Assembly: GCA_964513075.1 (NCBI GenBank) | Contig: CAZELR010000002.1 | Span: 1,205 to 65,204, forward strand | Direction: 5' to 3' | DNA from: an uncultured Anaerolineales bacterium | GTDB taxonomy: Bacteria; Chloroflexota; Anaerolineae; CG2-30-64-16 | Length of the DNA: 64,000 nt | Shown here: in pieces, positions 1-64,000 of the stretch | Layout: the number at the start of each line of letters is the position of its first letter | Numbering within the stretch: position 1 is the first letter of the stretch | Notes under the pieces: generated by a model | Seen by the model: only the letters and a program-made list of their open reading frames with translations | The model's database searches: none | Told to the model about the DNA's origin: nothing | Program-made: the position numbers and the translations under genes

Positions 1-135
1 CGCAGTGTCATTGCGAAGCGACCCGGCAAGGAAGTCCAGATAGTCATCCTGAGTGGGTCAACCATCCAAAGTCAGTTGCGGCGAGGCCCCAGCGAAGGAT
101 CTTGTCGACAGCCGGTGTTTTAAGGGAATGAGCCA

Positions 136-1002
136 GTGAGAACTGATTTTGACCTGTTGATGTTCGGTCACTTCGCTGTCGACCATATCATCGTCGATGG
201 TGTGGCCGAGACCGTATCCGGCGGCGGCGTGTATTATGGCAGCGTCGCAGCCCGGCGGCTGGGTGCGCGGGTGGGCGTGGTGACCCGGCTGCGCGAAGCC
301 GACTTCCCCCGCCTGGAGGAGCTGCGCGCCGAGGGCGTGAGGGTCTTTGCCGCGCCCGCTGCCGAGACGTCGGGCATCGCCAACTATTACAACTCGGCCG
401 ACATGGAGCGCCGCGTCTGCGTGCCGCTGGGCTTTGCCGGGCCGATTCAGCCAGCCGATGTGCCGGATGCCCGCGCGCGTATCTACGCGATAACGCCTAT
501 CATCGCTGGCGAAGTGGATCTGGCACTCCTGAAGACGCTGGCTGGGCGCGGATCGGTGGCGCTGGATGTACAGGGCTTCGTGCGCGTCCGTGTGGGCGAT
601 GAACTGCTCTTCCGCCCCTGGCCGGAGATGGCCGAAGGGCTGCGCCACGTGACCTACCTCAAGGTGGACCGCGCCGAGGCCGAGTCGCTGACCGGCGAGA
701 CCGATCTCGCCATCGCGGCGCGCAAGCTGGCGGCGTACGGCCCCAAAGAGATCGTTCTCACCCAGTCGGCCGGTGTCACCGTCTACGCGGATGGCGGGCT
801 GCACTTCGCGCCCTTCACCCCGCGCTCCCTGGCCGGCCGCACCGGCCGCGGGGACACCTGCTTCGCCACCTACCTGACCAAACGCCTCTCGCTCTCCCCG
901 GCCGAGGCGTGCCGCTGGGCGGGCATCGTGACCACCCTCAAGCAGGAGCAGCCCGGCCCCTGGCGAGGAACGGTTGCGGAGGTGGAGCGGCTTTGGGGCT
1001 AG
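136..1002 (+). CDS. PfkB-family carbohydrate kinase (ribokinase-like)
   Basis: 288-aa ORF with GTG start after AAGGGAA; C-terminal GRTGRGDTCFAT matches the PfkB anion-hole signature; the antisense ORF 58..1029 has no recognisable domains. Confidence 0.75.
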   Translation: MRTDFDLLMFGHFAVDHIIVDGVAETVSGGGVYYGSVAARRLGARVGVVTRLREADFPRLEELRAEGVRVFAAPAAETSGIANYYNSADMERRVCVPLGFAGPIQPADVPDARARIYAITPIIAGEVDLALLKTLAGRGSVALDVQGFVRVRVGDELLFRPWPEMAEGLRHVTYLKVDRAEAESLTGETDLAIAARKLAAYGPKEIVLTQSAGVTVYADGGLHFAPFTPRSLAGRTGRGDTCFATYLTKRLSLSPAEACRWAGIVTTLKQEQPGPWRGTVAEVERLWG

Positions 1003-1041
1003 GGTTGTCAACTTTCCAATAGCTGGCAACCCTGGCTTTTC

Positions 1042-2826
1042 CTATCGGATGTGCCCAAGCGCATCCGATACTAGTGCTTCCGGTACTCCATCTACCATCT
1101 CGACCCGTCCGATATCGCGTATTACCACGAAGCGCAGGCTGCGGCCGCGGCGTTTCTTGTCCGTGCCCATCGCGGCCAGCGCTGCGTTCGGGTCGAAGGA
1201 GTAGCGGACCGGCAGGCCGTGGCGTTCGACCGCGCTGCGGATCTTTTCGGGCAGGTCAATCGCACACAGCCCCAGGCTCGCGCTGAGCTCGGCCGCGGCC
1301 ACCAGCCCCAGGCCCACCCCCTCGCCATGGCGCAGCGTGAACCCCGAGATGAGCTCCAGCGCGTGGCCGAAGGTGTGCCCCAGGTTCAGCCACGCCCGGT
1401 CGCCGGCCTCGAACGGGTCGCGTTCCACGATGTCAGCCTTGACCCGGACCGCGGCGGCGATCATGCTGACCATGTCGGGTGGCTTTGCGTGGTGCGTATT
1501 GTGGCGACCTGCGGGTCGTGATGCGTATTGCGTGTTGCGTGTTGCGTGTTGCGTCTCTTTTTCCGGACTCGGGGCTTCAGCCGGTTTCTCGGGGCAGCGG
1601 GAACAACCGGCTAAAGCCTCGATTCCGGTGTCCAGGCGGTCGAAGAGCTCCGGATCGCCGATGATGGCGGTCTTGATGATCTCGGCCATGCCGGAGCGCA
1701 ATTCGACGCCTGGCAGGGTGGCCAGCAGGTCGGGATCGATCAGCACCAACGCCGGCTGTTTGAACGCGCCGACCAGGTTCTTCCCCTCGGGCAGGTCCAC
1801 GCCCGTCTTGCCGCCCACACTGGAGTCCACCATCGCCAGCAGGCTGGTTGGGATCTGCACGAACGGCACGCCGCGCAGCCACGTGGCGGCCGTGAACCCT
1901 GCCATGTCACCGACCACGCCGCCGCCCAGCGCGATCACCGGCTCGTTGCGCGCCAACTTGGCGGCTGTCAGTTGGGCATACAGGCCGGCCATCGTGGCCA
2001 ACGTCTTGTGCTGCTCGCCGTCCGGAACCTCGCAGACCAGCGGCTCGAAGCCGGCCACGACAAGCGATGTGCGCAGCGTCTCCAGGTGATATTGTCCGAC
2101 CGTCGGGTTGGTGATCACCGCGCAGCGGCCCGGGGGCAGGCCGGCCTCGACGATGTGGCGTCCTGCTTGTCTTAGGACCCCGCCCGCGATGAGGACCGCG
2201 TAGCCAGACGAAGGACGAACGACGGACGACGAACGATGGATGACGGACGACGAATCGGCTCCTTCGTTCTTCGTCTTTCGTCTTTCGTCTCGTATGACGA
2301 GGCAGTGCCCGCCCTCGGGCAACCCCGCGACAATACCCAGCACCCGCTCGGCGGCCGCGGCGATGGTCAGGTTGCCGGTGTCCAGGTGATGCGGTATGGC
2401 GGCGTAGGCATCGGCGCGCTGCGCGAGGAGGGCCCGGATGCGCGCCAGGCGGTCGCCTCCGGCGAGCATGGGACGGCCGGCGTCATCTCCGACGCGGCGT
2501 AGGATCACCTCGGGCGCGGCGTCGAGGCAGATCACCGTGCCTCCAGCCGCCAGCGCCTCCCGGTTGGCCGGATCGATGGCCGCGCCCCCGCCCGTTGCCA
2601 CCACCAGCCCCTGCGGCGCGGCCAGCTCCCGGCAGACGGCGGCCTCCAGCGCCCGAAACGCATCTTCGCCGTCTTCGGCGAAGATGGCCGGGATCGGTTT
2701 GGCGGCGCGTTCTGCGATGACGTCATCGAGGCTCACAAACCGACGTCCCAGCCGCGCGGCCACGACAGGGCCGACGCTGGTCTTGCCGGTGCCCATGAAG
2801 CCGGTGAGGATGATATTTTGTGTCAT
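1042..2826 (-). CDS. aroB: Shikimate kinase fused to 3-dehydroquinate synthase (AroK-AroB, one continuous ORF)
   Basis: N-terminal GFMGTGKTSVG Walker A of shikimate kinase; downstream DHQ synthase motifs (GGGVVGDMAGF, SSVGGKTGVDL, LNLGHTFGHALE); real start MTQNIIL at 2826; the track ORF is extended through an upstream heptamer repeat; two repeat insertions are read in-frame. Confidence 0.8.
   Translation of the reverse strand: MTQNIILTGFMGTGKTSVGPVVAARLGRRFVSLDDVIAERAAKPIPAIFAEDGEDAFRALEAAVCRELAAPQGLVVATGGGAAIDPANREALAAGGTVICLDAAPEVILRRVGDDAGRPMLAGGDRLARIRALLAQRADAYAAIPHHLDTGNLTIAAAAERVLGIVAGLPEGGHCLVIRDERRKTKNEGADSSSVIHRSSSVVRPSSGYAVLIAGGVLRQAGRHIVEAGLPPGRCAVITNPTVGQYHLETLRTSLVVAGFEPLVCEVPDGEQHKTLATMAGLYAQLTAAKLARNEPVIALGGGVVGDMAGFTAATWLRGVPFVQIPTSLLAMVDSSVGGKTGVDLPEGKNLVGAFKQPALVLIDPDLLATLPGVELRSGMAEIIKTAIIGDPELFDRLDTGIEALAGCSRCPEKPAEAPSPEKETQHATRNTQYASRPAGRHNTHHAKPPDMVSMIAAAVRVKADIVERDPFEAGDRAWLNLGHTFGHALELISGFTLRHGEGVGLGLVAAAELSASLGLCAIDLPEKIRSAVERHGLPVRYSFDPNAALAAMGTDKKRRGRSLRFVVIRDIGRVEMVDGVPEALVSDALGHIR
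1487..1555. repeat. Degenerate heptamer tandem array (GTRYTGC units), family C
   Basis: gtgcgtattgtg...gtgatgcgtattgcgtgttgcgtgttgcgtgttgcgt; other arrays at 2843-2882, 6219-6275, 26107-26150 and 44551-44624. Confidence 0.7.
2205..2292. repeat. Imperfect hairpin repeat (GACGAAG units / CTTTCGT units), family A, copy 1
   Basis: Left arm of GACGAAC/GACGGAC units, right arm TTCGTCTTTCGTCTTTCGTC; second copy at 6755-6853. Confidence 0.7.
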
Positions 2827-2885
2827 GATCGAGGACTTTCTGATGTGCTGCGTGTTACGTGGTGCGTATTGCGTATTGCGTGAGA

Positions 2886-4103
2886 TCATGTGTCGTAGCC
2901 GAAGTGCCACGGCGCGTTGTCCATGGGGAGATCCTCTAATCGGCTTTGGCGGAGCGCGGCAAAGCGCGGCAATTGCTCGGCCAGCGAATCGCCGCCGAGC
3001 TTGCGCATCAGCTCATCCGCCAGGACCCAGGCGACCATCGCCTCGCCGATGACGACGGCGCGCGGGACCGCGCAGAAGTCGGAGCGCTCGTAGCGGGTGG
3101 CCGCGGCCTCACCCGTGGCCAGGTCCACGGACCGCAGCGGCGTGAGGGTGGTGGCGATGGGCTTCATGGCCGCGCGGAGCACGATCGGCTCGCCGGTGGT
3201 GATGCCGCCCTCCAACCCGCCGGCGCGGTTGGAAGCGCGCCCTATCTCCCCCGTTCTCCCCTCTCCTCCGGAGAGGATAGGGGCCGGGGCTGGGGACCCT
3301 ATCTCGTCATGCACCTGCGTGCCGCGCAGCCGCGCGTTGGCGAACGCGGGCCCGATCTCCGCGCCCTTGACGGCCTGAATCGACACAATCGCCGCGACCA
3401 GTTTCGCGTCCAGTCTGCGGTCGAAGTGCACGTGGCTGCCCAGTCCCGGCGGTGCGCCCAGCGCTACCACCTCGAACACCCCGCCCAGCGTATCCTTGGC
3501 CTGCATCGTATCGGAAATGGCGCGGTGCATAGCGTCTGCGGCGGCAGGGTCGGGGCAGCGCACGTCGTTAGTCTCGGCCAGCGTGAAGCGGTCCTCGTAA
3601 GGCAGATCGTCCGGAATCTTCGCGTCCACTTCGCCGATGCTGGTGATGTAGCCGCCCACGGTGATGCCGAACTGGGCCAGGTATGTCTTGCAGATCGCGC
3701 CGACCGCCACGCGCATGGCCGTCTCTCTGGCGCTGGCGCGCTCCAACCCCGGCCGCAGGTCGCGGTAGCCGTACTTGATCGCCGCGGCCAGGTCTGCGTG
3801 GCCCGGCCGCGGGATCGTCATGGGCGGGATGTCTTTTTCGGCCCATGCCCTGTAGTCCAGGTTGGCTACTTCCAGGCCGATGGGCCCGCCGGTGGTGCGG
3901 CCGGCAGTTACGCCCGCGGTGATGCGAACTGCGTCTCGCTCGATCTTCATGCGGCCACCTGCGCCATAAGCGATCTGCCGTCGCGCCAGCTCCCGGTCGA
4001 TGTCTTCGGCCGCGAGCGGCAGCCCGGCGATTATCCCTTCCAGGATCGCGGTCAGCTTTGGGCCGTGGCTTTCACCGGCGGTAAGGAAACGCAATATAGC
4101 CAT
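2886..4103 (-). CDS. aroC: Chorismate synthase
   Basis: MAILRFLTAGESHG N-terminus and RASNRAGGLEGGITTGEP signature; carries an extra in-frame insert (GSPAPAPILSGGEGRTGEIG) encoded by a palindromic repeat. Confidence 0.9.
   Translation of the reverse strand: MAILRFLTAGESHGPKLTAILEGIIAGLPLAAEDIDRELARRQIAYGAGGRMKIERDAVRITAGVTAGRTTGGPIGLEVANLDYRAWAEKDIPPMTIPRPGHADLAAAIKYGYRDLRPGLERASARETAMRVAVGAICKTYLAQFGITVGGYITSIGEVDAKIPDDLPYEDRFTLAETNDVRCPDPAAADAMHRAISDTMQAKDTLGGVFEVVALGAPPGLGSHVHFDRRLDAKLVAAIVSIQAVKGAEIGPAFANARLRGTQVHDEIGSPAPAPILSGGEGRTGEIGRASNRAGGLEGGITTGEPIVLRAAMKPIATTLTPLRSVDLATGEAAATRYERSDFCAVPRAVVIGEAMVAWVLADELMRKLGGDSLAEQLPRFAALRQSRLEDLPMDNAPWHFGYDT
3239..3307. repeat. CCCTATCTCC / GGAGAGGATAGGGG palindromic mini-element inside aroC
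   Basis: Three copies of the ccctatctc core in inverted arrangement; translated in-frame. Confidence 0.6.
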
Positions 4104-4104
4104 C

Positions 4105-5382
4105 CTACCCCAGCACCCGCACCAGGTGATACTGCTTCTTGCCCGTCCTCAAGACCACGTAGGCGCCTTCGATGACCTGCGCGATGGTGATAGCTCCCGA
4201 CGCGTCATCGACGCGCACGTTGTTGACGTAGGCGCCGCCCGAGGCGAGCAGCCGGCGCGCCTCGCCTTTGGACTTCACCGCGCCGGTCTCGACTAACAGG
4301 TCTACGAGCGGCTTGCCTTCTCCCTCGAACGCCGTCTTCGGCTGCTCGCTGGCCGGCACGTCGGCAAAGATGTCGGCGATGTCCGACGCAGCCAGGCCTT
4401 CGATGGCGCCGCCGAAGAGCACTTGCGATGCCTTTTCAGCGTCGGCTAAGGCTTGGTCGCCGTGCACCAGCCGCGTCACCTCGCGCGCCAAGGTTCGCTG
4501 CGCGTCCCGGCGTTCGGGATGTTCCCGCGTCGCGGCCTCTTGGGCGGCGATCTCATCCGCGGTCAGCCAGGTGAAGTAGCGCAGGAAGTTGACCGCATCG
4601 GTGTCAGGCTGGTTCAGCCAGAACTGGTAGAAGCGGTACGGCGAGGTGCGCTGGGGATCCAACCAGATGGCGCCCTGTACGGTCTTGCCCAGCTTAACCC
4701 CCTCGGCGCCGGTGACCAGGGGGTAAACCATGCCGTAAGCCCGGGCGCCTTTGACGCGGCGGATCAGCTCGACGCCCGCGGTGATGTTGCCCCACTGATC
4801 GCTGCCGCCGGCCTGCAGGGTGCAGCCGAAGCGCTCGTGCAACTGCAGGAAATCGTAGGCTTGCAGCAGCATGTAGCTGAACTCGGCGTACGAGATGCCG
4901 TCCTGCCGGTCGAGCCTTGATTTGACCGAGTCCTTGGCCATCATGTAGTTCACCGTGAAGTGCTTGCCCACGTCGCGCAGGAAGTGCATCATCGGGATGG
5001 TGGTCAGCCAGTCGGCGTTGTTCACGATGCGGGCAGGGTTAGTGCGGACTTCGAAATCGAGGAAGCGCGCCAACTGGCCGCGAATCGCCTCCACATTGAC
5101 TGCAATCGTCTCCAGGCTTTGCAATTGGCGCTCCTGGCTTTTGCCGCTAGGGTCGCCGATCATGCCAGTGCCGCCGCCCGCGAGTGCGATGGGGGTGTGT
5201 CCCGCGCGCTGCATGCGCGCCAGTCCCATCAGCGCCAGTAGATTCCCCACCTGGAGGCTGGTCGAGGTCGGGTCGAATCCGATGTAGGCGGTCACCTTTT
5301 CCTGGGCCAAGGTATCAGGCAAGCCTTCGGTGAAGTCATACACCAGGCCGCGCCAGTGGAACTCATCGAAAACGTTGGTCAT
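4105..5382 (-). CDS. tyrS: Tyrosyl-tRNA synthetase (class I, with C-terminal S4 domain)
   Basis: GFDPTSTSL...[22 protein letters not shown] core, KLGKT (KMSKS) motif and S4-like C-terminus; the HIGH motif reads QVGN; embedded in the aro operon with overlaps on both sides. Confidence 0.85.
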
Positions 5383-6283
5383 TTGCTTCTAGCTCCTTTC
5401 TCATCAGTCGGGCAAGACTGCCCGCATCGATTCCTGTCCACAATGCTGCCGCTTGCGCGCCCTGGTGCACCAGCATCCCCAGCCCATCGATGGCTGTGGC
5501 GCCTTGCGACCGGGCCAGCGCCAGCAGCGCGGTGGGCCGGTGATAGATCAGATCGTACACCACCTGGTCCGACCGGAACGCCGCATCCGGCTCCCACGGC
5601 AGCGCATCCCCTGCGTGTAACCCTAAACTGGTCGCGTTGACGATCAGGTCGGCCCAAGGCGCCAGCTTCGGCAAGGCGCCGGGAAACGCATGTGCGCTCA
5701 GCCGGTCAGTCGCATCGGGCAGGGCCGCGCACATTGCTCGACATAATCTATCAGCATGCTCCGGCGTCCGGTTGGCGACGGCCACCTCCGCACCGGCCTC
5801 CAGCAGCGCATAGGCCACCGAGCGTGCCGCGCCGCCAGCGCCGAGGACGATGGCTCGGCGACTTCGCACCCCATGCGCCTGTAAATCCGCCATGAATCCC
5901 GCGCCGTCGGTGTTGTCGCCCAACAGTGAGCCATCGGCCCGCACGATAAGGGTGTTCACAGCCCCCGCCGCCTGCGCCATCGGCGTCAGTTCGTCTAGGA
6001 AGGGCATGACCGCCTGCTTGTGCGGCACGGTAACATTGGCTCCTGCGAAGCCAAGCGCAGCCAGCCCGGCCACAGCCTCGCCCACGCGTTCCGGCGCCAC
6101 CGGCAGCGGCACATAGACCCAATCCAGTCCTAGCGCCGCATACGCCGCGTTGTGCATCGCCGGGCTCAGGCTGTGGTCCACCGGCCAGCCGAGCAGGCCG
6201 ACCAGGCGGGTTGCGCCCGTGATGCGTGATGCGTGATGCGTGGTGCGTGGTGCGTATTGCGTATTGCGTACTGCTTTAGTCAT
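5363..6283 (-). CDS. aroE: Shikimate dehydrogenase
   Basis: [12 protein letters not shown] and GDNTDGAGF motifs plus an NAD(P) Rossmann fold ([15 protein letters not shown]); the ATG at 6283 overlaps the aroA stop (ATGA); the first ~24 aa are encoded by a heptamer repeat array. Confidence 0.85.
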
Positions 6284-7710
6284 TCGTCCATCGCTGATTC
6301 GTCACTCGCCCACTCGATTTCCGCCCCCAGGGACCTCATCGTCTCCACGAAGCTCGGGAACGAGTCACCGATTGCTTCGGCCCCCCGGACGGTGGTCTGA
6401 CCGCCTGCAACCAGGCCGGCCACCGCGAGGGCCATGGCCAGGCGATGGTCATGGTGGCATTTTACCACAGCACCTCTCAGTTGGGTGGGTCCGGTCACAA
6501 TCATGCCGTCCGGTCGTTCCTCGATAGTCGCGCCCATCTTCCGTAGCTCTGTCGCGACCGAAGCAATGCGGTCCGACTCCTTAACTCGCAGCTCACCGGC
6601 CTCGCGCACGACTGTTACGCCCTCCGCCTGCGTCGCGGCTACGGCGAAGATCGGGAACTCGTCGATCGCACGCACGATCAGGTCGCCGGCGGCTTCTGTG
6701 GCGCGCAGGGCGGCGCCCTGAACGGTGATGTCGGCGATCGGTTCGCCTGTCGCGGATGAAGGACGAAGGACGGACGACGAAGGACGAAGGACGGATGACA
6801 AGGTGCTTTCCTGCGGGTCGGCGCTTTCGTCTTTCGTCTTTTGTCTTTCGTCAGTCACGCACATCTTTGCTCCCATCGCCGCCAGCAGATCATACAGCCC
6901 CGTGCGAGTGGGATTGACGCCGACGCCGGGCAGCCGGATCTCTGAGCCCGGCACGATCGCGGCCGCGACCAGTGGAAACGCGGCGGAGGAGAAATCGGCG
7001 GGGATAGTGATGCCGTCGAGAGGCGCGCGCAATGCTTGCCCGCCGCGCAAGCGAACGGTCAGCTCTTGGGACTCGACGGCCACACCGAAGTCGCGTAGCA
7101 TGCGTTCGGTGTGATCGCGCGATGGTCCCGGCTCGTGAAGGATCGTCTCACCTTCAGCGAACAAGCCCGCCAGCAGGATGGCCGACTTGACCTGAGCACT
7201 GGCGACCGGCAGGCGGTAATCGATGCCCCGCAGGTTGCCGCCCTGGATAGTGAGCGGCGGCAGCCGGCCGCCGTCGCGGCCCAGCACCGTCGCGCCCATC
7301 AGCCGCAGCGGCTCGGCGACCCGGCCCATGGGGCGGCGGCGCAGCGGCTCGGTTCCGGTCAGCACGCTGGTGAACGGCTGCCCTGCCAGGAGCCCGGCCA
7401 GCAGCCGGATGGTAGTGCCCGAGCCGGCGCAGTGCAAAACGTCCTCCGGTTCGGTCAAGCCGTGCAGGCCGCGGCCGCGGATGAGCAGATCGGAGCCGAA
7501 ACCTGTCTTCTGGTCGTCAATGCTCACTCCGAGGGCCTGCATACAGCGCAGCGTCGCCATGCACACCTCCGCCGGCACCCAGCCGCGGATGCGCGTCTCG
7601 CCGTCGGCCAACGCGGCCAGGATGATTGCCCGGTGGGTGATCGATTTGTCGCCCGGCACGGTGGCTTGTCCGCGTAACGGGCCGGAAGGGTGGATGATCA
7701 GGTCTCGCAT
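6280..7710 (-). CDS. aroA: 3-phosphoshikimate 1-carboxyvinyltransferase (EPSP synthase)
   Basis: MRDLIIHPSGPLRGQATVPGDKSITHRA matches the AroA N-terminus; start chosen at ATG 7710, although the track ORF extends to 7770 through a GTTGAAT repeat; contains an in-frame hairpin-repeat insertion. Confidence 0.85.
   Translation of the reverse strand: MRDLIIHPSGPLRGQATVPGDKSITHRAIILAALADGETRIRGWVPAEVCMATLRCMQALGVSIDDQKTGFGSDLLIRGRGLHGLTEPEDVLHCAGSGTTIRLLAGLLAGQPFTSVLTGTEPLRRRPMGRVAEPLRLMGATVLGRDGGRLPPLTIQGGNLRGIDYRLPVASAQVKSAILLAGLFAEGETILHEPGPSRDHTERMLRDFGVAVESQELTVRLRGGQALRAPLDGITIPADFSSAAFPLVAAAIVPGSEIRLPGVGVNPTRTGLYDLLAAMGAKMCVTDERQKTKDESADPQESTLSSVLRPSSSVLRPSSATGEPIADITVQGAALRATEAAGDLIVRAIDEFPIFAVAATQAEGVTVVREAGELRVKESDRIASVATELRKMGATIEERPDGMIVTGPTQLRGAVVKCHHDHRLAMALAVAGLVAGGQTTVRGAEAIGDSFPSFVETMRSLGAEIEWASDESAMDE
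6755..6853. repeat. Family A hairpin repeat, copy 2 (inside aroA)
   Basis: gaaggacgaaggacggacgacgaaggacgaagg ... ctttcgtctttcgtcttttgtctttcgtc. Confidence 0.7.
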
Positions 7711-7726
7711 GGTGAGTACCGTATGT

Positions 7727-8605
7727 TCAATGTTGAATGTTGAGTGTCGAACGTTGAATGCGGTGATCATGGGCGCGCGTCAGGGTTGTCCGCAGTGTGG
7801 GCTCGTCCTCTGCTGCCAGTGATTCACGCAAGCCTGCGAGCTGCGCCGCATAGGCGTCCAGCCAGTCCAGCACGGCCGAACGATTGGTCAGCAGGATGTC
7901 CAGCATCATGTCCACGTCGCTGGCGGCCAGGCGGGTGGTGTCGCGGTAGCCGGATGCTGCCAGCGACCGGGCTAACGGATCATCGGCGGTCGAGACGGTG
8001 TTGACCAGCGCGGCCGCGACCGCGTACGGCAGATGACTGATGGCTGCCACGGCCCGATCGTGCGCGGCCGGGTGCAGGATGACCGGCCGTGCACCGACCG
8101 CCTCTACTAACGCGCGGGCCTGGGCCAGCGCAGCGCCCGATGTCCGCGACAGGGGACAGAGAACAAAGGTCTTGTTGCGGTAGAGCCCCGCCTCAGCCGC
8201 CGCGAACCCGGCTAGCTCCTTGCCGCACATGGGATGTCCGCCCACAGGCTGCAATTCTGGGGGCAGGTTTGCTAGCGCCGCACAAATCTCGACTTTGGTG
8301 CTGCCCAGGTCGAGCACCAGCGCGCCGGGCCTGGCGGCGCGGCCCACCTCCGGCAGTTGGCGCAGGATCGTGCGGGCCGGCGTGGCGAGCACGATCACAT
8401 CAGCGTCTGCCGCGCCCTCAGCCAGGTCGGTCGTGCCAAAATCAATTGCGCCGGCCTCAAGCGCCGCGCCGAGCGTCTCTTGCCTGCGCGCGACGCCGAC
8501 GATGCGTTGAACGCCGTCCCCGGAACCTTCAGCCTCCCGCAGCGCCAGCGCCAGCGATCCCCCCATCAGTCCAAGCCCCACGATGCACACAGTCGGCAAG
8601 TTCAT
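7727..8605 (-). CDS. tyrA: Prephenate/arogenate dehydrogenase
   Basis: N-terminal Rossmann fold IVGLGLMGGSLALAL; TyrA-family length and layout; lies in the aro operon between the DAHP synthase and aroA. Confidence 0.8.
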   Translation of the reverse strand: MNLPTVCIVGLGLMGGSLALALREAEGSGDGVQRIVGVARRQETLGAALEAGAIDFGTTDLAEGAADADVIVLATPARTILRQLPEVGRAARPGALVLDLGSTKVEICAALANLPPELQPVGGHPMCGKELAGFAAAEAGLYRNKTFVLCPLSRTSGAALAQARALVEAVGARPVILHPAAHDRAVAAISHLPYAVAAALVNTVSTADDPLARSLAASGYRDTTRLAASDVDMMLDILLTNRSAVLDWLDAYAAQLAGLRESLAAEDEPTLRTTLTRAHDHRIQRSTLNIQH

Positions 8606-8702
8606 TATTTCCGCCTCACAAGGTTTCCCCCTGGCTCGGTCAGAGACCGGCCAGAGCGAACTGCTCCCCTGCTCCCTTTCTCCCCTGCTCCCCCGCTCCC
8701 CC

Positions 8703-9716
8703 TCACAACGTCCTTCCCACCGCCGGCGCCAGCATGCGCAGCTCGCGCACCAGCTCGGCGAAGCGTTCCGGCTTCAGCGATTGAGCGCCGTCTGAGAGCG
8801 CCTGCGCCGGATGCGGGTGCACCTCGATGATCAAACCGTCGGCACCGGCCGCAATGCAGGCCTTGGACGTGGGTGGGATCAGTTCCCATTTGCCTGTGGC
8901 GTGACTCGGATCCGCAAAGACCGGCAGGTGCGTCCACTGCTTGAACAGCGCGATGGCGTTGATGTCCAGCGTGTTGCGCGTGGCGGTCTCGAAGGTGCGG
9001 ACGCCGCGTTCGCACAGCATGACGTTGCGGTTGCCTCCGCTGAGGATGTACTCTGCCGACATCAACGTCTCCTGGATGGTGCCCATCATGCTGCGCTTCA
9101 GGAACGCCGGCGTGCGTGTCTTGCCGATAGCTGCCAACAGCGGAAAGTTCTGCGCGTTGCGGGCGCCGATCTGAAAGATATCGGTGTATTTCCCGACCAG
9201 CGGCACGGCCTCAGGAGACATCACCTCGGTGATGATGGGCAACCCGGTGGCTTCGCGCGCTTCGGCCAGGATCTCCAGGCCCTCTTCACCCAGCCCTTGA
9301 AACGCGTAGGGCGATGAACGGGGCTTGAACGCACCGCCGCGCAAGATGTCGGCGCCGGCCTCCTTCACCGCATACGCGGTCTCCAGAAGTTGGCTTTTGC
9401 TTTCCACCGAACAGGGCCCCGCCATGATGACCAATCGAGGGCCGCCGATCGTGACCCCGCGCACGTCGAAGACGGTGTCATCCGGGTGAAAGTCGCGGCT
9501 TGCCAGCTTGAACGGCTGCAGGATGCGTACAACCTGCTCGACGCCGGCGAGCATCTCGAAGTTGTGTGATTGGATGGGCCGGTCGTCGCCGACCACGCCG
9601 ATGATCGTGCGCTCGGTGCCCTGGGACAGATGCGCGTGGTAGCCAAATGCCTCTACCTGTGTTACTACGGCATCGATGTCGCTCGCCGTAGCGCCGTGTC
9701 TCATAACGATAATCAT
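8703..9716 (-). CDS. 3-deoxy-7-phosphoheptulonate (DAHP) synthase, type I-beta with N-terminal ferredoxin/ACT-like regulatory domain
   Basis: Collinear with the Thermotoga-type DAH7PS: [10 protein letters not shown]...GPCSVES...[13 protein letters not shown]...IGARNAQNF...DPSHATG. Confidence 0.9.
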
Positions 9717-9728
9717 ACGGAACCTCCC

Positions 9729-10973
9729 CTACTCCGCCGCCGGATAGCTTCCCAGCAACTTCAGAAACGCTGTGCGGGTCAACAGGCCCAGCAGTGCCCG
9801 ATTAACGGTGGCATCCTGCCAGTGGCCTTCCATATCGACATAAAATACATAGTGCCACGGCCGGTTGCGCCGCGGCCGGCTTTCGATCTTAGTCAGATTG
9901 ATCCCCCGGTTGGCGAATTCGCCCATGACGTTGTACAACGCGCCAGGCGTGTGCATGGTGGCGAATACGATGGAGGTCTTGTTGTGTTTAGCAGGCGGCG
10001 GCTCCTCACGTCCCAGCAGGAAGAAGCGGGTCGTGTTGTCGGGTGAGTCTTCGATGCCTGCGTCCAGGATCGTCAGCCCATAAGTCTGACCGGCCAGCGC
10101 GCTGGCGATGGCAGCCGTGCCGGGCGCCGGGTTCCGGGCCAGCTCAGCCGCGGCGCCGGCCGTGTCATAGGCCGGCACCGCCTCCCAGCCGCGCAGGCGC
10201 AGATAGCGGCTGCACTGCGCCAGCGCCTGGGGGTGTGAGTGGACGCGGCGGATATCTGTCTGCTGGGTGCCCTCGGGCGCCAGCAGGCAGTGGCGCACCC
10301 GCAGCTTCACCTCGCCCACCACGCGCAGGTCGTGATCCAGCAGCAGATCGTAAGCTTGGTTGATGGAGCCTGCCTGTGAGTTTTCAACTGGGAGCAGCCC
10401 CAGGGCCGCCCGGCCCTCCTCCACTGCAGTGAAGATGTCGCCAAAGCCGGGACAGGCCAGGGTTGCGGTCTGTGCGCCCAGGTGTTGAAAGATCGCTTCT
10501 TGCGAGTAAGCGCCCGGCTCGCCCTGGAAGGCGACCACCTGGCGACCCTGACCGAGTGCTGAGCCGTTCTTGTGCGATTCCGGGGGTTCTGCCGGTGGGG
10601 GTGCAGCGAACTCGCCTTGCAGGTCCGGCCGCAGCACAACGGCGTCACGCAGGTAGATGTGACGGACATCGTAGATTGGGCGCTCGGTATTCCAGTGCAG
10701 CAGGATCCGGATGGTGCGGGGCAGTCCGCCGGGCGTCGCGATCTCCACGGCGTCGAGCAACGGCACGTGGTGCCAGCCCAGCTCGCGTGCAGCCCGTGCC
10801 GGGAACGCGGCGTCCAGATCCGGCGTCATTGTGAAGGTGGCGCTGGCCAGGTCTTCCACCTGGATACTGTTTGCCGCGACCAGCGCGGTCAGTAGTTCCC
10901 GGGTGACGTCCAGGATGGCTTGGGACGTGTTTTCGGTTGCAGTTGTGGCGCCGCGGACACCTCTAACGGGCAT
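9729..10973 (-). CDS. pheA: Chorismate mutase (AroH class) fused to prephenate dehydratase and ACT domain
   Basis: N-terminus [11 protein letters not shown]...MTPDL...[14 protein letters not shown] resembles B. subtilis AroH; followed by a PDT domain ([14 protein letters not shown]) and a C-terminal ACT; true start is ATG 10973 with GAAGGAGG upstream; the track start at 11021 lies inside a terminator hairpin. Confidence 0.85.
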
Positions 10974-10990
10974 GAGTCCTCCTTCAGGAA

Positions 10991-11025
10991 ATAAAAAGAG
11001 CGTGGGGGCTGGTGCCTCCACGCTC
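10991..11025 (-). terminator. Intrinsic terminator (attenuator) immediately upstream of the pheA RBS
   Basis: Minus strand reads gagcgtgg-aggcaccagccc-ccacgctc followed by TTTTTAT, directly before the pheA RBS. Confidence 0.5.
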
Positions 11026-11053
11026 GGCTTGACTGATCAGGCTGGACTGCGCT

Positions 11054-11170
11054 TCATTGCTTCAGCGGCGCCAAGGTTCCAGCCGGCGCGGGGGCTAGCC
11101 GGGGCGGGCTGGAATAATAAAAGAAGAAGCTGGCGCTAACTGAAACAATGCGCATAGGTGCATTTCTCAT
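11054..11170 (-). CDS. Putative Phe/Tyr-rich leader peptide (MRNAPMRIVSVSASFFFYYSSPPRLAPAPAGTLAPLKQ)
   Basis: 38-codon ORF between the predicted promoter and the terminator in the pheA leader; contains a consecutive FFFYY run. Confidence 0.4.
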   Translation of the reverse strand: MRNAPMRIVSVSASFFFYYSSPPRLAPAPAGTLAPLKQ

Positions 11171-11200
11171 TGCGTTACTGGATTTTTCAAGAACGACGGG

Positions 11201-11229
11201 ATCATAGCACGGCAACTAAAAACTGTCAA
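11201..11229 (-). promoter_or_regulatory. Sigma70-like promoter of the pheA leader (TTGACA-17-TATGAT)
   Basis: Minus strand reads TTGACA gtttttagttgccgtgc TATGAT, about 25 nt upstream of the leader-peptide ATG. Confidence 0.5.
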
Positions 11230-11265
11230 ACGCCAAGATGTTGGCGGGGTGTGGCTACCCATCTG

Positions 11266-12144
11266 TCAGTTAGCAGCCTCGATCTCGTGCAGGATGGTCT
11301 CCAGGTCGTCCCGGTTGAACTCGTAGCGCGCATAACAGAAGTGGCAGTCCACGGTGGCCTCGCCCTCGATCAGCAGCGCCAGGATGTCATCGTAGTCCAG
11401 CATCTTCAGCGCCTGGCGCGAGCGTTCCCGACTGCACGAACAGCGGAACGCCAGCGGCTCGGATTCCAATACCTCATACTCGATCCCAGTGAAGGACCTC
11501 GCCAGGATATCTTCCGGAGTCAGACCGCCGGTCAGCAGCGTCTCCAGGGATGGCAGCCCTTCTATGTTGGCTGCCAGGCGTGCGAACTCTGCGGGGCTGT
11601 GGCCGGGCATGGCCTGGATAAGCAAGCCGCCGGCCGCGGCTATGCTCCCGCCGTCCATTTGAACGCCGATCTGAGCGAGCGAGGGTACCTGCTCGGAGGT
11701 GTTGAAGTAGTGCGTCAGCTCTTTATCCAGCTCGCCGTTCTCCAGCTCCACCACGCTGCTGTAGAGGCTCTTGATGCGCAGGTCCTTCACCACGGTCAAC
11801 TGGCCCGTGCTGCCGATTGCTGCGGCCACCGCCGCGCGGTCTATGGTTTGTGGCGCCGCGATATCGGGGACAGCCACATAACCCCGCACGCGGCCGTACG
11901 CGTCGGCCTCGATCACCACCTTGCCCAGCGGGCCGTTTCCCTCGACCTTCAGGGCGACGCGCTCCTGAACCTTCAGAAGCCCGCCCAACAGCGCGCCGGC
12001 GGTCAGGCCATAGCCCAGCGCGGCTGCCGCGACCGGGTAAGCCGCGTGGCGCTGGGCCGCTTCCTGGGCCAGGCCGGTGGTGATGCAGGCGAGCCCGCGC
12101 ACGCCCGCCTGTTTGGCAATGGCTCGTACCATCGTATCGCTCAT
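11266..12144 (-). CDS. hslO: Hsp33 redox-regulated chaperone
   Basis: Hsp33 fold with C-terminal zinc centre CSCSRE...CHFC. Confidence 0.9.
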   Translation of the reverse strand: MSDTMVRAIAKQAGVRGLACITTGLAQEAAQRHAAYPVAAAALGYGLTAGALLGGLLKVQERVALKVEGNGPLGKVVIEADAYGRVRGYVAVPDIAAPQTIDRAAVAAAIGSTGQLTVVKDLRIKSLYSSVVELENGELDKELTHYFNTSEQVPSLAQIGVQMDGGSIAAAGGLLIQAMPGHSPAEFARLAANIEGLPSLETLLTGGLTPEDILARSFTGIEYEVLESEPLAFRCSCSRERSRQALKMLDYDDILALLIEGEATVDCHFCYARYEFNRDDLETILHEIEAAN

Positions 12145-12171
12145 GTTACTCCCAACACCCCCTATTTCGGT

Positions 12172-13587
12172 TTAGGCGTCGTAATACAACGTAAACTCGT
12201 ACGGATGCGGCCGCATGCGGACCGGATCCACCTCGGTCTCGCGCTTGTACGCGATGTAGACATCCAACATCTCGGTAGTGAAGACGTCGCCCTTCAGCAG
12301 AAACTCGTGATCTGCTTCCAGCGCCTTGAGCACTGCATCCAGCGAGCCCGGCACCTGCTTGACACGCCTGGCTTCTTCCGGCGGCAGGCCGTAGAGATCC
12401 TTGTCCATCGGCTCTCCGGGGTCGATGCGGTTCTGGATGCCATCCAGCCCAGCCATCAACAGCGCGGCAAAGCAAAGGTATGGATTGCACGAGGGGTCGG
12501 GCGCCCGAAACTCGACGCGCTTGGCAGCGGCGCTTTTGGAGCCAACCGGAATGCGGCAGACTGCGGAGCGGTTGCGCTGCGAGTAGGCCAGGTTGACCGG
12601 CGCCTCGAAACCGGGGACCAGGCGGCGATACGAATTGGTGCCGGGGGCAGCCAGGGCCAGCAGCGCCGGCGCGTGCTTCAGCAGCCCGCCGATGTAGTAC
12701 TTGGCCGTATCCGAAAGCTGCGCGTAACCGGCCTCGTCGTAGAATGCGTTCTTGCCGTTTTTCCAGATGCTCTGGTGGCAGTGCATGCCGCTGCCGTTGT
12801 CGCCGAACAACGGTTTCGGCATGAAGGTGGCGGTCAGGCCGTTCTGCCTGGCCACGTTCTTCACCATGTATTTGTAGATCTGAACGTTGTCGGCCATGTT
12901 CATCAACGTGTTGAAGCGCATGCCGATCTCGCACTGGCCGGCTGAAGCAACTTCGTGGTGATGGATTTCGACCGGGATGCCGGCGCCCTCGATAGCCAGC
13001 ACCATCTTACTGCGCACATCCTGCAGCGTGTCCGTGGGCGGGGTGGGGAAGTAACCTCGCTTGGCCGCGATCTGGCCGCCGAAGTTCGGCCCCAGCTCCT
13101 TGCCGCTGTTCCACCACCCCTCGCGGCTGTCCAGGTGATAGAACGCTTCGTTGGTGTTGCTGCCGTAACGTACGTCACTAAAGATGAAAAATTCAGGTTC
13201 GGGACCGATGTAGATCGTGTCGCCGATGCCGGTCTGCTTCAGATAGGTCTCAGCCCGGTGGGCGATGAAGCGCGGGTCGCGCTCGTACGGCTCGCGGGTG
13301 ATCGGATCGTAGACGTTCCCGATCATTACCAGGGTAGGCACTTCGAAGATCGGGTCAATGAACGCGGTGGTGGGGTCCAGCATCAGCAGCATGTCCGACT
13401 CGTGGATTTCTTTGAATCCGCGGATCGATGAGCCATCGAACGGCACGCCATTCTCGAACGTCTCTTCCGTCAGGATATGCGCGGGGATGGTGAAATGCTG
13501 CCAGACGCCGGGCAGGTCGGTGAAGCGGAGGTCCACCATCTGGACCTTTGCCGCCATGGTCAGTACGTCAGCGATGGTCTTAGGCAT
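12172..13587 (-). CDS. glnA: Glutamine synthetase type I
   Basis: GS-I motifs ([30 protein letters not shown], adenylylation-region NPY); start MPKTIADVL at 13587 with GGAAGGAG RBS; the track ORF is over-extended to 14007. Confidence 0.9.
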
Positions 13588-13615
13588 GGCAATGAATGCT
13601 CCTTCCAAGAAAAAT

Positions 13616-13646
13616 AAAGGTGGCATCTCGCCGAGATGCCACCTTT
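13616..13646 (-). terminator. Intrinsic-terminator-like hairpin in the glnA 5' leader
   Basis: 14-bp perfect stem aaaggtggcatctc / gagatgccaccttt with a 3-nt loop, followed on the minus strand by ATTTTTCTT, 28 nt before the glnA ATG. Confidence 0.55.
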
Positions 13647-13717
13647 GCACCGCACACAGGATAGTATAACGGAAGATTGGGAAGGTGTCCAGTCCCCAAA
13701 TGGGTAGTATTTGGAGC

Positions 13718-14266
13718 TTAATCGCACTGGTTCGTGCCGGCGGCAGCCTGCACCTTGAGCACGGTGGCCCAGTTGCGCGTGGTGGCTGCATCGGCGGTGA
13801 CGCGCGAAAACGCTTGGGCGAGCCTGGACTCGATGACCCCATTGGCGCACCAGAGGTAGGCTGCCTTTGCGCCCACGGCCAGCGCATCCGGCGCCCAGGC
13901 CTCCGCCAGCAACGGCCTGGTCTTTTCCAGCGTGGCTGCGCTGGCCACAAACGCGACAAGGAACTTCGACGGATCGGCAGTCGCTTGGGGCAGCGGATTC
14001 TCTGCAATGATGGCGTTCAACTCCCGCACCGTGACGACAACGACCGGCACGGAGAATCCGAACTTGCTTTGGATGGCCGCCTCGATTGCTGACGCAACCT
14101 CGGCTACGTCCGGCTGTGATGCCTGGAACACGGCGTTTCCGCTGTTGAGCAAGGTGCGGACTTCCCCAAAGCCGACCTCTTCAATGAGCGCGCGCAACTC
14201 GGCCATCGCGACGCGCTTTGCGCGGCCTACGTTGACGCCACGGAGGAGTGCAACACACTGGGTCAT
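13718..14266 (-). CDS. DUF1697 family protein
   Basis: LLRGVNVG N-terminal signature typical of DUF1697. Confidence 0.65.
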
Positions 14267-15018
14267 GTGTCCTGATTGAAATTGAATTTGCCGTAGACGG
14301 ACACGCAGTTGCTGCTGGTAGCTGTGAACGGTTCTCGGTCCCAGCCGGCCCAGCGCTCCTTCAGGCGCAGCCCTGCAATGCGCGCCATCAGATCGAGCTC
14401 GGCTGGCCAGGCGTAGCGCGTGACGATTGGGTTGAGACGGATGCCCGTGCTCGACAGGAACACGTGAGTTTCTTCGAGCCGTTGGCTCACCGGATCGTAG
14501 CGAGCCACGTCAAGTCGTACGCTGTCGACTTCGATGGCTTCTGCATCGACGTATTGGTTATTGCGTAAGAGGTGCCACTCGGTCGGCACCCCGCCCTCCA
14601 CGACGAACAAGCCGTCGTCAGTGAGATGTGCGGCGACGTTCTCGAAGCAACGAACCTGCTCGTCTTGGGTCAGCAGGTTGAACAGGGTGTTGAAGACCAC
14701 GTAAATCAAGCGATAGGCGCCGGGGACCGCAACATCGGCGAAGTTGCCCAGGGTGACCGCGATCCCGGCGCCCCCCGGCTTCGCGCGCAACCTGGCGACC
14801 ATCGCAGATGAAAAGTCAATGCCGTCGACGCGGATGCCCCGAGCGGCCAGGGGCAATGCGATCCGGCCGGTGCCGATCGCAAGTTCCAGCGCGGGACCGC
14901 CCCGTGCCAACTGCTCCAGGAATGCGACGGTTGCCATCTCATCCCCGCGTTGGGCGAGGCGGTCGTAGGCCTCGGCGACGTCGTCGTCGAAGCTCATGGC
15001 TGGCTCGTATTTTTCCAT
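14263..15018 (-). CDS. Class I SAM-dependent methyltransferase
   Basis: Motif I LELAIGTGRIALPLA with a downstream acidic residue; start MEKYEP at 15018; the stop overlaps the DUF1697 start. Confidence 0.75.
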   Translation of the reverse strand: MEKYEPAMSFDDDVAEAYDRLAQRGDEMATVAFLEQLARGGPALELAIGTGRIALPLAARGIRVDGIDFSSAMVARLRAKPGGAGIAVTLGNFADVAVPGAYRLIYVVFNTLFNLLTQDEQVRCFENVAAHLTDDGLFVVEGGVPTEWHLLRNNQYVDAEAIEVDSVRLDVARYDPVSQRLEETHVFLSSTGIRLNPIVTRYAWPAELDLMARIAGLRLKERWAGWDREPFTATSSNCVSVYGKFNFNQDT

Positions 15019-15147
15019 ATGACAGTCTCCTACTGGTCGGGTCATTATCGCACTGCGCGCCGGGTAGGTCAAGCCAGATGCGTAACCGGCGTTGATGAGG
15101 TATAATGCTGCGCGTTTAGATCCACTGCACGCCAGCGAAGGGATCGA

Positions 15148-15897
15148 ATGCATCCCCACTACACCTATCCCTGGCGAACCATGCTTGTCCTGTGCCGGCA
15201 GGTCCTGACCGGCGGACGGCGCTCGTTTCGAGCGGACGCCCGCGCGTGTCTTGACCGGTTGGCGCCGCCGTTGCAGGTCTATGGGGCAGAGCATATCCCT
15301 GTCTGCGGCCCTGCGTTGATCACCGTCAACCACTATTGCCGGCCAGGTTTCAACGCCTGGTGGATCGCTCTTGCCATTGCCTCGGTCGCACCCGAAGAGA
15401 TGCACTGGACCATGACCGGCGAACTGACCTTCCCCGGTAAGTGGTATGCCGGGCTGGGCGGCGCCGGCTCATGCTGGCTGTTGGGGCGGCTGGCACGCGT
15501 CTATGGCTTCACGGCCATGCCGCCCATGCCACCGCGGCCGGGCGATGCGGCAGCGCGCGGGCTGGCCGTGCGCCGCGTGCTGAGCTACGCCCGCGAGCAT
15601 CCCGCCGCGCTCATCGGGCTGGCGCCGGAAGGCATGGACATGCCCGGCGGCGTGCTGGGCTGGCCGCCGGAGGGGGCCGGCCGCTTCATCGCGCTGCTGG
15701 CTGGCATGGGGTTTTGCGTGACGCCTGTGGGGGCCTACGAGCAGGATGGCGCGTTCCGCCTTCATTTCGGCCCTCCCTACACGCTGCGCCTGCCCACAGG
15801 ACTCTCTGCTGAAGAAAAGGACCGCTCTGCGGCGCAGGTCGTCATGGCGGCCATCGCCCGCCTGCTCCCACTGCCAATGAGAGGAGAATTCGCATGA
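15148..15897 (+). CDS. Hypothetical protein, possible acyltransferase-like
   Basis: 249-aa ORF whose stop overlaps the next ATG (ATGA); only weak resemblance to lysophospholipid acyltransferases, with no clear HxxxxD motif. Confidence 0.45.
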   Translation: MHPHYTYPWRTMLVLCRQVLTGGRRSFRADARACLDRLAPPLQVYGAEHIPVCGPALITVNHYCRPGFNAWWIALAIASVAPEEMHWTMTGELTFPGKWYAGLGGAGSCWLLGRLARVYGFTAMPPMPPRPGDAAARGLAVRRVLSYAREHPAALIGLAPEGMDMPGGVLGWPPEGAGRFIALLAGMGFCVTPVGAYEQDGAFRLHFGPPYTLRLPTGLSAEEKDRSAAQVVMAAIARLLPLPMRGEFA

Positions 15898-17132
15898 AAC
15901 AGGATCTTTCGTTGGGCCGGCTGTTGGCCCCGAACGCCTACTGGGTGGGGCTGTCCTTCATGTGGAACGTGCTGCACCCCATCGTGCTGCCCGCGGTGAT
16001 GCTCAACTTTGTGCCGGACGCGCAGAAGAACACCTACCTCGGCCTGCTGACCTTCGCCGGGTTGGTGATCGCGATGGTTGTCCAGCCGATCTCCGGCGCG
16101 CTGAGCGACGGCTGGGTCTCGCGCTTCGGCCGCCGCCGGCCGCTGATCGTGTTCGGCACGTTGTTCGACTTTGTCTTCCTTGCGCTGCTGGCCTGGGCAG
16201 GAGGCCTGGTGTGGCTGTTCGTCGGCTACATCGGCCTGCAGTTCAGCTCCAACATCGCCCACGGTCCCGCGCAAGGGTTGCTGCCCGACGTGGTGCCTGC
16301 GCAACAGATCGGCACGGCGAGCGGACTGAAGATCTTCCTGGATATGTTCATGACCGCGGTGGCCACGCTTGCGGCGGGCTTCCTGCTTGACCCGGACACC
16401 CGCGACCCATCCCTGGTGATGGGGTTGGTGATGGGCTTGCTGTTTGTGTCGACCCTGGTCACGGTGTTGGGCACGCGCGAAGCGCCGGCCGGCGACCCGG
16501 CGGCTCGACGCCTGGCCTGGGCGAACCTGCGCAACCAGTTCCACATCGATTTTCGCCGTCACTCGGCCTACTGGTGGCTGATCGCCCAGCGCTTCGTGTG
16601 CCTGCTCGGCATCTATGGCATCCAGCAGTTTGCCCAGTATTACATCCAGGACGTGCTGCGGCCGGCGAACCCCGTCCGCGACACCGGCGTGCTCATGGCA
16701 GCGATCATTTTTGCGCTGCTGATCCTGGCGGTGATCGGCGGCAGACTGACCGACCGCTTTGGTGCGCGGCGCGTTACCACCGCGGCGGTGTTGGTTATTG
16801 CAGTGGGTTGTCCGCTGCTTCTGTTGGGGCGTAACTTGCTGAGCCTGGGGCTGTACGGCGGCGTGCTGGGCGCGGGGATGGGGTTGTTCCTGACGGCCAA
16901 CTGGGCGCAGGCCAACAGGCTGGCTCCGGTTGCCGAGGCGGGCAAGTACCTGGGCCTGACCAACATAGCCACGGCCGGCGCGGGCGCGCTCGCGCGGCTG
17001 GAAGGGCCCGTCATCGACGCGCTGAACAATGCCCGGCCCGGCGCGTGGCTCGGCTATACCGCCCTGTTCTTCTTCGGTGCCGTCTGTGCCCTGGCCAGCC
17101 TGCCGCTGCTGAAGAAGGCGGAACAGGGTTGA
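15894..17132 (+). CDS. MFS transporter
   Basis: 412 aa with 12 predicted TM segments; MFS motif GxLSDxxGRRRP-like (GALSDGWVSRFGRRRP). Confidence 0.8.
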   Translation: MKQDLSLGRLLAPNAYWVGLSFMWNVLHPIVLPAVMLNFVPDAQKNTYLGLLTFAGLVIAMVVQPISGALSDGWVSRFGRRRPLIVFGTLFDFVFLALLAWAGGLVWLFVGYIGLQFSSNIAHGPAQGLLPDVVPAQQIGTASGLKIFLDMFMTAVATLAAGFLLDPDTRDPSLVMGLVMGLLFVSTLVTVLGTREAPAGDPAARRLAWANLRNQFHIDFRRHSAYWWLIAQRFVCLLGIYGIQQFAQYYIQDVLRPANPVRDTGVLMAAIIFALLILAVIGGRLTDRFGARRVTTAAVLVIAVGCPLLLLGRNLLSLGLYGGVLGAGMGLFLTANWAQANRLAPVAEAGKYLGLTNIATAGAGALARLEGPVIDALNNARPGAWLGYTALFFFGAVCALASLPLLKKAEQG

Positions 17133-17144
17133 GGTTAATTTGAT

Positions 17145-17189
17145 GGAATCGAGGCTTCAGCCGGTCTGACCGCCTAAAGGCTCGATTCC
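17145..17189. repeat. Hairpin element ggaatcgaggctt...aaggctcgattcc, family D
   Basis: A related copy (ggcttcagccgg ... ccggctaaagcctcgattcc) sits at 1571-1630 inside aroB. Confidence 0.6.
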
Positions 17190-17210
17190 TTCATAAGGAG
17201 GCATGAAACG

Positions 17211-18530
17211 ATGTGCGACACCATGGTTGTGCTGGGCAGCGCCTCAGCCGACGGCGTAACTCTGTTTGCTAAGAACTCCGACCGGGATCCCCGGGAGGCC
17301 CACGAGATCGTGCGCATCCCAAGCGCGCGCCATCCGGCGGGGGCTACGATCCGGTGCACCTACATCGAGGTGCCCCAGGTGGAGCAGACCTTCGAAGTAC
17401 TCCTGTGCAAGCCGTTTTGGATCTGGGGCGCGGAGATGGGCGCCAACGAGCATGGCGTCACCATCGGCAATGAGGCTGTGTTTACCAAAGTACCCTACGA
17501 CAAACATCCCGGGCTGATCGGCATGGATTTTCTGCGCCTGGCGCTGGAGCGCGGCCGTACGGCGCGCGAGGCGCTGGATGTGATCATCGGGCTGTTGGCG
17601 GCGCACGGGCAGGGAGGCAACTGCGGCTATCCCGGTAAGTTGTTCTACCACAACAGCTTCCTGATTGCCGACCCACGGGAAGCGTGGGTGTTGGAGACCG
17701 CCGGCCGCGAGTGGGCCGCGGAGCGCGTGCAGGATGTGCGGAGCATTTCCAACAGCATCACCATCGGGGACCGCTGGGACCTGGCGTCGCCGGACCTGGT
17801 CAACTACGCCGTCGATCGCAGGTGGTGTCGCGGCCGCGAGGACTTCCATTTCGGCCGCTGCTACTCAGACTTTCTCTACACTCGCTTCTCGGATGCGCGG
17901 CACAGGCAGTGCCGGACGACCGAGCTGCTCGCGGCCAGGAAGGGCCATCTTTCCGTCGAAGATCTGATGCGCGCCCTGCGCGACCACGGGCCGGAAGCAG
18001 GTCCCGGCTGGACGCCGGCCCGCGGGCTTGCGGGCGCCACGGTCTGCGACCATGCAGGCTTCGGCCCCATCCGCGTCTCGCAGACGACCGGCTCCCTGGT
18101 CTCGCACCTGGCCGCCGACGTGCAGACACACTTCGTCACCGGCACGGCTGCGCCCTGCACATCGCTCTTCAAGCCGGTCTGGCTCGGGATGGAGCTGCCC
18201 CAGGCCGGGCCCGCGCCGACCGGAGCCTACGACGAGGCCAGCCTGTTCTGGCGCCACGAGGCGCTGCACCAGGCAACACTGCAAAACTACGCGGCGAGCA
18301 TGCCGCTATATGTGGAAGAACGCGAAGTTTTGGAGCGTCAGTTCATCGCGGGAGCGAGAGATTGCCAGGATCAGAGCCCTGAGCGGCGGACAATCTATTC
18401 AGCGCGTTGCTTCGCGGCCGCGGACGAAGCAGAGGCAGGGTGGCGTAAGCGACTGGCCGGCGCCCGACCGCCTGACCGGCGTCCCTTTCTCTATGCTTCA
18501 GCCTGGCGCGCGTTCGAACGCGGGAAGTAG
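17211..18530 (+). CDS. C69-family dipeptidase (N-terminal nucleophile Cys)
   Basis: Starts MCDTMVV (Cys2 nucleophile), AAGGAGG RBS; length and composition typical of peptidase C69. Confidence 0.7.
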   Translation: MCDTMVVLGSASADGVTLFAKNSDRDPREAHEIVRIPSARHPAGATIRCTYIEVPQVEQTFEVLLCKPFWIWGAEMGANEHGVTIGNEAVFTKVPYDKHPGLIGMDFLRLALERGRTAREALDVIIGLLAAHGQGGNCGYPGKLFYHNSFLIADPREAWVLETAGREWAAERVQDVRSISNSITIGDRWDLASPDLVNYAVDRRWCRGREDFHFGRCYSDFLYTRFSDARHRQCRTTELLAARKGHLSVEDLMRALRDHGPEAGPGWTPARGLAGATVCDHAGFGPIRVSQTTGSLVSHLAADVQTHFVTGTAAPCTSLFKPVWLGMELPQAGPAPTGAYDEASLFWRHEALHQATLQNYAASMPLYVEEREVLERQFIAGARDCQDQSPERRTIYSARCFAAADEAEAGWRKRLAGARPPDRRPFLYASAWRAFERGK

Positions 18531-18628
18531 GGGCGAGGCACTCTCCGGCAGGTCTGCGCCGCCGGAGAGTCTTGCATTAGGCGCTGAGGAGCGGGTCGCG
18601 ATGGATTTTGGACGGAGTGCCTCGCCCC

Positions 18629-19537
18629 CTATTCCGCAAACGGCTGGAAGACCGGCGCCAAGTCGCGCTTGCCCGCATACTCCAACTGCGGCTTCTGCGT
18701 GTAGCTACCTTTCAGCTTTTTGGTTACCTTCTGAGCCAACTGGCGATAGGTGAGCTGCCCGCGTGCTTCCTGGATGGTTTCGGCCAGGTAGTATGTGAAC
18801 GCGCCGTGGTAATCTCCTGCGATGTGGGCGTCCGCCGAGGTCTGGTCAGGACGGCAGCCGGCCAACAACACGTTTGACTCGTGGGTGCGCACGGCGCCAA
18901 AACGTTCCTTCTTGAAAGCGATTGTCAGGCCAAGGATCTTGTTGCGCAGTTCCTCATCCGTTAGGTCCTGGCCGCGCAGAGCCTTCACCCCTTGAAACAC
19001 GAATTCCTGCTGGTCGTGGGCGAATTTGGCTGCGGCCGCTTCGATCTTTTCTTCCTCTTCCCAGGATACAGGCAGGAACCGGTACACGACATCTCCGAAG
19101 GGGGCCCGGTTGTTGGTGCCCGAGTGGCAGCTGTCCATCATCAGGGTCAGGTTGCCGCCTTCGGGAAAACGATCGTAGAGAATCTTGAGGGTATCGTCGG
19201 TGAGGAAGCCGACGGATTCGTAATCGAACGGCACCAGGCATTCGTCGCGGCCATCCGGCTCATCGCCGTTTGTATCGGCCACGTAGGAGCCGTGACCTGA
19301 ATAGTGGAAGATGCGCACGGCATCGGAATCTGCGCCCCCCTCTGCCAGCCAGCCGAGCCCAGCCTGGATTCCGGCAGCGGTAGCGTCGCCATCTATCAGT
19401 AGCTTGATATCATTATCCTTGAAGCCGTAGTATTGCTTCAGCAGGCCTCGCACCTGTTGAACGTCGTTGATACAACCGCGCAGGGGCGCGTTAGGGTATG
19501 CATTGATGCCGACCAACAGTGCTTTACGGACTGACAT
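18629..19537 (-). CDS. Caspase-family (C14) peptidase, standalone metacaspase-like
   Basis: Catalytic His-Cys dyad context HYSGHG ... DSCHSG; 302 aa with no accessory domains; GGGAGG RBS. Confidence 0.8.
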   Translation of the reverse strand: MSVRKALLVGINAYPNAPLRGCINDVQQVRGLLKQYYGFKDNDIKLLIDGDATAAGIQAGLGWLAEGGADSDAVRIFHYSGHGSYVADTNGDEPDGRDECLVPFDYESVGFLTDDTLKILYDRFPEGGNLTLMMDSCHSGTNNRAPFGDVVYRFLPVSWEEEEKIEAAAAKFAHDQQEFVFQGVKALRGQDLTDEELRNKILGLTIAFKKERFGAVRTHESNVLLAGCRPDQTSADAHIAGDYHGAFTYYLAETIQEARGQLTYRQLAQKVTKKLKGSYTQKPQLEYAGKRDLAPVFQPFAE

Positions 19538-19575
19538 AGAAGCCTCCCATGTATGAGTGACTAGCCAACATTGTT

Positions 19576-19603
19576 ATTATACTCTCTTGTGAGGCTTTGT
19601 CAA
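19576..19603 (-). promoter_or_regulatory. Near-consensus sigma70 promoter (TTGACA-16-TATAAT) for the metacaspase gene
   Basis: Minus strand reads TTGACA aagcctcacaagagag TATAAT in the 100-bp gap between glnE and the metacaspase gene. Confidence 0.5.
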
Positions 19604-19637
19604 GAGGATTAATCTATGTTTGTGGCTTATTTGTGCA

Positions 19638-22600
19638 TCATCCCAATAATCGTCCCTCCAGCCGTTGCACCCACGCCGCCTGATCGCTGAGCGTGGCGGC
19701 CAGGTGGCCGGGGTCGTGGCCGTAGCCCAGGCGGCGGGCCAGGAACGCAAACTCCTCACTCCCTTCGGGTGGCACGGTGAGGTCCTTGCTGTTGCCGCGC
19801 ACGACCCGCAGCGCGTTGATAAGTTGCTGGAGGAAGATGTGCGCCTGGTGGAGGCGATGGGCGTTTTCCTGTGACAGGAAGCCGTGAGCCGCCAGTGCGG
19901 CGATGGCCGCGCGGGTGTTAGTGAGGCGCAGGTCGGGGTGGACCGCGCCGTGCCGCATCTGCAATCCCTGTACGACGTACTCCACATCCACCAGCCCGCC
20001 CAGGCTGTACTTGGCGTTGAATGCGCCTGGGGTGACGATGTGGCGGAGTTGCCGTTCGCGCATCGCGCGCATGGCGGCCACGTCGAAGCTGCCGGCATCA
20101 TACACGTAGGCATCGCGCAATGCCTCCACCTGCCGGCCCAGGTCGGCGTCTCCAGCGATGGCACGCAGCTTAATGAGGGCCTGCCGCTCATAGGCCCAGG
20201 CGGGACCCTCAGGCGCGAAGTAGCGGCGGAACGCGTCTAGCGGCACGGCAAGACTGCCGGCCTTGCCGTAAGGACGCAGCTCCAGGTCGATCTCAAAGAT
20301 GCCCTCGCGGCGGGCCCAGATCGCGCGGCCGAACTCCGTCACAAGTTTGTCGAAGAATTCAGCGGCGCTGGTGGCACGTGGGCCGCTTGTCTGTCCCGAT
20401 CCGGCGTAGATGAACATCACCTCGATGTCGGACGCGTAACCCAACTCGAAGCCGCCGCATTTGCCCAGCACGCAGACTGCCAACGGGATAGGCGCGCCGT
20501 CTGCCCCGCGCGGCGTGCCGTACTGCGCGGCCAGCTCCTCCTGCACCATGCGTGCGGCCGCTGCGACCACCGTTTCCACCAGGTCGGTCAGCTCGCCGGA
20601 GAACGCGTCGAAGTCCCGCGTATGACCCAGGATATGGCGCATGTCGATGCGGAACATCTCCCGATCCTTGAATGCGTTTAGCGCCGCACGTCGCGCCCCA
20701 AGATCAGGCGCAGTGGCAATTAACGTGCTCAGTTCTGCAGCCAGCTCGACCTTGCGCCGCGGCGCAGCCAGCGCGTCGACATCGGCCACCACCGGGAAGA
20801 GGTTCGCATACTGCATGCGCAGGAAGTCGTCCCAGAGAAACTCGCTGACCCCCAACAGCCGGGCGAGCGCATCCAATACCTCGGGTCGCTCCAGCGAGGC
20901 CAAGTCATCGGGCCATGAGGGTCGGCTGAACAGCTCGCCCAGATACTCGTGGAAGTGCAACAGCGCGGATTCCGGGTTGGGCGAACGCGGCAGCAGGTGG
21001 GTGAAGTGCTTGATGAGCACTGTGGCTGCGCGCAGCTCCCGCTGCCTGTCAGGTGCGGTGATCTTGCCGCCGCGGCTGTCTGTAACAAGGAGCGTGTCCT
21101 GCACCCGGTTGCCTGTCGAGATCACGGACACCTGGCTGATGTGGATGCCGCGCAAGGCCAGGGCGTTGGTGAACTCGTAGAGAAAACCGGGCGTGTCGGC
21201 CGCGCTGATGCGGAGGACGGTGTAGGCTGGCGATGCATCATTGTCGATCTCGATATCTACTGGGGGCAGTGCAGGCGCGGTTGCGATGCTGACCTGCAGC
21301 GCCTCGGCCACGCGTTTGGCCAGTACGCCCTGGGCCATGCGCTGTTCGCGCGCTTGCAGCAGTTCCACCAATGCCAGCAGGTCTGCGCTGTAACGCGGCC
21401 AGATCTTCTTATCAGGCTGCACCGTCGCCACCGGCCGCACCTGGAATACGTCGACAATCTTCCGCCGCGCGTCTGCTGCCTGTCCTCTCTCCCCTGCTCC
21501 CTTGCTCCCCCGCTCCCCAGCTTCCACTCCGGGCTCATACGTATACACATGCCCGTCCACGATGCTGAAGCCGTATGCGAACAACAGCCCGCAGATCACC
21601 GACAGCTCGCCCAGATAGTCGTAGCCAACGATGGTGACGCGCCAGAGATCATCGGCCAGCGGCCGCGCCTCCACCGTAACCGGTGTGGACGCATCCAGCC
21701 GGGCGGCCATGCTCGCGTGTCGCTCGACCTCTGCCGGATCGAAGGTGGCCGCGTAGGAGGGCGCCAGCCGCGCCAGGTGCAAGCGGACCGTGTCCGCCCG
21801 GACCGTGTCCGCCCGGGCTGTGTGCACCTGCAGCGTGTCTTCGTGCGTGGGTGTTGTTTTGGTTGGCTGTTCCGGGATCATGGTCAGGCCTCCGGATGGG
21901 GAGTGGTGTAGGGTCGCGGCTGTGGGCGCCGTCAGATGACGCAGATAGATCGCACGCACTGCCTGGCTGTGCTGCTGGTAGCGCGCAGTGAAATGGACGC
22001 GGGCGTCAGGGCCCTGGAAGCCCAGTCGGCGGGCCAGGTAACGCAGGTCGGCCGGGTTGGCCGGCAGCGTGTGCGTCTGGCGGTAGTCGAGGATCTGCAG
22101 GTAGTGCTCGACCGTGCGCAAGAAAGTGTAGCCCTCCGCCAGGATGCGATGGTCTTCGGCCGGCAAGTAGCCGGCCTCGGCCAGCCGTGCCAGCGCCTCA
22201 CGCGTGTTGCCGGTGCGCAGGCCCGGATGCTCGCGGCCGTGGGCCAGTTGCAGGTATTGGGCCACGAATTCGGCGTCGCGGATGGAACCCTCTCCCAATT
22301 TGACCTCGCCCCAGGTGCGGCCCGCCTCGCGCAGGTGGGCCTCGGTGGCCTGTTTCATGCCGTGCACCTCGACGCGCACCTCCTCCGGGCTTGCGCTGAA
22401 AAGCCGGGGTTCGGCACGGCGCAGGAAGTCCGCCCCGATCTGCTCATCGCCCGCCATAACCCGCGCCTTCAGCAGCGCCTGACGCTCCCAGAGCCGCGCA
22501 TACCGCTCGAGGTAGGCCAGGTAGCCATCGACTGTCGAGACTAGCGGACCGACGCGACCCCAGGGCCGCAGCCGCATGTCGACGCGGTACAAGAATCCTT

Positions 22601-23462
22601 CCGCCGTAGCCTGTGACAGCGCGAAGATCAGCCGCTCGCCCAGCTTTTGAAGATCTCGCATCCGGGCTTCATCATCACCTGTTCCTGCGGCAAGGAAGAG
22701 CAGGTCGATGTCGGAGCTGTAGTTTAGCTCGCCGCCGCCCAGCTTGCCCATGCCCAAGACGGTGAACCCCTCAGGCTCGACGCCGAGCTGTGCGGCAACG
22801 ATCTCCAGCGCGGCCCGAATGATGCTCTCGGCCAGATGCGAAAGCTGCGCGGTCACGGATGCTAACTCAAGCAGCCCGCCCAGGTCTGCGATGCCGATGC
22901 GCAGCAGCTCGCGTTGCTGGTAGCGCCGGAGCGCGTCCAGGGCGGCCGCGGGATCATCTCCTGAATTTAGGCATAGCCAGGGAACGACGGCCGCACGAGC
23001 CTCGGCCAGCAGGCGATCGGGGCTTTTGAGCTGCGCCAGCCCGTTGCGCTCGGCCAACAGCACAAAATAGCCGGGGTTGCGCAGGAGGATATCGGTGAGG
23101 TATTGGCTGCCGGCCAGCAGCGTGACCAGCCTCTCTAGGGTGTGTGGTTCGTCCGCCAGCCGCGCCAGCAGTACGTCCGGATCCGGCTGGCTCTGTAGGA
23201 AGCGTTCTAGGTTGATGAGTGCGCGGTCGGGGCTGGCAGCCTCCGTGAGACCGCGCAGTAGGGGCGGCAGGAGGCGCTCGAGAGCTGCGCTTTCTTCTGT
23301 GGATCTGCCCAACGTCCGCAGCCGCCGCGCCGCTCCATGCCAGTCCTCCAGGCCCAGGGGTGCCAACAGCTCCTGGGCCTGGGTGTCAGACGCCAGGCGG
23401 GCGAGGATAACGTTCACTCTATGATGGTAACGTCTGCCCGCAACCCGCGCAGAAGCGGTCAC
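19638..23462 (-). CDS. glnE: Glutamine synthetase adenylyltransferase/adenylyl-removase with inserted tandem ACT domains
   Basis: Two GlnE-type nucleotidyltransferase domains (GMGKLGGGELNYSSDIDLLF and LGKCGGFELGYASDIEVMF) separated by two ACT-like segments; 1274 aa. Confidence 0.8.
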   Translation of the reverse strand: MTASARVAGRRYHHRVNVILARLASDTQAQELLAPLGLEDWHGAARRLRTLGRSTEESAALERLLPPLLRGLTEAASPDRALINLERFLQSQPDPDVLLARLADEPHTLERLVTLLAGSQYLTDILLRNPGYFVLLAERNGLAQLKSPDRLLAEARAAVVPWLCLNSGDDPAAALDALRRYQQRELLRIGIADLGGLLELASVTAQLSHLAESIIRAALEIVAAQLGVEPEGFTVLGMGKLGGGELNYSSDIDLLFLAAGTGDDEARMRDLQKLGERLIFALSQATAEGFLYRVDMRLRPWGRVGPLVSTVDGYLAYLERYARLWERQALLKARVMAGDEQIGADFLRRAEPRLFSASPEEVRVEVHGMKQATEAHLREAGRTWGEVKLGEGSIRDAEFVAQYLQLAHGREHPGLRTGNTREALARLAEAGYLPAEDHRILAEGYTFLRTVEHYLQILDYRQTHTLPANPADLRYLARRLGFQGPDARVHFTARYQQHSQAVRAIYLRHLTAPTAATLHHSPSGGLTMIPEQPTKTTPTHEDTLQVHTARADTVRADTVRLHLARLAPSYAATFDPAEVERHASMAARLDASTPVTVEARPLADDLWRVTIVGYDYLGELSVICGLLFAYGFSIVDGHVYTYEPGVEAGERGSKGAGERGQAADARRKIVDVFQVRPVATVQPDKKIWPRYSADLLALVELLQAREQRMAQGVLAKRVAEALQVSIATAPALPPVDIEIDNDASPAYTVLRISAADTPGFLYEFTNALALRGIHISQVSVISTGNRVQDTLLVTDSRGGKITAPDRQRELRAATVLIKHFTHLLPRSPNPESALLHFHEYLGELFSRPSWPDDLASLERPEVLDALARLLGVSEFLWDDFLRMQYANLFPVVADVDALAAPRRKVELAAELSTLIATAPDLGARRAALNAFKDREMFRIDMRHILGHTRDFDAFSGELTDLVETVVAAAARMVQEELAAQYGTPRGADGAPIPLAVCVLGKCGGFELGYASDIEVMFIYAGSGQTSGPRATSAAEFFDKLVTEFGRAIWARREGIFEIDLELRPYGKAGSLAVPLDAFRRYFAPEGPAWAYERQALIKLRAIAGDADLGRQVEALRDAYVYDAGSFDVAAMRAMRERQLRHIVTPGAFNAKYSLGGLVDVEYVVQGLQMRHGAVHPDLRLTNTRAAIAALAAHGFLSQENAHRLHQAHIFLQQLINALRVVRGNSKDLTVPPEGSEEFAFLARRLGYGHDPGHLAATLSDQAAWVQRLEGRLLG
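21481..21530. repeat. CTCCCCTGCTCCC-type tandem mini-array inside glnE, family F
   Basis: Similar arrays at 8663-8706 (intergenic between the DAHP synthase gene and tyrA) and 59095-59140 (inside pbpC). Confidence 0.6.
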
Positions 23463-23964
23463 CGGGTTGATAGGGCTGGCCGCAGGCGGAGCAGGCGAGC
23501 GTGGCCGCTACATCGTTAGCCGGCGCGCGTTGGGAGGGCAGGGCCGCGCCGCATGCCGCGCAGAACTTGTCTTCAGGTGCGGCAGGTTTGCCACACGCCG
23601 GACAGGAGCGGCCGCTGGCGACGAGGCCCGCGTGGCGCTGGCGGATTGAGCGCTCAATGACAGAATCCAGCTCTTCGTCGATCTCGGTCTCCAAGCCGTC
23701 CAGCGCGCGTAAGGAATTGGCTGCGGCCTGTTTGAGGCGTGCTTCGAAGGCGACAAAGTCCTCGTCGGTGATCTTGCCCACTCGATGGTCGAAGTTCAGC
23801 TCGCGCAGCGCCTGAAATGCAGCGTCACGCTGCGCTAACAATTCGTCCAGCTTCTCTTGCACAGAAACGGTTGCGGGCTGGATCGAGCCTGAACGGCGGA
23901 TGATGGGATAGGCCACCCCAAACAAGGCGATGGCTGCGAGTAGGATGGCTGAGACGATGAGCAT
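23419..23964 (-). CDS. Membrane-anchored protein with C-terminal double zinc ribbon
   Basis: N-terminal TM segment, coiled-coil region, C-terminal CPACG...FCAACG...CSACG...FCAGCG. Confidence 0.5.
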   Translation of the reverse strand: MLIVSAILLAAIALFGVAYPIIRRSGSIQPATVSVQEKLDELLAQRDAAFQALRELNFDHRVGKITDEDFVAFEARLKQAAANSLRALDGLETEIDEELDSVIERSIRQRHAGLVASGRSCPACGKPAAPEDKFCAACGAALPSQRAPANDVAATLACSACGQPYQPGDRFCAGCGQTLPS

Positions 23965-23988
23965 GCTTTAATTCCAGTCACAAACCCT

Positions 23989-24033
23989 CGTTTTCCAAAC
24001 CAGGTTTCGCCGAGAAACCTGGTTTGGAAAACG
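23989..24033. repeat. REP-like perfect 20-bp palindrome with 5-nt loop
   Basis: cgttttccaaaccaggtttc-gccga-gaaacctggtttggaaaacg; related core aaacc(a/c)gg(a/t)ttc in the 29448-29486 palindrome. Confidence 0.7.
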
Positions 24034-24037
24034 AGAT

Positions 24038-26089
<2,052 letters not shown>

Positions 26090-26207
26090 GGTGTTGTCTC
26101 CAAGCTACGACTGCGTGTTGCGTACTACGTACTGCGCGTATCGTACTACGAATTGGTCCAGGCTGACGGTGGGATCCAATACGAAGCGCGCAGCATGCCG
26201 TATGATT

Positions 26208-26786
26208 TTACTTCGGCATGATTTGTGCGATGCGCTCTTCCAATTCCTCAGCCGTCAGTGGGCCGATTTTGCGGCAGCCGACGATTTTGCCTTCGGGATC
26301 GACAAAGAAGGTCTCCGGCACGCCGCGGATGGTGTAGCGCTTGGAGATCTTGCTGGCGAGATCCGCTCCGTTGGGGTAGGTGATATCGAATTTTGCCAGG
26401 TAGCGCTTGGCCGCAGGGTCCTGGTCCAGGTAATCCACGCCTATGAAGACGATGCCCTGATCCTTATACTTGCGCCAGGCGGCCTCTATTTCGGCAGCCT
26501 CCTGTTCACACGGGCCGCACCAGCTCGCCCAGAAGTTGAGTACAACCCCCTTGCCGCGTAAATCGGCCAGGCTGACGGTCTCGCTCGGCCAGCCGCCGTT
26601 GTATTCGGGGAAGAGAGTCAGGGTGAGATCGGGCGCGGCCTCATCGCACAGGCTCTTCTGCGGCGGTTTGATCAGCATCATGATGAGCAGTCCACCGATA
26701 AACAGGACGCCGATGCCCAGGACGATGGCCCAGCCGGGCAGTTTGCGCTTCGATTGAGGGGTAGCTGAATCTGTGTTTTCAGTCAT
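26208..26786 (-). CDS. ccmG: Thiol:disulfide oxidoreductase, TlpA/CcmG (DsbE) family
   Basis: Thioredoxin fold with WASWCGPC active site; N-terminal TM anchor; start MTENTDS at 26786. Confidence 0.8.
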
Positions 26787-26810
26787 AGCGTATTCCTGGT
26801 CAGTGTGCCT

Positions 26811-26845
26811 CAAGTTTGGCATCCCTCGCAGGGATGCCAAACTTG
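26811..26845. repeat. Perfect 15-bp palindrome with 5-nt loop between ccmH and ccmG
   Basis: caagtttggcatccc-tcgca-gggatgccaaacttg; no flanking U-tract on either strand. Confidence 0.65.
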
Positions 26846-26851
26846 AGTTGC

Positions 26852-27361
26852 TCATTCGTCAAGCTGCTTCAGCTCTTGCTCCACGCGTGCAAGATACTCG
26901 TCGCCCGCAGGCTTTTTTGTGCTCGGCTCAAGCAAGGTCGCTTCGGGCGAAGCCGCCTGCGTGATCGGCTTGCGCCGCCGCCAGGTGAAGATCAGATAGG
27001 CCACCCACCCCAGGCCCACCACTGCGGCCAGGACGGGGAAGATCCAGGCGATCAGGTTGAAACCCTCCTTTGACGGCTGGCCCAGCACCACGTCACCGTA
27101 TTGTTGGACAAAGTAGGCCTTGATCTGCTCCTTACTTTCGCCTGCTATCAGCTTTTCAGCGATGACCTCGCGCATCTGGATGCACGCCTGCAGCTCGCAG
27201 TTGTCGAGCCGCACGCCGTTGCACAACGGGCACCATAGATCGCGGGCGATCGCATTGATTTCGTTAGGGGTGGGCGTCTGCGCCAGGGCCGGTGATGCCA
27301 GCAATGCCAGAACTACGGCCACAACTATGGCCATGACACAGAGCGCTGCAGCTCGTTTCAT
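26852..27361 (-). CDS. ccmH: Cytochrome c-type biogenesis protein CcmH-like
   Basis: Signal peptide followed by LWCPLCNG (CcmH LRCxxC-type motif) and a C-terminal TM; start MKRAAAL at 27361. Confidence 0.65.
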   Translation of the reverse strand: MKRAAALCVMAIVVAVVLALLASPALAQTPTPNEINAIARDLWCPLCNGVRLDNCELQACIQMREVIAEKLIAGESKEQIKAYFVQQYGDVVLGQPSKEGFNLIAWIFPVLAAVVGLGWVAYLIFTWRRRKPITQAASPEATLLEPSTKKPAGDEYLARVEQELKQLDE

Positions 27362-27386
27362 CAAACTATCTGCCTCCACTGATAAA

Positions 27387-28322
27387 CTAGCCTCGCCGCG
27401 GCGCGCCGCATTGCGCGCAAAAGCGGTCGTCGGGCCGATGCCGGTGTCCGCATTGCGTGCAAAAGTCGGCAGCATCAGCGGCTGGCTCGGGGGTGCGTTG
27501 TACTCGCGCTGAGGGGACATGCGGGCGTTTGGCTGTCTCGAGGGCTGGCCGCCGGCGGCGGGATAACAGCCAGTGGACAAAAAAGGCCATGAGCATTATG
27601 GCGCCCGCGCCGATGAACACCCACGGCAGCCAGCCGCCGATGTCGGGCCTGCTCGATGATGCGCTCGAGGTGGCCGGCGTTGGGGATGAGTTTGTTACGG
27701 CTAGTTGCGGGCTGGATACACCGGAGTCGGCCTTTGTATAGCGCAGAACGATCTTCAGCATTTCGCCGGCCGCCAGATTGGCGCGTCTAAATACATAATA
27801 TGTCAGGCCATCTGTGCGGGTTTCGCTGCTCTCAGCCGCGGGGTCCACGCTGAAATCAGTGGCGCGGGCCGGTTGCTGCACCGTGACCGCAAGCGTCTCA
27901 ATGGCGTAGGGCGCCTGAAAAGAGTAAACGATCTCGCGTTGGTTGCCTGAGGGCTGCCGGTCGACGTAATATTCGAGGTGGAACGACGCGGCAGGCAGTT
28001 GCCTGTAGATCAATTTACTTTCACTGATCTCAGAGGCCGCTGTGAGCAGGCCGCCCGCAGCATCAGGATAAGCTGCCTGGACGTTGCGCGCGCCGGCGGG
28101 TAACGGGATGCTGATATCGCGCGGGAAGCTGGTCGGCTCCGTAAAGTCCCCCGCAAAGATCACCAGCAGGCCCGGATCGTCGTACTCGGGCCAGAGGAGT
28201 AATGAAGCAGTTTTGATCGTCGGAGGCGCGTCTTGAGCCATCACCGGCAGCGCGCTCAGGATAAGGATCAGCGCGCCGGCCAGGATGCCTGCCATAAGCC
28301 CCAGAGACCGATAGCGATTCAT
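27387..28322 (-). CDS. Exported/membrane protein with cytoplasmic C-terminal zinc ribbon
   Basis: Signal peptide, large extracytoplasmic domain, one TM, C-terminal FCTQCGHRHRPDDRFCAQCG. Confidence 0.5.
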   Translation of the reverse strand: MNRYRSLGLMAGILAGALILILSALPVMAQDAPPTIKTASLLLWPEYDDPGLLVIFAGDFTEPTSFPRDISIPLPAGARNVQAAYPDAAGGLLTAASEISESKLIYRQLPAASFHLEYYVDRQPSGNQREIVYSFQAPYAIETLAVTVQQPARATDFSVDPAAESSETRTDGLTYYVFRRANLAAGEMLKIVLRYTKADSGVSSPQLAVTNSSPTPATSSASSSRPDIGGWLPWVFIGAGAIMLMAFFVHWLLSRRRRPALETAKRPHVPSARVQRTPEPAADAADFCTQCGHRHRPDDRFCAQCGAPRRG

Positions 28323-28559
28323 ACGGTTGCAACTCCAGCATAATAGGAATAGAATAAATATTATAGCACACAGCAGCCTGGAGGCAAAGGCGCAACAAAA
28401 CTTCTTTGAGGGTTGTCGCTGCAGTTCACATTCGTGCCAGTCCCGTCATCTAATATATAGCATATTGTGCTATTGAGAGTTGACAAATTGTGCGCAACTA
28501 GTGTATCATCTGAGAGCAACGATTCAGAAGAATCGCTTGATATAAGTGAGGTGACAAAT

Positions 28560-29441
28560 ATGCGTTGGCCTTCGTTTTTCTCCCGTGGCCTGAGCCGAAG
28601 TCGGCCGTTTTCGAGGCATCATCCAGTCTTGCTGACGGCATTGCTGCTGTTCACGTTTGTCGCCGTGAACGTAGTCTCTGTATCTCCTGCGGCTGCTGCA
28701 CCTGCTGCCGATCAGACCGTCTACGTGGTGCGTGCTGGCGACACGCTGGCGCGTATTTCGGCCCGCTACGGCGTTTCGATAGCTGCCTTGGTGAGCGCCA
28801 ACGGCATCACAAATCCCAACCGGATCTTCGTCGGTCAGACGCTGATCATTCCTGGGGTTAACGGCGGTGGCACATTGCCTGCTCCTAGCCCGGCTCCCGG
28901 CACAGGCAGTATCTACATCGTCCAGCCTGGCGATACCCTCAGCAGAATAGCGGTTCGTTACGGCACGACTGTTGCGGCTTTGTTGGCTGCGAACGGCTTG
29001 ACGAATCCCGACCGAATCTGGGTTGGCCAGCGGCTGCGCATCGGCAGCGGGGGCGGCGCACCGCCTGCGCCTGTGACAGGGTCTTCGGGGGAGCGTTGGA
29101 TCGATGTGAACCTGAGCGCTCAGACCTTGACAGCCTACCAAGGCAACACGCCGGTCTTCTCAGCCCTCATCAGCGGCGGCTTGGCTGGCACTCCCACGGT
29201 TGTAGGACGGTTCAAAATCTATACGAAGCTGACCTCCACGCGTATGACCGGGCCGGGGTACGATTTGCCCAATGTTCCCTACACGATGTATTTCTATCGG
29301 GGCTATGCGATCCATGGCACCTATTGGCACAACAACTTCGGCACCCCGATGAGCCACGGCTGCGTTAACATGCGAACACAGGACGCGGCGTGGGTGTTCA
29401 ACTGGGCTAGCATCGGCACCACGGTGGTAACACATTGGTGA
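28560..29441 (+). CDS. L,D-transpeptidase with two LysM domains
   Basis: Two LysM repeats ([13 protein letters not shown]..., [13 protein letters not shown]...) and a YkuD catalytic motif HGTYW...SHGCVNM; TTGACA-18-TATCAT promoter and AGGTGA RBS upstream. Confidence 0.85.
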
Positions 29442-29447
29442 TCACCT

Positions 29448-29486
29448 ATCAGAAACCCGGATTCAGGGAGAATCCGGGTTTCTGAT
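29448..29486. repeat. REP-like perfect 17-bp palindrome with 5-nt loop between convergent genes
   Basis: atcagaaacccggattc-aggga-gaatccgggtttctgat. Confidence 0.7.
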
Positions 29487-29511
29487 ATGCATGGTTTCGG
29501 TTGGCGTCTTG

Positions 29512-30468
29512 TCACCGCGGCGACGACTGTGCACCGGCGCCGTTGCGGGCAAAGCGAGGATCCTCCGCCAGCAGTCGCTCCAGTCCCTCTGTCAGAGACA
29601 CCTTCGGCCGATAGCCTAGCAGGCGTTGGGCCACATTCAGATCAGCTACCAGGCGAGAGATGCCGCCGCCCTCTTGGGGGTTATAGATCACCTCCGGCTG
29701 GCGTTGTGTGACTTGCCCAAGCGTGGCGATGAGCGTGTGGATGCTAGTCTCTTGGCCTGAACCGATATTGATCACCTTGCGGTCAACATCTGCAGCCGTG
29801 GCGGCTGCGATCAGCGCATCTACGACATCGTCGATATAAACGAAATCGCGGGTCTGCTGGCCGTTGCCATGCACTACTACCGATGTGCGGTTTAGTACGC
29901 TCCTCGCGAAGTGGGGCACGACTGGCGCGTGCACCGGCGGGATGCGTTGACCCGGACCGTAGGCATTGAAGATGCGTAGTGCCACCGTTTCGATGCTGTT
30001 CAACGCGCCTAAAGCAAATACGTAATGCTCGGCCGCCAGTTTGCTGACCGCATAGGGTGCTTGAGGGTGCGGCCAAGCTGTCTCAGGTACAGGTTGCTGC
30101 GGCTGGGGCCCATATACTGTGGCCGAGGAGCCGAGCACGATGCGCTTGACGCCCGCATCCCGCGTGGCTTCAGCCAGGCTTACCGTGCCGCCGACGTTGA
30201 CATCATTGTACTCACGCGGATAGAGGACCGATTCTTGGACCGACACGCGGGCGGCCAGGTGGAAGACGCAATCGACGTGCTGCAGCAGCGTCCATAGCTT
30301 CGGCCGGTCGCGCACGTCACCCCGCGTGAATAGAACATCGGAATGCAGCCGGGAGGGATCCCCTGCGCTCAGGTCGTCCAGTACGCGCACATGATGGCCG
30401 GCTTTACTCAGACGGTTAGCCAGTGCTGTACCGATGAACCCGGCGCCGCCGGTGATCAAAAAACGCAT
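29512..30468 (-). CDS. NAD-dependent epimerase/dehydratase (UDP-sugar 4-epimerase-like SDR)
   Basis: GGAGFIG Rossmann motif and the YxxxK catalytic motif (YAVSK). Confidence 0.85.
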   Translation of the reverse strand: MRFLITGGAGFIGTALANRLSKAGHHVRVLDDLSAGDPSRLHSDVLFTRGDVRDRPKLWTLLQHVDCVFHLAARVSVQESVLYPREYNDVNVGGTVSLAEATRDAGVKRIVLGSSATVYGPQPQQPVPETAWPHPQAPYAVSKLAAEHYVFALGALNSIETVALRIFNAYGPGQRIPPVHAPVVPHFARSVLNRTSVVVHGNGQQTRDFVYIDDVVDALIAAATAADVDRKVINIGSGQETSIHTLIATLGQVTQRQPEVIYNPQEGGGISRLVADLNVAQRLLGYRPKVSLTEGLERLLAEDPRFARNGAGAQSSPR

Positions 30469-30605
30469 TTGACAGACTCCTCACAAGGTGTTGCCATTTG
30501 AGTATAGCATGGCCGCGGGTGCACGCCAAAGGGTGGACCCCTTGTTTGCGCCTTCATGCCGTGGGGCGGTATAATCGCGGTTGAATCTGAACTGGGAGAG
30601 CTATT

Positions 30606-32366
30606 ATGTTGAAGTCCATCAACTGTGGAGAATTGCGCTCGGAGCACACCGGGCAGACTGTGACCTTGGCCGGGTGGGTGCATCGTCGGCGTGACCATGG
30701 CGCGTTGTTGTTTCTTGATCTGCGTGATCGTTCAGGCATCGTTCAGGTGACCTGCGATGCGCAGGCGGCGTCGGTGGCCCACGCTGTGCTCAATGCTGCA
30801 CGAAGCGAGTACGTCATCCAGGTGACCGGAATCGTGCAGGTGCGGCCCGCCGGGTTGACTAACCCCAATCTGCCCACGGGCGAGATCGAGGTTGTAGCTG
30901 CCGCCGCTCAGATCCTCAATGAGGCGCGCACGACGCCGTTCTATATCAACGAGGATTCAGATGTGGACGAAGCATTGCGATTGAAATATCGTTATCTCGA
31001 TCTGCGCCGTCCAGCCATGCAGCGCAACATCCTGTTACGCCATCACACCGTGAAATTGATCCGCGACTTCATGACCGATCAGGGGTTCATCGAAATTGAG
31101 ACCCCGATGCTCATTAAGACGACCCCGGAGGGTGCGCGCGATTACGTCGTGCCCAGCCGTGTTCATCCAGGCCAGTTTTACGCGCTGCCACAGTCGCCCC
31201 AGCAGCTCAAGCAGTTGTTGATGGTGGCTGGGTACGAACGCTACTTTCAGATCGCGCGCTGTTTTCGCGATGAAGACCTGCGCGCCGATCGACAGCCTGA
31301 ATTCACGCAATTGGATGTGGAGATGTCATTTGTCGAGCGCGAGGATGTGATGGGCATCATCGAGCCGCTCTATACAAGGATCATCGAAACTTTAGGCAGC
31401 AAACCGATCCTGCAGAAGCCATTCCCGGTCTTGACTTATGCCGAGGCGATGGACAAGTACGGCTCAGATAAGCCGGATCTGCGCTTCGGTATGCAGTTTG
31501 TGGATCTCAGCGATCTGCTGGCCGAGAGTGCGTTTCAGGTCTGCGCCGGTGCGGTAGCCGCGGGCGGGCAGGTCAAGGCGATTGTGGCGCCGGGCGCCGC
31601 CGCCTTCAGCCGGAAGCAGCTCGATGACTTGGCCGAGGTCGCCAGACGTCTTGGCGCCAAGGGCCTTATCTCGATCGTCTGCCGCGATGGTGGCGTGAAG
31701 ACCTCTGCCAAAGCACTGACCGAGTCCGAGTTGGCTGCCATCATCGCGCGCACCGGCGCCGGAGATGGCGACCTGATCTTGATCGTTGCCGATAGCCAGC
31801 GCAGCGTGGTGGCCAAGAGCTTGGGTGAACTGCGACTGTTGCTTGGGCAGCAACTAGGCTTAGTGCGAACTGGCAGCCATGCGTTGTGTTGGGTAGTTGA
31901 GTTTCCCTTGTTGGAGTGGAGCGCGGACGAGCAGCGCTGGTCAGCCATGCATCACCCCTTCACCTCGGCCATGGATGAAGATTGGGATTTGCTGGAGAGC
32001 GATCCCGGCCGCGTGCGAGCCAAGGCGTACGACTTGGTGATGGACGGGTGGGAGGTGGGTGGCGGCAGTATTCGTATCCACCGTCGTGACCGGCAGCAAG
32101 CCATGTTCCGCGCGCTGGGCATCGGCCAGGAAGAGGCCGAAGAGAAGTTTGGCCATCTGTTGGAGGCGTTCGAGTACGGCGCGCCGCCTCACGGCGGCCT
32201 TGCCACCGGCATCGATCGCACCGTCGCCATCCTGGCGGGTACGCCCAGCATCCGAGACGTGATTGCCTTCCCGAAGACCGCGTCGGCCACCGACTTGATG
32301 TTTCGTTCGCCGTCAGAGATCAACGCGGCCCAGTTGCGCGAGCTGCACCTGGCGGTTGTTGATTAG
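30606..32366 (+). CDS. aspS: Aspartyl-tRNA synthetase (bacterial type)
   Basis: 586 aa with N-terminal OB fold, class II motifs ([18 protein letters not shown]; [11 protein letters not shown]) and the bacterial insertion domain. Confidence 0.95.
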
Positions 32367-32798
32367 GGAGCGAGGCGCCCGGGGTGTCTTGCCTCTTCTC
32401 TGAGGTTTGCGCCCTGAAAAAAGTTGTGCTAGGATAACCCAGCAGAACCCTGCCGTGCTCGTGATGTTCCAACAGCGTTTTGAGCCAACATGAATACAAA
32501 GGGAGCTGGACATCCCGGCCGGAGATGCAATAGCTGCGCACGCCGCTTCGTGTGACGTGCGTCTTAGCAAAGCAGAACTGACCGGCAAGGCACCCACCTG
32601 CGAAAGCAGGTTCAAAACAGTCGAGCACACGGCACAGCGGGGGACTCAGAATATAAACGGCCATTTGGGAATGCCCAGATGGCCGTTTTGAGTTTTGTAA
32701 AACCCTTGACATAGCCTCTCGGATTGTGCTATTCTTGATCCAACAGCCGTCCGTGCTGGTGCCGACCGGCCGATTCCTAGTCTTAATCGAGGAACCCT

Positions 32799-33644
32799 TT
32801 GAAGCGCGATCGCATCTCTGATGGCGTCTACGTATTTACCAGCGGTGTTTATGCCGAGGTCACGGCGACGATCATTTTTACCGATGAGGGCGCCGTGTTG
32901 GTGGACACGCTGCCGTTTCCGCAAGAAACCCGGCACATTCGCGAGTTTGTGAATCAGCGTCGGTCGAAAGTGGCCTACGTTATTAACACGCACTCGCACG
33001 CCGACCATATCTATGGGACCTATCTGTTCCCTGAGGCGTTGGTCGTTGCGCACTATCGCTGTCGCCGCATCATGGAACGTTACGCTGAAGCTGCGTTGGT
33101 TCAGGCCAAAGACCATACGCCACAGCTCAGCGACGTGAAGATCCGCTACCCTGAATTGCTCTTCAACGACGCGATGACACTGCGAATTGGCGGCAAGACG
33201 ATTGAGCTTAACTACTCGCCCGGTCACAGTCGTGACGTTATCACCGTGCATGTGGTCGAGGACCGACTGATGATCGCCAGTGACAGCGTGATGCCTGTTC
33301 CTTACATCGTCGGTGGCGATCTTGATGACATGATCCTTTCGCTGCAGGCGATACGGGCTAAGAGCCTGGAAAACCTGGTGCAGGGGCACGGCGAGGTGCT
33401 GTTGCGGGGCGAGATCGAAGAGACGCTGGACGCCAATATCAACTACCTGCGAATGATCGATCGGCTGGTGCGTGAGCGTATCGCGCGCGGCGTGCCGCGC
33501 GCCGGCATTGTCGACATTACCATCGAAGAATGTGGGCTCTCTCGGATTCCCTTGGGCGGTCTGGTGCAGAAACTACATCAGGCCAATCTGTTGACCCTCT
33601 ATGATGCCTACCGTTCTGAGATGCGCGCTCGGCGCACGGGCTAG
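32799..33644 (+). CDS. MBL-fold metallo-hydrolase
   Basis: HSHADH zinc-binding motif; TTG start with GAGGA 5 nt upstream; TTGACA-18-TATTCT promoter upstream. Confidence 0.75.
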   Translation: MKRDRISDGVYVFTSGVYAEVTATIIFTDEGAVLVDTLPFPQETRHIREFVNQRRSKVAYVINTHSHADHIYGTYLFPEALVVAHYRCRRIMERYAEAALVQAKDHTPQLSDVKIRYPELLFNDAMTLRIGGKTIELNYSPGHSRDVITVHVVEDRLMIASDSVMPVPYIVGGDLDDMILSLQAIRAKSLENLVQGHGEVLLRGEIEETLDANINYLRMIDRLVRERIARGVPRAGIVDITIEECGLSRIPLGGLVQKLHQANLLTLYDAYRSEMRARRTG

Positions 33645-33694
33645 GGGCCGTTTCGGCCGCAATACGCGTCTCTCATGGCTTCGTGGGGCGGTGG

Positions 33695-35866
33695 TCAGGG
33701 AAGCAGCACGATCTGCCTAACGACCACGCGCGTTTGCGGTGCTGCTGCAGCCAGTTCGACTTCTTGGACGCCTGCGCTCAGCGATAATCGTGCCACATAA
33801 GCGCCTTCCTCATGGGGCAGAGCAAGCGGCGCACTGTCCGGCGCCAGCCTGACCTGCACCACAGCCTGCCCAGCCGCGCGAGCATGCACTACTAGCCTTG
33901 CACTGCCGACAAACGAGCGCGTCTGATCGATTGCATCGAACGGTTCCCACCCAAGGCCAAGCGATAGATACGGGGTTGCCTCAGGTGGCGGCAGGACCTC
34001 GTAGACTGTGAGTCGGTCATCTGCGTAGACCGGCGCTTGCTCACCGAAGACTTCGGCTGCGTATGCTTTCGTAGCCTCTCGCTCGTGGCCTCCCGGCATC
34101 TTATAGTGATCCAGCACCACCCAGCGCACTTCCAAATCAGCCAAAGCTTGCTGCCCCTGGCTTGCCAGGTCGAACGCGATCACATCTGGCCCCAGGTGCC
34201 GGAAAATCTGGAGGATCGGCGTCCGGTCGACCAGGGTGCGCGGGTCATCGCGGCTGATGTAAGCGGCCGTCAATGGCTTGCCATGCTCGGTCTGATAGAG
34301 CAGATAGCCGGGGCGGTCCCAGTTCATTGGGAGATTGAGCACCGCACCGGGCCGAGGATCAGACGCCAGAGTTCGATACCAGGCCGGGGTGTCGGGTGGG
34401 CTCATGGGATAGGGTATGGGCAAGTACTCGAACAGGATCAGCGCGCCGGCGATGACCACGGCCACACGCCCCAGCGGCCATCGGGCCAGCCAGTTAGCGC
34501 CTGCCGCCGCCAAGACCCCCAAAGCCAGCATCACCATGCTGTCGAAGCGGCTGACCGACCTTGTAATCTCAATGAATGGCACGAGCTGAGTCAGCAGCCC
34601 GTAGGGCAAAGGCACTTCGCGGCCGCCGGGCAGCAGCTCGGTACGACCGCCGATGTGCAGAACCGGTCCCAGCGCCAGGATGAAAAACAGCAGCAGAATC
34701 ACCAGCCAGAAACCCGGCCGTCTGGCTGCAAGAGACCTGATCTGGCCCGTTTGTCTCTCAACCGCGGTGTGCGCTGGCCGACGACGGCGCGTCGTTCCCC
34801 ATAGCCCTGCCCCTGCTAACCCTAACGCCGTAAACCCGGCGAAGACGGTATACTCCGACACAGTGGACGTGAATACCTGGCTGCGCTCCTGCGCCCACGC
34901 GCCCCACAGCGGGTGAAATGCTTGCGGAGTGACGAATGCCAGCAGGTCAGCCGAAAGGGTGCGACTCTGCGTTGGGTCGGGAATCATGAAATCGAACTGA
35001 CGCGCTTCGCGCACCATCGGCGCCAGCCACGGGGCTACGGCGATGGCCCAGGCTAACCCCAGGCCAATCATGGCGCCGATGCTGCGCGTGGCTGCTCTTT
35101 CCAACCGCTGGCCTTTGACCCTTTCCGCGATGGTCGCGCCCGCGATCCAGGCTGCCACTGCCGCGGTGAAGATCAAACAATACATCAGATAATACCAATC
35201 GCACAGAGTCACCAGCACCAGGAAGAGCGCGGCCAGTAATGCGTTGTGAATGATAGCGCGTCTGGGTTTGTTGTTGTAGGCTGCTGCCATTGTCCGCAGC
35301 AGATACAGCACATAAAAGGGGATCCACTCCAGGCTGATAAGCTGCATATGGCCCAGCAGGTGGGCGATGTGATAGGGAGAGAAGGTGAAGATGAGTCCGG
35401 CGATGAAGGCCGCCCAGCGGTTTGCGCCGGGGCCCAGCACGTAGCGCGCCAGCAGATAGGCGCCCAGCCCCCCAAGGACAAAGCTGAATGTTACCGCGGT
35501 GTTATAGGCTGGTAGCAGTCCCCAGGCGATTTGGACCGGTAGGAAGGTAAAGCCGTTGAAGCCGTTAAGCGTGTGAAACAGTAGCTCTACGCCAGTGGGA
35601 TAGTAGAGGACGTTAGTGAACCAAGGCTGCGTGTGCTGCTCGAGCAGTGCGACCTTCACCCACCACAAGTTCCAATAGTTCTGCCAGCCGTCGAAACCAT
35701 CACCGGGGATGGCTGCTGCGAATTGGGTGACCAGGGGATAGGTCATGCCCAAGGTGAGCAGAACGTAGCCGGCCAGTGCCCGACCACCGAAGTCGAACGG
35801 TTGGGCCTGGTGATTGCGACGCGTCTCCTGGGATCTGTCTGGGTAGCTTGATGCTGTAGGTTTCAT
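33695..35866 (-). CDS. Polytopic membrane protein, putative GT-C-fold glycosyltransferase (YfhO/PMT-like)
   Basis: 723 aa; about 12 N-terminal TM helices plus a C-terminal extracytoplasmic domain; family assignment is tentative. Confidence 0.5.
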   Translation of the reverse strand: MKPTASSYPDRSQETRRNHQAQPFDFGGRALAGYVLLTLGMTYPLVTQFAAAIPGDGFDGWQNYWNLWWVKVALLEQHTQPWFTNVLYYPTGVELLFHTLNGFNGFTFLPVQIAWGLLPAYNTAVTFSFVLGGLGAYLLARYVLGPGANRWAAFIAGLIFTFSPYHIAHLLGHMQLISLEWIPFYVLYLLRTMAAAYNNKPRRAIIHNALLAALFLVLVTLCDWYYLMYCLIFTAAVAAWIAGATIAERVKGQRLERAATRSIGAMIGLGLAWAIAVAPWLAPMVREARQFDFMIPDPTQSRTLSADLLAFVTPQAFHPLWGAWAQERSQVFTSTVSEYTVFAGFTALGLAGAGLWGTTRRRRPAHTAVERQTGQIRSLAARRPGFWLVILLLFFILALGPVLHIGGRTELLPGGREVPLPYGLLTQLVPFIEITRSVSRFDSMVMLALGVLAAAGANWLARWPLGRVAVVIAGALILFEYLPIPYPMSPPDTPAWYRTLASDPRPGAVLNLPMNWDRPGYLLYQTEHGKPLTAAYISRDDPRTLVDRTPILQIFRHLGPDVIAFDLASQGQQALADLEVRWVVLDHYKMPGGHEREATKAYAAEVFGEQAPVYADDRLTVYEVLPPPEATPYLSLGLGWEPFDAIDQTRSFVGSARLVVHARAAGQAVVQVRLAPDSAPLALPHEEGAYVARLSLSAGVQEVELAAAAPQTRVVVRQIVLLP

Positions 35867-36504
35867 GCGTTAGGCCCCGCTGCACCGGCCGCGACCAGGG
35901 CGCGGGTCAACACCCCTTCACCAACCGTCGCGATTTCATCGACGCGAGCGCCGATCCCCTCGCAGTAGTCGGCATCGCGGATCAATGCCAGATTGGTATG
36001 CACGTTCCGGGTCGCACCCTGCAGGCCGGCATGCGCCAACAACGCGCCGACCGCCGCATCACTGGCCGCATTGCGGTTGCCGTGTGCGGCGGCTGCCGCG
36101 GCCAACTTCAGAGCCTGCAAGCAGAGGTCGGCAACTTCCAGTTGCGCCTCTGTCGCATGACGCAACTCAACCCTGATGGCCTCGGCGCGGCGCATCTGTG
36201 ATCCGGGCTCCTTGGGTATCTGATACGCGGTCATGACTTTGCAATAGGTGCGCGCATCGATATCTACCAGCGCCAACAGCCTCGCCCGCACCGCGTCGGC
36301 GGCATCCTGGATTGTGACCATCGCTGTTTCGTGCTCAGCGTAGCGCGGTCGCCCGACGGTAAGCCGGGCGACCATGGCTGCCAGTGCAGCGCCTTGTGCA
36401 CCTGCCAGCGCTGCGGCCGATCCGCCGCCCGGCAGGGGGCTCTCGCGGGCCAGTCGATCGATGAACTCAGCAACGGTCAAGTCAACCAGGCTTGGTGTCG
36501 TCAT
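35863..36504 (-). CDS. Cyclodeaminase/cyclohydrolase family protein (FtcD C-terminal-like)
   Basis: About 210-aa all-helical protein with LPGGGSAAALAGAQGAALAAMV signature; start overlaps the upstream gene. Confidence 0.7.
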   Translation of the reverse strand: MTTPSLVDLTVAEFIDRLARESPLPGGGSAAALAGAQGAALAAMVARLTVGRPRYAEHETAMVTIQDAADAVRARLLALVDIDARTYCKVMTAYQIPKEPGSQMRRAEAIRVELRHATEAQLEVADLCLQALKLAAAAAAHGNRNAASDAAVGALLAHAGLQGATRNVHTNLALIRDADYCEGIGARVDEIATVGEGVLTRALVAAGAAGPNA

Positions 36505-36786
36505 TTAGTAATCTGGCCTTGTTCTTGTTTGTCTGGCGTGAAGACGCCATATCATGGCGCCATTATAAGCGTCGAGTATTGGAAGCGCAAAGGCGCACGC
36601 GTTATCTGCCAGGGTGCGAGAAAGAAAGAGAGGTTCGCGTTCGGGTGCCAAAGGCTGCTCAACGCAAATGATTCGTTAACATGCAAGAAGCGTAATGCTA
36701 ACAAAACTTTGATAATCTTATCTTGGCGTCATCGTTGGCTCAATGTCCGTTCTGTGATAGAATCGATTTCAGTCCGTACTGGCCGA

Positions 36787-37215
36787 ATGTGGATTCTCAG
36801 CACGGAAGGCGCCCCGGAACATGGGCAGGAGGATAGGTCAGTGTATCGCGATAACTACAACGACGTTCGGTGGGGATTGTCGCACGAAGCGGTCTGGCAT
36901 CCGCCCACGGATGTCTATGAGACTGACGACTGCGTTGTCGTACTGGTGGAAATTGCCGGGCTGAGCTTTGGCGATTACGAGGTTCTCTTGGATGGCCGCA
37001 CGCTCGTTATCAGCGGTGAGCGCCGCGATCCTGCCGAGAAGCTGGTTTATCAGCAAATGGAGATTCGCCACGGCAAATTTCGCGCCCAGGTGCACCTGCC
37101 GTGGGCTTTGGAGAGTAGCGGGTACGAGGCAAGCTACGAGAACGGCTTCTTGAAAGTCGCGCTACCGAAGGCGCGGGCGCGCCGTGTGCCGGTGCATGTG
37201 ACGCCCAGTGAATGA
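36787..37215 (+). CDS. Hsp20/alpha-crystallin small heat-shock protein
   Basis: Alpha-crystallin domain (PPTDVYETDDCVVVLVEIAGLSFGDYEV...GFLKVALPK); 23 nt upstream of lon; TTGGCT-17-TAGAAT promoter upstream. Confidence 0.75.
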   Translation: MWILSTEGAPEHGQEDRSVYRDNYNDVRWGLSHEAVWHPPTDVYETDDCVVVLVEIAGLSFGDYEVLLDGRTLVISGERRDPAEKLVYQQMEIRHGKFRAQVHLPWALESSGYEASYENGFLKVALPKARARRVPVHVTPSE

Positions 37216-37244
37216 CTTTTCGGATGTTATAAGGATGTGTGTTG

Positions 37245-39704
37245 ATGGCAGAGCAAAACGAATTTCATATTCCCGCTGAGTTACCCATCCTCCCGTTGCG
37301 AGGGGTGGTGGTGTATCCCATGATGTGGTTGCCTTTGACGATTGGCCAGGAGCGCTCTATCCGGCTGGTCGACGACACGCTTATTGAAGCGTCTGATCAG
37401 CGCATCATCGGCTTGGCCGCTTCGCTTGATGCGGAATTGGAAGAACCGAGCTCGGATCAGGTGCATCAGATAGGTACGGCCGCGGTTGTACACCGCATGT
37501 TGCGCGCTCCGGATGGCTCTATCCGTCTCATTGTCCAGGGGCTCGAACGTATCCGCATCCTCAATTACCTGCAGGAGCAGCCTTATCTGCGCGCCCAGGT
37601 CGAAGTGATCCCGGATGAGGAGGACGAAGAGACGTCATTGGAACAGGAGGCCGTGGCCCGCAACACGTTGGAGTTGTTCCGCCGATTGGTTTCTCTGGTG
37701 CCGCACATGCCCGAGGAACTTGAGACCGCTGCGATCAATGCATCCGGGCCGCGCCAACTTGCCTATCTGGTCGCGGCTAGCACGCGGATGGAGTCTACTC
37801 AGGCGCAGGAGATCCTGGAGATCAATCCGGTCACCGAGAAACTGGTTAAGCTCAATGCAATTCTCGGCAAGGAACTGGAGGTGTTGGAATTGGGTCGCAA
37901 GATCCAGTCGCAGGCCCAGGATGAGATGAGCAAGATGCAGCGGGAGTACTTCCTGCACGAGCAGCTCAAGGCTATTCAGAAGGAATTGGGCGAAGGCGAC
38001 GAACAGGAGGCGGAGCTTCAGGAATTTGAGCGCCGAATCACCGCGTCGGGGATGCCCGGAGAGGCCGAGAAGGAAGCCCGCCGCGAGCTGGATCGCATGC
38101 GCAAGATGCCAACGCAGGCGGCGGAATACTCTGTCATCAAGACCTACCTGGACTGGATGGTGAGCTTGCCGTGGCAGGTGGCAACCGAGGATAATCTGGA
38201 TATCGCGCACGCCCGGCAGGTATTGGAAGAAGACCACTACGGCCTGGACGAAATCAAGGATCGCATCCTGGAATTTTTGGCGGTGCGCAAGCTCCGGCTC
38301 GACCGCCGCGCGTCGGGCGCCGGCGAGCCTGATGCCGACGCGCCTGTCGACCACATCCGCCGCGAGCGCGAGGGCGTGATCCTGTGCTTTGTGGGCCCGC
38401 CCGGAACCGGCAAGACCTCGCTGGGGCAGTCTATCGCGCGCGCCATGGGCCGCAAGTTCATTCGCCTATCGCTGGGCGGTATCCGCGACGAGGCCGAAAT
38501 TCGCGGCTTCCGGCGCACCTATATTGGCTCCATGCCGGGTCGCGTCATCCAGTCTGTGCGCCGCGCAGAGAGCCGCAATCCGGTCTTCATGCTGGACGAG
38601 GTCGACAAGCTGGGCCATGACTTCCGGGGAGATCCTTCTTCCGCGCTGCTGGAGGTGTTGGATCCCGAACAGAACACCGAGTTTCGCGATCACTACCTGG
38701 ATGTCCCATTTGACCTGAGCCCGGTGTTCTTCATCACCACGGCCAATTGGCTGGATACGATCCCCCAGCCGCTGCTTGACCGCATGGAGGTGATCCAACT
38801 CAGCTCCTACACCGAAGAGGAGAAGGTCAAGATCGCCCAAGGCTACCTTGTGCCCCGGCAGGTCAAAGAAAACGGCTTGCGTACGGGTGAGATTGAGTTC
38901 ACCGAAGAGGCGTTGCGCCGCATGGTGCGCGAGTACACTCGCGAGGCCGGTGTGCGCAACATCGAGCGCCAGATCGGTACGGTGTGCCGTAAGGTGGCCA
39001 CCAAGGTGGCCGAAAAGGGCGTTGGCCCGGAGCCGACGGTCATCACGGCTGAAAGCGTTGCCGAATACTTGGGGCGGCCGAAGTTCTTGTCTGAGGTGGC
39101 CGAGCGCGTCGTGATGCCCGGCGTGGCAACCGGCCTGGCGTGGACCCCTACGGGGGGCGATGTGTTGTTTCTGGAGGCTACACGCATGCCGGGTAGCAAA
39201 GGCTTCACCCTCACCGGCCAACTTGGTGATGTAATGAAGGAATCGGCGCAGGCGGCGTTGAGCTGGGTGCGCAATCAGGCGAAGGACTACGGCATCTCGG
39301 AAGATTTCTTCGCCAAGAGCGACATCCACCTGCATATCCCGTCAGGTGCGACCCCGAAGGATGGCCCCAGCGCGGGCGTTACGATGGCTACGGCGCTGGT
39401 CAGCCTGTTGACGGGCCGTCCGGTGCGTAAAGACGTGGGCATGACCGGCGAGATCACGCTGCGCGGCCAGGTGCTGCCGATCGGCGGCCTCAAGGAGAAG
39501 GTGCTGGCGGCCAATCGTTTCGGCCTGACTACCGTGATTTTGCCCAAGCGCAACGAGGGGGATCTGGAAGATGTGCCGGAGGCCGTGCGGTCGAAGATGA
39601 CCTTTGTGCTTGCTGAGCGGGTGGAGGATGTGATTCAGGCCGCACTGACGCCGATGTCAATGCCTGTTTCCGACGCCGATGTCGAATCGCAACCGGCCGG
39701 GTAA
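37245..39704 (+). CDS. lon: ATP-dependent Lon protease (endopeptidase La)
   Basis: LON N-domain, AAA+ domain ([11 protein letters not shown]) and the catalytic motif [15 protein letters not shown] with downstream Lys; ATG 37245 chosen (AAGGA 9 nt upstream), although the track starts at GTG 37239. Confidence 0.9.
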
Positions 39705-39802
39705 GCTCAGTCCGTAACGGGTTGAAGTCGATGTTGAAGCACGCTATGCCTGTGCCAGCCGAATCAGGCTTGCCGCAGAGACTGCATGCGGACGACGTCA
39801 GC

Positions 39803-39830
39803 TTGACAAAAAAGCAAATGTAAACATAAT
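39803..39830 (+). promoter_or_regulatory. Sigma70-like promoter TTGACA-16-CATAAT upstream of the PHP gene
   Basis: AT-rich island; a ggctcgg-tcgaaagg-ccgagcc hairpin at 39870-39891 lies in the 5' UTR. Confidence 0.45.
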
Positions 39831-39927
39831 AGGTATTGAAGTACGTTTGTACCGGTTGGGCACCATATAGGCTCGGTCGAAAGGCCGAGCCATACTTTAA
39901 CAAGCCCAACCTTCAAGAAAGGAGTGA

Positions 39928-42312
39928 GTGTACTTTACTGTGTCAAATCAAAAAAGAATAAGAAGGGGCTTTCGGGCAATCGAGGGCGATTGGCGGCGGG
40001 TGGATCTTCATTTGCACACCCCCGCGTCGGCGGACTGGCAAGAGCCAAGCGTCACTTACCTCGAATGGTTGCAGAAGGCGGAGTCGAAGGGCCTCGACAT
40101 TGTGGCGATCACCGATCACAACACCGTTGAGGGGATTGCCAAGTTGCGAGCCGAGATTGAACGGCTTGCGTGGTTGGAGGCCAACGACCGGTTACGTCCC
40201 CAGGAGCGACGGGAATTAGATGAGTACCGCCGTATTGGCGACAAGATCCTGGTGCTGCCCGGTTTCGAGTTTACCGCTATGTTCGGCTTCCACATTCTCG
40301 CCATCTTCCCGCCCGAAACATCGCTCCGCAAGCTGGAATTGCTCCTGCTGCGTCTCAACGTGCCGGATAACCGGCTCATTGAGGGCAGCACGGAAGTCGG
40401 CGCGAGCACTGATGTGCTTGCAGCGTACCGCCAGATCAACGAGGCCGGCGGCATTGTCATTGCCGCGCACGCGAACAGCACGCACGGTGTGGCGCTGCAG
40501 GGCCTTAGCTTCGGCGGCCAGACCAAAATTGCCTTCACACAAGATCCCCACCTGCACGCGCTGGAAGTCACCGACCTGGAAAGCGTTTCCCGGCGCGCCA
40601 CCGCGCGTTTCTTCGACGGCTCCAAGCCCGAGTATCCGCGACGCATGCATTGCATCCAGGGCTCCGATGCGCATCGGCTGAACCGCGATCCCAAGGACAA
40701 GAATCGCCTGGGAGTGGGAGAGCGGGTGACTGAGGTGCTGCTGCCGGATGTTAGCTTCGATGCGTTGAAAGCGGTCTTCGACGGCGACGATTTCGCGCGC
40801 ACGCGGCCTTATCGGCTGCCGGCCGAGGTGCCTTTCGACCACATCGAGGCCGCTCGCGAGCAAGGCAACACCATTATTCAGGTATTCCACGAGAGTCTGT
40901 CTCGTGAGGGTGGCCGGCTCCACAAAGTCTTGTGCGATGTGGTAGCATTCGCGAATACCAATGGCGGCACCGTGTATATCGGCGCCAGCGCCACGCGCAA
41001 GACGCCCCCCAAGGGCGTGGAGAATGCAGATCAAGCCGCCATCTTGCTGCGCCGCGAGATCGAGCGCAATGTGAATCCCCCGTTGGACGTACGGGTCGAT
41101 CTTGCCCAAAGCCTGGGCGTACCGATTGTGCGTGCCGTGGTGCCCAGCGGCCCTAATAAGCCCTATGCGTTGAGCCAAACGCGCATCTATGTTCGGCAAG
41201 AGGGCGAGACGAACGAGGCGATGCGTGACGAGCTGGTCCAGCTTGTCCTCAGTGGGCAACCGGTTGCGACCGAGGCAGTGGTCCTGGCTGCGCCGGTAGC
41301 TGCGCCTCCGCCGCCGGAGCATAAGCCGACTGTGGTCAAGAAGCTTCAGAAAGAGCCGGCAGCCGAGCCGGTTGTGGCGCCCCAGGTTGCCACCGTCACT
41401 GTACCGCCCGTGGTCGACGAGGGGCCATCCTTGCCTTCCATCGGTGTTGAGATCGTGGACATGGAAGAGCGTAAGGGTGCGCGTTACTTCACTATTCGCG
41501 ACCTGCGCAATGGCAATACCGTGCAGAACGTGACCATGCAGTCGGCGCGCAAGCTGTGGAGCTATGCGATCAGCCAATACCTGACGAACCCGGTGGATGC
41601 GGCCCGTGTCGAGTGGCGTGGTGACTTGGGACTCTGGCAGTCGGCGCGACGCGCCAAGGCGCTGCGCTATGACTTGGCGCTGCGTCAGACGGATGGCACG
41701 GTGCGTGTTTTTTATGGCGTTACGGGGGATGGCATGACTGGGCCCTGGGCGCAGTTCCTGAAGGCCGAAGATCGTGGTGAACCGGGGCAAGAAGACGACT
41801 ATGACAGCGGCTCTGCTCCGGAGTTGGAGGCCGAGTGGGAAGCGGCACTGCAGGCGGACTTTGATCTGGAGCCGGTTGCGCTTGCGCCATCCCGGTCAGG
41901 TGAGAAAGCATCGAACCGCGCGGCCGTCGAGTCGAAACCACAACCTGAGGCCAAGCCGGCGGGACGAAGCAGCCGCCAGCCGCGCACCAAGAAAGCCGCT
42001 GTCGCGCCTCAAATCGAGGAACAGGGCGCAGAAAACGCTGCCGAGGTAGTTGCACCGGCCTCAGCGTCGGCGCCTTTATCTGATGTGAAGCCGGTGGTAG
42101 ATGCCGCTGCGCCCCAACCGGAGGCGAAGCCCAAGCCCTCCCGCCGTTCTCGCGCCAAGGTACAGCCTGAGGCTGCGCCAAGTGACGCAGGTTTGGCCCC
42201 CGTCCCGGCAGCTCAGATCGTCCCAGTGCTCCCCGAGGCCAAACCAGCCCCGCGCAGCCGATCGCGCAGTCGCAAGCCCAAGGCTGAGACTGTAGCCCAC
42301 GAAGATGCCTGA
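39928..42312 (+). CDS. PHP-domain phosphoesterase fused to an AlbA_2 (Schlafen-like, divergent AAA) domain and a Lys/Ala/Pro-rich C-terminal tail
   Basis: N-terminal PHP metal-binding motifs (DLHLHTPASADW, ITDHN, AHANS); AlbA_2-like core KVLCDVVAFANTNGGTVYIGAS; last ~170 aa are PEAKP/KPK-rich low complexity. Confidence 0.7.
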   Translation: MYFTVSNQKRIRRGFRAIEGDWRRVDLHLHTPASADWQEPSVTYLEWLQKAESKGLDIVAITDHNTVEGIAKLRAEIERLAWLEANDRLRPQERRELDEYRRIGDKILVLPGFEFTAMFGFHILAIFPPETSLRKLELLLLRLNVPDNRLIEGSTEVGASTDVLAAYRQINEAGGIVIAAHANSTHGVALQGLSFGGQTKIAFTQDPHLHALEVTDLESVSRRATARFFDGSKPEYPRRMHCIQGSDAHRLNRDPKDKNRLGVGERVTEVLLPDVSFDALKAVFDGDDFARTRPYRLPAEVPFDHIEAAREQGNTIIQVFHESLSREGGRLHKVLCDVVAFANTNGGTVYIGASATRKTPPKGVENADQAAILLRREIERNVNPPLDVRVDLAQSLGVPIVRAVVPSGPNKPYALSQTRIYVRQEGETNEAMRDELVQLVLSGQPVATEAVVLAAPVAAPPPPEHKPTVVKKLQKEPAAEPVVAPQVATVTVPPVVDEGPSLPSIGVEIVDMEERKGARYFTIRDLRNGNTVQNVTMQSARKLWSYAISQYLTNPVDAARVEWRGDLGLWQSARRAKALRYDLALRQTDGTVRVFYGVTGDGMTGPWAQFLKAEDRGEPGQEDDYDSGSAPELEAEWEAALQADFDLEPVALAPSRSGEKASNRAAVESKPQPEAKPAGRSSRQPRTKKAAVAPQIEEQGAENAAEVVAPASASAPLSDVKPVVDAAAPQPEAKPKPSRRSRAKVQPEAAPSDAGLAPVPAAQIVPVLPEAKPAPRSRSRSRKPKAETVAHEDA

Positions 42313-42333
42313 TAGACGCCTAAAGCGCCCGTA

Positions 42334-42376
42334 AACAAAAAGTCCTCGCATTCATCACGAATGCGGGGGCTTTTTG
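42334..42376. terminator. Bidirectional intrinsic terminator between the PHP gene and the UbiA gene
   Basis: Stem gtcctcgcattc / gaatgcgggggc flanked by an A-run on one side and a T-run on the other. Confidence 0.5.
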
Positions 42377-42393
42377 TAACGCTTCTAATCCAA

Positions 42394-43314
42394 CTATATT
42401 AGTCTGCGCAGAATTGGCTCTCCATAGAAGATCAGGAACACCACCAGGCCGAAAAGCAGCACGTCAATCTGCAGCGGCCGATCCTTCAGCACGACCACAT
42501 CGGGTGGGTCGGTCTCGCCTTTGACGTGGATCAAGTACAGGTAGCGGAAGAGCCCGTAGAGAACAAAGGGTACAGTGAGCATTGTCGTGTGGTTGGCGGG
42601 CAGGTTGGACGCGGAAAAGGTGTAAAGCGCGTATGCCATGACCGTGGTCGCACTCACCAGGGAGAGCATTTCATCTATGAAGCGCAGGTTATACTGGGCC
42701 AGGATCGAGCGTACGTGACTGGAGCTTTCGTCCATCAGCACAATCTCCTGGCGCCGTTTGCCCAGCGCCAGGAACAACGCCAACAGCACCATGCAGAAAT
42801 AGATCCACGGCGAGAAGCGCTCCGCGTTGATCACTGCCACGCCTGCGGCCACGCGGAGCACAAACCCAGCGGCAATGGTCAGCACATCGACGATGACGAT
42901 GTTCTTGAGCCAGAAGGAATAGGCGATCATCAGGAAAAGATAGCCGTAGAGGATCAACGTTAGCCCTCTATCGATCCAGAGCGCCAGAGGCAGTGTCGCG
43001 ACGATGATGAAGAGCGCCGCCCCGGCGGCCAGGCGCGCGTTGAGCGCGCCAGAGGCGAGGGGACGATTGCGCTTGTTAGGGTGTATGCGATCTTTTTCAA
43101 CGTCGACAAGATCATTGATGATGTAGACAGCGCTCGAGATGAGGCAAAAGAGCACGAAGGTGAGCAGCGTGCGCAGGAATGGCTGCAAGTGAAATAGCTT
43201 GACATCAAACACCAAGGCTGCCCAAACAAAGACGTTTTTGGTCCACTGTTTAGGCCGCATGGTCTTCAGCAATAGTGCGGCCTGGCTAGGCTTCCGCTGG
43301 TTGGTCTCGCTCAT
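42394..43314 (-). CDS. UbiA-family prenyltransferase, decaprenyl-phosphate phosphoribosyltransferase-like
   Basis: RPKQWTKNVFVWAA and NDLVDVEKDRIHPNKRNRPLASG motifs resembling DPPR synthase; 8-9 TM helices. Confidence 0.65.
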   Translation of the reverse strand: MSETNQRKPSQAALLLKTMRPKQWTKNVFVWAALVFDVKLFHLQPFLRTLLTFVLFCLISSAVYIINDLVDVEKDRIHPNKRNRPLASGALNARLAAGAALFIIVATLPLALWIDRGLTLILYGYLFLMIAYSFWLKNIVIVDVLTIAAGFVLRVAAGVAVINAERFSPWIYFCMVLLALFLALGKRRQEIVLMDESSSHVRSILAQYNLRFIDEMLSLVSATTVMAYALYTFSASNLPANHTTMLTVPFVLYGLFRYLYLIHVKGETDPPDVVVLKDRPLQIDVLLFGLVVFLIFYGEPILRRLI

Positions 43315-43364
43315 GATCCCTGTAAGCTCCCGAAGGCGGATGATACCGTACCGCAGGAGGGAAG

Positions 43365-44483
43365 TCAACTTACTATCCCACCCAATGCGAACAGCCGCTT
43401 TGTCACCGCCCGTGACGTGTTCTCTAGGATGTCAGTGTTGTCGCTGATCTGGTCAATGCCGCCGGTAGGTGCATGTTCAGCGAGACGTCTGACGTCCGGG
43501 TCGCTGATTCGCGTCAGAATCATCTGGCTGAAGCGCTCTCCGTGGATGACTGAGAAAGGTCGGCCCCAGAAAGGCGAGCAAGCCGCCGGCAGTGGGTCAG
43601 TAATCCCGAGCGCGTTGTGCTGGGCAGCTACATATTCGTAGGCCGCTGCCAGATGCCTGTCGCGTGTCTGCCAAGTCTCTGCATGTAACGCAGCCTGTAA
43701 CAGCGGGGTTAGTGCGGGACCCACCTTCAACTGCGAGAAGGCAGTGCCGAACCACTTTGGATACGGTGCGTATTGCCGTTCCATCAAGAAGCACAGCATC
43801 ATCACGTCGTGCACCAGCCGCGCGGCGATGAGCGCTGAGCCGAGCTCGTCGCCTACATATCCGGCGCGGCCCATCAGGTGTTCCTCCTGCCCGATGCGCT
43901 GCCAGCTGCTCGCCAGCATGTACAACCACACGTCGTCTGGGTAATACGCAAAGCGCGCCAGCACCTCGGCCAGCCCGATCCCATCGTGAAAAAGCGTTCC
44001 GCCTGCGAAGGTGCGCAGCCGCTGTTGCGGGAATGACAGCCAGTCCGCGGGCGTGAGGGGGCAGGCCGGATCATATCCCAGATAATCGTGCATGAAACCG
44101 GCGACCGTGAAGATTTCGACGCGGTGATCTATCGGTCCGTCTTCAGTTGCCTTGAGGTGGCGCGTGCCTGGGTCTTCGGGGACAGGTTGGCTGAAGTTGG
44201 TGGGGTAGCCCAGGAAGCGGTGGGGCAGGCGCCACCGGAACAGCTCGTGGAGCGTTTTGTGGTAGCGCTCATAGTCCGCCGGAGCGAGAAAGATCAGCGC
44301 GCGCGGCCCCCAGTGGTGGTCTGCCGACATCGGTGTGTCGAAGCCCAGCACCTCTGAGCCGTAGCCGATCAATGCCGCGCTGTGCGGCAGGTCGGGGTGT
44401 GCGTCGTCCAGGACCGGCCTGACCGCTTGCCAATAAAAGCGCCGCGCCAGTTCAAGCCCAGGAATGAAAGGGGGTTCGCTCAT
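43365..44483 (-). CDS. Hypothetical protein (DUF4037-like, nucleotidyltransferase-associated?)
   Basis: 372-aa soluble ORF with coding-like codon usage; the domain call is tentative. Confidence 0.45.
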   Translation of the reverse strand: MSEPPFIPGLELARRFYWQAVRPVLDDAHPDLPHSAALIGYGSEVLGFDTPMSADHHWGPRALIFLAPADYERYHKTLHELFRWRLPHRFLGYPTNFSQPVPEDPGTRHLKATEDGPIDHRVEIFTVAGFMHDYLGYDPACPLTPADWLSFPQQRLRTFAGGTLFHDGIGLAEVLARFAYYPDDVWLYMLASSWQRIGQEEHLMGRAGYVGDELGSALIAARLVHDVMMLCFLMERQYAPYPKWFGTAFSQLKVGPALTPLLQAALHAETWQTRDRHLAAAYEYVAAQHNALGITDPLPAACSPFWGRPFSVIHGERFSQMILTRISDPDVRRLAEHAPTGGIDQISDNTDILENTSRAVTKRLFALGGIVS

Positions 44484-44550
44484 GCATCACGCACCACGAG
44501 ATTCTTCGCCCTGCGGCCATCTGCGGATGGTCGGCGCTCAGAATGACATG

Positions 44551-44624
44551 CACTACGCACCGCGCACCACGCAATACGCAGTACGCAATACGCAGTACGC
44601 AATACGCAGTACGCAATACGCTAC
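44551..44624. repeat. Heptamer/14-mer tandem array (ACGCAATACGCAGT x3-4), family C
   Basis: Intergenic between the DUF4037-like gene and mmdB. Confidence 0.7.
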
Positions 44625-45775
44625 ATCATCAATGCCAGCACGATGCCACCCGCCAGCACCGAGGCGATTTGGCCGGCGGTGTTGGCGCCCATGGCGTGCA
44701 TCAGCAGGAAGTTTTCGTAATCTTCTTCCAGACCGACGCGGTTGACCACCCGGGCTGCCATGGGAAAGGCACTGATGCCCGCGGCGCCGATCAGGGGGTT
44801 GAACCGGCCGTGCGTAAGCATGTTCAGCAGCTTACCGAACAGCACGCCTGCAGCTGTGTCTAGCGCAAACGCCAGGATGCCCAGCACCAGGATCATCAGG
44901 GTCTGCAAGTTGGCGAATGCCGTGCCGACCATGGTCGCGCCGATCGTGATGCCCAGAAAGATGGTGGTGATATTGGCTAACTCGTTGCCGGCCGTTTTAA
45001 CCAACCGGTCTACCACGCCGGATTCGCGCATCAGGTTGCCGAACATCAGGGTGCCGATGAGCGGGCTGGCCTGGGGGGCCAGGAAGCCGGTCAGCAGGGT
45101 GACGACGATGGGGAAGATGACGCGCGTGCGCTTGCTCACCGGTCGCTCGATGTAGGGCATGCGGATGCGCCGCTCTTCCTTGGTTGTGAGCAGGCGCATG
45201 ATGGGCGGCTGGATGATGGGCACCAAACTCATGTACGTGTAGGCAGCCACCGCAATGGGAGCCAGCAGGTGTGGGGCTAGCTTGGACGCCACGAAGATGC
45301 TGGTGGGTCCGTCGATGGCGCCGATGATGCCGATAGATGCGGCCTCGTTCAGGGTAAACCATCCGCTGGCCAGCGCCAGCAGCAGCACGCCGAAGATCCC
45401 GAACTGGCCGGCCGCACCCACGAGCACCATGCGCGGGTTTGACAACAGCGGTCCAAAGTCGGTCATGGCGCCGATGCCGATGAACAGCAGCAGCGGAAAC
45501 AACTCGGTCTCGATCCCGGCCTTGTAGAGCGCATAGAAGACGCCTTCCTGCTGCTGCCCGGCCATGATGGCGCGCAGGTCCAGCCCCATGCCGGCGCCGG
45601 GGATGTTGGCCAGGATCGCCCCGGTGCCGATGGGGATCAACAGCACCGGCTCGTACTCCTTGGCGATGGCCAGGTAGATGAGCAAGCAGCCCACCGCGAT
45701 CATCAGCACGTTGGCCCAGCTTAGCTGGGTAAAGCCGGCCACGATGGACAACAGATTGTCCCAACCGATCTGCAT
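44621..45775 (-). CDS. mmdB: Na+-translocating decarboxylase beta subunit (OadB/MmdB/GcdB family)
   Basis: Polytopic membrane protein of OadB-family length and character (conserved Asp-containing helix, ...MTDFGPLL...). Confidence 0.9.
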   Translation of the reverse strand: MQIGWDNLLSIVAGFTQLSWANVLMIAVGCLLIYLAIAKEYEPVLLIPIGTGAILANIPGAGMGLDLRAIMAGQQQEGVFYALYKAGIETELFPLLLFIGIGAMTDFGPLLSNPRMVLVGAAGQFGIFGVLLLALASGWFTLNEAASIGIIGAIDGPTSIFVASKLAPHLLAPIAVAAYTYMSLVPIIQPPIMRLLTTKEERRIRMPYIERPVSKRTRVIFPIVVTLLTGFLAPQASPLIGTLMFGNLMRESGVVDRLVKTAGNELANITTIFLGITIGATMVGTAFANLQTLMILVLGILAFALDTAAGVLFGKLLNMLTHGRFNPLIGAAGISAFPMAARVVNRVGLEEDYENFLLMHAMGANTAGQIASVLAGGIVLALMM

Positions 45776-45783
45776 GGCGCCCC

Positions 45784-46242
45784 CTATCCCAGATTGACCA
45801 GCAGGTCACCATAAGCGACGGATTGACCCGGCTGGACTGCAATCTCGGTCACGGTGCCGGTCGAGGCGGCGCGGATCGGGTTCTTCATCTTCATGGCTTC
45901 CAGCACGCATACCACTTGACCGGGTTCCACTGCCTGCCCAACCTTGACGTCCACTGAGAGAATGGTGCCGGGCATCGGAGCCGTGATGTGTGACCCGCCG
46001 TTGGCGCCGGCCGGTATGGCCGGCCGGGCAATCGAAATAGCCGGGGGTGGGGGCAACGTCGATGGTTGGGGCGCCAGCCGTGGCGGCTCTGTTAGTTGGG
46101 CAGATGCCTGGGACGGCAGAGATCCGGCGATGGCGACGTCAAATGTTTCGCCGTCAACGATGACTTGCAGCGGCGAAGCACCGGGATCTGGAACTTCGAC
46201 ATGATAGGTTTTACCGCTAATGGTGATGTCAAACTTAGGCAC
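45784..46242 (-). CDS. Biotin carboxyl carrier subunit (biotinyl domain) of the decarboxylase
   Basis: C-terminal biotinylation motif VLEAMKMKN; Ala/Pro-rich linker; GTG start 46242. Confidence 0.8.
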   Translation of the reverse strand: MPKFDITISGKTYHVEVPDPGASPLQVIVDGETFDVAIAGSLPSQASAQLTEPPRLAPQPSTLPPPPAISIARPAIPAGANGGSHITAPMPGTILSVDVKVGQAVEPGQVVCVLEAMKMKNPIRAASTGTVTEIAVQPGQSVAYGDLLVNLG

Positions 46243-46288
46243 TGAGACACCCTTTCTGTTAAGCCTGAGTCCGGGCTCTACGGAGCGA

Positions 46289-46705
46289 TTAGTACTGGTT
46301 GGACGGTGGGTAGTTTTCGGGCTTGCGCTGCGGTTGCCAGCGCTGCAGCGCGTGAGAGCGGTTGCCGGCCACCCACGCAGGCGCAGTGCGGCCGTGCTCA
46401 AAGGTCGGGCCGACCGGAGGCTCAAACTCAAGCCACAGGGCGTTGGACAAGAGCGCGCCGGCGACGATGGCGGCCACGTGAGCCCGCTCTGCGGTCAACT
46501 GTTCGCCTTGCGTCGTATCCGACAGGGCCGCTGCGACGGGTTGGGTCACTGCCTCGCCCACAACAACCTCACCTTTGTCGCGAAAGACAGTGGTCAGCAG
46601 CCGCATCAAGCCCCACAGCAACGCCAACGCGGCAAAGACGAGCCCCATGCCGAGTGCGGTCATGATGAGTCCCTGGTTGAGCAGGGCGCCGACAGTTTCA
46701 TTCAT
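46289..46705 (-). CDS. OadG-like small membrane subunit of Na+-pumping decarboxylase
   Basis: N-terminal MNETVGALLNQGLIMTALGMGLVFAALALLW typical of OadG/MmdD; start at 46705. Confidence 0.55.
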   Translation of the reverse strand: MNETVGALLNQGLIMTALGMGLVFAALALLWGLMRLLTTVFRDKGEVVVGEAVTQPVAAALSDTTQGEQLTAERAHVAAIVAGALLSNALWLEFEPPVGPTFEHGRTAPAWVAGNRSHALQRWQPQRKPENYPPSNQY

Positions 46706-46712
46706 ATCGTCC

Positions 46713-48257
46713 TCAAACCGGCATGATGCCGTGCTTCTTCGGCGGGTTGCTGGCCACCTTGGAGCGCAGGATCTCGAGTGCATTGATCAGGCGCAGTCGC
46801 GTGTAGCTGGGTTCAATAACCTCATCGACCTGTCCCATGTCGGCCGCAGCGTAAGGGTTGTGGAACTTGTCGACGTACTCCTGTAACAATTGTTTGCGCA
46901 TTGCTTCGGGATCGGCGGCCTTCTTGATCTGATCGCGGTACAGGATGTTGACCGCCCCATCCGGCCCCATCACGGCGATCTCAGCGCTGGGCCAGGCATA
47001 GGCTAAGTCAGTGCGCATTTGCTTGCTGCTCATGGCGATGTATGCGCCGCCCATGGCTTTACGAATCACCACGCTGATTTTTGGCACGGTGGCTTCGCAG
47101 TAGGCGTAGATTACCTTGGCGCCGTGCCGGATGATGCCGCCATGCTCCTGGGCCACGCCGGGCATATAGCCGGGGGTGTCCACCAGGGTGATGATCGGCA
47201 GGTTGAACGCATCGCAGAAGCGTACGAAGCGCGCGATCTTGTCGCTGGAATCGATATCCAGCACGCCAGCCAAGCACATGGGCTGATTGGCCACCAGGCC
47301 GACGGGGAAGCCGTCCAGCCGGGCCAACCCAATCAGTGCATTCTTAGCGTAATGTGCATGCACTTCCAGGAAGCTGCCGCGGTCGAACACACTACTGATG
47401 ACCTGCCGCATGTCGTACGGCTGACTGCTGTCTTCGGGCACCAGGTGGTCCAGCAGATCGTCGCGGCGGCCGGGGTCATCGTAGGGTGGCACGCGCGGCG
47501 GATCCTCGCTGTTGTTCTGGGGCAGATAGCTGAGGATCTCCTTGACCAGGCGAAACGCGGCTCGTTCATCGTCGGCCGCGAAGTGCGCCACGCCGCTGTG
47601 AACGTTATGCGCCTCGGCGCCACCCAGCGTCGTGAAGTCGACCTCTTCACCCGTCACCGCCTTGATGACGTCAGGGCCGGTGATGAACATGAAGCTGGTC
47701 TTGCGCACCATGACGATGAAGTCGGTGAGCGCGGGAGAATAGACCGAGCCGCCGGCACACGGACCCAATTGCACCGATATCTGGGGAATCACTCCGGAGG
47801 CCATCACGTTGCGGACGAACAACTCGCCATACGCAGCCAGAGAGCGCACCCCCTCCTGGATACGTGCGCCGCCCGAGTCCAGCAAGCCCACCACCGGGAT
47901 GCCGCTCTCCTGGGCCAGCTCCATGATCTTGCAGACCTTGTGCGACTGCACTTCGGAGAAGGAGCCGCCGAGGATGGTGAAATCCTGGGCGTATACCGCC
48001 ACGCGTCGACCGTCGATCTTGCCGAAGCCGGTAACGACGCCATCGCCGGGATACTTTTTGTCGGCCATCCCGAAATCGCTGAAGTTGTGGGTGGCCAGGC
48101 GGCCGAGCTCCTGAAAGGTGCCGCTGTCCAGCAGCATGTCGATGCGTTCTCGGGCCGTCAGTTTTCCCCTGGCGTGCTGGTCGTCGATGCGGGCTTGTCC
48201 GCCGCCCAGTTTCGCCTTGGCGCGCATTTTGCGCAGTTCTTCGAGTTTATCTTTCAT
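46713..48257 (-). CDS. mmdA: Methylmalonyl-CoA decarboxylase alpha subunit / acyl-CoA carboxyltransferase
   Basis: PCC-beta/MmdA-family carboxyltransferase with both CoA-carboxyltransferase subdomains. Confidence 0.9.
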   Translation of the reverse strand: MKDKLEELRKMRAKAKLGGGQARIDDQHARGKLTARERIDMLLDSGTFQELGRLATHNFSDFGMADKKYPGDGVVTGFGKIDGRRVAVYAQDFTILGGSFSEVQSHKVCKIMELAQESGIPVVGLLDSGGARIQEGVRSLAAYGELFVRNVMASGVIPQISVQLGPCAGGSVYSPALTDFIVMVRKTSFMFITGPDVIKAVTGEEVDFTTLGGAEAHNVHSGVAHFAADDERAAFRLVKEILSYLPQNNSEDPPRVPPYDDPGRRDDLLDHLVPEDSSQPYDMRQVISSVFDRGSFLEVHAHYAKNALIGLARLDGFPVGLVANQPMCLAGVLDIDSSDKIARFVRFCDAFNLPIITLVDTPGYMPGVAQEHGGIIRHGAKVIYAYCEATVPKISVVIRKAMGGAYIAMSSKQMRTDLAYAWPSAEIAVMGPDGAVNILYRDQIKKAADPEAMRKQLLQEYVDKFHNPYAAADMGQVDEVIEPSYTRLRLINALEILRSKVASNPPKKHGIMPV

Positions 48258-48316
48258 GCGTCCTTCCTGATTATTTTTGCTCGTTGCCTCGGTCTATGGT
48301 AAGATCAGGTTCGTTC

Positions 48317-48402
48317 GGAGAGGTCGCATAGTTGGCCTAGTGCGCGCGTCTCGAAAACGCGTATCCCGGAAGGGATCGTGGGTTCGAATCCCACCCTCTC
48401 CG
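48317..48402 (+). tRNA. tRNA-Ser (anticodon CGA)
   Basis: Cloverleaf with GGAGAGG/CCTCTCC acceptor stem, anticodon loop CTCGAAA, long variable arm, GTGGGTTCGAATCCCAC T-arm. Confidence 0.85.
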
Positions 48403-48428
48403 CCTGTGCCGGCCAGTGCTGGAATGAA

Positions 48429-48460
48429 GAACCCCACATTTCGTGGGGTTCTGTATTGTT
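48429..48460 (+). terminator. Intrinsic terminator after tRNA-Ser(CGA)
   Basis: gaaccccac-atttc-gtggggttc followed by TGTATTGTT. Confidence 0.6.
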
Positions 48461-48604
48461 GCACTATCTTGCCAAGGCGGCTTACCTACCCCCATGAAGC
48501 TGCCGCCATTGCCCTATTCTAGCCGTCTCAGAACCGGTCGGCAATGACAAGGGTCATACTGATTTGGGGAAACCGGCTGCTCCGCTTATAATCACCGCCG
48601 GTAT

Positions 48605-48694
48605 GGAGAGGTCGCATAGCTTGGCCTAGTGCGCACGACTGGAAATCGTGTATCCCGAAAGGGATCGAGGGTTCAAATCCCTCCCTCTCCGCCA
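48605..48694 (+). tRNA. tRNA-Ser (anticodon GGA), CCA encoded
   Basis: Same acceptor stem, anticodon loop CTGGAAA, long variable arm, GAGGGTTCAAATCCCTC T-arm, 3' GCCA; TTATAAT about 12 nt upstream. Confidence 0.85.
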
Positions 48695-48700
48695 AAAATC

Positions 48701-48764
48701 CAGACGCCCCGACTGCTGAAGGTGCCATGTGCAGCGCCTTGCAGGGTCGGGGCGTCTGTTTGTC
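48701..48764 (+). terminator. Terminator-like 13-bp stem with large loop after tRNA-Ser(GGA)
   Basis: cagacgccccgac ... gtcggggcgtctg followed by TTTGTC. Confidence 0.45.
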
Positions 48765-48845
48765 AGGCAAGCATCAGCCAGACGACAAGCACCCCAACGA
48801 TTTTGCGGTTATAATAGCAGCATCGTAGGAGTCCAAGGAGGACGT

Positions 48846-49619
48846 ATGATTCGCTTTCGCGCGGTGTTCACGGGCTGTCTCCTGCTGGGCCTGACCCTGG
48901 TGGGGGCGGCGCCTGTGCTGGCTGCCAGCGCCCCGCAGGCATTGACTCCGCTGCAGGCGCCCATTGAGGGCTTCGATCGTTTTTTGGCGTTCCTCGCCAA
49001 TCCCAACGTCGCCTATCTGTTGTTGGTGATCGGCCTATTGGGTGTGGTTGCTGAGGTGGTCACTGCCGGGGCGGTGTTCCCGGGCATTGCTGGCGCCATT
49101 TGTCTGCTGCTGTCAGCTTATGGCCTGCTGCGTTTACCGACCAACTGGATTGGGCTGGCGCTGATCGCCGCGGGCATCGTGATGTTCGTGCTGGATCTCA
49201 AGATCTCCGGCATCGCCCTGAGCATCGGCGCGGTGATCGCGTTTGCCCTGGGATCGCTGTTGATCTTCACACCGTTTTGGGTGAGCGTCGATCTGGCGGT
49301 CCCGGTGGCCCGCTTGAATCCGTGGTTGATCGCCGGCGCGACCGGGGGTGTGGCGGCGTTTTTCTTGCTGGGTCTCGCGGCCGCGGTGAAGGCGCAACTC
49401 AGGCCGGCCGCCATGGGGTCGAAGACATTGCTGGGTAAGACAGGTAGTGTGAAGACGGCGCTGGCGCCCCAGGGGATCGTGCACGTGGAGGGCGAGGAGT
49501 GGAGTGCGGTCAGCGCCACCGGCGCCCACTTGCCGGCCGGTGCGTCGGTGCGGGTGATCGGCCTGGATGGACTGACGTTGCGGGTCACCCCGTTGTCAGA
49601 GCCGGAATCGAGCCTTTAG
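48846..49619 (+). CDS. NfeD-family membrane protein
   Basis: Signal peptide, multiple TM segments and a C-terminal OB-fold; AAGGAGG RBS; partner of the downstream SPFH gene. Confidence 0.8.
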   Translation: MIRFRAVFTGCLLLGLTLVGAAPVLAASAPQALTPLQAPIEGFDRFLAFLANPNVAYLLLVIGLLGVVAEVVTAGAVFPGIAGAICLLLSAYGLLRLPTNWIGLALIAAGIVMFVLDLKISGIALSIGAVIAFALGSLLIFTPFWVSVDLAVPVARLNPWLIAGATGGVAAFFLLGLAAAVKAQLRPAAMGSKTLLGKTGSVKTALAPQGIVHVEGEEWSAVSATGAHLPAGASVRVIGLDGLTLRVTPLSEPESSL

Positions 49620-49696
49620 GCGGTCTCAGGCCCGGTAACGCCGAACCGGGCGAAGTCTCGAATCCAATAACAATAACCATCTCAAGGAGGTTCCCT

Positions 49697-50611
49697 ATGT
49701 TCAATGTAGCTAATGCGATTGCACTTCTGCTGCTGGTGCTGGTTCTGCTGTTCCTGTTTATCCTGGTGGCGTTTCGGCCATTGCGCATCGTGCGCGATTA
49801 CGAGCGGTTGGTGCTGTTCCGGCTGGGCCGGTTCGCGGGCGAGCGTGGCCCAGGCCTGGTATGGCTGTGGCCCATCATCGACCAGGCGGTGAAGGCCAAC
49901 CTGCGGGAGGACTTCCTGGAGATCCCTAGCCAGACCTGCATCACCCAGGACAACGCACCCATCGACATCGACTTCCTGATCTATTGGAAGGTGGTCGATC
50001 CGGGCCTGAGCGTGCTGAAGGTGCGCGACTTTGCTGGCGCGTCTCAGGGCATCGCCACCACCACGCTGCGCGCAGTGATCGGCGATATCCCGTTGGACGA
50101 CGTGCTGGCGAAGCGCGAGCAGATCAACCAGATTCTGCGCACAAAGCTCGACGAGGTGACCGAGCGTTGGGGCGTCAAGGTAACCGGCGTCGAAATCCGG
50201 GAGATCGTGCCTCCGCGCGAGATCCAGCAGGCGATGAACCGCCAGATGGCAGCCGAGCGTGAGCGCCGCGCGGTCGTCCTTGAGGCCGACGGCAAGCGTG
50301 AGGCCTCGATCAAGGTGGCCGAGGGCGCCAAGCAGGCCTCCATCCTCCAGGCAGAAGGCTCACGCCAGTCTTCCATCCTGAACGCCGAGGGCACGCGGCA
50401 GGCCGCGATCCTGAACGCCGAAGGCTATTCGCTGGCCCTGACGAAGATCTACGAGGCCGCGCAGAACATCGACAGCAAGACCATGAGCTTGCAGTACCTC
50501 GAGGCATTGAAGGCGCTGGGTGCAGGCTCGGCCACCAAGTTCATCTTCCCGATGGAATTCGCCAGCCTGGTGAAGCCGCTGGCGGGGCAGGTGGCTGAGG
50601 CGATGAAGTAA
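49697..50611 (+). CDS. SPFH/band-7 (stomatin/prohibitin-like) protein
   Basis: N-terminal TM followed by an SPFH domain; C-terminal AEG(S/T)RQ(A/S)(A/S)ILNAEG repeats; AAGGAGG RBS. Confidence 0.9.
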   Translation: MFNVANAIALLLLVLVLLFLFILVAFRPLRIVRDYERLVLFRLGRFAGERGPGLVWLWPIIDQAVKANLREDFLEIPSQTCITQDNAPIDIDFLIYWKVVDPGLSVLKVRDFAGASQGIATTTLRAVIGDIPLDDVLAKREQINQILRTKLDEVTERWGVKVTGVEIREIVPPREIQQAMNRQMAAERERRAVVLEADGKREASIKVAEGAKQASILQAEGSRQSSILNAEGTRQAAILNAEGYSLALTKIYEAAQNIDSKTMSLQYLEALKALGAGSATKFIFPMEFASLVKPLAGQVAEAMK

Positions 50612-50647
50612 AATCTTTGACAAAACCGCCTCGCTCGGTTACCATAT

Positions 50648-50928
50648 GTGCGGTCGTGCTAAACGGGGAGCTAGCGGTGCCTTGTAACCCGCAATCCGCT
50701 ATAGCGGGGTCGAAGTCCCTTCTTGAGGGCCTGCGGTCAGCGGGACTGCTTGGCAGGTAAGCGTGGATGGTTGGGTCCTGTGCGGCGGGGGCCTGTGAAA
50801 CTGGTCAGGACCGGAAGGTAGCAGCCATAAGCGGTCACCCTCGGGTGCCACGGGGTTGCCTGGCCTGAGCAAGCCTGTCCGGCAAGCCAAGTGACGAGGA
50901 TCGAAAAAGGGTGCACGACCAGCACTCA
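50648..50928 (+). ncRNA. ffs: Signal recognition particle RNA, long (Bacillus-type, about 280 nt)
   Basis: Conserved domain IV sequence GGTCAGGACCGGAAGGTAGCAGCC; 5' tgcggtcgtgc pairs with 3' gcacgaccagca (closing helix); TTGACA-17 promoter just upstream. Confidence 0.7.
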
Positions 50929-50932
50929 TGAA

Positions 50933-50968
50933 GACGGACAAGCCATTTATGGCCTGTCCGTCTTTTTC
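50933..50968 (+). terminator. Intrinsic terminator of the SRP RNA gene
   Basis: gacggacaagcc-attta-ggcctgtccgtc followed by TTTTTC. Confidence 0.65.
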
Positions 50969-51007
50969 GTTCGTAAGTTGGCAACCAGGAGAATGAGCAG
51001 GATCCCA

Positions 51008-51670
51008 TTACGGCAATACCCCTAGTTCATCCAGTGACCGGAACAGCTCCGCGGCATCGCGGTAGACCCGGTACGCGCCGGCCCGGTTGAGCTCATCCTC
51101 GCCGTACCCTCCGGTCAGCACTCCGATGCTCAGCATGCCGGCCCGCCGCGCGGCCAGCAGGTCCCATACCGCATCCCCGATCACATAGCAGTCTTCGGGA
51201 CGCACCCCCAGCCGCTCCTGGCAGGCCAGAAAGAGATCAGGTTCCGGCTTGGCTCGCGAGACGTCACCCCGTTCCACCACCACAGTCTCCTCACCGATCC
51301 CCAGCACCGCCAGCGACGCGTCGATGTCGGGGCGATGCCCCGAGGTGGCGATGCCGTGCGTGATGTTGTTGGCCCGCAAGTAGGCCAGGAGCTCCACCGC
51401 GCCGGGCAGGGGCCGGCGCACGGGCATGGCCTGCTCGAAAAGCTCGCTGTGCCGGCGCTGCAGCGCAGTCACCTCCTCCGCGCTGAGCTCACGGCCCAGC
51501 TCGCGGCCCGCTGCGCGCGCAAACAGGCCGCCGCTCATGCCGATGCGTCGGTGGATGCGCCAACCATCGATCGGCAGGCCGGCCTCCCAGAACGCGGTCT
51601 GCCACGTGAAGACATGCGCGTAAACCGTGTCGATCAGGGTGCCGTCGAGGTCGAAGATCAGTGCTCGCAT
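51008..51670 (-). CDS. HAD-superfamily hydrolase (subfamily IA)
   Basis: Motif I FDLDGTLIDT and motif IV GDAVWD. Confidence 0.8.
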   Translation of the reverse strand: MRALIFDLDGTLIDTVYAHVFTWQTAFWEAGLPIDGWRIHRRIGMSGGLFARAAGRELGRELSAEEVTALQRRHSELFEQAMPVRRPLPGAVELLAYLRANNITHGIATSGHRPDIDASLAVLGIGEETVVVERGDVSRAKPEPDLFLACQERLGVRPEDCYVIGDAVWDLLAARRAGMLSIGVLTGGYGEDELNRAGAYRVYRDAAELFRSLDELGVLP

Positions 51671-51766
51671 GGATGATCTGCCTTTCTCAATCGGAGCGCG
51701 GCATCCTCAGAGGCTGCCGTTCGCATCTGAGGATGCTCACTACGCTGTGCAGGGCGCCTGTTGGCG

Positions 51767-52219
51767 TCACTTCTCGGCCGGCAGTCGCCGGAGCAGCGTT
51801 AGATGGGCGCCGAAGAGCGTCATCAGGAACTGCAGAAACGGCGAGATGCCGATCATCAGCACCAGCCAGCCGACGAAGCTTGCGGTGGGTTCGTAAAGGA
51901 TCATGGGGATGCCGAAGTTTGCCAGGTCGGCCGCGGGATCCAACAGCATCTCGACCATGCGGCTCCAGATGATCGCCATGAGGAGGCCGGTAAAGGCTGC
52001 AGTCAGCGCCGCCCACCGCAGCACCTGGCCGAGCAGTTGCCGGGCTGGACGCGGCTTCTCCGTGACCCGCATCGCGATCACCCATCCGACCGGCAGGCCG
52101 AACACGATGCAGACGATGGGGATGCCCATGCCGAGCCCGACGCAGATCACGTCGAGCGCGGCGTAGATGAGCAGCAGCCAGCGGGGTTGGAGCGAAAGAA
52201 GAGCTGGTCTTTGAGTCAT
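51767..52219 (-). CDS. Small integral membrane protein
   Basis: 150 aa with 4 predicted TM helices; starts 7 nt after the alpha-2-macroglobulin stop, so likely co-transcribed. Confidence 0.45.
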   Translation of the reverse strand: MTQRPALLSLQPRWLLLIYAALDVICVGLGMGIPIVCIVFGLPVGWVIAMRVTEKPRPARQLLGQVLRWAALTAAFTGLLMAIIWSRMVEMLLDPAADLANFGIPMILYEPTASFVGWLVLMIGISPFLQFLMTLFGAHLTLLRRLPAEK

Positions 52220-52226
52220 GGCAACC

Positions 52227-55200
52227 CTACTCTGTCACTATGAACACGCCCCCGGCCCCGCGGCCCCACACTTCAGGGAAGTACATCTGCGACGCGGTCG
52301 GCGGCAGGGTCAGGAACGTGCCGGGCAGGCTGGCGCGCGCCTGGTAGGTGAACTGGTAGGTGCCGGGTGCCAGCTCAGTGGCGAAGAGCACCGCCTTCTC
52401 ATCCCGCAGCTCGACGTGGGTGGGGGTCCACCACCAGTCCCACCACGGCGCTGTCTTCGCGGATGTACTGCCCTTCTCCACGTCCGGCCCTTCGGCCGTC
52501 CGGCTGGTGGTGAGCAGGCTGGCGTCCACGCCCTCCAGGCCCGCGGGCAGCGGGTCTTCCACGATCACGTAGTGGCTGGTGTTCGGCACGACTACGGTTA
52601 GCTTGATTTGCAGCACGTCACCGACGCGCGCTTTGTTCACGGGTGCGCACGCAGCGGTTGGGTTCTTGGCGCCGGCCTGCGCCTGCGTGTTGAGGCAATC
52701 GGCCAAGCGCACCTCGCGACTGACGGTCAGGCCCCGGCTCAGCGGCTGGATCTGCTCGGCTGGTTGGTAGGTCCGCAGGTGCGCGGTGTAGTAGAGCTGG
52801 CCGTCGCCGGTCTGACCTGCAGCCGCTGTGCGGCTGAGGACGAGGTCGTTGGTTCTGTCCAGCAGCAGTCGGGCGATATCGGCGCGCATGGTTGCGACCT
52901 GATCGACGGTGTCGGGCGTCACCGCACCCTCGCCCAGCGTCTGGCCGTTGAGCGCCACCTGCCAGGAATAATCCCCCTTCAGTTCGCCGGTCGCAGCCAT
53001 CCACTCGGTCAGCGCGATGATGGACCAGGCGGTTTCCTGGGTGGTCTCCCAGTGATCAGCCTTGCGTGCGGTCATCAGCCAGCGGACGGTGTTCGGTCCC
53101 AGTGCGTTCTCCGGGTCCAGCTTGGCCAGCGCGGCCAGCACGATGGCGGTGCTGCGCGTGTCGGTGTTCATGTTCCAGTAGTCCGGCAGTCCCTCTTCCC
53201 AGTGCGTCGAGGTCGCCGTGACCCGCGCCTCGTGGCCCAGGTCCACCAGCAGGGTCTTGATGCGATCCGGCGCGGCCTCGTCGTTGATCAGATTTAGCGT
53301 CATCGCCAGGTAGGCCTTGCCGAACGCGGCCAGCTTGGCATTTTCGGCGAAGAGCGCGCCCGCCCGGTTCGGTTCCAGTTGGCCGGCCTCGGCCAGCGCG
53401 TAGAGGATGAACGCCTGGCGGTCGAGCTGCCACTCGCGCAGCTCCTTGGGCGCCTTCAGGCTGCCCCGCAGGAACTTGATTCCGCGCTCCAGCACCCCTT
53501 GATCTACGGTGAAGCCGGCCTGCCTGGCTTTCGCCAGGCCGAACACCACGTAGGAGCTGATCGTGACGTTGCTGTCGTCGTTGCTCCACCAGCCCCAGCC
53601 GCCATCGACGTGCTGCTGGCTGTAGATGCGCTGCAAGCCCACCCCCACCTGCTGCGGCAGCTTGGCTTCCAGATCCGGGTTCGAGCGTCCCAGTTTCTTC
53701 AGCGCGGCGTAGCTCACCACGTTGGGCAGGAAGCGGCTCAGGGTCTGCTCGACGCATTCGTAGGGGTAGTGCTCCAGGTATGTCAGCCCGCCCAACATGC
53801 CGGCGGCTAGACTCGGCTCCAGCGTCACGTCCAGCTCGGCGCGGGTCGGGTCGATGCCGCTGGGCAGGCGCACCAGCTCCAGCACATCGGCGCCCAACGC
53901 CACCTGGCCGCTGGTGCCCACCACTTCGGGCGTGCTGTAGCGATAGACCGGCAGCACGACTTTCACCGCGTCGGCCAGCGGCTCCGCGCGGCCCGAGGTG
54001 GTCGCGCTCATGGTGACGGTCACCTCTTCGACGTTCGCCTGCACGGTGACCGGCCAGACGGCCTTGTAGGTGCCGCCCGCTGGCACGCTGACGGTTGCAG
54101 TTGTCGTCTGCGGGGTTTCAAGCCCGGTCGCTGCAAGGCGCACCGTCACTTCCAGTGGGTCGGCGGTGGTGTTGTGGATCACGCCCGCGATCTCGGCCTT
54201 GTCGCCGGCCACGAAGAAGCGCGGCAGCACCGGCCGCACCAGCAGCGCCTTGGTGGCGATGATGTCGGTCTTGGACTGGCCCACCAGCGTGTCGGCGGTG
54301 ATCGCGCGGGCGTCCATGGTCCAGGTGGTCAGGTTGTCGGGCAGCGTCACCTCGACGGATGCCTTGCCGTCCTTGTCGGTGGTCACGGCCGAGCGCCAGA
54401 ACGCGATATCGGGAAACTCGCTGCGCACTGCCAGCAGGCCCATCTCGCCGCCGCCGCCGCCGCCGCCCTTGCCTTCCTCGGCAAGCTGGGCCACCAGCCG
54501 GTCGATGTTCAGGGCCAGGGTCGCACCGGTCTGCACACCCAGGCTGCGCTGGCTGTAGAAGCGGTCGAGCAGGGCCCCCGCGTTGTCCGCGGCCAGCGAC
54601 AGTACTGCCTTATCCACCAGCGCCAGCGACACCTCGGCCGCCACCGGTTTGCCCGCGGCGTCCAGGGTCCGAATGTCCCACGTCACCGTGTCGCGCGGCG
54701 CGAATTGAGCTGGAACTGAATCCTGACCCCTGACTTCTGTCTCCTGTCCCCTGGGGGTCAATACCACCTGCAACTCCTTGTCGGCCACCGACACCTTGAG
54801 CTGAATCAGGCCGACCTTGAAGGACGGCGAGGGGCTGGTGGCGTCGATGCCTTTCATGATGATCAGCGACACGAACGCGTTGGGCGCCATCTCGGCGGTG
54901 ATGGGCAGTTCCAGCACCTCGCTGTTACCGGCTAGCTCGATCACTCGGTGGCTGAGCACTCGGCCGCGTTCGATCGTCAGCAGCGCCTTCACCTTGCCCT
55001 GGTAGGGGCTGGGGGCCAGGATCTCGGCCGTGTCACCTACTTTGTACTCGTCTTTGTCGGCGACCAGTTTGATGCGGTCGTTGTTCTCTTGTCGCCACGG
55101 CACGAAGTCACGGCCGCTGACCCAGACGTAGGCTGCGCTGCGCAGTGCATGGCCCTGCTCGTCCCGTGCGCTGGCCTCGATCTTGTACTCGCCGGACTTT

Positions 55201-58200
55201 TTCGGGGTCCAGGCTAGCACGGCCGCGCCTTGGGCATCGGTTGTAAGGGTCTCAGTCAGCACCGCAGTCTTTATGGGTCGCGTGACCCAGTAGAAGCGGC
55301 CGTCTTCGGCTTTCTCCTGCACGCTCTTCCATTCGATCTGGCTGACCACAGCGGTCACTTCGACCCCGGGCACGGGTGCGCTCTGCGCGTCCACGGTGAT
55401 GATGTCGACCTGATTCTCCTGATCGGTGGTCCCCACGTAGCCGCGCGGGCTCACGCCGATGTAGAACTGGCCCTTGTGCACCACCGCAGTGGCCTGGGTC
55501 GAGACCGCCTGGTTGTTCAGGTCCTCGACGGTGAGGTCAAAGGTGAAGCGCTGGCTGCCCGGGAACTTCGCAATGTCGGCCGGCGCGCTGAAGGTGAAGC
55601 GGCCTTGGGCGTCGGTGCGGCCCTCGCCCTGGCTGAGCTGCCCGCCCGATGGACCGGTGCGCGTCACGTTCCACCACTCCCAATCACTGAAGCTCCAATA
55701 TCCCTCGCCTTGATAGTCGAAGGACGCGTCATTGCTCAACAGCGTCCAGCGCACCTTGCCGTTCTTCACCGGCCCGCCGAAGAAGTAATTGGCCTGCAAC
55801 GTCACACTGATCTGTTCGCCCTGGGTGTATTCGGGCTTGTCGGTCACCGCGCTCAGCTCGTATTCGGGCTTGCGGTACTCGGCCACCTGGAAGCCGACGC
55901 CCGGCGACACCGACTCGGTCAGTTGCACCGATAGGTAGTAGTAGCCCAGGGATGCATCCGGACCCAGCTCGAGCTTGCCGTCGGTCGCGCCCAGCGCATC
56001 CAGGAGCTGGCTCGTCTGGACCAGCGCATTGCCCTGGTCGTCATTGATGGTGACGGTGACGGGCTGACCCGGCGCAGGCAGGGAATACAGTGCGTCGTTG
56101 TCACGGCGGATGATGGCCTTCCAGTACACGGTTTGGCCAGGGCGGTAGATGGGACGATCGGTGTAGACATAACCGACATAGGGTTGAGCCTGTGCGCCGC
56201 CAGATATGCTGAAGTCCCACGGGCCGATGCCGTCCGACCAGTTGGTGGACGCCACACCAAACCCGCCGGCTTCGGTTGTCGCCAGCGCCAGCAGCGGCTC
56301 CCACGGGTTGCGCACGGCGGCCAGCTTGATGGTGGCGACGCCATCTTCGTCCGTCGTCGCCGTGAGATCGGTATCTGCGTTATCGGTGAAGTGCACCTGT
56401 GCGCCGGACACCGGCTGGCCTGTCTTTAGGTCGGTGACCCACGCCAGCGCTGCATCGCTGCTGGCCTTGAGGGTGACGTTGAGATCGGTGCGAATGATCA
56501 GTTGGCGCGGGGGCCTCTGGTTGTTCGACAGGGAGCCGCCCAACTCCAGCCAGTAGATGCCGGGCGCCAGCGCTGCGCCCTGATCATCCAGCAGTGACTC
56601 GCGCAGGAAGCCCGTCTCGTTAGCCTTCACGGTGCTGGTTACCGCCCACTGGCGCACGCGCGCCGCGGCCGACGGCCGATACTTGTCCCACGCCTCCCAG
56701 TACTCGCCGCCGGTCACCGCGATGAGCTCATTGGGCGTCAGCCGGTAGAGGTCGAAGCGCACCTCCGGCGTGTTGCGGTAGACCACCACGGCCTGGGTCT
56801 CGGTGTACGCGCTGTAAGTGCCTACCTGGCCCTGGTTGTTGAGCTGCAGAATCGGATCCAGGTTGCCCGTGCGGAAGCGCAGCACGTTGTCCTCACCCAG
56901 GGTGTTGCCGTAGGGATCGGCCACCTTGCCCGAAAGGGTCACGATGTAATCGGTCGCCGGCAGCTTGGTGAAGTCGAGATAAAGATAGTTCTCGTACTCG
57001 TTGTAATAGGTGTAGACCTGGGTCGGCTTGGGCAGGATCGTGATCGTACCGCTGATGAAGGTCGCAGGATTCATCGGGCCCGCGAACTCGAAGCGGACGC
57101 CGCCGGCAGGCTCGAACGATTTGGCGCCGTTTGCAGGCTGGGTCTTGGTCACCTTGGGCAGCGGCACGGTGCTGAACACGAAACGGCGGCCCGGCGTGTC
57201 CTGCAACTGGCCCACTTTGCTGATGGCCAATGCGGTCGGTGCGACGGCCGCCGTATACCCGGTGCCGAATTTCAGCACCTGCGCCGGCTTGAATCCCAGC
57301 TCGGTGGCATCGGCGTTCCAGGTGAAGGTCCCGGCTACTGCATCGCCCTTGACTTCGGTCAGCGTAAACGCGGCCTCGGTGCTCGGCTTGTCCATCGGCA
57401 TCGAGAACGTGACCGTGATCGGCTTTTCGATGCGCACGTTGGTGGGCGATTCGGGCGTCCAACGCAGCACGGTCGGCTCCGTGGTGCGGAAGCCAAAGGT
57501 ATAAGGGGCGCCCAGCACGCCGCCCGTGGTGTCTTCCAGGCCTGCTGTGACCGTCACGCTGTACTGCATGGAGGCGGCCAATCCGGCCAGCGGCGTGAAG
57601 CGATAGATGCTGGTGCTGATCCATTCCCCCTTGCCTTCCAGCGTCGGGGTGATGATCAGCGGTGCGGGCAGCCCGGCCTGCTCACCTCCACCGGTCAACG
57701 GCACCACGGGCCGGTTGAATGCGATGGTGATTGGGATGTCCACCGGCACGCCTTCGGTCTTATCGGCCGGTTGGGTGCTGGTCACTTCCAGGAAGCCCAC
57801 CGTCTTGAACTTGGTTGCGACCGGCTGCAGGAGCTGCAAGCCGCTGGCGCTCTTCGCACTGGCCGCCACCGCGATGCGGTATTCCAGGCCGCGCTCCATT
57901 CGTTCTGTGGGGGTGAAGGTCAACCGGTCACCCTTCACCTCGACGTCGCCCGCCACCTTTGGCTCAATGCTGAACGCAGCGCTGGTGCTGGCCGGGTCCA
58001 TGGGCTGGTCGAAGGTGACGATCACCGGCGCGGCGATGATTTGTTCCTCCCCGCGATCGGGCTTGACGCTGATCACGGTGGGCGGCAGCGGCGGCCGCGT
58101 GGGGGTAGGAGCCGGTACATCGGTGGGCGCAGCCGTGGGCGCGTCAGCTATCGGAGAAAGCGCCTGGCTGGTCTGCGGCGCGGCAGGAGCCGACGTTGCG

Positions 58201-58295
58201 GCCGGCGCGGCCGGCTGGACCGCCGGCGAACACGCAGCAAGGAATACCATCATGAGAGTGGCGATGATGGAGATTGTGCGTTGGTGCTGATGCAT
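52227..58295 (-). CDS. Bacterial alpha-2-macroglobulin family lipoprotein
   Basis: About 2020 aa; lipobox LAAC after the signal peptide; MG-domain repeats; thioester-region motif CVEQ (YPYECVEQTLSRF); start ATG 58295 preceded by GGGAGG; the track ORF starts 27 nt earlier at a TTG. Confidence 0.85.
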   Translation of the reverse strand: MHQHQRTISIIATLMMVFLAACSPAVQPAAPAATSAPAAPQTSQALSPIADAPTAAPTDVPAPTPTRPPLPPTVISVKPDRGEEQIIAAPVIVTFDQPMDPASTSAAFSIEPKVAGDVEVKGDRLTFTPTERMERGLEYRIAVAASAKSASGLQLLQPVATKFKTVGFLEVTSTQPADKTEGVPVDIPITIAFNRPVVPLTGGGEQAGLPAPLIITPTLEGKGEWISTSIYRFTPLAGLAASMQYSVTVTAGLEDTTGGVLGAPYTFGFRTTEPTVLRWTPESPTNVRIEKPITVTFSMPMDKPSTEAAFTLTEVKGDAVAGTFTWNADATELGFKPAQVLKFGTGYTAAVAPTALAISKVGQLQDTPGRRFVFSTVPLPKVTKTQPANGAKSFEPAGGVRFEFAGPMNPATFISGTITILPKPTQVYTYYNEYENYLYLDFTKLPATDYIVTLSGKVADPYGNTLGEDNVLRFRTGNLDPILQLNNQGQVGTYSAYTETQAVVVYRNTPEVRFDLYRLTPNELIAVTGGEYWEAWDKYRPSAAARVRQWAVTSTVKANETGFLRESLLDDQGAALAPGIYWLELGGSLSNNQRPPRQLIIRTDLNVTLKASSDAALAWVTDLKTGQPVSGAQVHFTDNADTDLTATTDEDGVATIKLAAVRNPWEPLLALATTEAGGFGVASTNWSDGIGPWDFSISGGAQAQPYVGYVYTDRPIYRPGQTVYWKAIIRRDNDALYSLPAPGQPVTVTINDDQGNALVQTSQLLDALGATDGKLELGPDASLGYYYLSVQLTESVSPGVGFQVAEYRKPEYELSAVTDKPEYTQGEQISVTLQANYFFGGPVKNGKVRWTLLSNDASFDYQGEGYWSFSDWEWWNVTRTGPSGGQLSQGEGRTDAQGRFTFSAPADIAKFPGSQRFTFDLTVEDLNNQAVSTQATAVVHKGQFYIGVSPRGYVGTTDQENQVDIITVDAQSAPVPGVEVTAVVSQIEWKSVQEKAEDGRFYWVTRPIKTAVLTETLTTDAQGAAVLAWTPKKSGEYKIEASARDEQGHALRSAAYVWVSGRDFVPWRQENNDRIKLVADKDEYKVGDTAEILAPSPYQGKVKALLTIERGRVLSHRVIELAGNSEVLELPITAEMAPNAFVSLIIMKGIDATSPSPSFKVGLIQLKVSVADKELQVVLTPRGQETEVRGQDSVPAQFAPRDTVTWDIRTLDAAGKPVAAEVSLALVDKAVLSLAADNAGALLDRFYSQRSLGVQTGATLALNIDRLVAQLAEEGKGGGGGGGEMGLLAVRSEFPDIAFWRSAVTTDKDGKASVEVTLPDNLTTWTMDARAITADTLVGQSKTDIIATKALLVRPVLPRFFVAGDKAEIAGVIHNTTADPLEVTVRLAATGLETPQTTTATVSVPAGGTYKAVWPVTVQANVEEVTVTMSATTSGRAEPLADAVKVVLPVYRYSTPEVVGTSGQVALGADVLELVRLPSGIDPTRAELDVTLEPSLAAGMLGGLTYLEHYPYECVEQTLSRFLPNVVSYAALKKLGRSNPDLEAKLPQQVGVGLQRIYSQQHVDGGWGWWSNDDSNVTISSYVVFGLAKARQAGFTVDQGVLERGIKFLRGSLKAPKELREWQLDRQAFILYALAEAGQLEPNRAGALFAENAKLAAFGKAYLAMTLNLINDEAAPDRIKTLLVDLGHEARVTATSTHWEEGLPDYWNMNTDTRSTAIVLAALAKLDPENALGPNTVRWLMTARKADHWETTQETAWSIIALTEWMAATGELKGDYSWQVALNGQTLGEGAVTPDTVDQVATMRADIARLLLDRTNDLVLSRTAAAGQTGDGQLYYTAHLRTYQPAEQIQPLSRGLTVSREVRLADCLNTQAQAGAKNPTAACAPVNKARVGDVLQIKLTVVVPNTSHYVIVEDPLPAGLEGVDASLLTTSRTAEGPDVEKGSTSAKTAPWWDWWWTPTHVELRDEKAVLFATELAPGTYQFTYQARASLPGTFLTLPPTASQMYFPEVWGRGAGGVFIVTE

Positions 58296-58426
58296 GTGAG
58301 CCTCCCAGTCCTTTTCATTCAAAGCGCGAGTGATACTACAACTGTTCCGTCATTGTACCGCGCTAGACGCCTCGTGCTTCTGCAAAGTTCCATCCAATTC
58401 CCCTGATTTCCTGTTGTTTTGTTGAC

Positions 58427-58459
58427 ACACCCTAAGGGTCTCGAAGACCCTTAGGGTGT
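58427..58459. repeat. Perfect 14-bp palindrome with 5-nt loop between pbpC and the alpha-2-macroglobulin gene
   Basis: acaccctaagggtc-tcgaa-gacccttagggtgt; no U-tract. Confidence 0.65.
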
Positions 58460-58464
58460 AGGCG

Positions 58465-61317
58465 TTACTCTACAAACACAATCACTTCCGCGCTCCGCAC
58501 CTCCTGCCCATCCGCCAGGCGCGCGATAGCCTGGAAGGTGTGTTGGCCCTTGACTAACGTCCACCAGGCGGTGTGCTCCGGACCCGGCGCAGGGGCCAGG
58601 GGTGCGCCGTCGGCCCAGAGAACGATCGTGCCATCCAGGCCCGGCGCCGCCAACGCAGTGATCGGGATCGCCTGCGCGCTGAGCGGCAGCCCCGGGTTGA
58701 TGCGATAGGTGCGGTTGGGATCAGGGCTGGTCAGTCGAAGGTTAAAGGTTGAAGGTTGAAGGTCGGATGCTCGGTTTTGGATTTTGGATGGCACAGTTTC
58801 CAGTCCGCCATCCGCCATCTGCCATCTGCCGTCTGCCAGTTGCGGGATGTTGTTGGCTCGGGCCCAAGCCTGGTATGTGGGCGGAAGCTGCCAGATCGTC
58901 TGCGGTGCGACGTGTTGGGGTGGGGTCGTCTCGTCAGCGGGCTGGCCGGTGCGGGTGTCGATCAGTACGCGCAGGTGCGAGCGGTCGACCTCGGTGGGTT
59001 CCGTCCCCGCGATGAACCATTCCAGGCGGCGTTGGGGGCAGGGGATGGTGGATGGTTGACGTCGGGGGTTGGATGTTGGATCTTGTAGGCTGCCGCTGCC
59101 CTGCACCCCTGCACCCTTGCTCCCCTGCTCCCCTGCTTGCATCGGCAGCAGCCCCGAGTCCGCGCACACCTCCACCTGCACCAGGCCGTCGGGGATCTCG
59201 AAATCGCTGGCGGGGATATCGCGCAGCACTGCGAGCATGAAGTCGCGCCAGATGGGGCCGGCGCCGCTGATGCCGCTGACATCCTTCATGGGTGTGTTGT
59301 CCGCGTTGCCCACCCAGACGCCGGCGACCACTGCCGGTGTGTAGCCCACGGTCCAGTTATCGCGCCAGTCGGTGGAGGTGCCGGTCTTGGCCGCGGCCGG
59401 CCGGCCCAGCTCTAGCACGTTGCCCCGCCCGAACGCCGGCAGCCGCGCGTTGTTGTCGCTGAGGATGTCGGTAATCAGGTAGGCGACGCGGGGATCCAGG
59501 GCCATGGTTGAAGGTTGAAGGTTGAAGGTTGAAAGATCTGAACCTTTAACCTTCAACCTTTCAACGTGTGACCCGCTCTCGTAGATCGTCTCGCCATCCA
59601 AACTCTCCACCCGCTCAATAGCGTAGGGCCTGACGCGCTGGCCGCCGTTGGCGAATGCGGCGTAGGCCGCGGTCAAATCGAGCAGCCGCACCTCGCCGCC
59701 GCCGAGGGTCAACGATAGACCGTAATGGGTTGAAGGTTCAAGGTTCAAGGTTGAAGGTTGACTCGCGGATGTGGACTGCGAAGCATCAGCCTGTGCCCCC
59801 TTGCCCACTGCCCCCTGATCACTGTCCCCTGACCCCTGACGACTGACCACTGACCGCCGTCCACTGCCCTCTGCTTCCCACGGAATCCCCAGCCGCGCGG
59901 CCTGCTCGACCAGTGCGTCGATGCCGATGTGGTCCAGGGTGATCACGGCGGGAATATTGTAGGAATTGGCCAGCGCGGCGCGCACCGAGACGGGGCCGTG
60001 GTAGATCCGGTCGTAATTGTTGGGGACATACGGCTCGCCTTCAGCGGTCAGAAAGGCGGTTCGCAAGTCGGCGATCACTGTGGCCGCGGTCCAGGGCGCC
60101 TGGCCAACTGCCCGGCTGCGTTCGGGGTCCAGCGCGGCCGCGTAGGTGAGCGGTTTGATGGCGGAGCCGGGCTGGCGGAGGCTGAGGCTGGCATTGACCG
60201 CGCCGCTGATCGCCGGGGCGAAATAATCCGGGCTGCCCACCATGGCCAGCACCGCGCCGGTAGCGGGATCGACCGCCACTAATGCGGCGTTCTCGGCGCG
60301 GCGCGCGGGATCGGCGGCCGCGTCACACGTCACGCCGGGGACCGCGTTGGGAAGCGACGCGCAGGGGCGGAGCTGTGCCAGCCGGCGCTGTACGGCATCT
60401 TCGGCCGCCTGCTGCCAGTCGAGGTCAAGAGTGGTGGTTACCCGCAGGCCGCCGAGGCTCAGTTGCTCTGCAGATAGCAGCGATTCAAGTTGGCCCTGCG
60501 CCCACATCACGAAGTGCGGGGCGGCGATCGGAAAGGGGGTGCCGGCATAGGCCAGGCGTTCCCTTTTTGCGTCCTGAGCTTGGCCTGGAGTAAGGTACCC
60601 TTGCTCGATCATCAGCCTCAGCACCGTGGCCTGCCGCTCCTGCGCGATCTCCGAGTTTTCGATGGGATTGTAGCCGGCCGGGTATTGCGGCAGCCCGGCC
60701 AGCAGCGCGCACTGGGCCAGGTCCAGCTCAGACGCATGCATGCCGAAATAGGCCTGGGCCGCGGCCTCGATCCCCACGGCAAAGTGGCCGTAGTAAGTGT
60801 CGTTCAGGTACAGCGCAAGGATCTCGTCTTTGGAGTACCGCGTCTCCAGCCGCAGCGCCAGCCATGCCTCGCGCAGCTTGCGCCGCAGCGTCTGTTCGTT
60901 TCGCTCTTCGGCAGATAGGTACAACGTGCGCGCAACCTGCTGGGTAAGCGTGCTGGCTCCCGACATGGCGCCGCCGCGCCAATTTTGCCAGGCAGCGCGG
61001 CCGATCGCGATGAGGTCCACGCCCGGATGCTCGTAGAAGCGGCTGTCTTCGGTGGCGACCGTAGCCTGCTGGCAGGCCAGGGGAATCTGATTTAGCGCCA
61101 GCGGTATGTGCTTGCTGCCAGCCGGGTCGATCACTTCGTAGAGCAAGCGATCGTGGCGGTCGGTGATCAGGATGCTGGACCTGGCCGCGGGCGCGTCAAT
61201 GTTGCCCGTTGCCCGGCCCGGGTCGGGCAGGTCGGCCAGCAGGACAAAGTAGCCCAGGAGCGCGCCAGCCAGCAACGCTCCCAGGGGGGCCAGGTGCCAC
61301 CAGCGAACGCGATGCAT
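58465..61317 (-). CDS. pbpC: Penicillin-binding protein 1C-like bifunctional transglycosylase/transpeptidase
   Basis: GT51 motifs (ATEDSRFYEHPGVD, GASTLTQQ, RKLREAWLALRLE); transpeptidase SxxK region (GSAIKP); C-terminal PbpC-like domain; several repeat-encoded in-frame inserts. Confidence 0.85.
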   Translation of the reverse strand: MHRVRWWHLAPLGALLAGALLGYFVLLADLPDPGRATGNIDAPAARSSILITDRHDRLLYEVIDPAGSKHIPLALNQIPLACQQATVATEDSRFYEHPGVDLIAIGRAAWQNWRGGAMSGASTLTQQVARTLYLSAEERNEQTLRRKLREAWLALRLETRYSKDEILALYLNDTYYGHFAVGIEAAAQAYFGMHASELDLAQCALLAGLPQYPAGYNPIENSEIAQERQATVLRLMIEQGYLTPGQAQDAKRERLAYAGTPFPIAAPHFVMWAQGQLESLLSAEQLSLGGLRVTTTLDLDWQQAAEDAVQRRLAQLRPCASLPNAVPGVTCDAAADPARRAENAALVAVDPATGAVLAMVGSPDYFAPAISGAVNASLSLRQPGSAIKPLTYAAALDPERSRAVGQAPWTAATVIADLRTAFLTAEGEPYVPNNYDRIYHGPVSVRAALANSYNIPAVITLDHIGIDALVEQAARLGIPWEAEGSGRRSVVSRQGSGDSDQGAVGKGAQADASQSTSASQPSTLNLEPSTHYGLSLTLGGGEVRLLDLTAAYAAFANGGQRVRPYAIERVESLDGETIYESGSHVERLKVKGSDLSTFNLQPSTMALDPRVAYLITDILSDNNARLPAFGRGNVLELGRPAAAKTGTSTDWRDNWTVGYTPAVVAGVWVGNADNTPMKDVSGISGAGPIWRDFMLAVLRDIPASDFEIPDGLVQVEVCADSGLLPMQAGEQGSKGAGVQGSGSLQDPTSNPRRQPSTIPCPQRRLEWFIAGTEPTEVDRSHLRVLIDTRTGQPADETTPPQHVAPQTIWQLPPTYQAWARANNIPQLADGRWQMADGGLETVPSKIQNRASDLQPSTFNLRLTSPDPNRTYRINPGLPLSAQAIPITALAAPGLDGTIVLWADGAPLAPAPGPEHTAWWTLVKGQHTFQAIARLADGQEVRSAEVIVFVE
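58735..58848. repeat. GGTTGAA heptamer array plus ggattttggatgg and ccgccatctgcc mini-arrays, family B, inside pbpC
   Basis: Related copies at 59506-59566 (perfect hairpin), 59727-59762 and 62748-62862, and near 7723-7760 and 39721-39740. Confidence 0.7.
59506..59566. repeat. Family B perfect hairpin (ggttgaagg x4 / ccttcaacc) inside pbpC
   Basis: ggttgaaggttgaaggttgaaggttgaaagatctgaacctttaaccttcaacctttcaac. Confidence 0.75.
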
Positions 61318-61391
61318 TGTATTCTATAAACGTTATTCGGCGGCATAAGTTCCGGGCTATCCTGTAGGGGCGAGGTCACCTTGTCCCTACA

Positions 61392-61781
61392 TCACCACTC
61401 GAAATTTCCCGCGTGTGTGTCCCAATTGACGCCTTGCAGATGGGCGGCCACGTGGGTTAAGACGTCGGTCGGGAACTCGTCCGCATACCAGCAAACGGTC
61501 AGCTCGGAAGCCTCGCCTTGCGTGCCTCGCAGGGGTTTGTCTGAAGAAAGCTGCGCGATAAAGGTCAACGCCGGCAGGTCACCGGCCGGCGGTTCAAGCA
61601 GCAGGAAGGGCGTGTCCTCACCGCTGACAGCCGTAACGCGCTCGAAGGGGATGTCAAGCAGCATCAGGCGGCGGTCTTCGGGCGTGCCGCCCTCGACTTC
61701 AAGATAGGTGTCTTCGATGATCAGCCGGTCCAGGCGGACGATACGATCCGTGGCCAGGGTGATGATGGGTGCGTTGCTCAT
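61392..61781 (-). CDS. Hypothetical soluble protein
   Basis: 129-aa ORF upstream of pbpC with coding-like codon usage and no recognisable motifs. Confidence 0.4.
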   Translation of the reverse strand: MSNAPIITLATDRIVRLDRLIIEDTYLEVEGGTPEDRRLMLLDIPFERVTAVSGEDTPFLLLEPPAGDLPALTFIAQLSSDKPLRGTQGEASELTVCWYADEFPTDVLTHVAAHLQGVNWDTHAGNFEW

Positions 61782-61906
61782 GGTTATCCTTTTTGTACGG
61801 TTGTTTTTATCATCGTTTCAGATGGCATCGGGCTGAACCTCCTGGAAAAGGAAGATCGGACCATCAGTTTAGCACCGATGGCCCGATCTGTCACACTGAG
61901 AGCCGG

Positions 61907-62479
61907 TTATTTCTTCAGTCGGCTCAGATACTTCTGGCGGAACTTCGCCACCTTGGGTGCAATGATGATCTGGCAGTAGCCTTGTTCGGGGTGGCGTGCA
62001 AAGTATTCCTGGTGATATGCTTCGGCCGGGTAGAAAGCGGTAAACGGCGTCACCTCGGTGACGATCTTGCGCGGCCAGATGCCTTCGGCCTCCAGATCGC
62101 GTATCACCTGCTCGGCGATTGTCTGCTGCACCAAGCTGTGGACAAAGATAGCAGAGCGGTACTGGGTGCCCACGTCGGCGCCTTGCCGGTTCAGCGTCGT
62201 CGGATCGTGGATGGTGAAGAACACCTCCAGCAGCTCACGGTAGCTGACGACCTGGGGATCGAACGTGATCTGCACCACCTCGGCGTGCCCGGTCGCGCCC
62301 GTACAAACCTCCTCGTAGCTCGGATTCGGCCTGAGGCCGCCGGCATAGCCCGAGACCACGTCCTTCACCCCGCGGAGATCGTCATAGATCGCTTCCAGGC
62401 ACCAGAAGCAGCCGCCGGCCAGGGTGGCGACTTCTTCACCCTGTGCCGGATTGGTCGTCGATTCAGTTTTGTCGATCAT
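61907..62479 (-). CDS. msrA: Peptide-methionine (S)-S-oxide reductase
   Basis: Catalytic GCFWC motif; MsrA length. Confidence 0.9.
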   Translation of the reverse strand: MIDKTESTTNPAQGEEVATLAGGCFWCLEAIYDDLRGVKDVVSGYAGGLRPNPSYEEVCTGATGHAEVVQITFDPQVVSYRELLEVFFTIHDPTTLNRQGADVGTQYRSAIFVHSLVQQTIAEQVIRDLEAEGIWPRKIVTEVTPFTAFYPAEAYHQEYFARHPEQGYCQIIIAPKVAKFRQKYLSRLKK

Positions 62480-62541
62480 AACACCTCACATTCTGACATG
62501 ATGGATTTGTGTGGGCAGTATACCATCCGGCAGCCGCTCTG

Positions 62542-64000
62542 TCAGTGGACAAGCTTACCGGATTCCGGCTCGGCCGCAACCAAATCGGCGCCACTGGCGT
62601 CTGTCCAAAGCCGGCGCATCCCCTCCGACGTTGCCAGCAGTTCATCCAGCGTGCCTTCGGCTTCCACGCGGCCATCCAGCAGCACGATGATGCGATCGGC
62701 CCGGCGCAGCACCGCGCGGCGGTGGGAGACGGCAAGAACGGTCGCGGGGGTTGAAGGTTGGAAAGTTGAAGGCGCAAGGTCGTCATCACCCCCCGAGCCT
62801 TCATTTCCGTCTTTAAACCCTGAACCTTCGACCTTAAACTTTGAACCTTGAACCTTCAACCCCACGCGCTCCCACAGGATCTCCTCCGTCTGCACGTCCA
62901 GCGCGCTGGAGAGGTCATCGAAGACCAACAGCTCAGGCGCGCGCGCGAACATGCGCGCCGCGGCTGCGCGCTGCACCTGGCCGCCGCTCAGCCGCACCCC
63001 GCGCGGTCCGACGAGGGTGTCCAGGCCATGCTCCAACGTGGCGATGTCGGGTTCCAGCACCGCGCGCCAGATGGCATACTGTATCTCACCCTCTATCCCC
63101 ATCAGTACATTCTCTCGCAGCGTCGCGCTGAACAGGCGCGGCACCTGGGCGGTGTAGGCGGCGCACGGCCGGCCCCGCGGCGGCGAAGCCAACAGCGCGG
63201 CCGGATCGACCACAGGCTCGCCGTCCCACACGATCTCGCCCGCGTCGCGGGCCAGCAGGCCCAGCACGGCGCGCAGCAGCGTCGTCTTGCCCGAGCCGAT
63301 CTGCCCGGTGATGACCACGAAGCTGCCGCGGGGCACGCTGAAGGTGACGTCCCGCACGCCGCGATCGGCACCTGGATGGAAACAGGTGAGGTGGCGCACT
63401 TCCAGGAGGGGCGGCAGAGGCCCAGTTCCGGGAGAAGACGGCGTCACCCTGAGCGAGTCTGCGGCGCAAGGTTGGCTGCGGCTCAAGCTCAGCGAAGGGT
63501 CTTGTTGGCCGGGTTGAGATCCTTCGCTGGGGTCTCGGCGTGACTGCTTTTGGGCCGACAACCCGCTCAGGGTGACTTTCTGGTGGGTCATGGGGTGATG
63601 TTCCACCAGTACCTCCGGCGGCTCATCCGGGATCAGTTCGACCAGGCGGCTGATGGCCACCTCCTGCTGCTTGATGTCGCCGACGAAGCTGCCCAGGTAC
63701 GACGGTAGGTCGGTGGTGAACCACAGGTAGTAGGTGAACAGCGCAAAGTCACCCACGGTGAACGCACCCTGTGTCATCGCCTGCCCCGCCAGCAGCAGCA
63801 TCACCCCAACACCGACCACGACTGCGATGCTGTTCATAGAGAAGGCGAGCTCTTCCAGCACCGCGGCCCGGATCGTGGCCCGGCTGCGCGTCTCGGCCAG
63901 CCGGCTGAAATGGGCGACGGTGTGCGTCTCGGCGCCGGCCACTTTCACCGCCTGGACCGCGCCGAACAGCTCGGCTAGGAAGCCGATCACCGCGTCCCCG
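62542..64000 (-). CDS. ABC exporter, fused permease/ATPase; N-terminus outside the window
   Basis: Walker [10 protein letters not shown], signature LSGGQVQR, Walker B LLVFDD; ORF remains open at the window edge; carries a repeat-encoded in-frame insert before the H-loop. Confidence 0.8.
62748..62862. repeat. Family B hairpin with large loop inside the ABC transporter gene
   Basis: ggttgaaggttggaaagttgaagg ... ccttcgaccttaaactttgaaccttgaaccttcaacc. Confidence 0.7.

Follow-up and report, generated by a model that had tools for sequence, protein, structure and literature searches.

The window, by which we mean the entire stretch of 64,000 nucleotides analysed here, harbours on its minus strand an eight-gene aromatic operon (1042 to 10973), whose genes, assigned by Pfam, are co-directional with short or overlapping junctions. 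The first gene, an aroH-pheA fusion at 9729-10973 (pheA in the following), combines an AroH-type chorismate mutase domain (CM_1) with prephenate dehydratase (PDT) and ACT domains, and its CM-PDT product comprises 414 amino acids, with which relatives align from residue 1. On the same strand follow the genes for DAHP synthase (8703-9716), prephenate dehydrogenase (tyrA, 7727-8605), EPSP synthase (aroA, 6280-7770), shikimate dehydrogenase (aroE, 5363-6283), tyrosyl-tRNA synthetase (tyrS, 4105-5382) and chorismate synthase (aroC, 2886-4103), and finally an aroK-aroB fusion for shikimate kinase and dehydroquinate synthase (1042-2910). The operon spans most steps of the common pathway, the phenylalanine branch, the tyrosine branch and tyrosyl-tRNA synthetase (TyrRS); neither a dehydroquinate dehydratase gene nor trp genes were identified among its eight genes by Pfam. 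From the gene arrangement we infer that the eight genes form one transcription unit. The upstream neighbour of the operon's leader promoter is the Hsp33 gene (hslO), likewise on the minus strand, which ends at 11266.

Many short tandem heptanucleotide arrays, with units such as CGTGTTG, GACGAAC, TTCGTCT and ACGCAAT, are found in the window (1504-1568, 2193-2290, 2831-2881, 6218-6283, 6754-6852, 7723-7760, 44569-44621, 58737-59873 and 62813-62862). Some are located at gene junctions and others in frame within genes of the aromatic operon, where they form an insertion of about 35 amino acids in EPSP synthase, the AroK-AroB linker and a segment inside AroB, encoding peptide stretches such as SSVLRPSSSVLRPSS. 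Similar heptamers, repeated in short tandem arrays, are known from filamentous cyanobacteria. At the gathering threshold, Rfam furthermore identified a 6S RNA (32444-32647), a large bacterial SRP RNA (50654-50918) and two long-arm tRNAs (48317-48402 and 48605-48691).

Upstream of pheA, the minus strand carries a leader with promoter, open reading frame (ORF), aromatic codon run, hairpin with U-tract, and Shine-Dalgarno (SD) sequence plus ATG, all in canonical order. The sigma-70-type promoter (11229-11201), which the original prediction had described as TTGACA-17-TATGAT ahead of the pheA ribosome binding site, is indeed present: TTGACA at 11229-11224 is separated by a 17-nt spacer from an extended -10 element, TGcTATGAT, with the hexamer at 11206-11201. 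It scores 11/12 against the consensus and has the TG extension, a match that is not significant by itself (1 found vs 0.7 expected). Yet a TTGACA with a 17-18-nt spacer and a TAnnnT hexamer is kept in 22/22 leaders, that is in the window and in 21 relatives. Between the end of the -10 element (11201) and the pheA ATG (10973) there is room for a transcribed leader of about 150-250 nt.

The leader ORF had been called as 38 codons at 11170-11054. This frame exists as described, running from ATG 11170 to TGA 11056-11054 and encoding MRNAPMRIVSVSASFFFYYSSPPRLAPAPAGTLAPLKQ, but the start that is conserved among relatives is the second in-frame ATG at 11155, which yields 33 codons (MRIVSVSASFFFYYSSPPRLAPAPAGTLAPLKQ). 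In the window, this ORF has a weak SD, the GAGA that stands about 11-13 nt before ATG 11155. Codons 10-14 of the conserved frame, TTC TTC TTT TAT TAT at 11128-11114, encode the predicted Phe-Phe-Phe-Tyr-Tyr run, which is the sole run of at least four consecutive Phe/Tyr codons in any frame on both strands of the 64-kb window. By chance, about 0.003 such runs would be expected per strand of the window, and the Phe/Tyr codon feature of the leader is therefore in excess of chance.

The stop codon of the leader ORF lies 28 nt upstream of a strong intrinsic terminator (11025-10989), whose stem GAGCGUGG/CCACGCUC and inner GGC/GCC stem are followed by the U-tract UUUUUAUUU at 10997-10989. Its GC-rich hairpin of 28 nt, GAGCGUGGAGGCACCAGCCCCCACGCUC (11025-10998), has a predicted energy of -20.2 kcal/mol, as strong as the original prediction had supposed, and is present in every full-length fold of the window leader. 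A simple terminator scan did not pick up this hairpin, probably because that scan considered only loops of 3-8 nt and the stem contains an internal mismatch. The 211-nt leader as a whole folds with z = -5.6 relative to dinucleotide shuffles. The terminator had been thought to end about 20 nt before the SD of pheA, whereas the U-tract actually ends about 5 nt upstream of this SD (AAGGAGGA, 10984-10977), leaving about 16-18 nt to the pheA ATG (10973-10971). From the leader ORF stop to this ATG the distance is about 80 nt, with the terminator between the two.

No other leader ORF with a run of Trp, His, Cys, Thr, Met or Leu/Ile/Val codons ahead of a terminator was found when the window was scanned. 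A candidate 'WW' leader at 42368-42344 was rejected as an ordinary gene-end terminator, a hairpin with a T-run, which in turn suggests that intrinsic terminators are in use in the same genome.

A scan of one genome per species with the CM-PDT protein as query revealed 27 close relatives with 58-82% identity, all of them from uncultured Anaerolineae/Chloroflexota assemblies, and the same layout stands upstream of pheA in the 21 complete ones. In every one of these 21 relatives, an ORF of 29-36 codons contains 5-9 Phe plus Tyr codons, always of both kinds; the aromatic cluster falls at about codons 8-19, and the stop codon precedes the terminator by 21-37 nt. The leader ORF and its aromatic codons are thus conserved, also in further variants from metagenomes. 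An SD-like GAGG or GAGA stands upstream of the leader ORF in most relatives, and the aromatic run varies between them by synonymous and Phe-to-Tyr substitutions while the frame is kept. Phe and Tyr together make up 19.8% of the leader codons, compared to 4.5% in nine window genes (the operon and hslO). The leaders favour the rarer codons TTT and TAT (66% each), in contrast to these nine genes, which favour TTC (80%) and TAC (68%). Codon counts of the family leaders gave no enrichment of Trp. The regulatory codons fit the logic of the operon, whose genes make Phe and Tyr and charge tRNA-Tyr; its content of PDT, TyrA and TyrS, with which the codons had been matched beforehand, is confirmed by Pfam. 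The terminator is conserved as well: its helix is 89.6% paired overall, the stem GAGCGUGG/CCACGCUC is essentially invariant among relatives, and the eight outer pairs show no change except for one G-U in one sequence.

More divergent family members before AroH genes (L097, L116, L150, L155, L189, L190 and L017-like forms) were added by a metagenome scan with the terminator pattern. It gave 142 matches, most of which were rejected as unrelated terminators; 15 had a Phe/Tyr ORF, and 3 of these were false. A covariance model, R1, constructed on 12 leaders, detects a single copy in the window (10991-11100) and a further 36 in related genome and metagenome loci, including L022, L023 and L024, the last of which was read directly and not via the model. 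The arrangement of promoter, Phe/Tyr ORF and terminator recurs in about 37 related Anaerolineae/Chloroflexota loci. No match to the model came from ten aroH loci that do not belong to these close relatives: five carry a Chloroflexota or Dehalococcoidia label, and five are from other phyla.

The surroundings of the leader vary within the family. A gene for a PLP-dependent enzyme (motif TRAVHAGER) stands between leader and pheA in L022 (leader at 1659-1739) and L024 (leader at about 1520-1710), and a methyltransferase-like ORF and a stand-alone AroH lie downstream of the leader in L082. The leader of L023 (2112-2182) is located about 25 nt upstream of a matched PDT region, the match starting only at query residue 146, so the fused mutase domain may be absent there. 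L001, the closest relative, has a cobalamin riboswitch (2273-2506, minus) immediately before the leader promoter and on the other strand; the genes on that side of the leader are therefore not a conserved neighbourhood, whereas the link between leader and pheA is conserved.

The leader RNA can adopt alternative pairings, which we describe as regions 1 to 4, with the terminator as the 3:4 hairpin. Region 1 (11114-11099, UUCCAGCC.GC..GGC), the 5' arm of an anti-antiterminator hairpin, shares its first base with the end of the aromatic run and lies inside the footprint of a ribosome stalled there. Region 2 (11101-11077) comprises the 3' arm of this 1:2 hairpin (11091-11077) and the 5' strand of an antiterminator (CGGCUAGCCCCCGCGCCGGCUG, 11101-11080). 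Region 3 (11030-11006, AAGCCGAGCGUGGAGGCACCAGCCC), the 3' strand of the antiterminator, consists of the terminator 5' arm, its loop and 5 nt upstream. In the window, the predicted antiterminator duplex of 11101-11080 with 11030-11006 has an energy of -33.5 kcal/mol (z = -3.2). Such a duplex is predicted in 22/22 leaders, with energies of -18 to -34 kcal/mol and a median z of -2.4 relative to shuffles; these z-scores are modest and in several leaders fail to reach significance, since GC-rich strands readily pair. Another strand of the window, GCUGGAACCUUGGCGC (11088-11073), which lies upstream of the terminator and overlaps the first, can pair with the terminator 5' arm and loop (11023-11008) at 13/16 positions, so that two antiterminator registers may be available in the window. 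Members of the L017-type clade have region 1 immediately 5' of the aromatic codons (UUCGACCUCCGCG with CGCGGGGUCGAA), still within the footprint of a stalled ribosome.

Free RNA of the window leader is predicted to form a long hairpin with the inner part UUCCAGCC.GC / GC.GGCUGGAA (11114-11077). The outer extension of this 1:2 hairpin (within 11154-11048), in which 11154-11139 pairs with 11066-11048 and 11136-11130 with 11074-11068, encloses the aromatic codons; it is specific to the clade and only 43% paired over the whole family. The terminator is contained in the full-length minimum free energy (MFE) structures of 22/22 leaders, and in full-length folding of the window leader a ribosome mask at any codon never broke it. 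We set these masked full-length structures aside as uninformative for a kinetic switch and replaced them by folds of transcripts cut just before the terminator 3' arm, with or without a ribosome footprint. With the ribosome on codon 12 or 14 in the window, the long hairpin is blocked in these folds and CGGCUAGCCCCCGCGCCGGCUG pairs with AAGCCGAGCGUGGAGGCACCAGCCC. Across the family, the terminator core pairs upstream in 19/22 leaders when the ribosome is placed on the middle aromatic codon, compared to 8/22 without ribosome. Forcing the antiterminator on the window leader raises the energy from -72.1 to -50.6 kcal/mol without a mask and from -52.5 to -44.8 kcal/mol with a stalled ribosome. Thermodynamics favours the terminator state in every case, and any switch between the structures must therefore be kinetic, a principle on which classical attenuators rely as well. 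With the ribosome at the stop codon, MFE folds still contain the antiterminator in 14/22 leaders, so that discrimination under replete conditions would rely on fast local folding of the 1:2 hairpin or on steric exclusion by the ribosome, both of which are assumptions.

The two strands of the antiterminator have changed in step. Clades differ in the loop-adjacent segment of the terminator arm, and matching changes occur in the upstream strand, giving the complementary variants GCC/GGC, GAUGC/GCAUC, UCAAUGC/GCAUUGA, GCUGC/GCAGC, GAAUC/GAUUC, CAUCGC/GCGAUG and GUCGC/GCGAC. Native strand pairs are stabler than swaps between clades (-20.8 vs -17.7 kcal/mol, permutation p = 1.5e-4). A plain MAFFT alignment, made with no fit to structure, gives 78% pairing of the antiterminator compared to 23-49% in slid controls, and 6/16 of its pairs have changed on both sides; in the MAFFT alignment of 22 leaders, the inner 1:2 helix is 73.6% paired compared to 32-47%. 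The alignment of 38 sequences fitted to the model leans towards structure and contains two spurious reverse-strand rows; it gives 80% pairing of the antiterminator (28-50% in slid controls) and 61 compensatory cells where 28.9 are expected. The observed covariation was reached by 0/500 shuffles for the antiterminator in either alignment and by 3/500 for the 1:2 helix, statistics that overstate independence because the leader sequences share ancestry, and that should not be read as probabilities. RNAalifold on 19 sub-sequences found just 5 consensus pairs in another register, and MAFFT misaligns clades in which GCGCC motifs recur and bulges of 1-4 nt are present. A gapless anchor method for strand pairing selected wrong or alternative partners in several leaders and was kept only for L097, L150 and L155. 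An alternative antiterminator, which the original prediction had proposed to seek by folding, is thus predicted in all 22 leaders, forms in the folds of cut transcripts when a ribosome occupies the aromatic codons, and is accompanied by compensatory changes.

The leader combines a promoter and transcribed leader, a short ORF with cognate tandem codons, a terminator, a mutually exclusive antiterminator and a 1:2 hairpin within the stall footprint. Together with their conservation, and with alternative pairings whose strands covary, these sequence elements argue that the leader is very probably a ribosome-mediated (leader-peptide) transcription attenuator that senses charged tRNA-Phe and tRNA-Tyr. 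For its operation we infer that the ORF is translated, that ribosomes stall on it and that the choice between the structures is made kinetically. Transcription would begin at the conserved promoter, and a ribosome would translate the leader ORF of about 33 codons. When Phe and Tyr are plentiful, the ribosome would pass the five aromatic codons and reach the stop; the RNA behind it would fold into the local 1:2 hairpin (11114-11077, longer in the clade of the window) and thereby occupy the antiterminator strand, formation of the 3:4 terminator (11025-10989) would follow, and most transcripts would stop before pheA. When Phe or Tyr is scarce, the ribosome would stall on the Phe/Tyr codons and cover region 1, leaving region 2 (11101-11080) free to pair with region 3 (11030-11006) once this has been transcribed. 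The terminator would then be blocked, and RNA polymerase could enter the operon for CM-PDT, DAHP synthase, TyrA, the common shikimate enzymes and TyrRS.

Alternative structures alone do not tell what chooses between them, and the switch could be real but set by a trans-acting factor, such as an uncharged tRNA (T-box-like), an RNA-binding protein (TRAP- or PyrR-like) or a metabolite, with the ORF being incidental. T-boxes are indeed the reported RNA control of amino-acid genes in Chloroflexi (PMC2494555). We consider this explanation improbable, since an incidental ORF would not hold its frame, a length of 29-36 codons, a start with SD or a leaderless start, and a Phe/Tyr run in every complete leader, nor would the aromatic run be placed exactly so that a stalled ribosome covers region 1. 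Rfam 15, moreover, places no family at threshold in the window leader. Even at E <= 10 it yields only two chance-level hits (Guanidine-II and sucA-II) and neither a T-box (RF00230) nor an amino-acid leader family, including the gammaproteobacterial Phe leader; in 20 related loci it likewise finds no T-box or leader family, the one match being the cobalamin riboswitch on the other strand of L001. The leader is hence not recognised as a T-box, the alternative that had been named at the outset.

It is slightly less probable still that the leader senses no amino acid, and that hairpin and U-tract act as a constitutive partial terminator, a pause site or an mRNA-stability element, while the ORF aids ribosome loading or expression by reinitiation. 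Leader genes without regulatory role have been proposed to boost downstream translation (PMC4833913), and the retention of the terminator in all full-length MFE folds would agree with a constitutive element. A leader stop about 80 nt before the pheA ATG, with a terminator between them, is however ill-suited to reinitiation, and such a function leaves unexplained the fourfold Phe/Tyr enrichment, the preference for rare codons, the match to the function of the operon, and the covariation of the second strand with the terminator 5' arm and loop. The ORF might also code for a small protein with a function of its own, for instance a membrane peptide rich in aromatic residues, which the RNA structures merely overlap. 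Although the C-terminal half is conserved within clades (SPPRLAPAPAG and similar), its conserved codons fall on regions 1 and 2 of the switch; between clades, the peptide is wholly different while the pairing is retained, and with an unconserved N-terminus only the aromatic run is shared family-wide, which makes this the least probable of the explanations and a very unlikely one. Attenuation by a translating ribosome, as originally predicted, is the reading that we retain: conservation, antiterminator and T-box were each examined, and none of them refutes it.

The attenuators of E. coli pheA (leader PheL) and pheST (PheM) follow the same logic, with a promoter, a short ORF with tandem Phe codons, and 1:2, 2:3 and 3:4 hairpins. 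Beyond the pheL leader, the anatomy of these attenuators is textbook knowledge. One leader ORF can also carry codons for several end-products and thereby exert multivalent control, as in E. coli ilvGMEDA (Leu/Val/Ile) and thr (Thr/Ile); the multivalent logic of the Anaerolineae leader is alike, but there is no homology, and the amino-acid pair is here Phe plus Tyr. The literature that we searched contained no earlier description of a leader mixing Phe and Tyr codons. The pheL leader of E. coli pheA has been described (PMC3082878), and the intrinsic terminator has the same place there, just before the chorismate mutase-prephenate dehydratase gene. The two leaders nevertheless share no sequence or structure homology, and no Rfam leader family matches that of the Anaerolineae. 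The Anaerolineae ORF is about twice as long as pheL (33 vs 15 codons), its regulatory run mixes Phe and Tyr, and the mutase domain encoded by the first gene is of the AroH type (CM_1) instead of AroQ. The E. coli leader controls pheA alone, whereas the Anaerolineae leader would control eight genes, including the common pathway, tyrA and tyrS, in a lineage of the Chloroflexota and not of the Gammaproteobacteria.

Descriptions of leader-peptide attenuators exist for Proteobacteria and Actinobacteria, and predictions for some Firmicutes (PMC2965389, PMC1262725, PMC9413887). The actinobacterial trp, ilvB and leu leaders and the his leaders of Firmicutes are lineage-specific and were predicted by the same comparative criteria as the Anaerolineae leader (PMC1262725, PMC2965389, PMC9413887); no leader attenuator of Phe/Tyr genes has been reported in Actinobacteria. 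In Dehalococcoides, T-boxes precede ileS, trpE and a trpB-like gene (PMC2494555), and other phyla are known to have aromatic supraoperons under attenuator control (PMC1173090). The T-box leaders that precede aromatic and tyrS genes in Firmicutes, and the T-boxes of Dehalococcoides, resemble the Anaerolineae leader in position and output, a choice between terminator and antiterminator in response to tRNA charging (PMC2494555, PMC1173090). They differ in that a specifier codon and the T-box sequence sense uncharged tRNA directly, whereas the Anaerolineae leader has no such motif and is proposed to use a translating ribosome. Our literature search for leader peptides in Chloroflexi or Anaerolineae gave nothing relevant, in line with the original view that attenuation of this type would be notable in this lineage. 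Judged from the leader sequences, the locus most likely represents classical attenuation with dual sensing of Phe and Tyr, in an uncatalogued family that is unrelated to the E. coli leaders and belongs to a phylum for which we found no report.

A more far-reaching proposal, which we regard as tentative and somewhat short of probable, is that these leaders constitute an independently evolved, Chloroflexota-specific family of ribosome-sensing attenuators, in which Phe and Tyr gate the whole shikimate/Phe/Tyr pathway together with TyrRS, and the leaders of L017, L020, L021 and L022 are translated from leaderless transcripts. In these four loci the leader ATG follows the -10 hexamer (TAGACT, TAAATT, TAAACT or TAATGT) by about 6 nt (L017:170-185, L020:66-80, L021:230-245 and L022:1545-1585), and translation of leaderless transcripts is therefore predicted for this sub-clade. 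If true, the sensing ribosome would load at the extreme 5' end of the nascent RNA, which would imply tight coupling of RNA polymerase and ribosome in Chloroflexota. We know of no study of transcription-translation coupling in this phylum.

Anaerolineae are largely uncultured bacteria that are abundant in digesters, sludge and sediments, and to our knowledge their gene regulation is almost unknown. The leader described here reveals no new mechanism, but it extends classical leader-peptide attenuation to the Anaerolineae (Chloroflexota), provides an example of a mixed Phe/Tyr leader, and yields a covariance model that is ready for annotation of a short ORF that is readily mis-called or missed and lies outside all Rfam families. 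It also offers a compact, natural switch that would respond to Phe and Tyr. One survey has suggested that leader-peptide attenuator motifs originated in Gammaproteobacteria (PMC3766115). The Anaerolineae family may add one more case for a repeated origin of such attenuators, as opposed to their spread from Gammaproteobacteria.

Follow-up and report, generated by a model that had tools for sequence, protein, structure and literature searches.

The four inserts carried by a gene for a PBP1C-type class A penicillin-binding protein (PBP) in an uncultured Anaerolineales bacterium probably consist of translated, actively homogenised heptanucleotide repeat DNA, with one unit of 8 nt, that is tolerated in permissive loops of the enzyme. 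The gene, pbpC, lies in a contiguous stretch of 64 kb, the whole of which was analysed and is referred to here as the window. In bacteria, repeat DNA is usually regarded as intergenic, and most known cases in which it has colonised conserved genes in-frame come from Rickettsia. The lineage studied here is free-living and of high GC, and it appears to tolerate many translated inserts in core enzymes that serve the shikimate pathway, nitrogen regulation and the synthesis of peptidoglycan. Moreover, the peptide motif that recurs in these inserts needs no frame selection, a principle that is general to any repeat unit whose length is coprime to 3.

The host gene and its inserts

The reading frame of pbpC comprises 950 codons without interruption and includes every array, while its product is colinear with homologs over the full length, including the C-terminal domain beyond all four inserts. 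Pfam assigns a Transgly (GT51) domain to aa 67-236 (200 bits), a transpeptidase domain to aa 345-694 and BiPBP_C (PF06832) to aa 859-931; the latter passes its cut-off by a narrow margin (28.1 versus 26.8 bits) and is precomputed for most homologs. The glycosyltransferase motifs EDxxFxxHxG and GxSTLTQQ are present as EDSRFYEHPG at aa 90 and GASTLTQQ at aa 120, and the transpeptidase motifs SxxK, SxN and KTG as SAIK (385), SYN (452) and KTG (644), with columns that are invariant across 106 homologs. In addition, class A PBPs are the best Foldseek matches of the structural model, and the assignment to PBP1C is supported by the adjoining gene for a bacterial alpha-2-macroglobulin (A2M), a pairing also kept in the related genomes L081 and L082. 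The cut-off of PBP_1a_fam is missed (494.5 versus 508.75), as is that of the NCBIfam equivalog TIGR02073 (PBP_1c; 446.8 versus 494.2 bits), whose match is broken into three stretches, presumably by the inserts. Since the TIGR02073 score is below the cut-off, the protein is designated as PBP1C type and not as a certified equivalog; its identity as a PBP1C-type class A PBP is supported. An NCBI protein (P0001) is 100% identical to the PBP of the window and is the single member of its cluster.

Tandem Repeats Finder and a separate period scan located arrays at all pbpC positions given in a preliminary description of this DNA (Table 1), and its claim of four repeat-derived in-frame inserts is borne out by the alignment of homologs and by a reading frame that is intact, without frameshift, through all inserts. 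The peptides it had quoted (LNLEPSTHYG, STFNLQPSTMALD and GSGDSDQGAVGKGAQ) were all found in the translation. On the other hand, only the first ~27 nt of the region 58735-58848, which had been regarded as GGTTGAA-based, belong to this family, the remainder being made of two other unit families, and the "low-complexity arrays" at 59041-59140 and 59795-59878 are present but are in fact of period 7 and period 8. Of the postulated hairpins, the one at 59506-59566 (site 2) folds with a minimum free energy of -40.1 kcal/mol (z = -6.3), a stability equalled by 0 of 200 shuffles, whereas RNA folding of sites 1, 3 and 4 is not in excess of shuffles (z = +0.24, +0.23 and -0.64). Site 2 is the only true hairpin of pbpC, while the other three sites are composites of unrelated arrays.

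The insert segments sum to 150 aa, as had been estimated, but compared with orthologs that lack inserts the protein is longer by a net ~100 aa, the insert regions of sites 1-4 measuring 63 versus 18, 43 versus 26, 57 versus 26 and 59 versus ~50 aa. Polar or disorder-promoting residues constitute 73% of the inserts versus 51% of the remaining PBP. In an AF2 model built from a 106-sequence alignment (mean pLDDT 83.8, pTM 0.80), the inserts form the sole extended low-confidence coils of an otherwise confident structure: 10-residue blocks over them average pLDDT 34-61 (34-53 at site 1, 42-52 at site 4), and the stretches of lowest confidence, with values below 50 (residues 487-531, 585-587, 739-743 and 838-856), are within the inserts. 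Furthermore, a solved PBP1a aligns to both flanks of site 1 with a gap between them. Ortholog alignment and structure mapping, both of which had been proposed as checks, show the inserts as variable, low-pLDDT loops; they are predicted to occupy loops or linkers and to be unstructured. That they are translated is suggested by the continuity of the reading frame and the avoidance of stop codons.

Table 1. Genes, inserts and repeat arrays in the window (TRF, Tandem Repeats Finder; PS, period scan).
Feature	Position	Strand	Details
pbpC, PBP1C-type class A PBP	58465..61317	-	950 aa, host of four inserts (ORF and translation)
A2M gene	52227..58322	-	immediately downstream of pbpC; context (Pfam)
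Insert site 1	59719..59877	-	aa 481-533; CAGTGGT/CAGGGGT-type array 59794-59873, unique 32-nt spacer, TTCAACC array 59728-59761
Insert site 2, true hairpin	59500..59577	-	aa 581-606; two opposed GGTTGAA/TTCAACC arms: degenerate sense GGTTGAA arm 59541-59565 (translated VERLKVKGS) and perfect (TTCAACC)4 arm 59506-59533 (translated STFNLQPST)
Insert site 3	59041..59142	-	aa 726-759; 8-mer GGGGAGCA array 59095-59137 (peptide QAGEQGSKGAGVQG) and AACATCC-type array 59043-59085
Insert site 4, linker ahead of BiPBP_C	58732..58842	-	aa 826-862; three arrays: GGCAGAT 58804-58838 (WQMADG), ATCCAAA 58775-58789, TTCAACC 58737-58763 (LQPSTFNL)
Array GAAGGTT x3.9	58737-58763		TRF/PS
Array TTTTGGA x2.1	58775-58789		TRF/PS
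Array GCCATCT x4.6	58807-58838		TRF/PS
Array GGATGTT x6.1	59043-59085		69% matches; TRF/PS
Array GCTCCCCT (8-mer) x5.4	59095-59137		TRF/PS
Array GGTTGAA x4.0	59506-59533		100% matches; TRF/PS
Array AACCTTTC x3.4	59541-59565		TRF/PS
Array GGTTGAA x4.9	59728-59761		TRF/PS
Array CCACTGA-type x8.9	59794-59873		TRF/PS
GGTTGAA/TTCAACC hairpin, ABC ATPase gene	62750..62862	-	in-frame; arms 62813-62862 and about 62750-62776; z = -2.8; ORF from 62542 to window end
GACGAAA/TTTCGTC-type hairpin, aroK-aroB fusion gene	2207..2290	-	in-frame; aa 207-235; z = -2.8
ACGCAAT/ACGCAAC arrays, aroK-aroB fusion gene	1517-1554, 2863-2881	-	aa 453-463, aa 10-16
Hairpin, aroA	6754..6852	-	in-frame; aa 307-339; GACGAAA unit family as in aroK-aroB
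CGTGATG/TGCGTAT array, 5' end of aroE	6218..6274	-	codons 4-22 of longest ORF; start-proximal
Array similar to that of aroE	7723-7760	-	upstream of annotated aroA start; start-proximal/leader copy
8-mer GGGGAGCA array, glnE	21489..21522	-	in-frame; aa 647-658; peptide EAGERGSKGAGE
8-mer GGGGAGCA copy	8661-8701		intergenic
CAGGGGT-type array, A2M gene	54722..54753	-	in-frame; aa 1190-1201
ACGCAAT/ACGCAGT array	44550..44621	+	intergenic; 14-mer x3.8, 100% matches

Frame, strand and distribution of the arrays

The coprimality of 7 and 3 makes a tandem heptamer pass through all phases within 21 nt and give one cyclic heptapeptide in any frame. Hence, an array of this kind has no defined frame, and strand alone matters. 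In all three frames, (TTCAACC)n reads as cyclic FNLQPST, while (GGTTGAA)n reads as G*RLKVE and contains TGA in each frame, so that a clean GGTTGAA/TTCAACC array survives in genes only in the TTCAACC sense. The recurrence of PSTFNLQ follows from the same coprimality, and the view that PSTFxxxPST reflects selection for one tolerated frame was wrong: the shared peptide is a matter of arithmetic and stop-codon avoidance. Sense TTCAACC arrays in pbpC are 100% perfect at site 2 and reach 92% and 90% matches at the other two sites; the values for sense GGTTGAA arms, which lack TGA, are 84% (with an indel) and 71-76%. Thus, sense-strand arrays that would hold a stop have mutated just enough to lose it. 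An inverted array pair, moreover, keeps its arm order on either strand, and hence the peptides of its arms are almost unchanged between the two orientations.

Repeats in the window are beyond chance, since (GGTTGAA)3 with <=3 mismatches has 10 matches versus 0 in 100 shuffles, and 16 arrays of period 7 compare with 0-4 for each other period from 4 to 12. Sites number about 10 within coding sequences, 3 start-proximal and 2 intergenic, which gives rough densities in a window that is ~88% coding, and inverted arrays occur at 4 of these about 15 sites. The units TTCAACC and ACGCAAT recur at 4 sites each and GACGAAA in 2 hairpins, with ~1170 canonical heptamers being possible; sites of the same unit cluster at a median distance of 4.6 kb versus 35 kb by label permutation (P about 0.03-0.05).

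Among the array-bearing genes, aroK-aroB, aroA, glnE, A2M and ABC were verified by Pfam. The in-frame recurrence of the site 2 hairpin in the ABC transporter gene, already noticed in the preliminary description, was confirmed; it is located between the ABC_tran core and the SHR H-loop, its sense GGTTGAA arm is degenerate and free of stops, and the L081 ortholog carries the same hairpin. Several unrelated unit families, the arrays in aroK-aroB, aroA, glnE and A2M, and the status of the PBP sites as family-wide hot spots go beyond that description. The aroA insert stands where solved EPSP synthases have about 3 residues (structure 3RMT), and the CAGGGGT-type array of the A2M gene is conserved in the L081 ortholog. 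The start of NCBI AroA (P0121) is 20 codons downstream of that of the longest ORF. The array at 44550..44621 is non-coding, its family being translated elsewhere in the window.

Across 114 homologs, the four PBP sites span 8-78, 14-81, 4-108 and 0-103 aa, and their self-identity is 15.8% at a lag of 7 aa versus about 8% at other lags, the control region being flat. Likewise, the aroA insert site is hypervariable across 120 AroA relatives. The inserts are positioned exactly where relatives have nothing or another array. The PBP of L081, the closest relative (81% aa-identical over aligned columns), has a homologous insert at site 1 that differs in length by 21 nt, that is three units, while its arrays at sites 2, 3 and 4 differ from those of the window. 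At site 3, L081, L082 and L083 all possess a GGCAGAT/CCATCAG hairpin in place of the window arrays, with an expansion of the site to 105 aa in L083, and at site 4 the arrays of L082 and L083 are different as well. L082 shares the hairpin at site 2, where the perfect 28-nt (TTCAACC)4 arm is identical to that of the window at a third-codon-position identity of only 51%. Arrays thus stay internally perfect while synonymous sites are near saturation, and this identity is best read as active homogenisation. In 1.3 Mb of related loci, 78 period-7 arrays with about 40 distinct canonical units face at most 24 arrays of any other period, and a few lineages hold most of them. In AroA orthologs, the hairpin arms are only partly complementary and homogenisation acts on each arm separately; one-arm "stub" forms also occur among AroA relatives. 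Some relatives have fragmented or out-of-frame gene calls near arrays.

Origin and persistence of the arrays

The favoured reading places the inserts in an array population of this Anaerolineae lineage that would also reside in loops of cytoplasmic housekeeping enzymes and in some intergenic DNA. Slipped-strand mispairing may let arrays grow, shrink and homogenise, and hairpins with repeated arms could re-pair out of register. However, slippage alone cannot explain identical units at several unlinked genes, nor in synonymously saturated genomes; hence, some copying or a strongly biased choice of units is needed. Arrays at other loci might be seeded or replaced by copying, for instance through template switching or ectopic conversion, perhaps with a preference for short distances. 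Selection would be a filter only, leaving arrays whose length is divisible by 3, which have no sense stop and which lie in a permissive loop, and FNLQPST, WQMADGR, GEQGSKGA and the like would be by-products of the DNA unit instead of designed protein modules. As a counterpoint to tolerance, four sites in one enzyme of a non-essential type could hint at function.

A less probable origin, though one to be taken seriously, is that an enzyme encoded elsewhere in the genome, for example a transposase of the Y1 or RAYT type that acts on DNA hairpins, moves the hairpins as mobile elements of a non-autonomous kind (MITE-, REP- or RPE-like), and that the composites are nested or partly deleted wrecks of them. 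Mobility would suit the same-unit hairpins in unrelated genes (GACGAAA type in aroK-aroB and aroA, GGTTGAA type in pbpC and ABC), the local clustering of same-unit sites, the recurrence of unit families across genomes, the presence of other families at the same site of a close relative, and the AroA "stubs", which resemble excision or deletion footprints. Yet copies have no loop or internal sequence in common, arm copy number varies, and no target-site duplication was seen at the borders of four hairpins. Some 40 canonical units in 78 arrays argue against one sequence-specific enzyme, as do the separately homogenised, only partly complementary arms of AroA orthologs against mobile elements, and a Pfam search of the 41 ORFs of the window, essentially its whole gene set, detected no transposase, recombinase or reverse transcriptase.

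It is improbable that the inserts are themselves functional or selected, be it as flexible or hypervariable surface loops, as contingency loci with 7-nt on/off switching, or as intragenic regulatory RNA or DNA structures. While an extracytoplasmic enzyme with four strongly hypervariable sites, intragenic 7-/8-nt units in the classic contingency-locus layout (not multiples of 3), perfect arrays kept despite saturated synonymous divergence, and the very stable site 2 hairpin fit such a role, the same arrays are present in cytoplasmic AroA, AroB and GlnE, where variable loops or switching make little sense. Moreover, the DNA unit determines the peptides, which are the same in unrelated proteins, excess structure is lacking at three of the four inserts of the PBP, and AroA orthologs do not keep the hairpin arms complementary.

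An assembly or binning artefact, or a decaying pbpC pseudogene, can safely be set aside: although the DNA comes from a metagenome-assembled genome, errors arise easily in tandem repeats and the gene calls of some relatives suffer near arrays, the arrays measure at most 80 nt and are shorter than reads, the reading frame is intact across four inserts with every catalytic motif present, L081 has a homolog of the site 1 insert, and inserts at the same four sites in independent assemblies (L081, L082, L083 and >80 proteins) speak against an artefact.

Going beyond homogenised, tolerated heptamer arrays in this gene, we tentatively suggest that Anaerolineae might harbour selfish DNA of a coding-compatible class that has not been described before, namely self-homogenising heptamer arrays and inverted arrays. 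These would give an almost identical harmless peptide whatever the frame or orientation, would colonise and persist in the permissive loops of essential proteins class-wide, where one array could replace another, and would spread by a copy mechanism, for instance local template switching or the action of a dedicated enzyme. If confirmed genome-wide, the arrays would amount to a natural map of the loops at which well-studied enzymes accept inserts, and would provide a clean system for the spread and homogenisation of simple repeats under open-reading-frame constraint. They would also be a warning for annotation, in that curated family models miss their cut-offs and gene callers may call frameshifts at arrays.

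Comparison with known systems

Among the long simple-sequence repeats of prokaryotes, those with heptanucleotide units are the commonest, and slippage is their proposed cause (Mrazek et al. 2007, as summarised in PMC4679880 and PMC4692102). They include GGGNATC repeats in Xanthomonas and Nostoc as well as TAACTGA repeats in Beggiatoaceae, for which stops in all three frames of the forward repeat were already noted. Most of the described heptanucleotide repeats lie between genes, with under-representation in coding sequence (PMC4679880, PMC4692102). The present arrays resemble them as dispersed, head-to-tail 7-nt arrays of few to about ten copies with dominant period 7 and, as in long simple-sequence repeats with units of 5-11 nt beyond chance, with variation by whole units (site 1, and site 3 of L083). 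Unlike these, about 10 of about 15 window sites lie inside Pfam-verified genes, and many unit families coexist, often as inverted pairs forming hairpins. A literature search found no published report of such repeats in Anaerolineae.

The STRR heptamer repeats are cyanobacterial, have been reported mainly between genes and differ in their units from those found here; to our knowledge, no in-frame hot spots of STRRs in housekeeping enzymes have been described. Like the present arrays, the STRRs of Calothrix/Nostoc (PMC4692102) comprise several tandem heptamer families that coexist in a filamentous bacterium. Rickettsia palindromic elements (RPEs) are palindromic repeats located in-frame in conserved genes (PMC10969869). 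The inserts resemble RPEs as selfish-looking palindromic DNA translated within unrelated metabolic genes at fold-compatible positions. However, RPEs of about 150 bp have a family consensus and a conserved peptide, whereas here only the 7-nt unit is conserved, length and loop are free, the encoded peptide is frame-independent, and only one of the four PBP inserts is palindromic. With MITEs and with REP/BIME sequences, whose transposases are of the RAYT type, the arrays share shortness, hairpin formation, multiple copies and a non-coding origin; REPs are extragenic by definition. Some MITEs create in-frame fusions (PMC10969869). In contrast to MITEs, the arrays show neither terminal inverted repeats around a conserved core nor target-site duplication, and the 64-kb window holds no transposase.

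As in PBP1C of the E. coli type (pbpC, paired with yfhM), the host protein combines transglycosylase, transpeptidase and BiPBP_C domains and has an adjacent alpha-2-macroglobulin gene, whereas the gene order is pbpC then A2M and about 100 extra residues are distributed over four loops. Taken together, translated arrays in conserved genes and the reuse of sites across a protein family constitute a new variant relative to the known heptanucleotide repeats.

The pbpC gene and its inserts

The pbpC gene constitutes an open reading frame of 950 codons on the minus strand (58465-61317) that translates without a single internal stop and whose 3' two-thirds contain the repeats. Its product comprises three Pfam domains (listed in the table) and features all five catalytic motifs, EDSRFYEHPG, GASTLTQQ, SAIK, SYN and KTG, which form invariant or near-invariant columns among 106 homologs, and its predicted fold agrees with that of solved class A PBPs. 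Against the NCBIfam PBP_1c model, the protein reaches 446.8 bits in three separate stretches, short of the 494.2-bit cut-off, and is therefore referred to as PBP1C type. An identical protein is held by NCBI, and named homologs among the matches listed derive from Chloroflexi/Anaerolineae MAGs; a scan of genome contigs yielded, among the matches listed, relatives of at most 59% identity, and closer loci were taken individually. Adjacency to an alpha-2-macroglobulin (A2M) gene is typical of pbpC. Here, a bacterial A2M gene of 2031 aa (52227-58322, minus strand) lies directly downstream, and the pair is kept in two relatives (loci L081 and L082). A few bases past the pbpC stop, the spacer between both genes harbors a perfect 15-nt inverted repeat (ACACCCTAAGGGTCT / AGACCCTTAGGGTGT, 3-nt loop; 58427-58459), which is not built from heptamers and could be a terminator or attenuator.

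In an alignment of 114 homologs with a minimum length of 800 aa, sites 1 and 3 of the distant members (about 50% identity, 830-860 aa) are short, conserved connections, and sites 2 and 4 are short or only sporadically expanded. The window protein possesses 63, 43, 57 and 59 residues at sites 1 to 4, as opposed to 18, 26, 26 and about 50, respectively, in these homologs. At least four repeat-derived in-frame inserts had been proposed in the preliminary description, and both the stop-free reading frame and the excess length over distant homologs bear out four. The added length of about 150 aa is right as the sum of the four segments, whereas the net gain amounts to only about 100 aa.

An initial AlphaFold model based on 30 sequences (mean pLDDT 64) rendered the transpeptidase domain too poorly to place the inserts, while a second one based on 106 sequences reached a mean pLDDT of 83.8 and a pTM of 0.80. 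In the latter, residues 487-531, 585-587, 739-743 and 838-856 fall below a pLDDT of 50 and form coils within the inserts, 10-residue blocks over the inserts average 34-61, and the model's least confident stretches are found there. Solved PBP1a sequences align on either side of site 1 and leave a gap in between, and polar or disorder-promoting residues account for 73% of the inserts versus 51% of the remaining protein. Taken together, these are genuine in-frame inserts, polar and devoid of stops, which are located at permissive loops and change among relatives. An assembly artefact as their explanation and a pseudogene status of pbpC were both rejected.

Features of the window: pbpC insert sites, domains and repeat arrays, in-frame arrays of other genes, and structured RNAs (nucleotide positions unless marked aa)
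Feature	Location	Score or state	Source
pbpC site 1	aa 481-533
pbpC site 2	aa 581-606
pbpC site 3	aa 726-759
pbpC site 4	aa 826-862
pbpC glycosyltransferase domain	aa 67-236	200 bits	Pfam
pbpC transpeptidase domain	aa 345-694		Pfam
pbpC BiPBP_C, PBP1C-type C-terminal domain	aa 859-931	28.1 bits (cut-off 26.8)	Pfam
GAAGGTT x3.9	58737-58763
TTTTGGA x2.1	58775-58789
GCCATCT x4.6	58807-58838
GGATGTT x6.1	59043-59085
8-mer GCTCCCCT x5.4	59095-59137
GGTTGAA x4.0	59506-59533	perfect
Inverted partner of the preceding array	59541-59565	degenerate
GGTTGAA x4.9	59728-59761
CCACTGA-type x8.9	59794-59873
aroK-aroB hairpin	aa 207-235	in-frame
aroK-aroB array	aa 453-463	in-frame
aroA hairpin	aa 307-339	in-frame
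glnE array	aa 647-658	in-frame
A2M gene array	aa 1190-1201	in-frame
ABC ATPase gene hairpin	arms 62813-62862, ~62750-62776	in-frame, z = -2.8
6S RNA	32444-32647		Rfam
tRNA	48317-48402		Rfam
tRNA	48605-48691		Rfam
Large bacterial SRP RNA	50654-50918		Rfam

Repeat units, strand and reading frame

Array calling by Tandem Repeats Finder and a period scan of our own agreed exactly with the array positions initially described. With up to three mismatches, (GGTTGAA)3 matches the window 10 times versus never in 100 shuffles, and 16 period-7 arrays compare with 0-4 for each other period between 4 and 12; the arrays are not due to chance. Rfam assigned no family to any repeat array in the window, and the structured RNAs it detected do not overlap with arrays. 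The hairpin at site 2 folds with -40.1 kcal/mol (z = -6.3), so the hairpins initially claimed for pbpC hold for this site, but sites 1, 3 and 4 show no more folding stability than shuffled sequences and are composites of unrelated unit families. A single hairpin family behind all four inserts was rejected, site 2 being the sole hairpin.

As three heptamers make up 21 nt, any heptamer array traverses all three codon phases. Accordingly, (TTCAACC)n yields the cyclic heptapeptide FNLQPST in whichever frame, and (GGTTGAA)n, the same unit on the opposite strand, reads G*RLKVE and exposes TGA in all three frames. Hence, frame is irrelevant and strand alone counts. The shared motif PSTFxxxPST had been attributed to selection for one tolerated frame, a cause that was rejected on this arithmetic. 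In pbpC, every position of the sense TTCAACC arm of site 2 fits the unit (100%), and the other two sense TTCAACC arrays retain 92% and 90% matches. The sense GGTTGAA arms of pbpC site 2 and of the ABC gene retain 84% with an indel and 71-76% matches, respectively, their units being altered to GGTTCAA, GGTCGAA, GGTTAAA or GTTGAAA with no TGA left. This removal of TGA implies that ribosomes must pass through the inserts, which, as judged from sequence, are probably translated. Moreover, the arm order of an inverted array pair is identical on both strands, so that orientation hardly matters.

Turnover and distribution of the arrays

In nearly all closer homologs, sites 1 to 4 are occupied, yet by different and visibly periodic contents, for instance WKLEAGSWKLEAG...SSNQLPASSNQLPA, WQMADSGRQMADSG...AISHQPPAISHQPP, IADCRLPIADC...NPQSAIRNPQS and RNTQYAIRNTQYA. 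Across the 114 sequences, self-identity within the site segments reaches 15.8% at a lag of 7 residues versus about 8% at other lags, while a control region is flat across lags. DNA of three orthologous loci confirmed an origin from 7-nt units and revealed turnover. L081 (81% aa identity over aligned columns) carries a homologous insert at site 1, with a difference of 21 nt, though its arrays at sites 2, 3 and 4 are quite unlike those of the window. In contrast to these pbpC sites, its A2M gene, at 89% identity to that of the window, is almost devoid of indels. L082 (68% identical) has the GGTTGAA hairpin of site 2 in common with the window, and in L083 a CCATCAG array at site 3 has grown to 105 residues. 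That (TTCAACC)4 at site 2 is perfect and identical in both the window and L082, despite a third-position identity of only 51%, indicates that arrays are kept fresh. On either side of L083 pbpC, long intergenic 8-mer arrays occur (7966-8178 and 13125-13253; GACGCGGG, GCGAATCA); period-8 units hence constitute a second, smaller population. Some PBP homologs (P0083, P0087, P0095, P0103) seem out of frame past an array, and DAHP synthase, dehydroquinase and aroK/aroB calls are fragmented in the aro clusters L204 and L206, which could reflect true frameshifts via unit slippage or repeat-associated sequencing errors.

Five further window genes, each verified by Pfam, carry in-frame arrays. Among them, the ABC gene contains the matching hairpin initially noted, which its L081 ortholog carries as well. 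Between the membrane and ATPase portions of the ABC protein (62542-63990), another low-complexity stretch, rich in S, P and Q (aa ~133-195), may represent a repeat insert that has decayed. The aroA insert stands in place of about 3 residues of the solved enzyme 3RMT, and its site comprises 23-79 residues among 120 relatives, with similarly paired peptides (DERRKTK...SSFVLRPSS, GDAETRRHGD...ASPRPRVPAS) and, in part, one-arm stubs. Compensatory change was sought in the hairpin arms of AroA orthologs, which have a GACG/CGTC core in common and are only partly complementary; arms are homogenised one by one, and those of L206 share the same sense. There is no sign of stem selection. In L204 and L205, aroA has a second site with (GGTTGAG)n arrays (FQVEVRVE, FEVEVEVKAEVE) that is empty in the window. 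The aromatic amino-acid cluster at 1042-9716 (aroK-aroB fusion, chorismate synthase, tyrS, aroE, aroA, tyrA, DAHP synthase) has heptamer arrays inside or adjoining several genes, the aroK-aroB and aroA hairpins belonging to a single unit family.

Two arrays are intergenic (8661-8701 and 44550-44621), and another three lie within codons 1-22 of the longest ORFs; the start of NCBI AroA lies after the 7723-7747 array. As the window is about 88% coding and arrays occur internally in genes, genes are not avoided. At 44569-44621, the 14-mer ACGCAATACGCAGT is repeated 3.8 times with 100% perfection, and its unit is translated elsewhere as RNTQYA in the window and many relatives. A Schlafen/AlbA_2-domain protein (39928-42312) and a caspase-domain (Peptidase_C14) protein (18629-19537) may belong to conflict systems and show no apparent relation to the repeats.

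In 1.3 Mb of related loci, 78 period-7 arrays of about 40 distinct units compare with at most 24 arrays of any other period, and they are concentrated in few lineages, 56 of the 84 sequences being devoid of any. Exact (TTCAACC)3 was found in more than 120 taxonomically mixed metagenomic contigs (GC 0.30-0.69), and in a set of 80 contigs, 58 of 80 arrays away from contig ends lie outside ORFs; the unit is thus widespread far beyond this lineage and generally intergenic. The pbpC inserts are members of dispersed unit families.

Possible origin and relation to known repeats

Slipped-strand mispairing, which has been proposed to explain heptanucleotide repeats in general (PMC4679880, PMC4692102), would allow arrays to grow, shrink and homogenise, repeated hairpin arms might re-pair out of register, and selection would spare only arrays in tolerant loops whose length is a multiple of 3 and whose sense strand is free of stops. 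Because one unit out of about 1170 canonical heptamers recurs at several genes, slippage is insufficient and some copying from locus to locus is required. The median distance between same-unit sites is 4.6 kb versus 35 kb expected (P ~0.03-0.05, small sample), a proximity that may point to template switching or conversion over short distances.

The main rival, a transposon-like spread of the arrays, is opposed by the lack of conserved loop sequences and visible target duplications, the diversity of units in the related loci, the absence of Pfam mobile-element genes from the 64-kb window, and AroA arms that are homogenised separately and only partly complementary. A function of the inserts as variable surface loops or in phase switching is difficult to reconcile with the presence of identical arrays in the cytoplasmic AroA, AroB and GlnE.

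No report of heptamer repeats in Chloroflexi/Anaerolineae was found in the literature searched, an absence that is no proof of novelty. Among known kinds, two come closest: heptanucleotide simple sequence repeats of prokaryotes resemble the arrays in unit structure, and Rickettsia palindromic elements resemble them in their in-gene lifestyle. The heptamer repeats of Xanthomonas, Nostoc and Beggiatoaceae are mostly intergenic (PMC4679880, PMC4692102), whereas the window arrays are not kept out of genes; the Rickettsia elements are in-frame, but have a length of about 150 bp and a consensus (PMC10969869). The window arrays hence join the unit structure of heptanucleotide repeats to the in-gene habit of Rickettsia palindromic elements.
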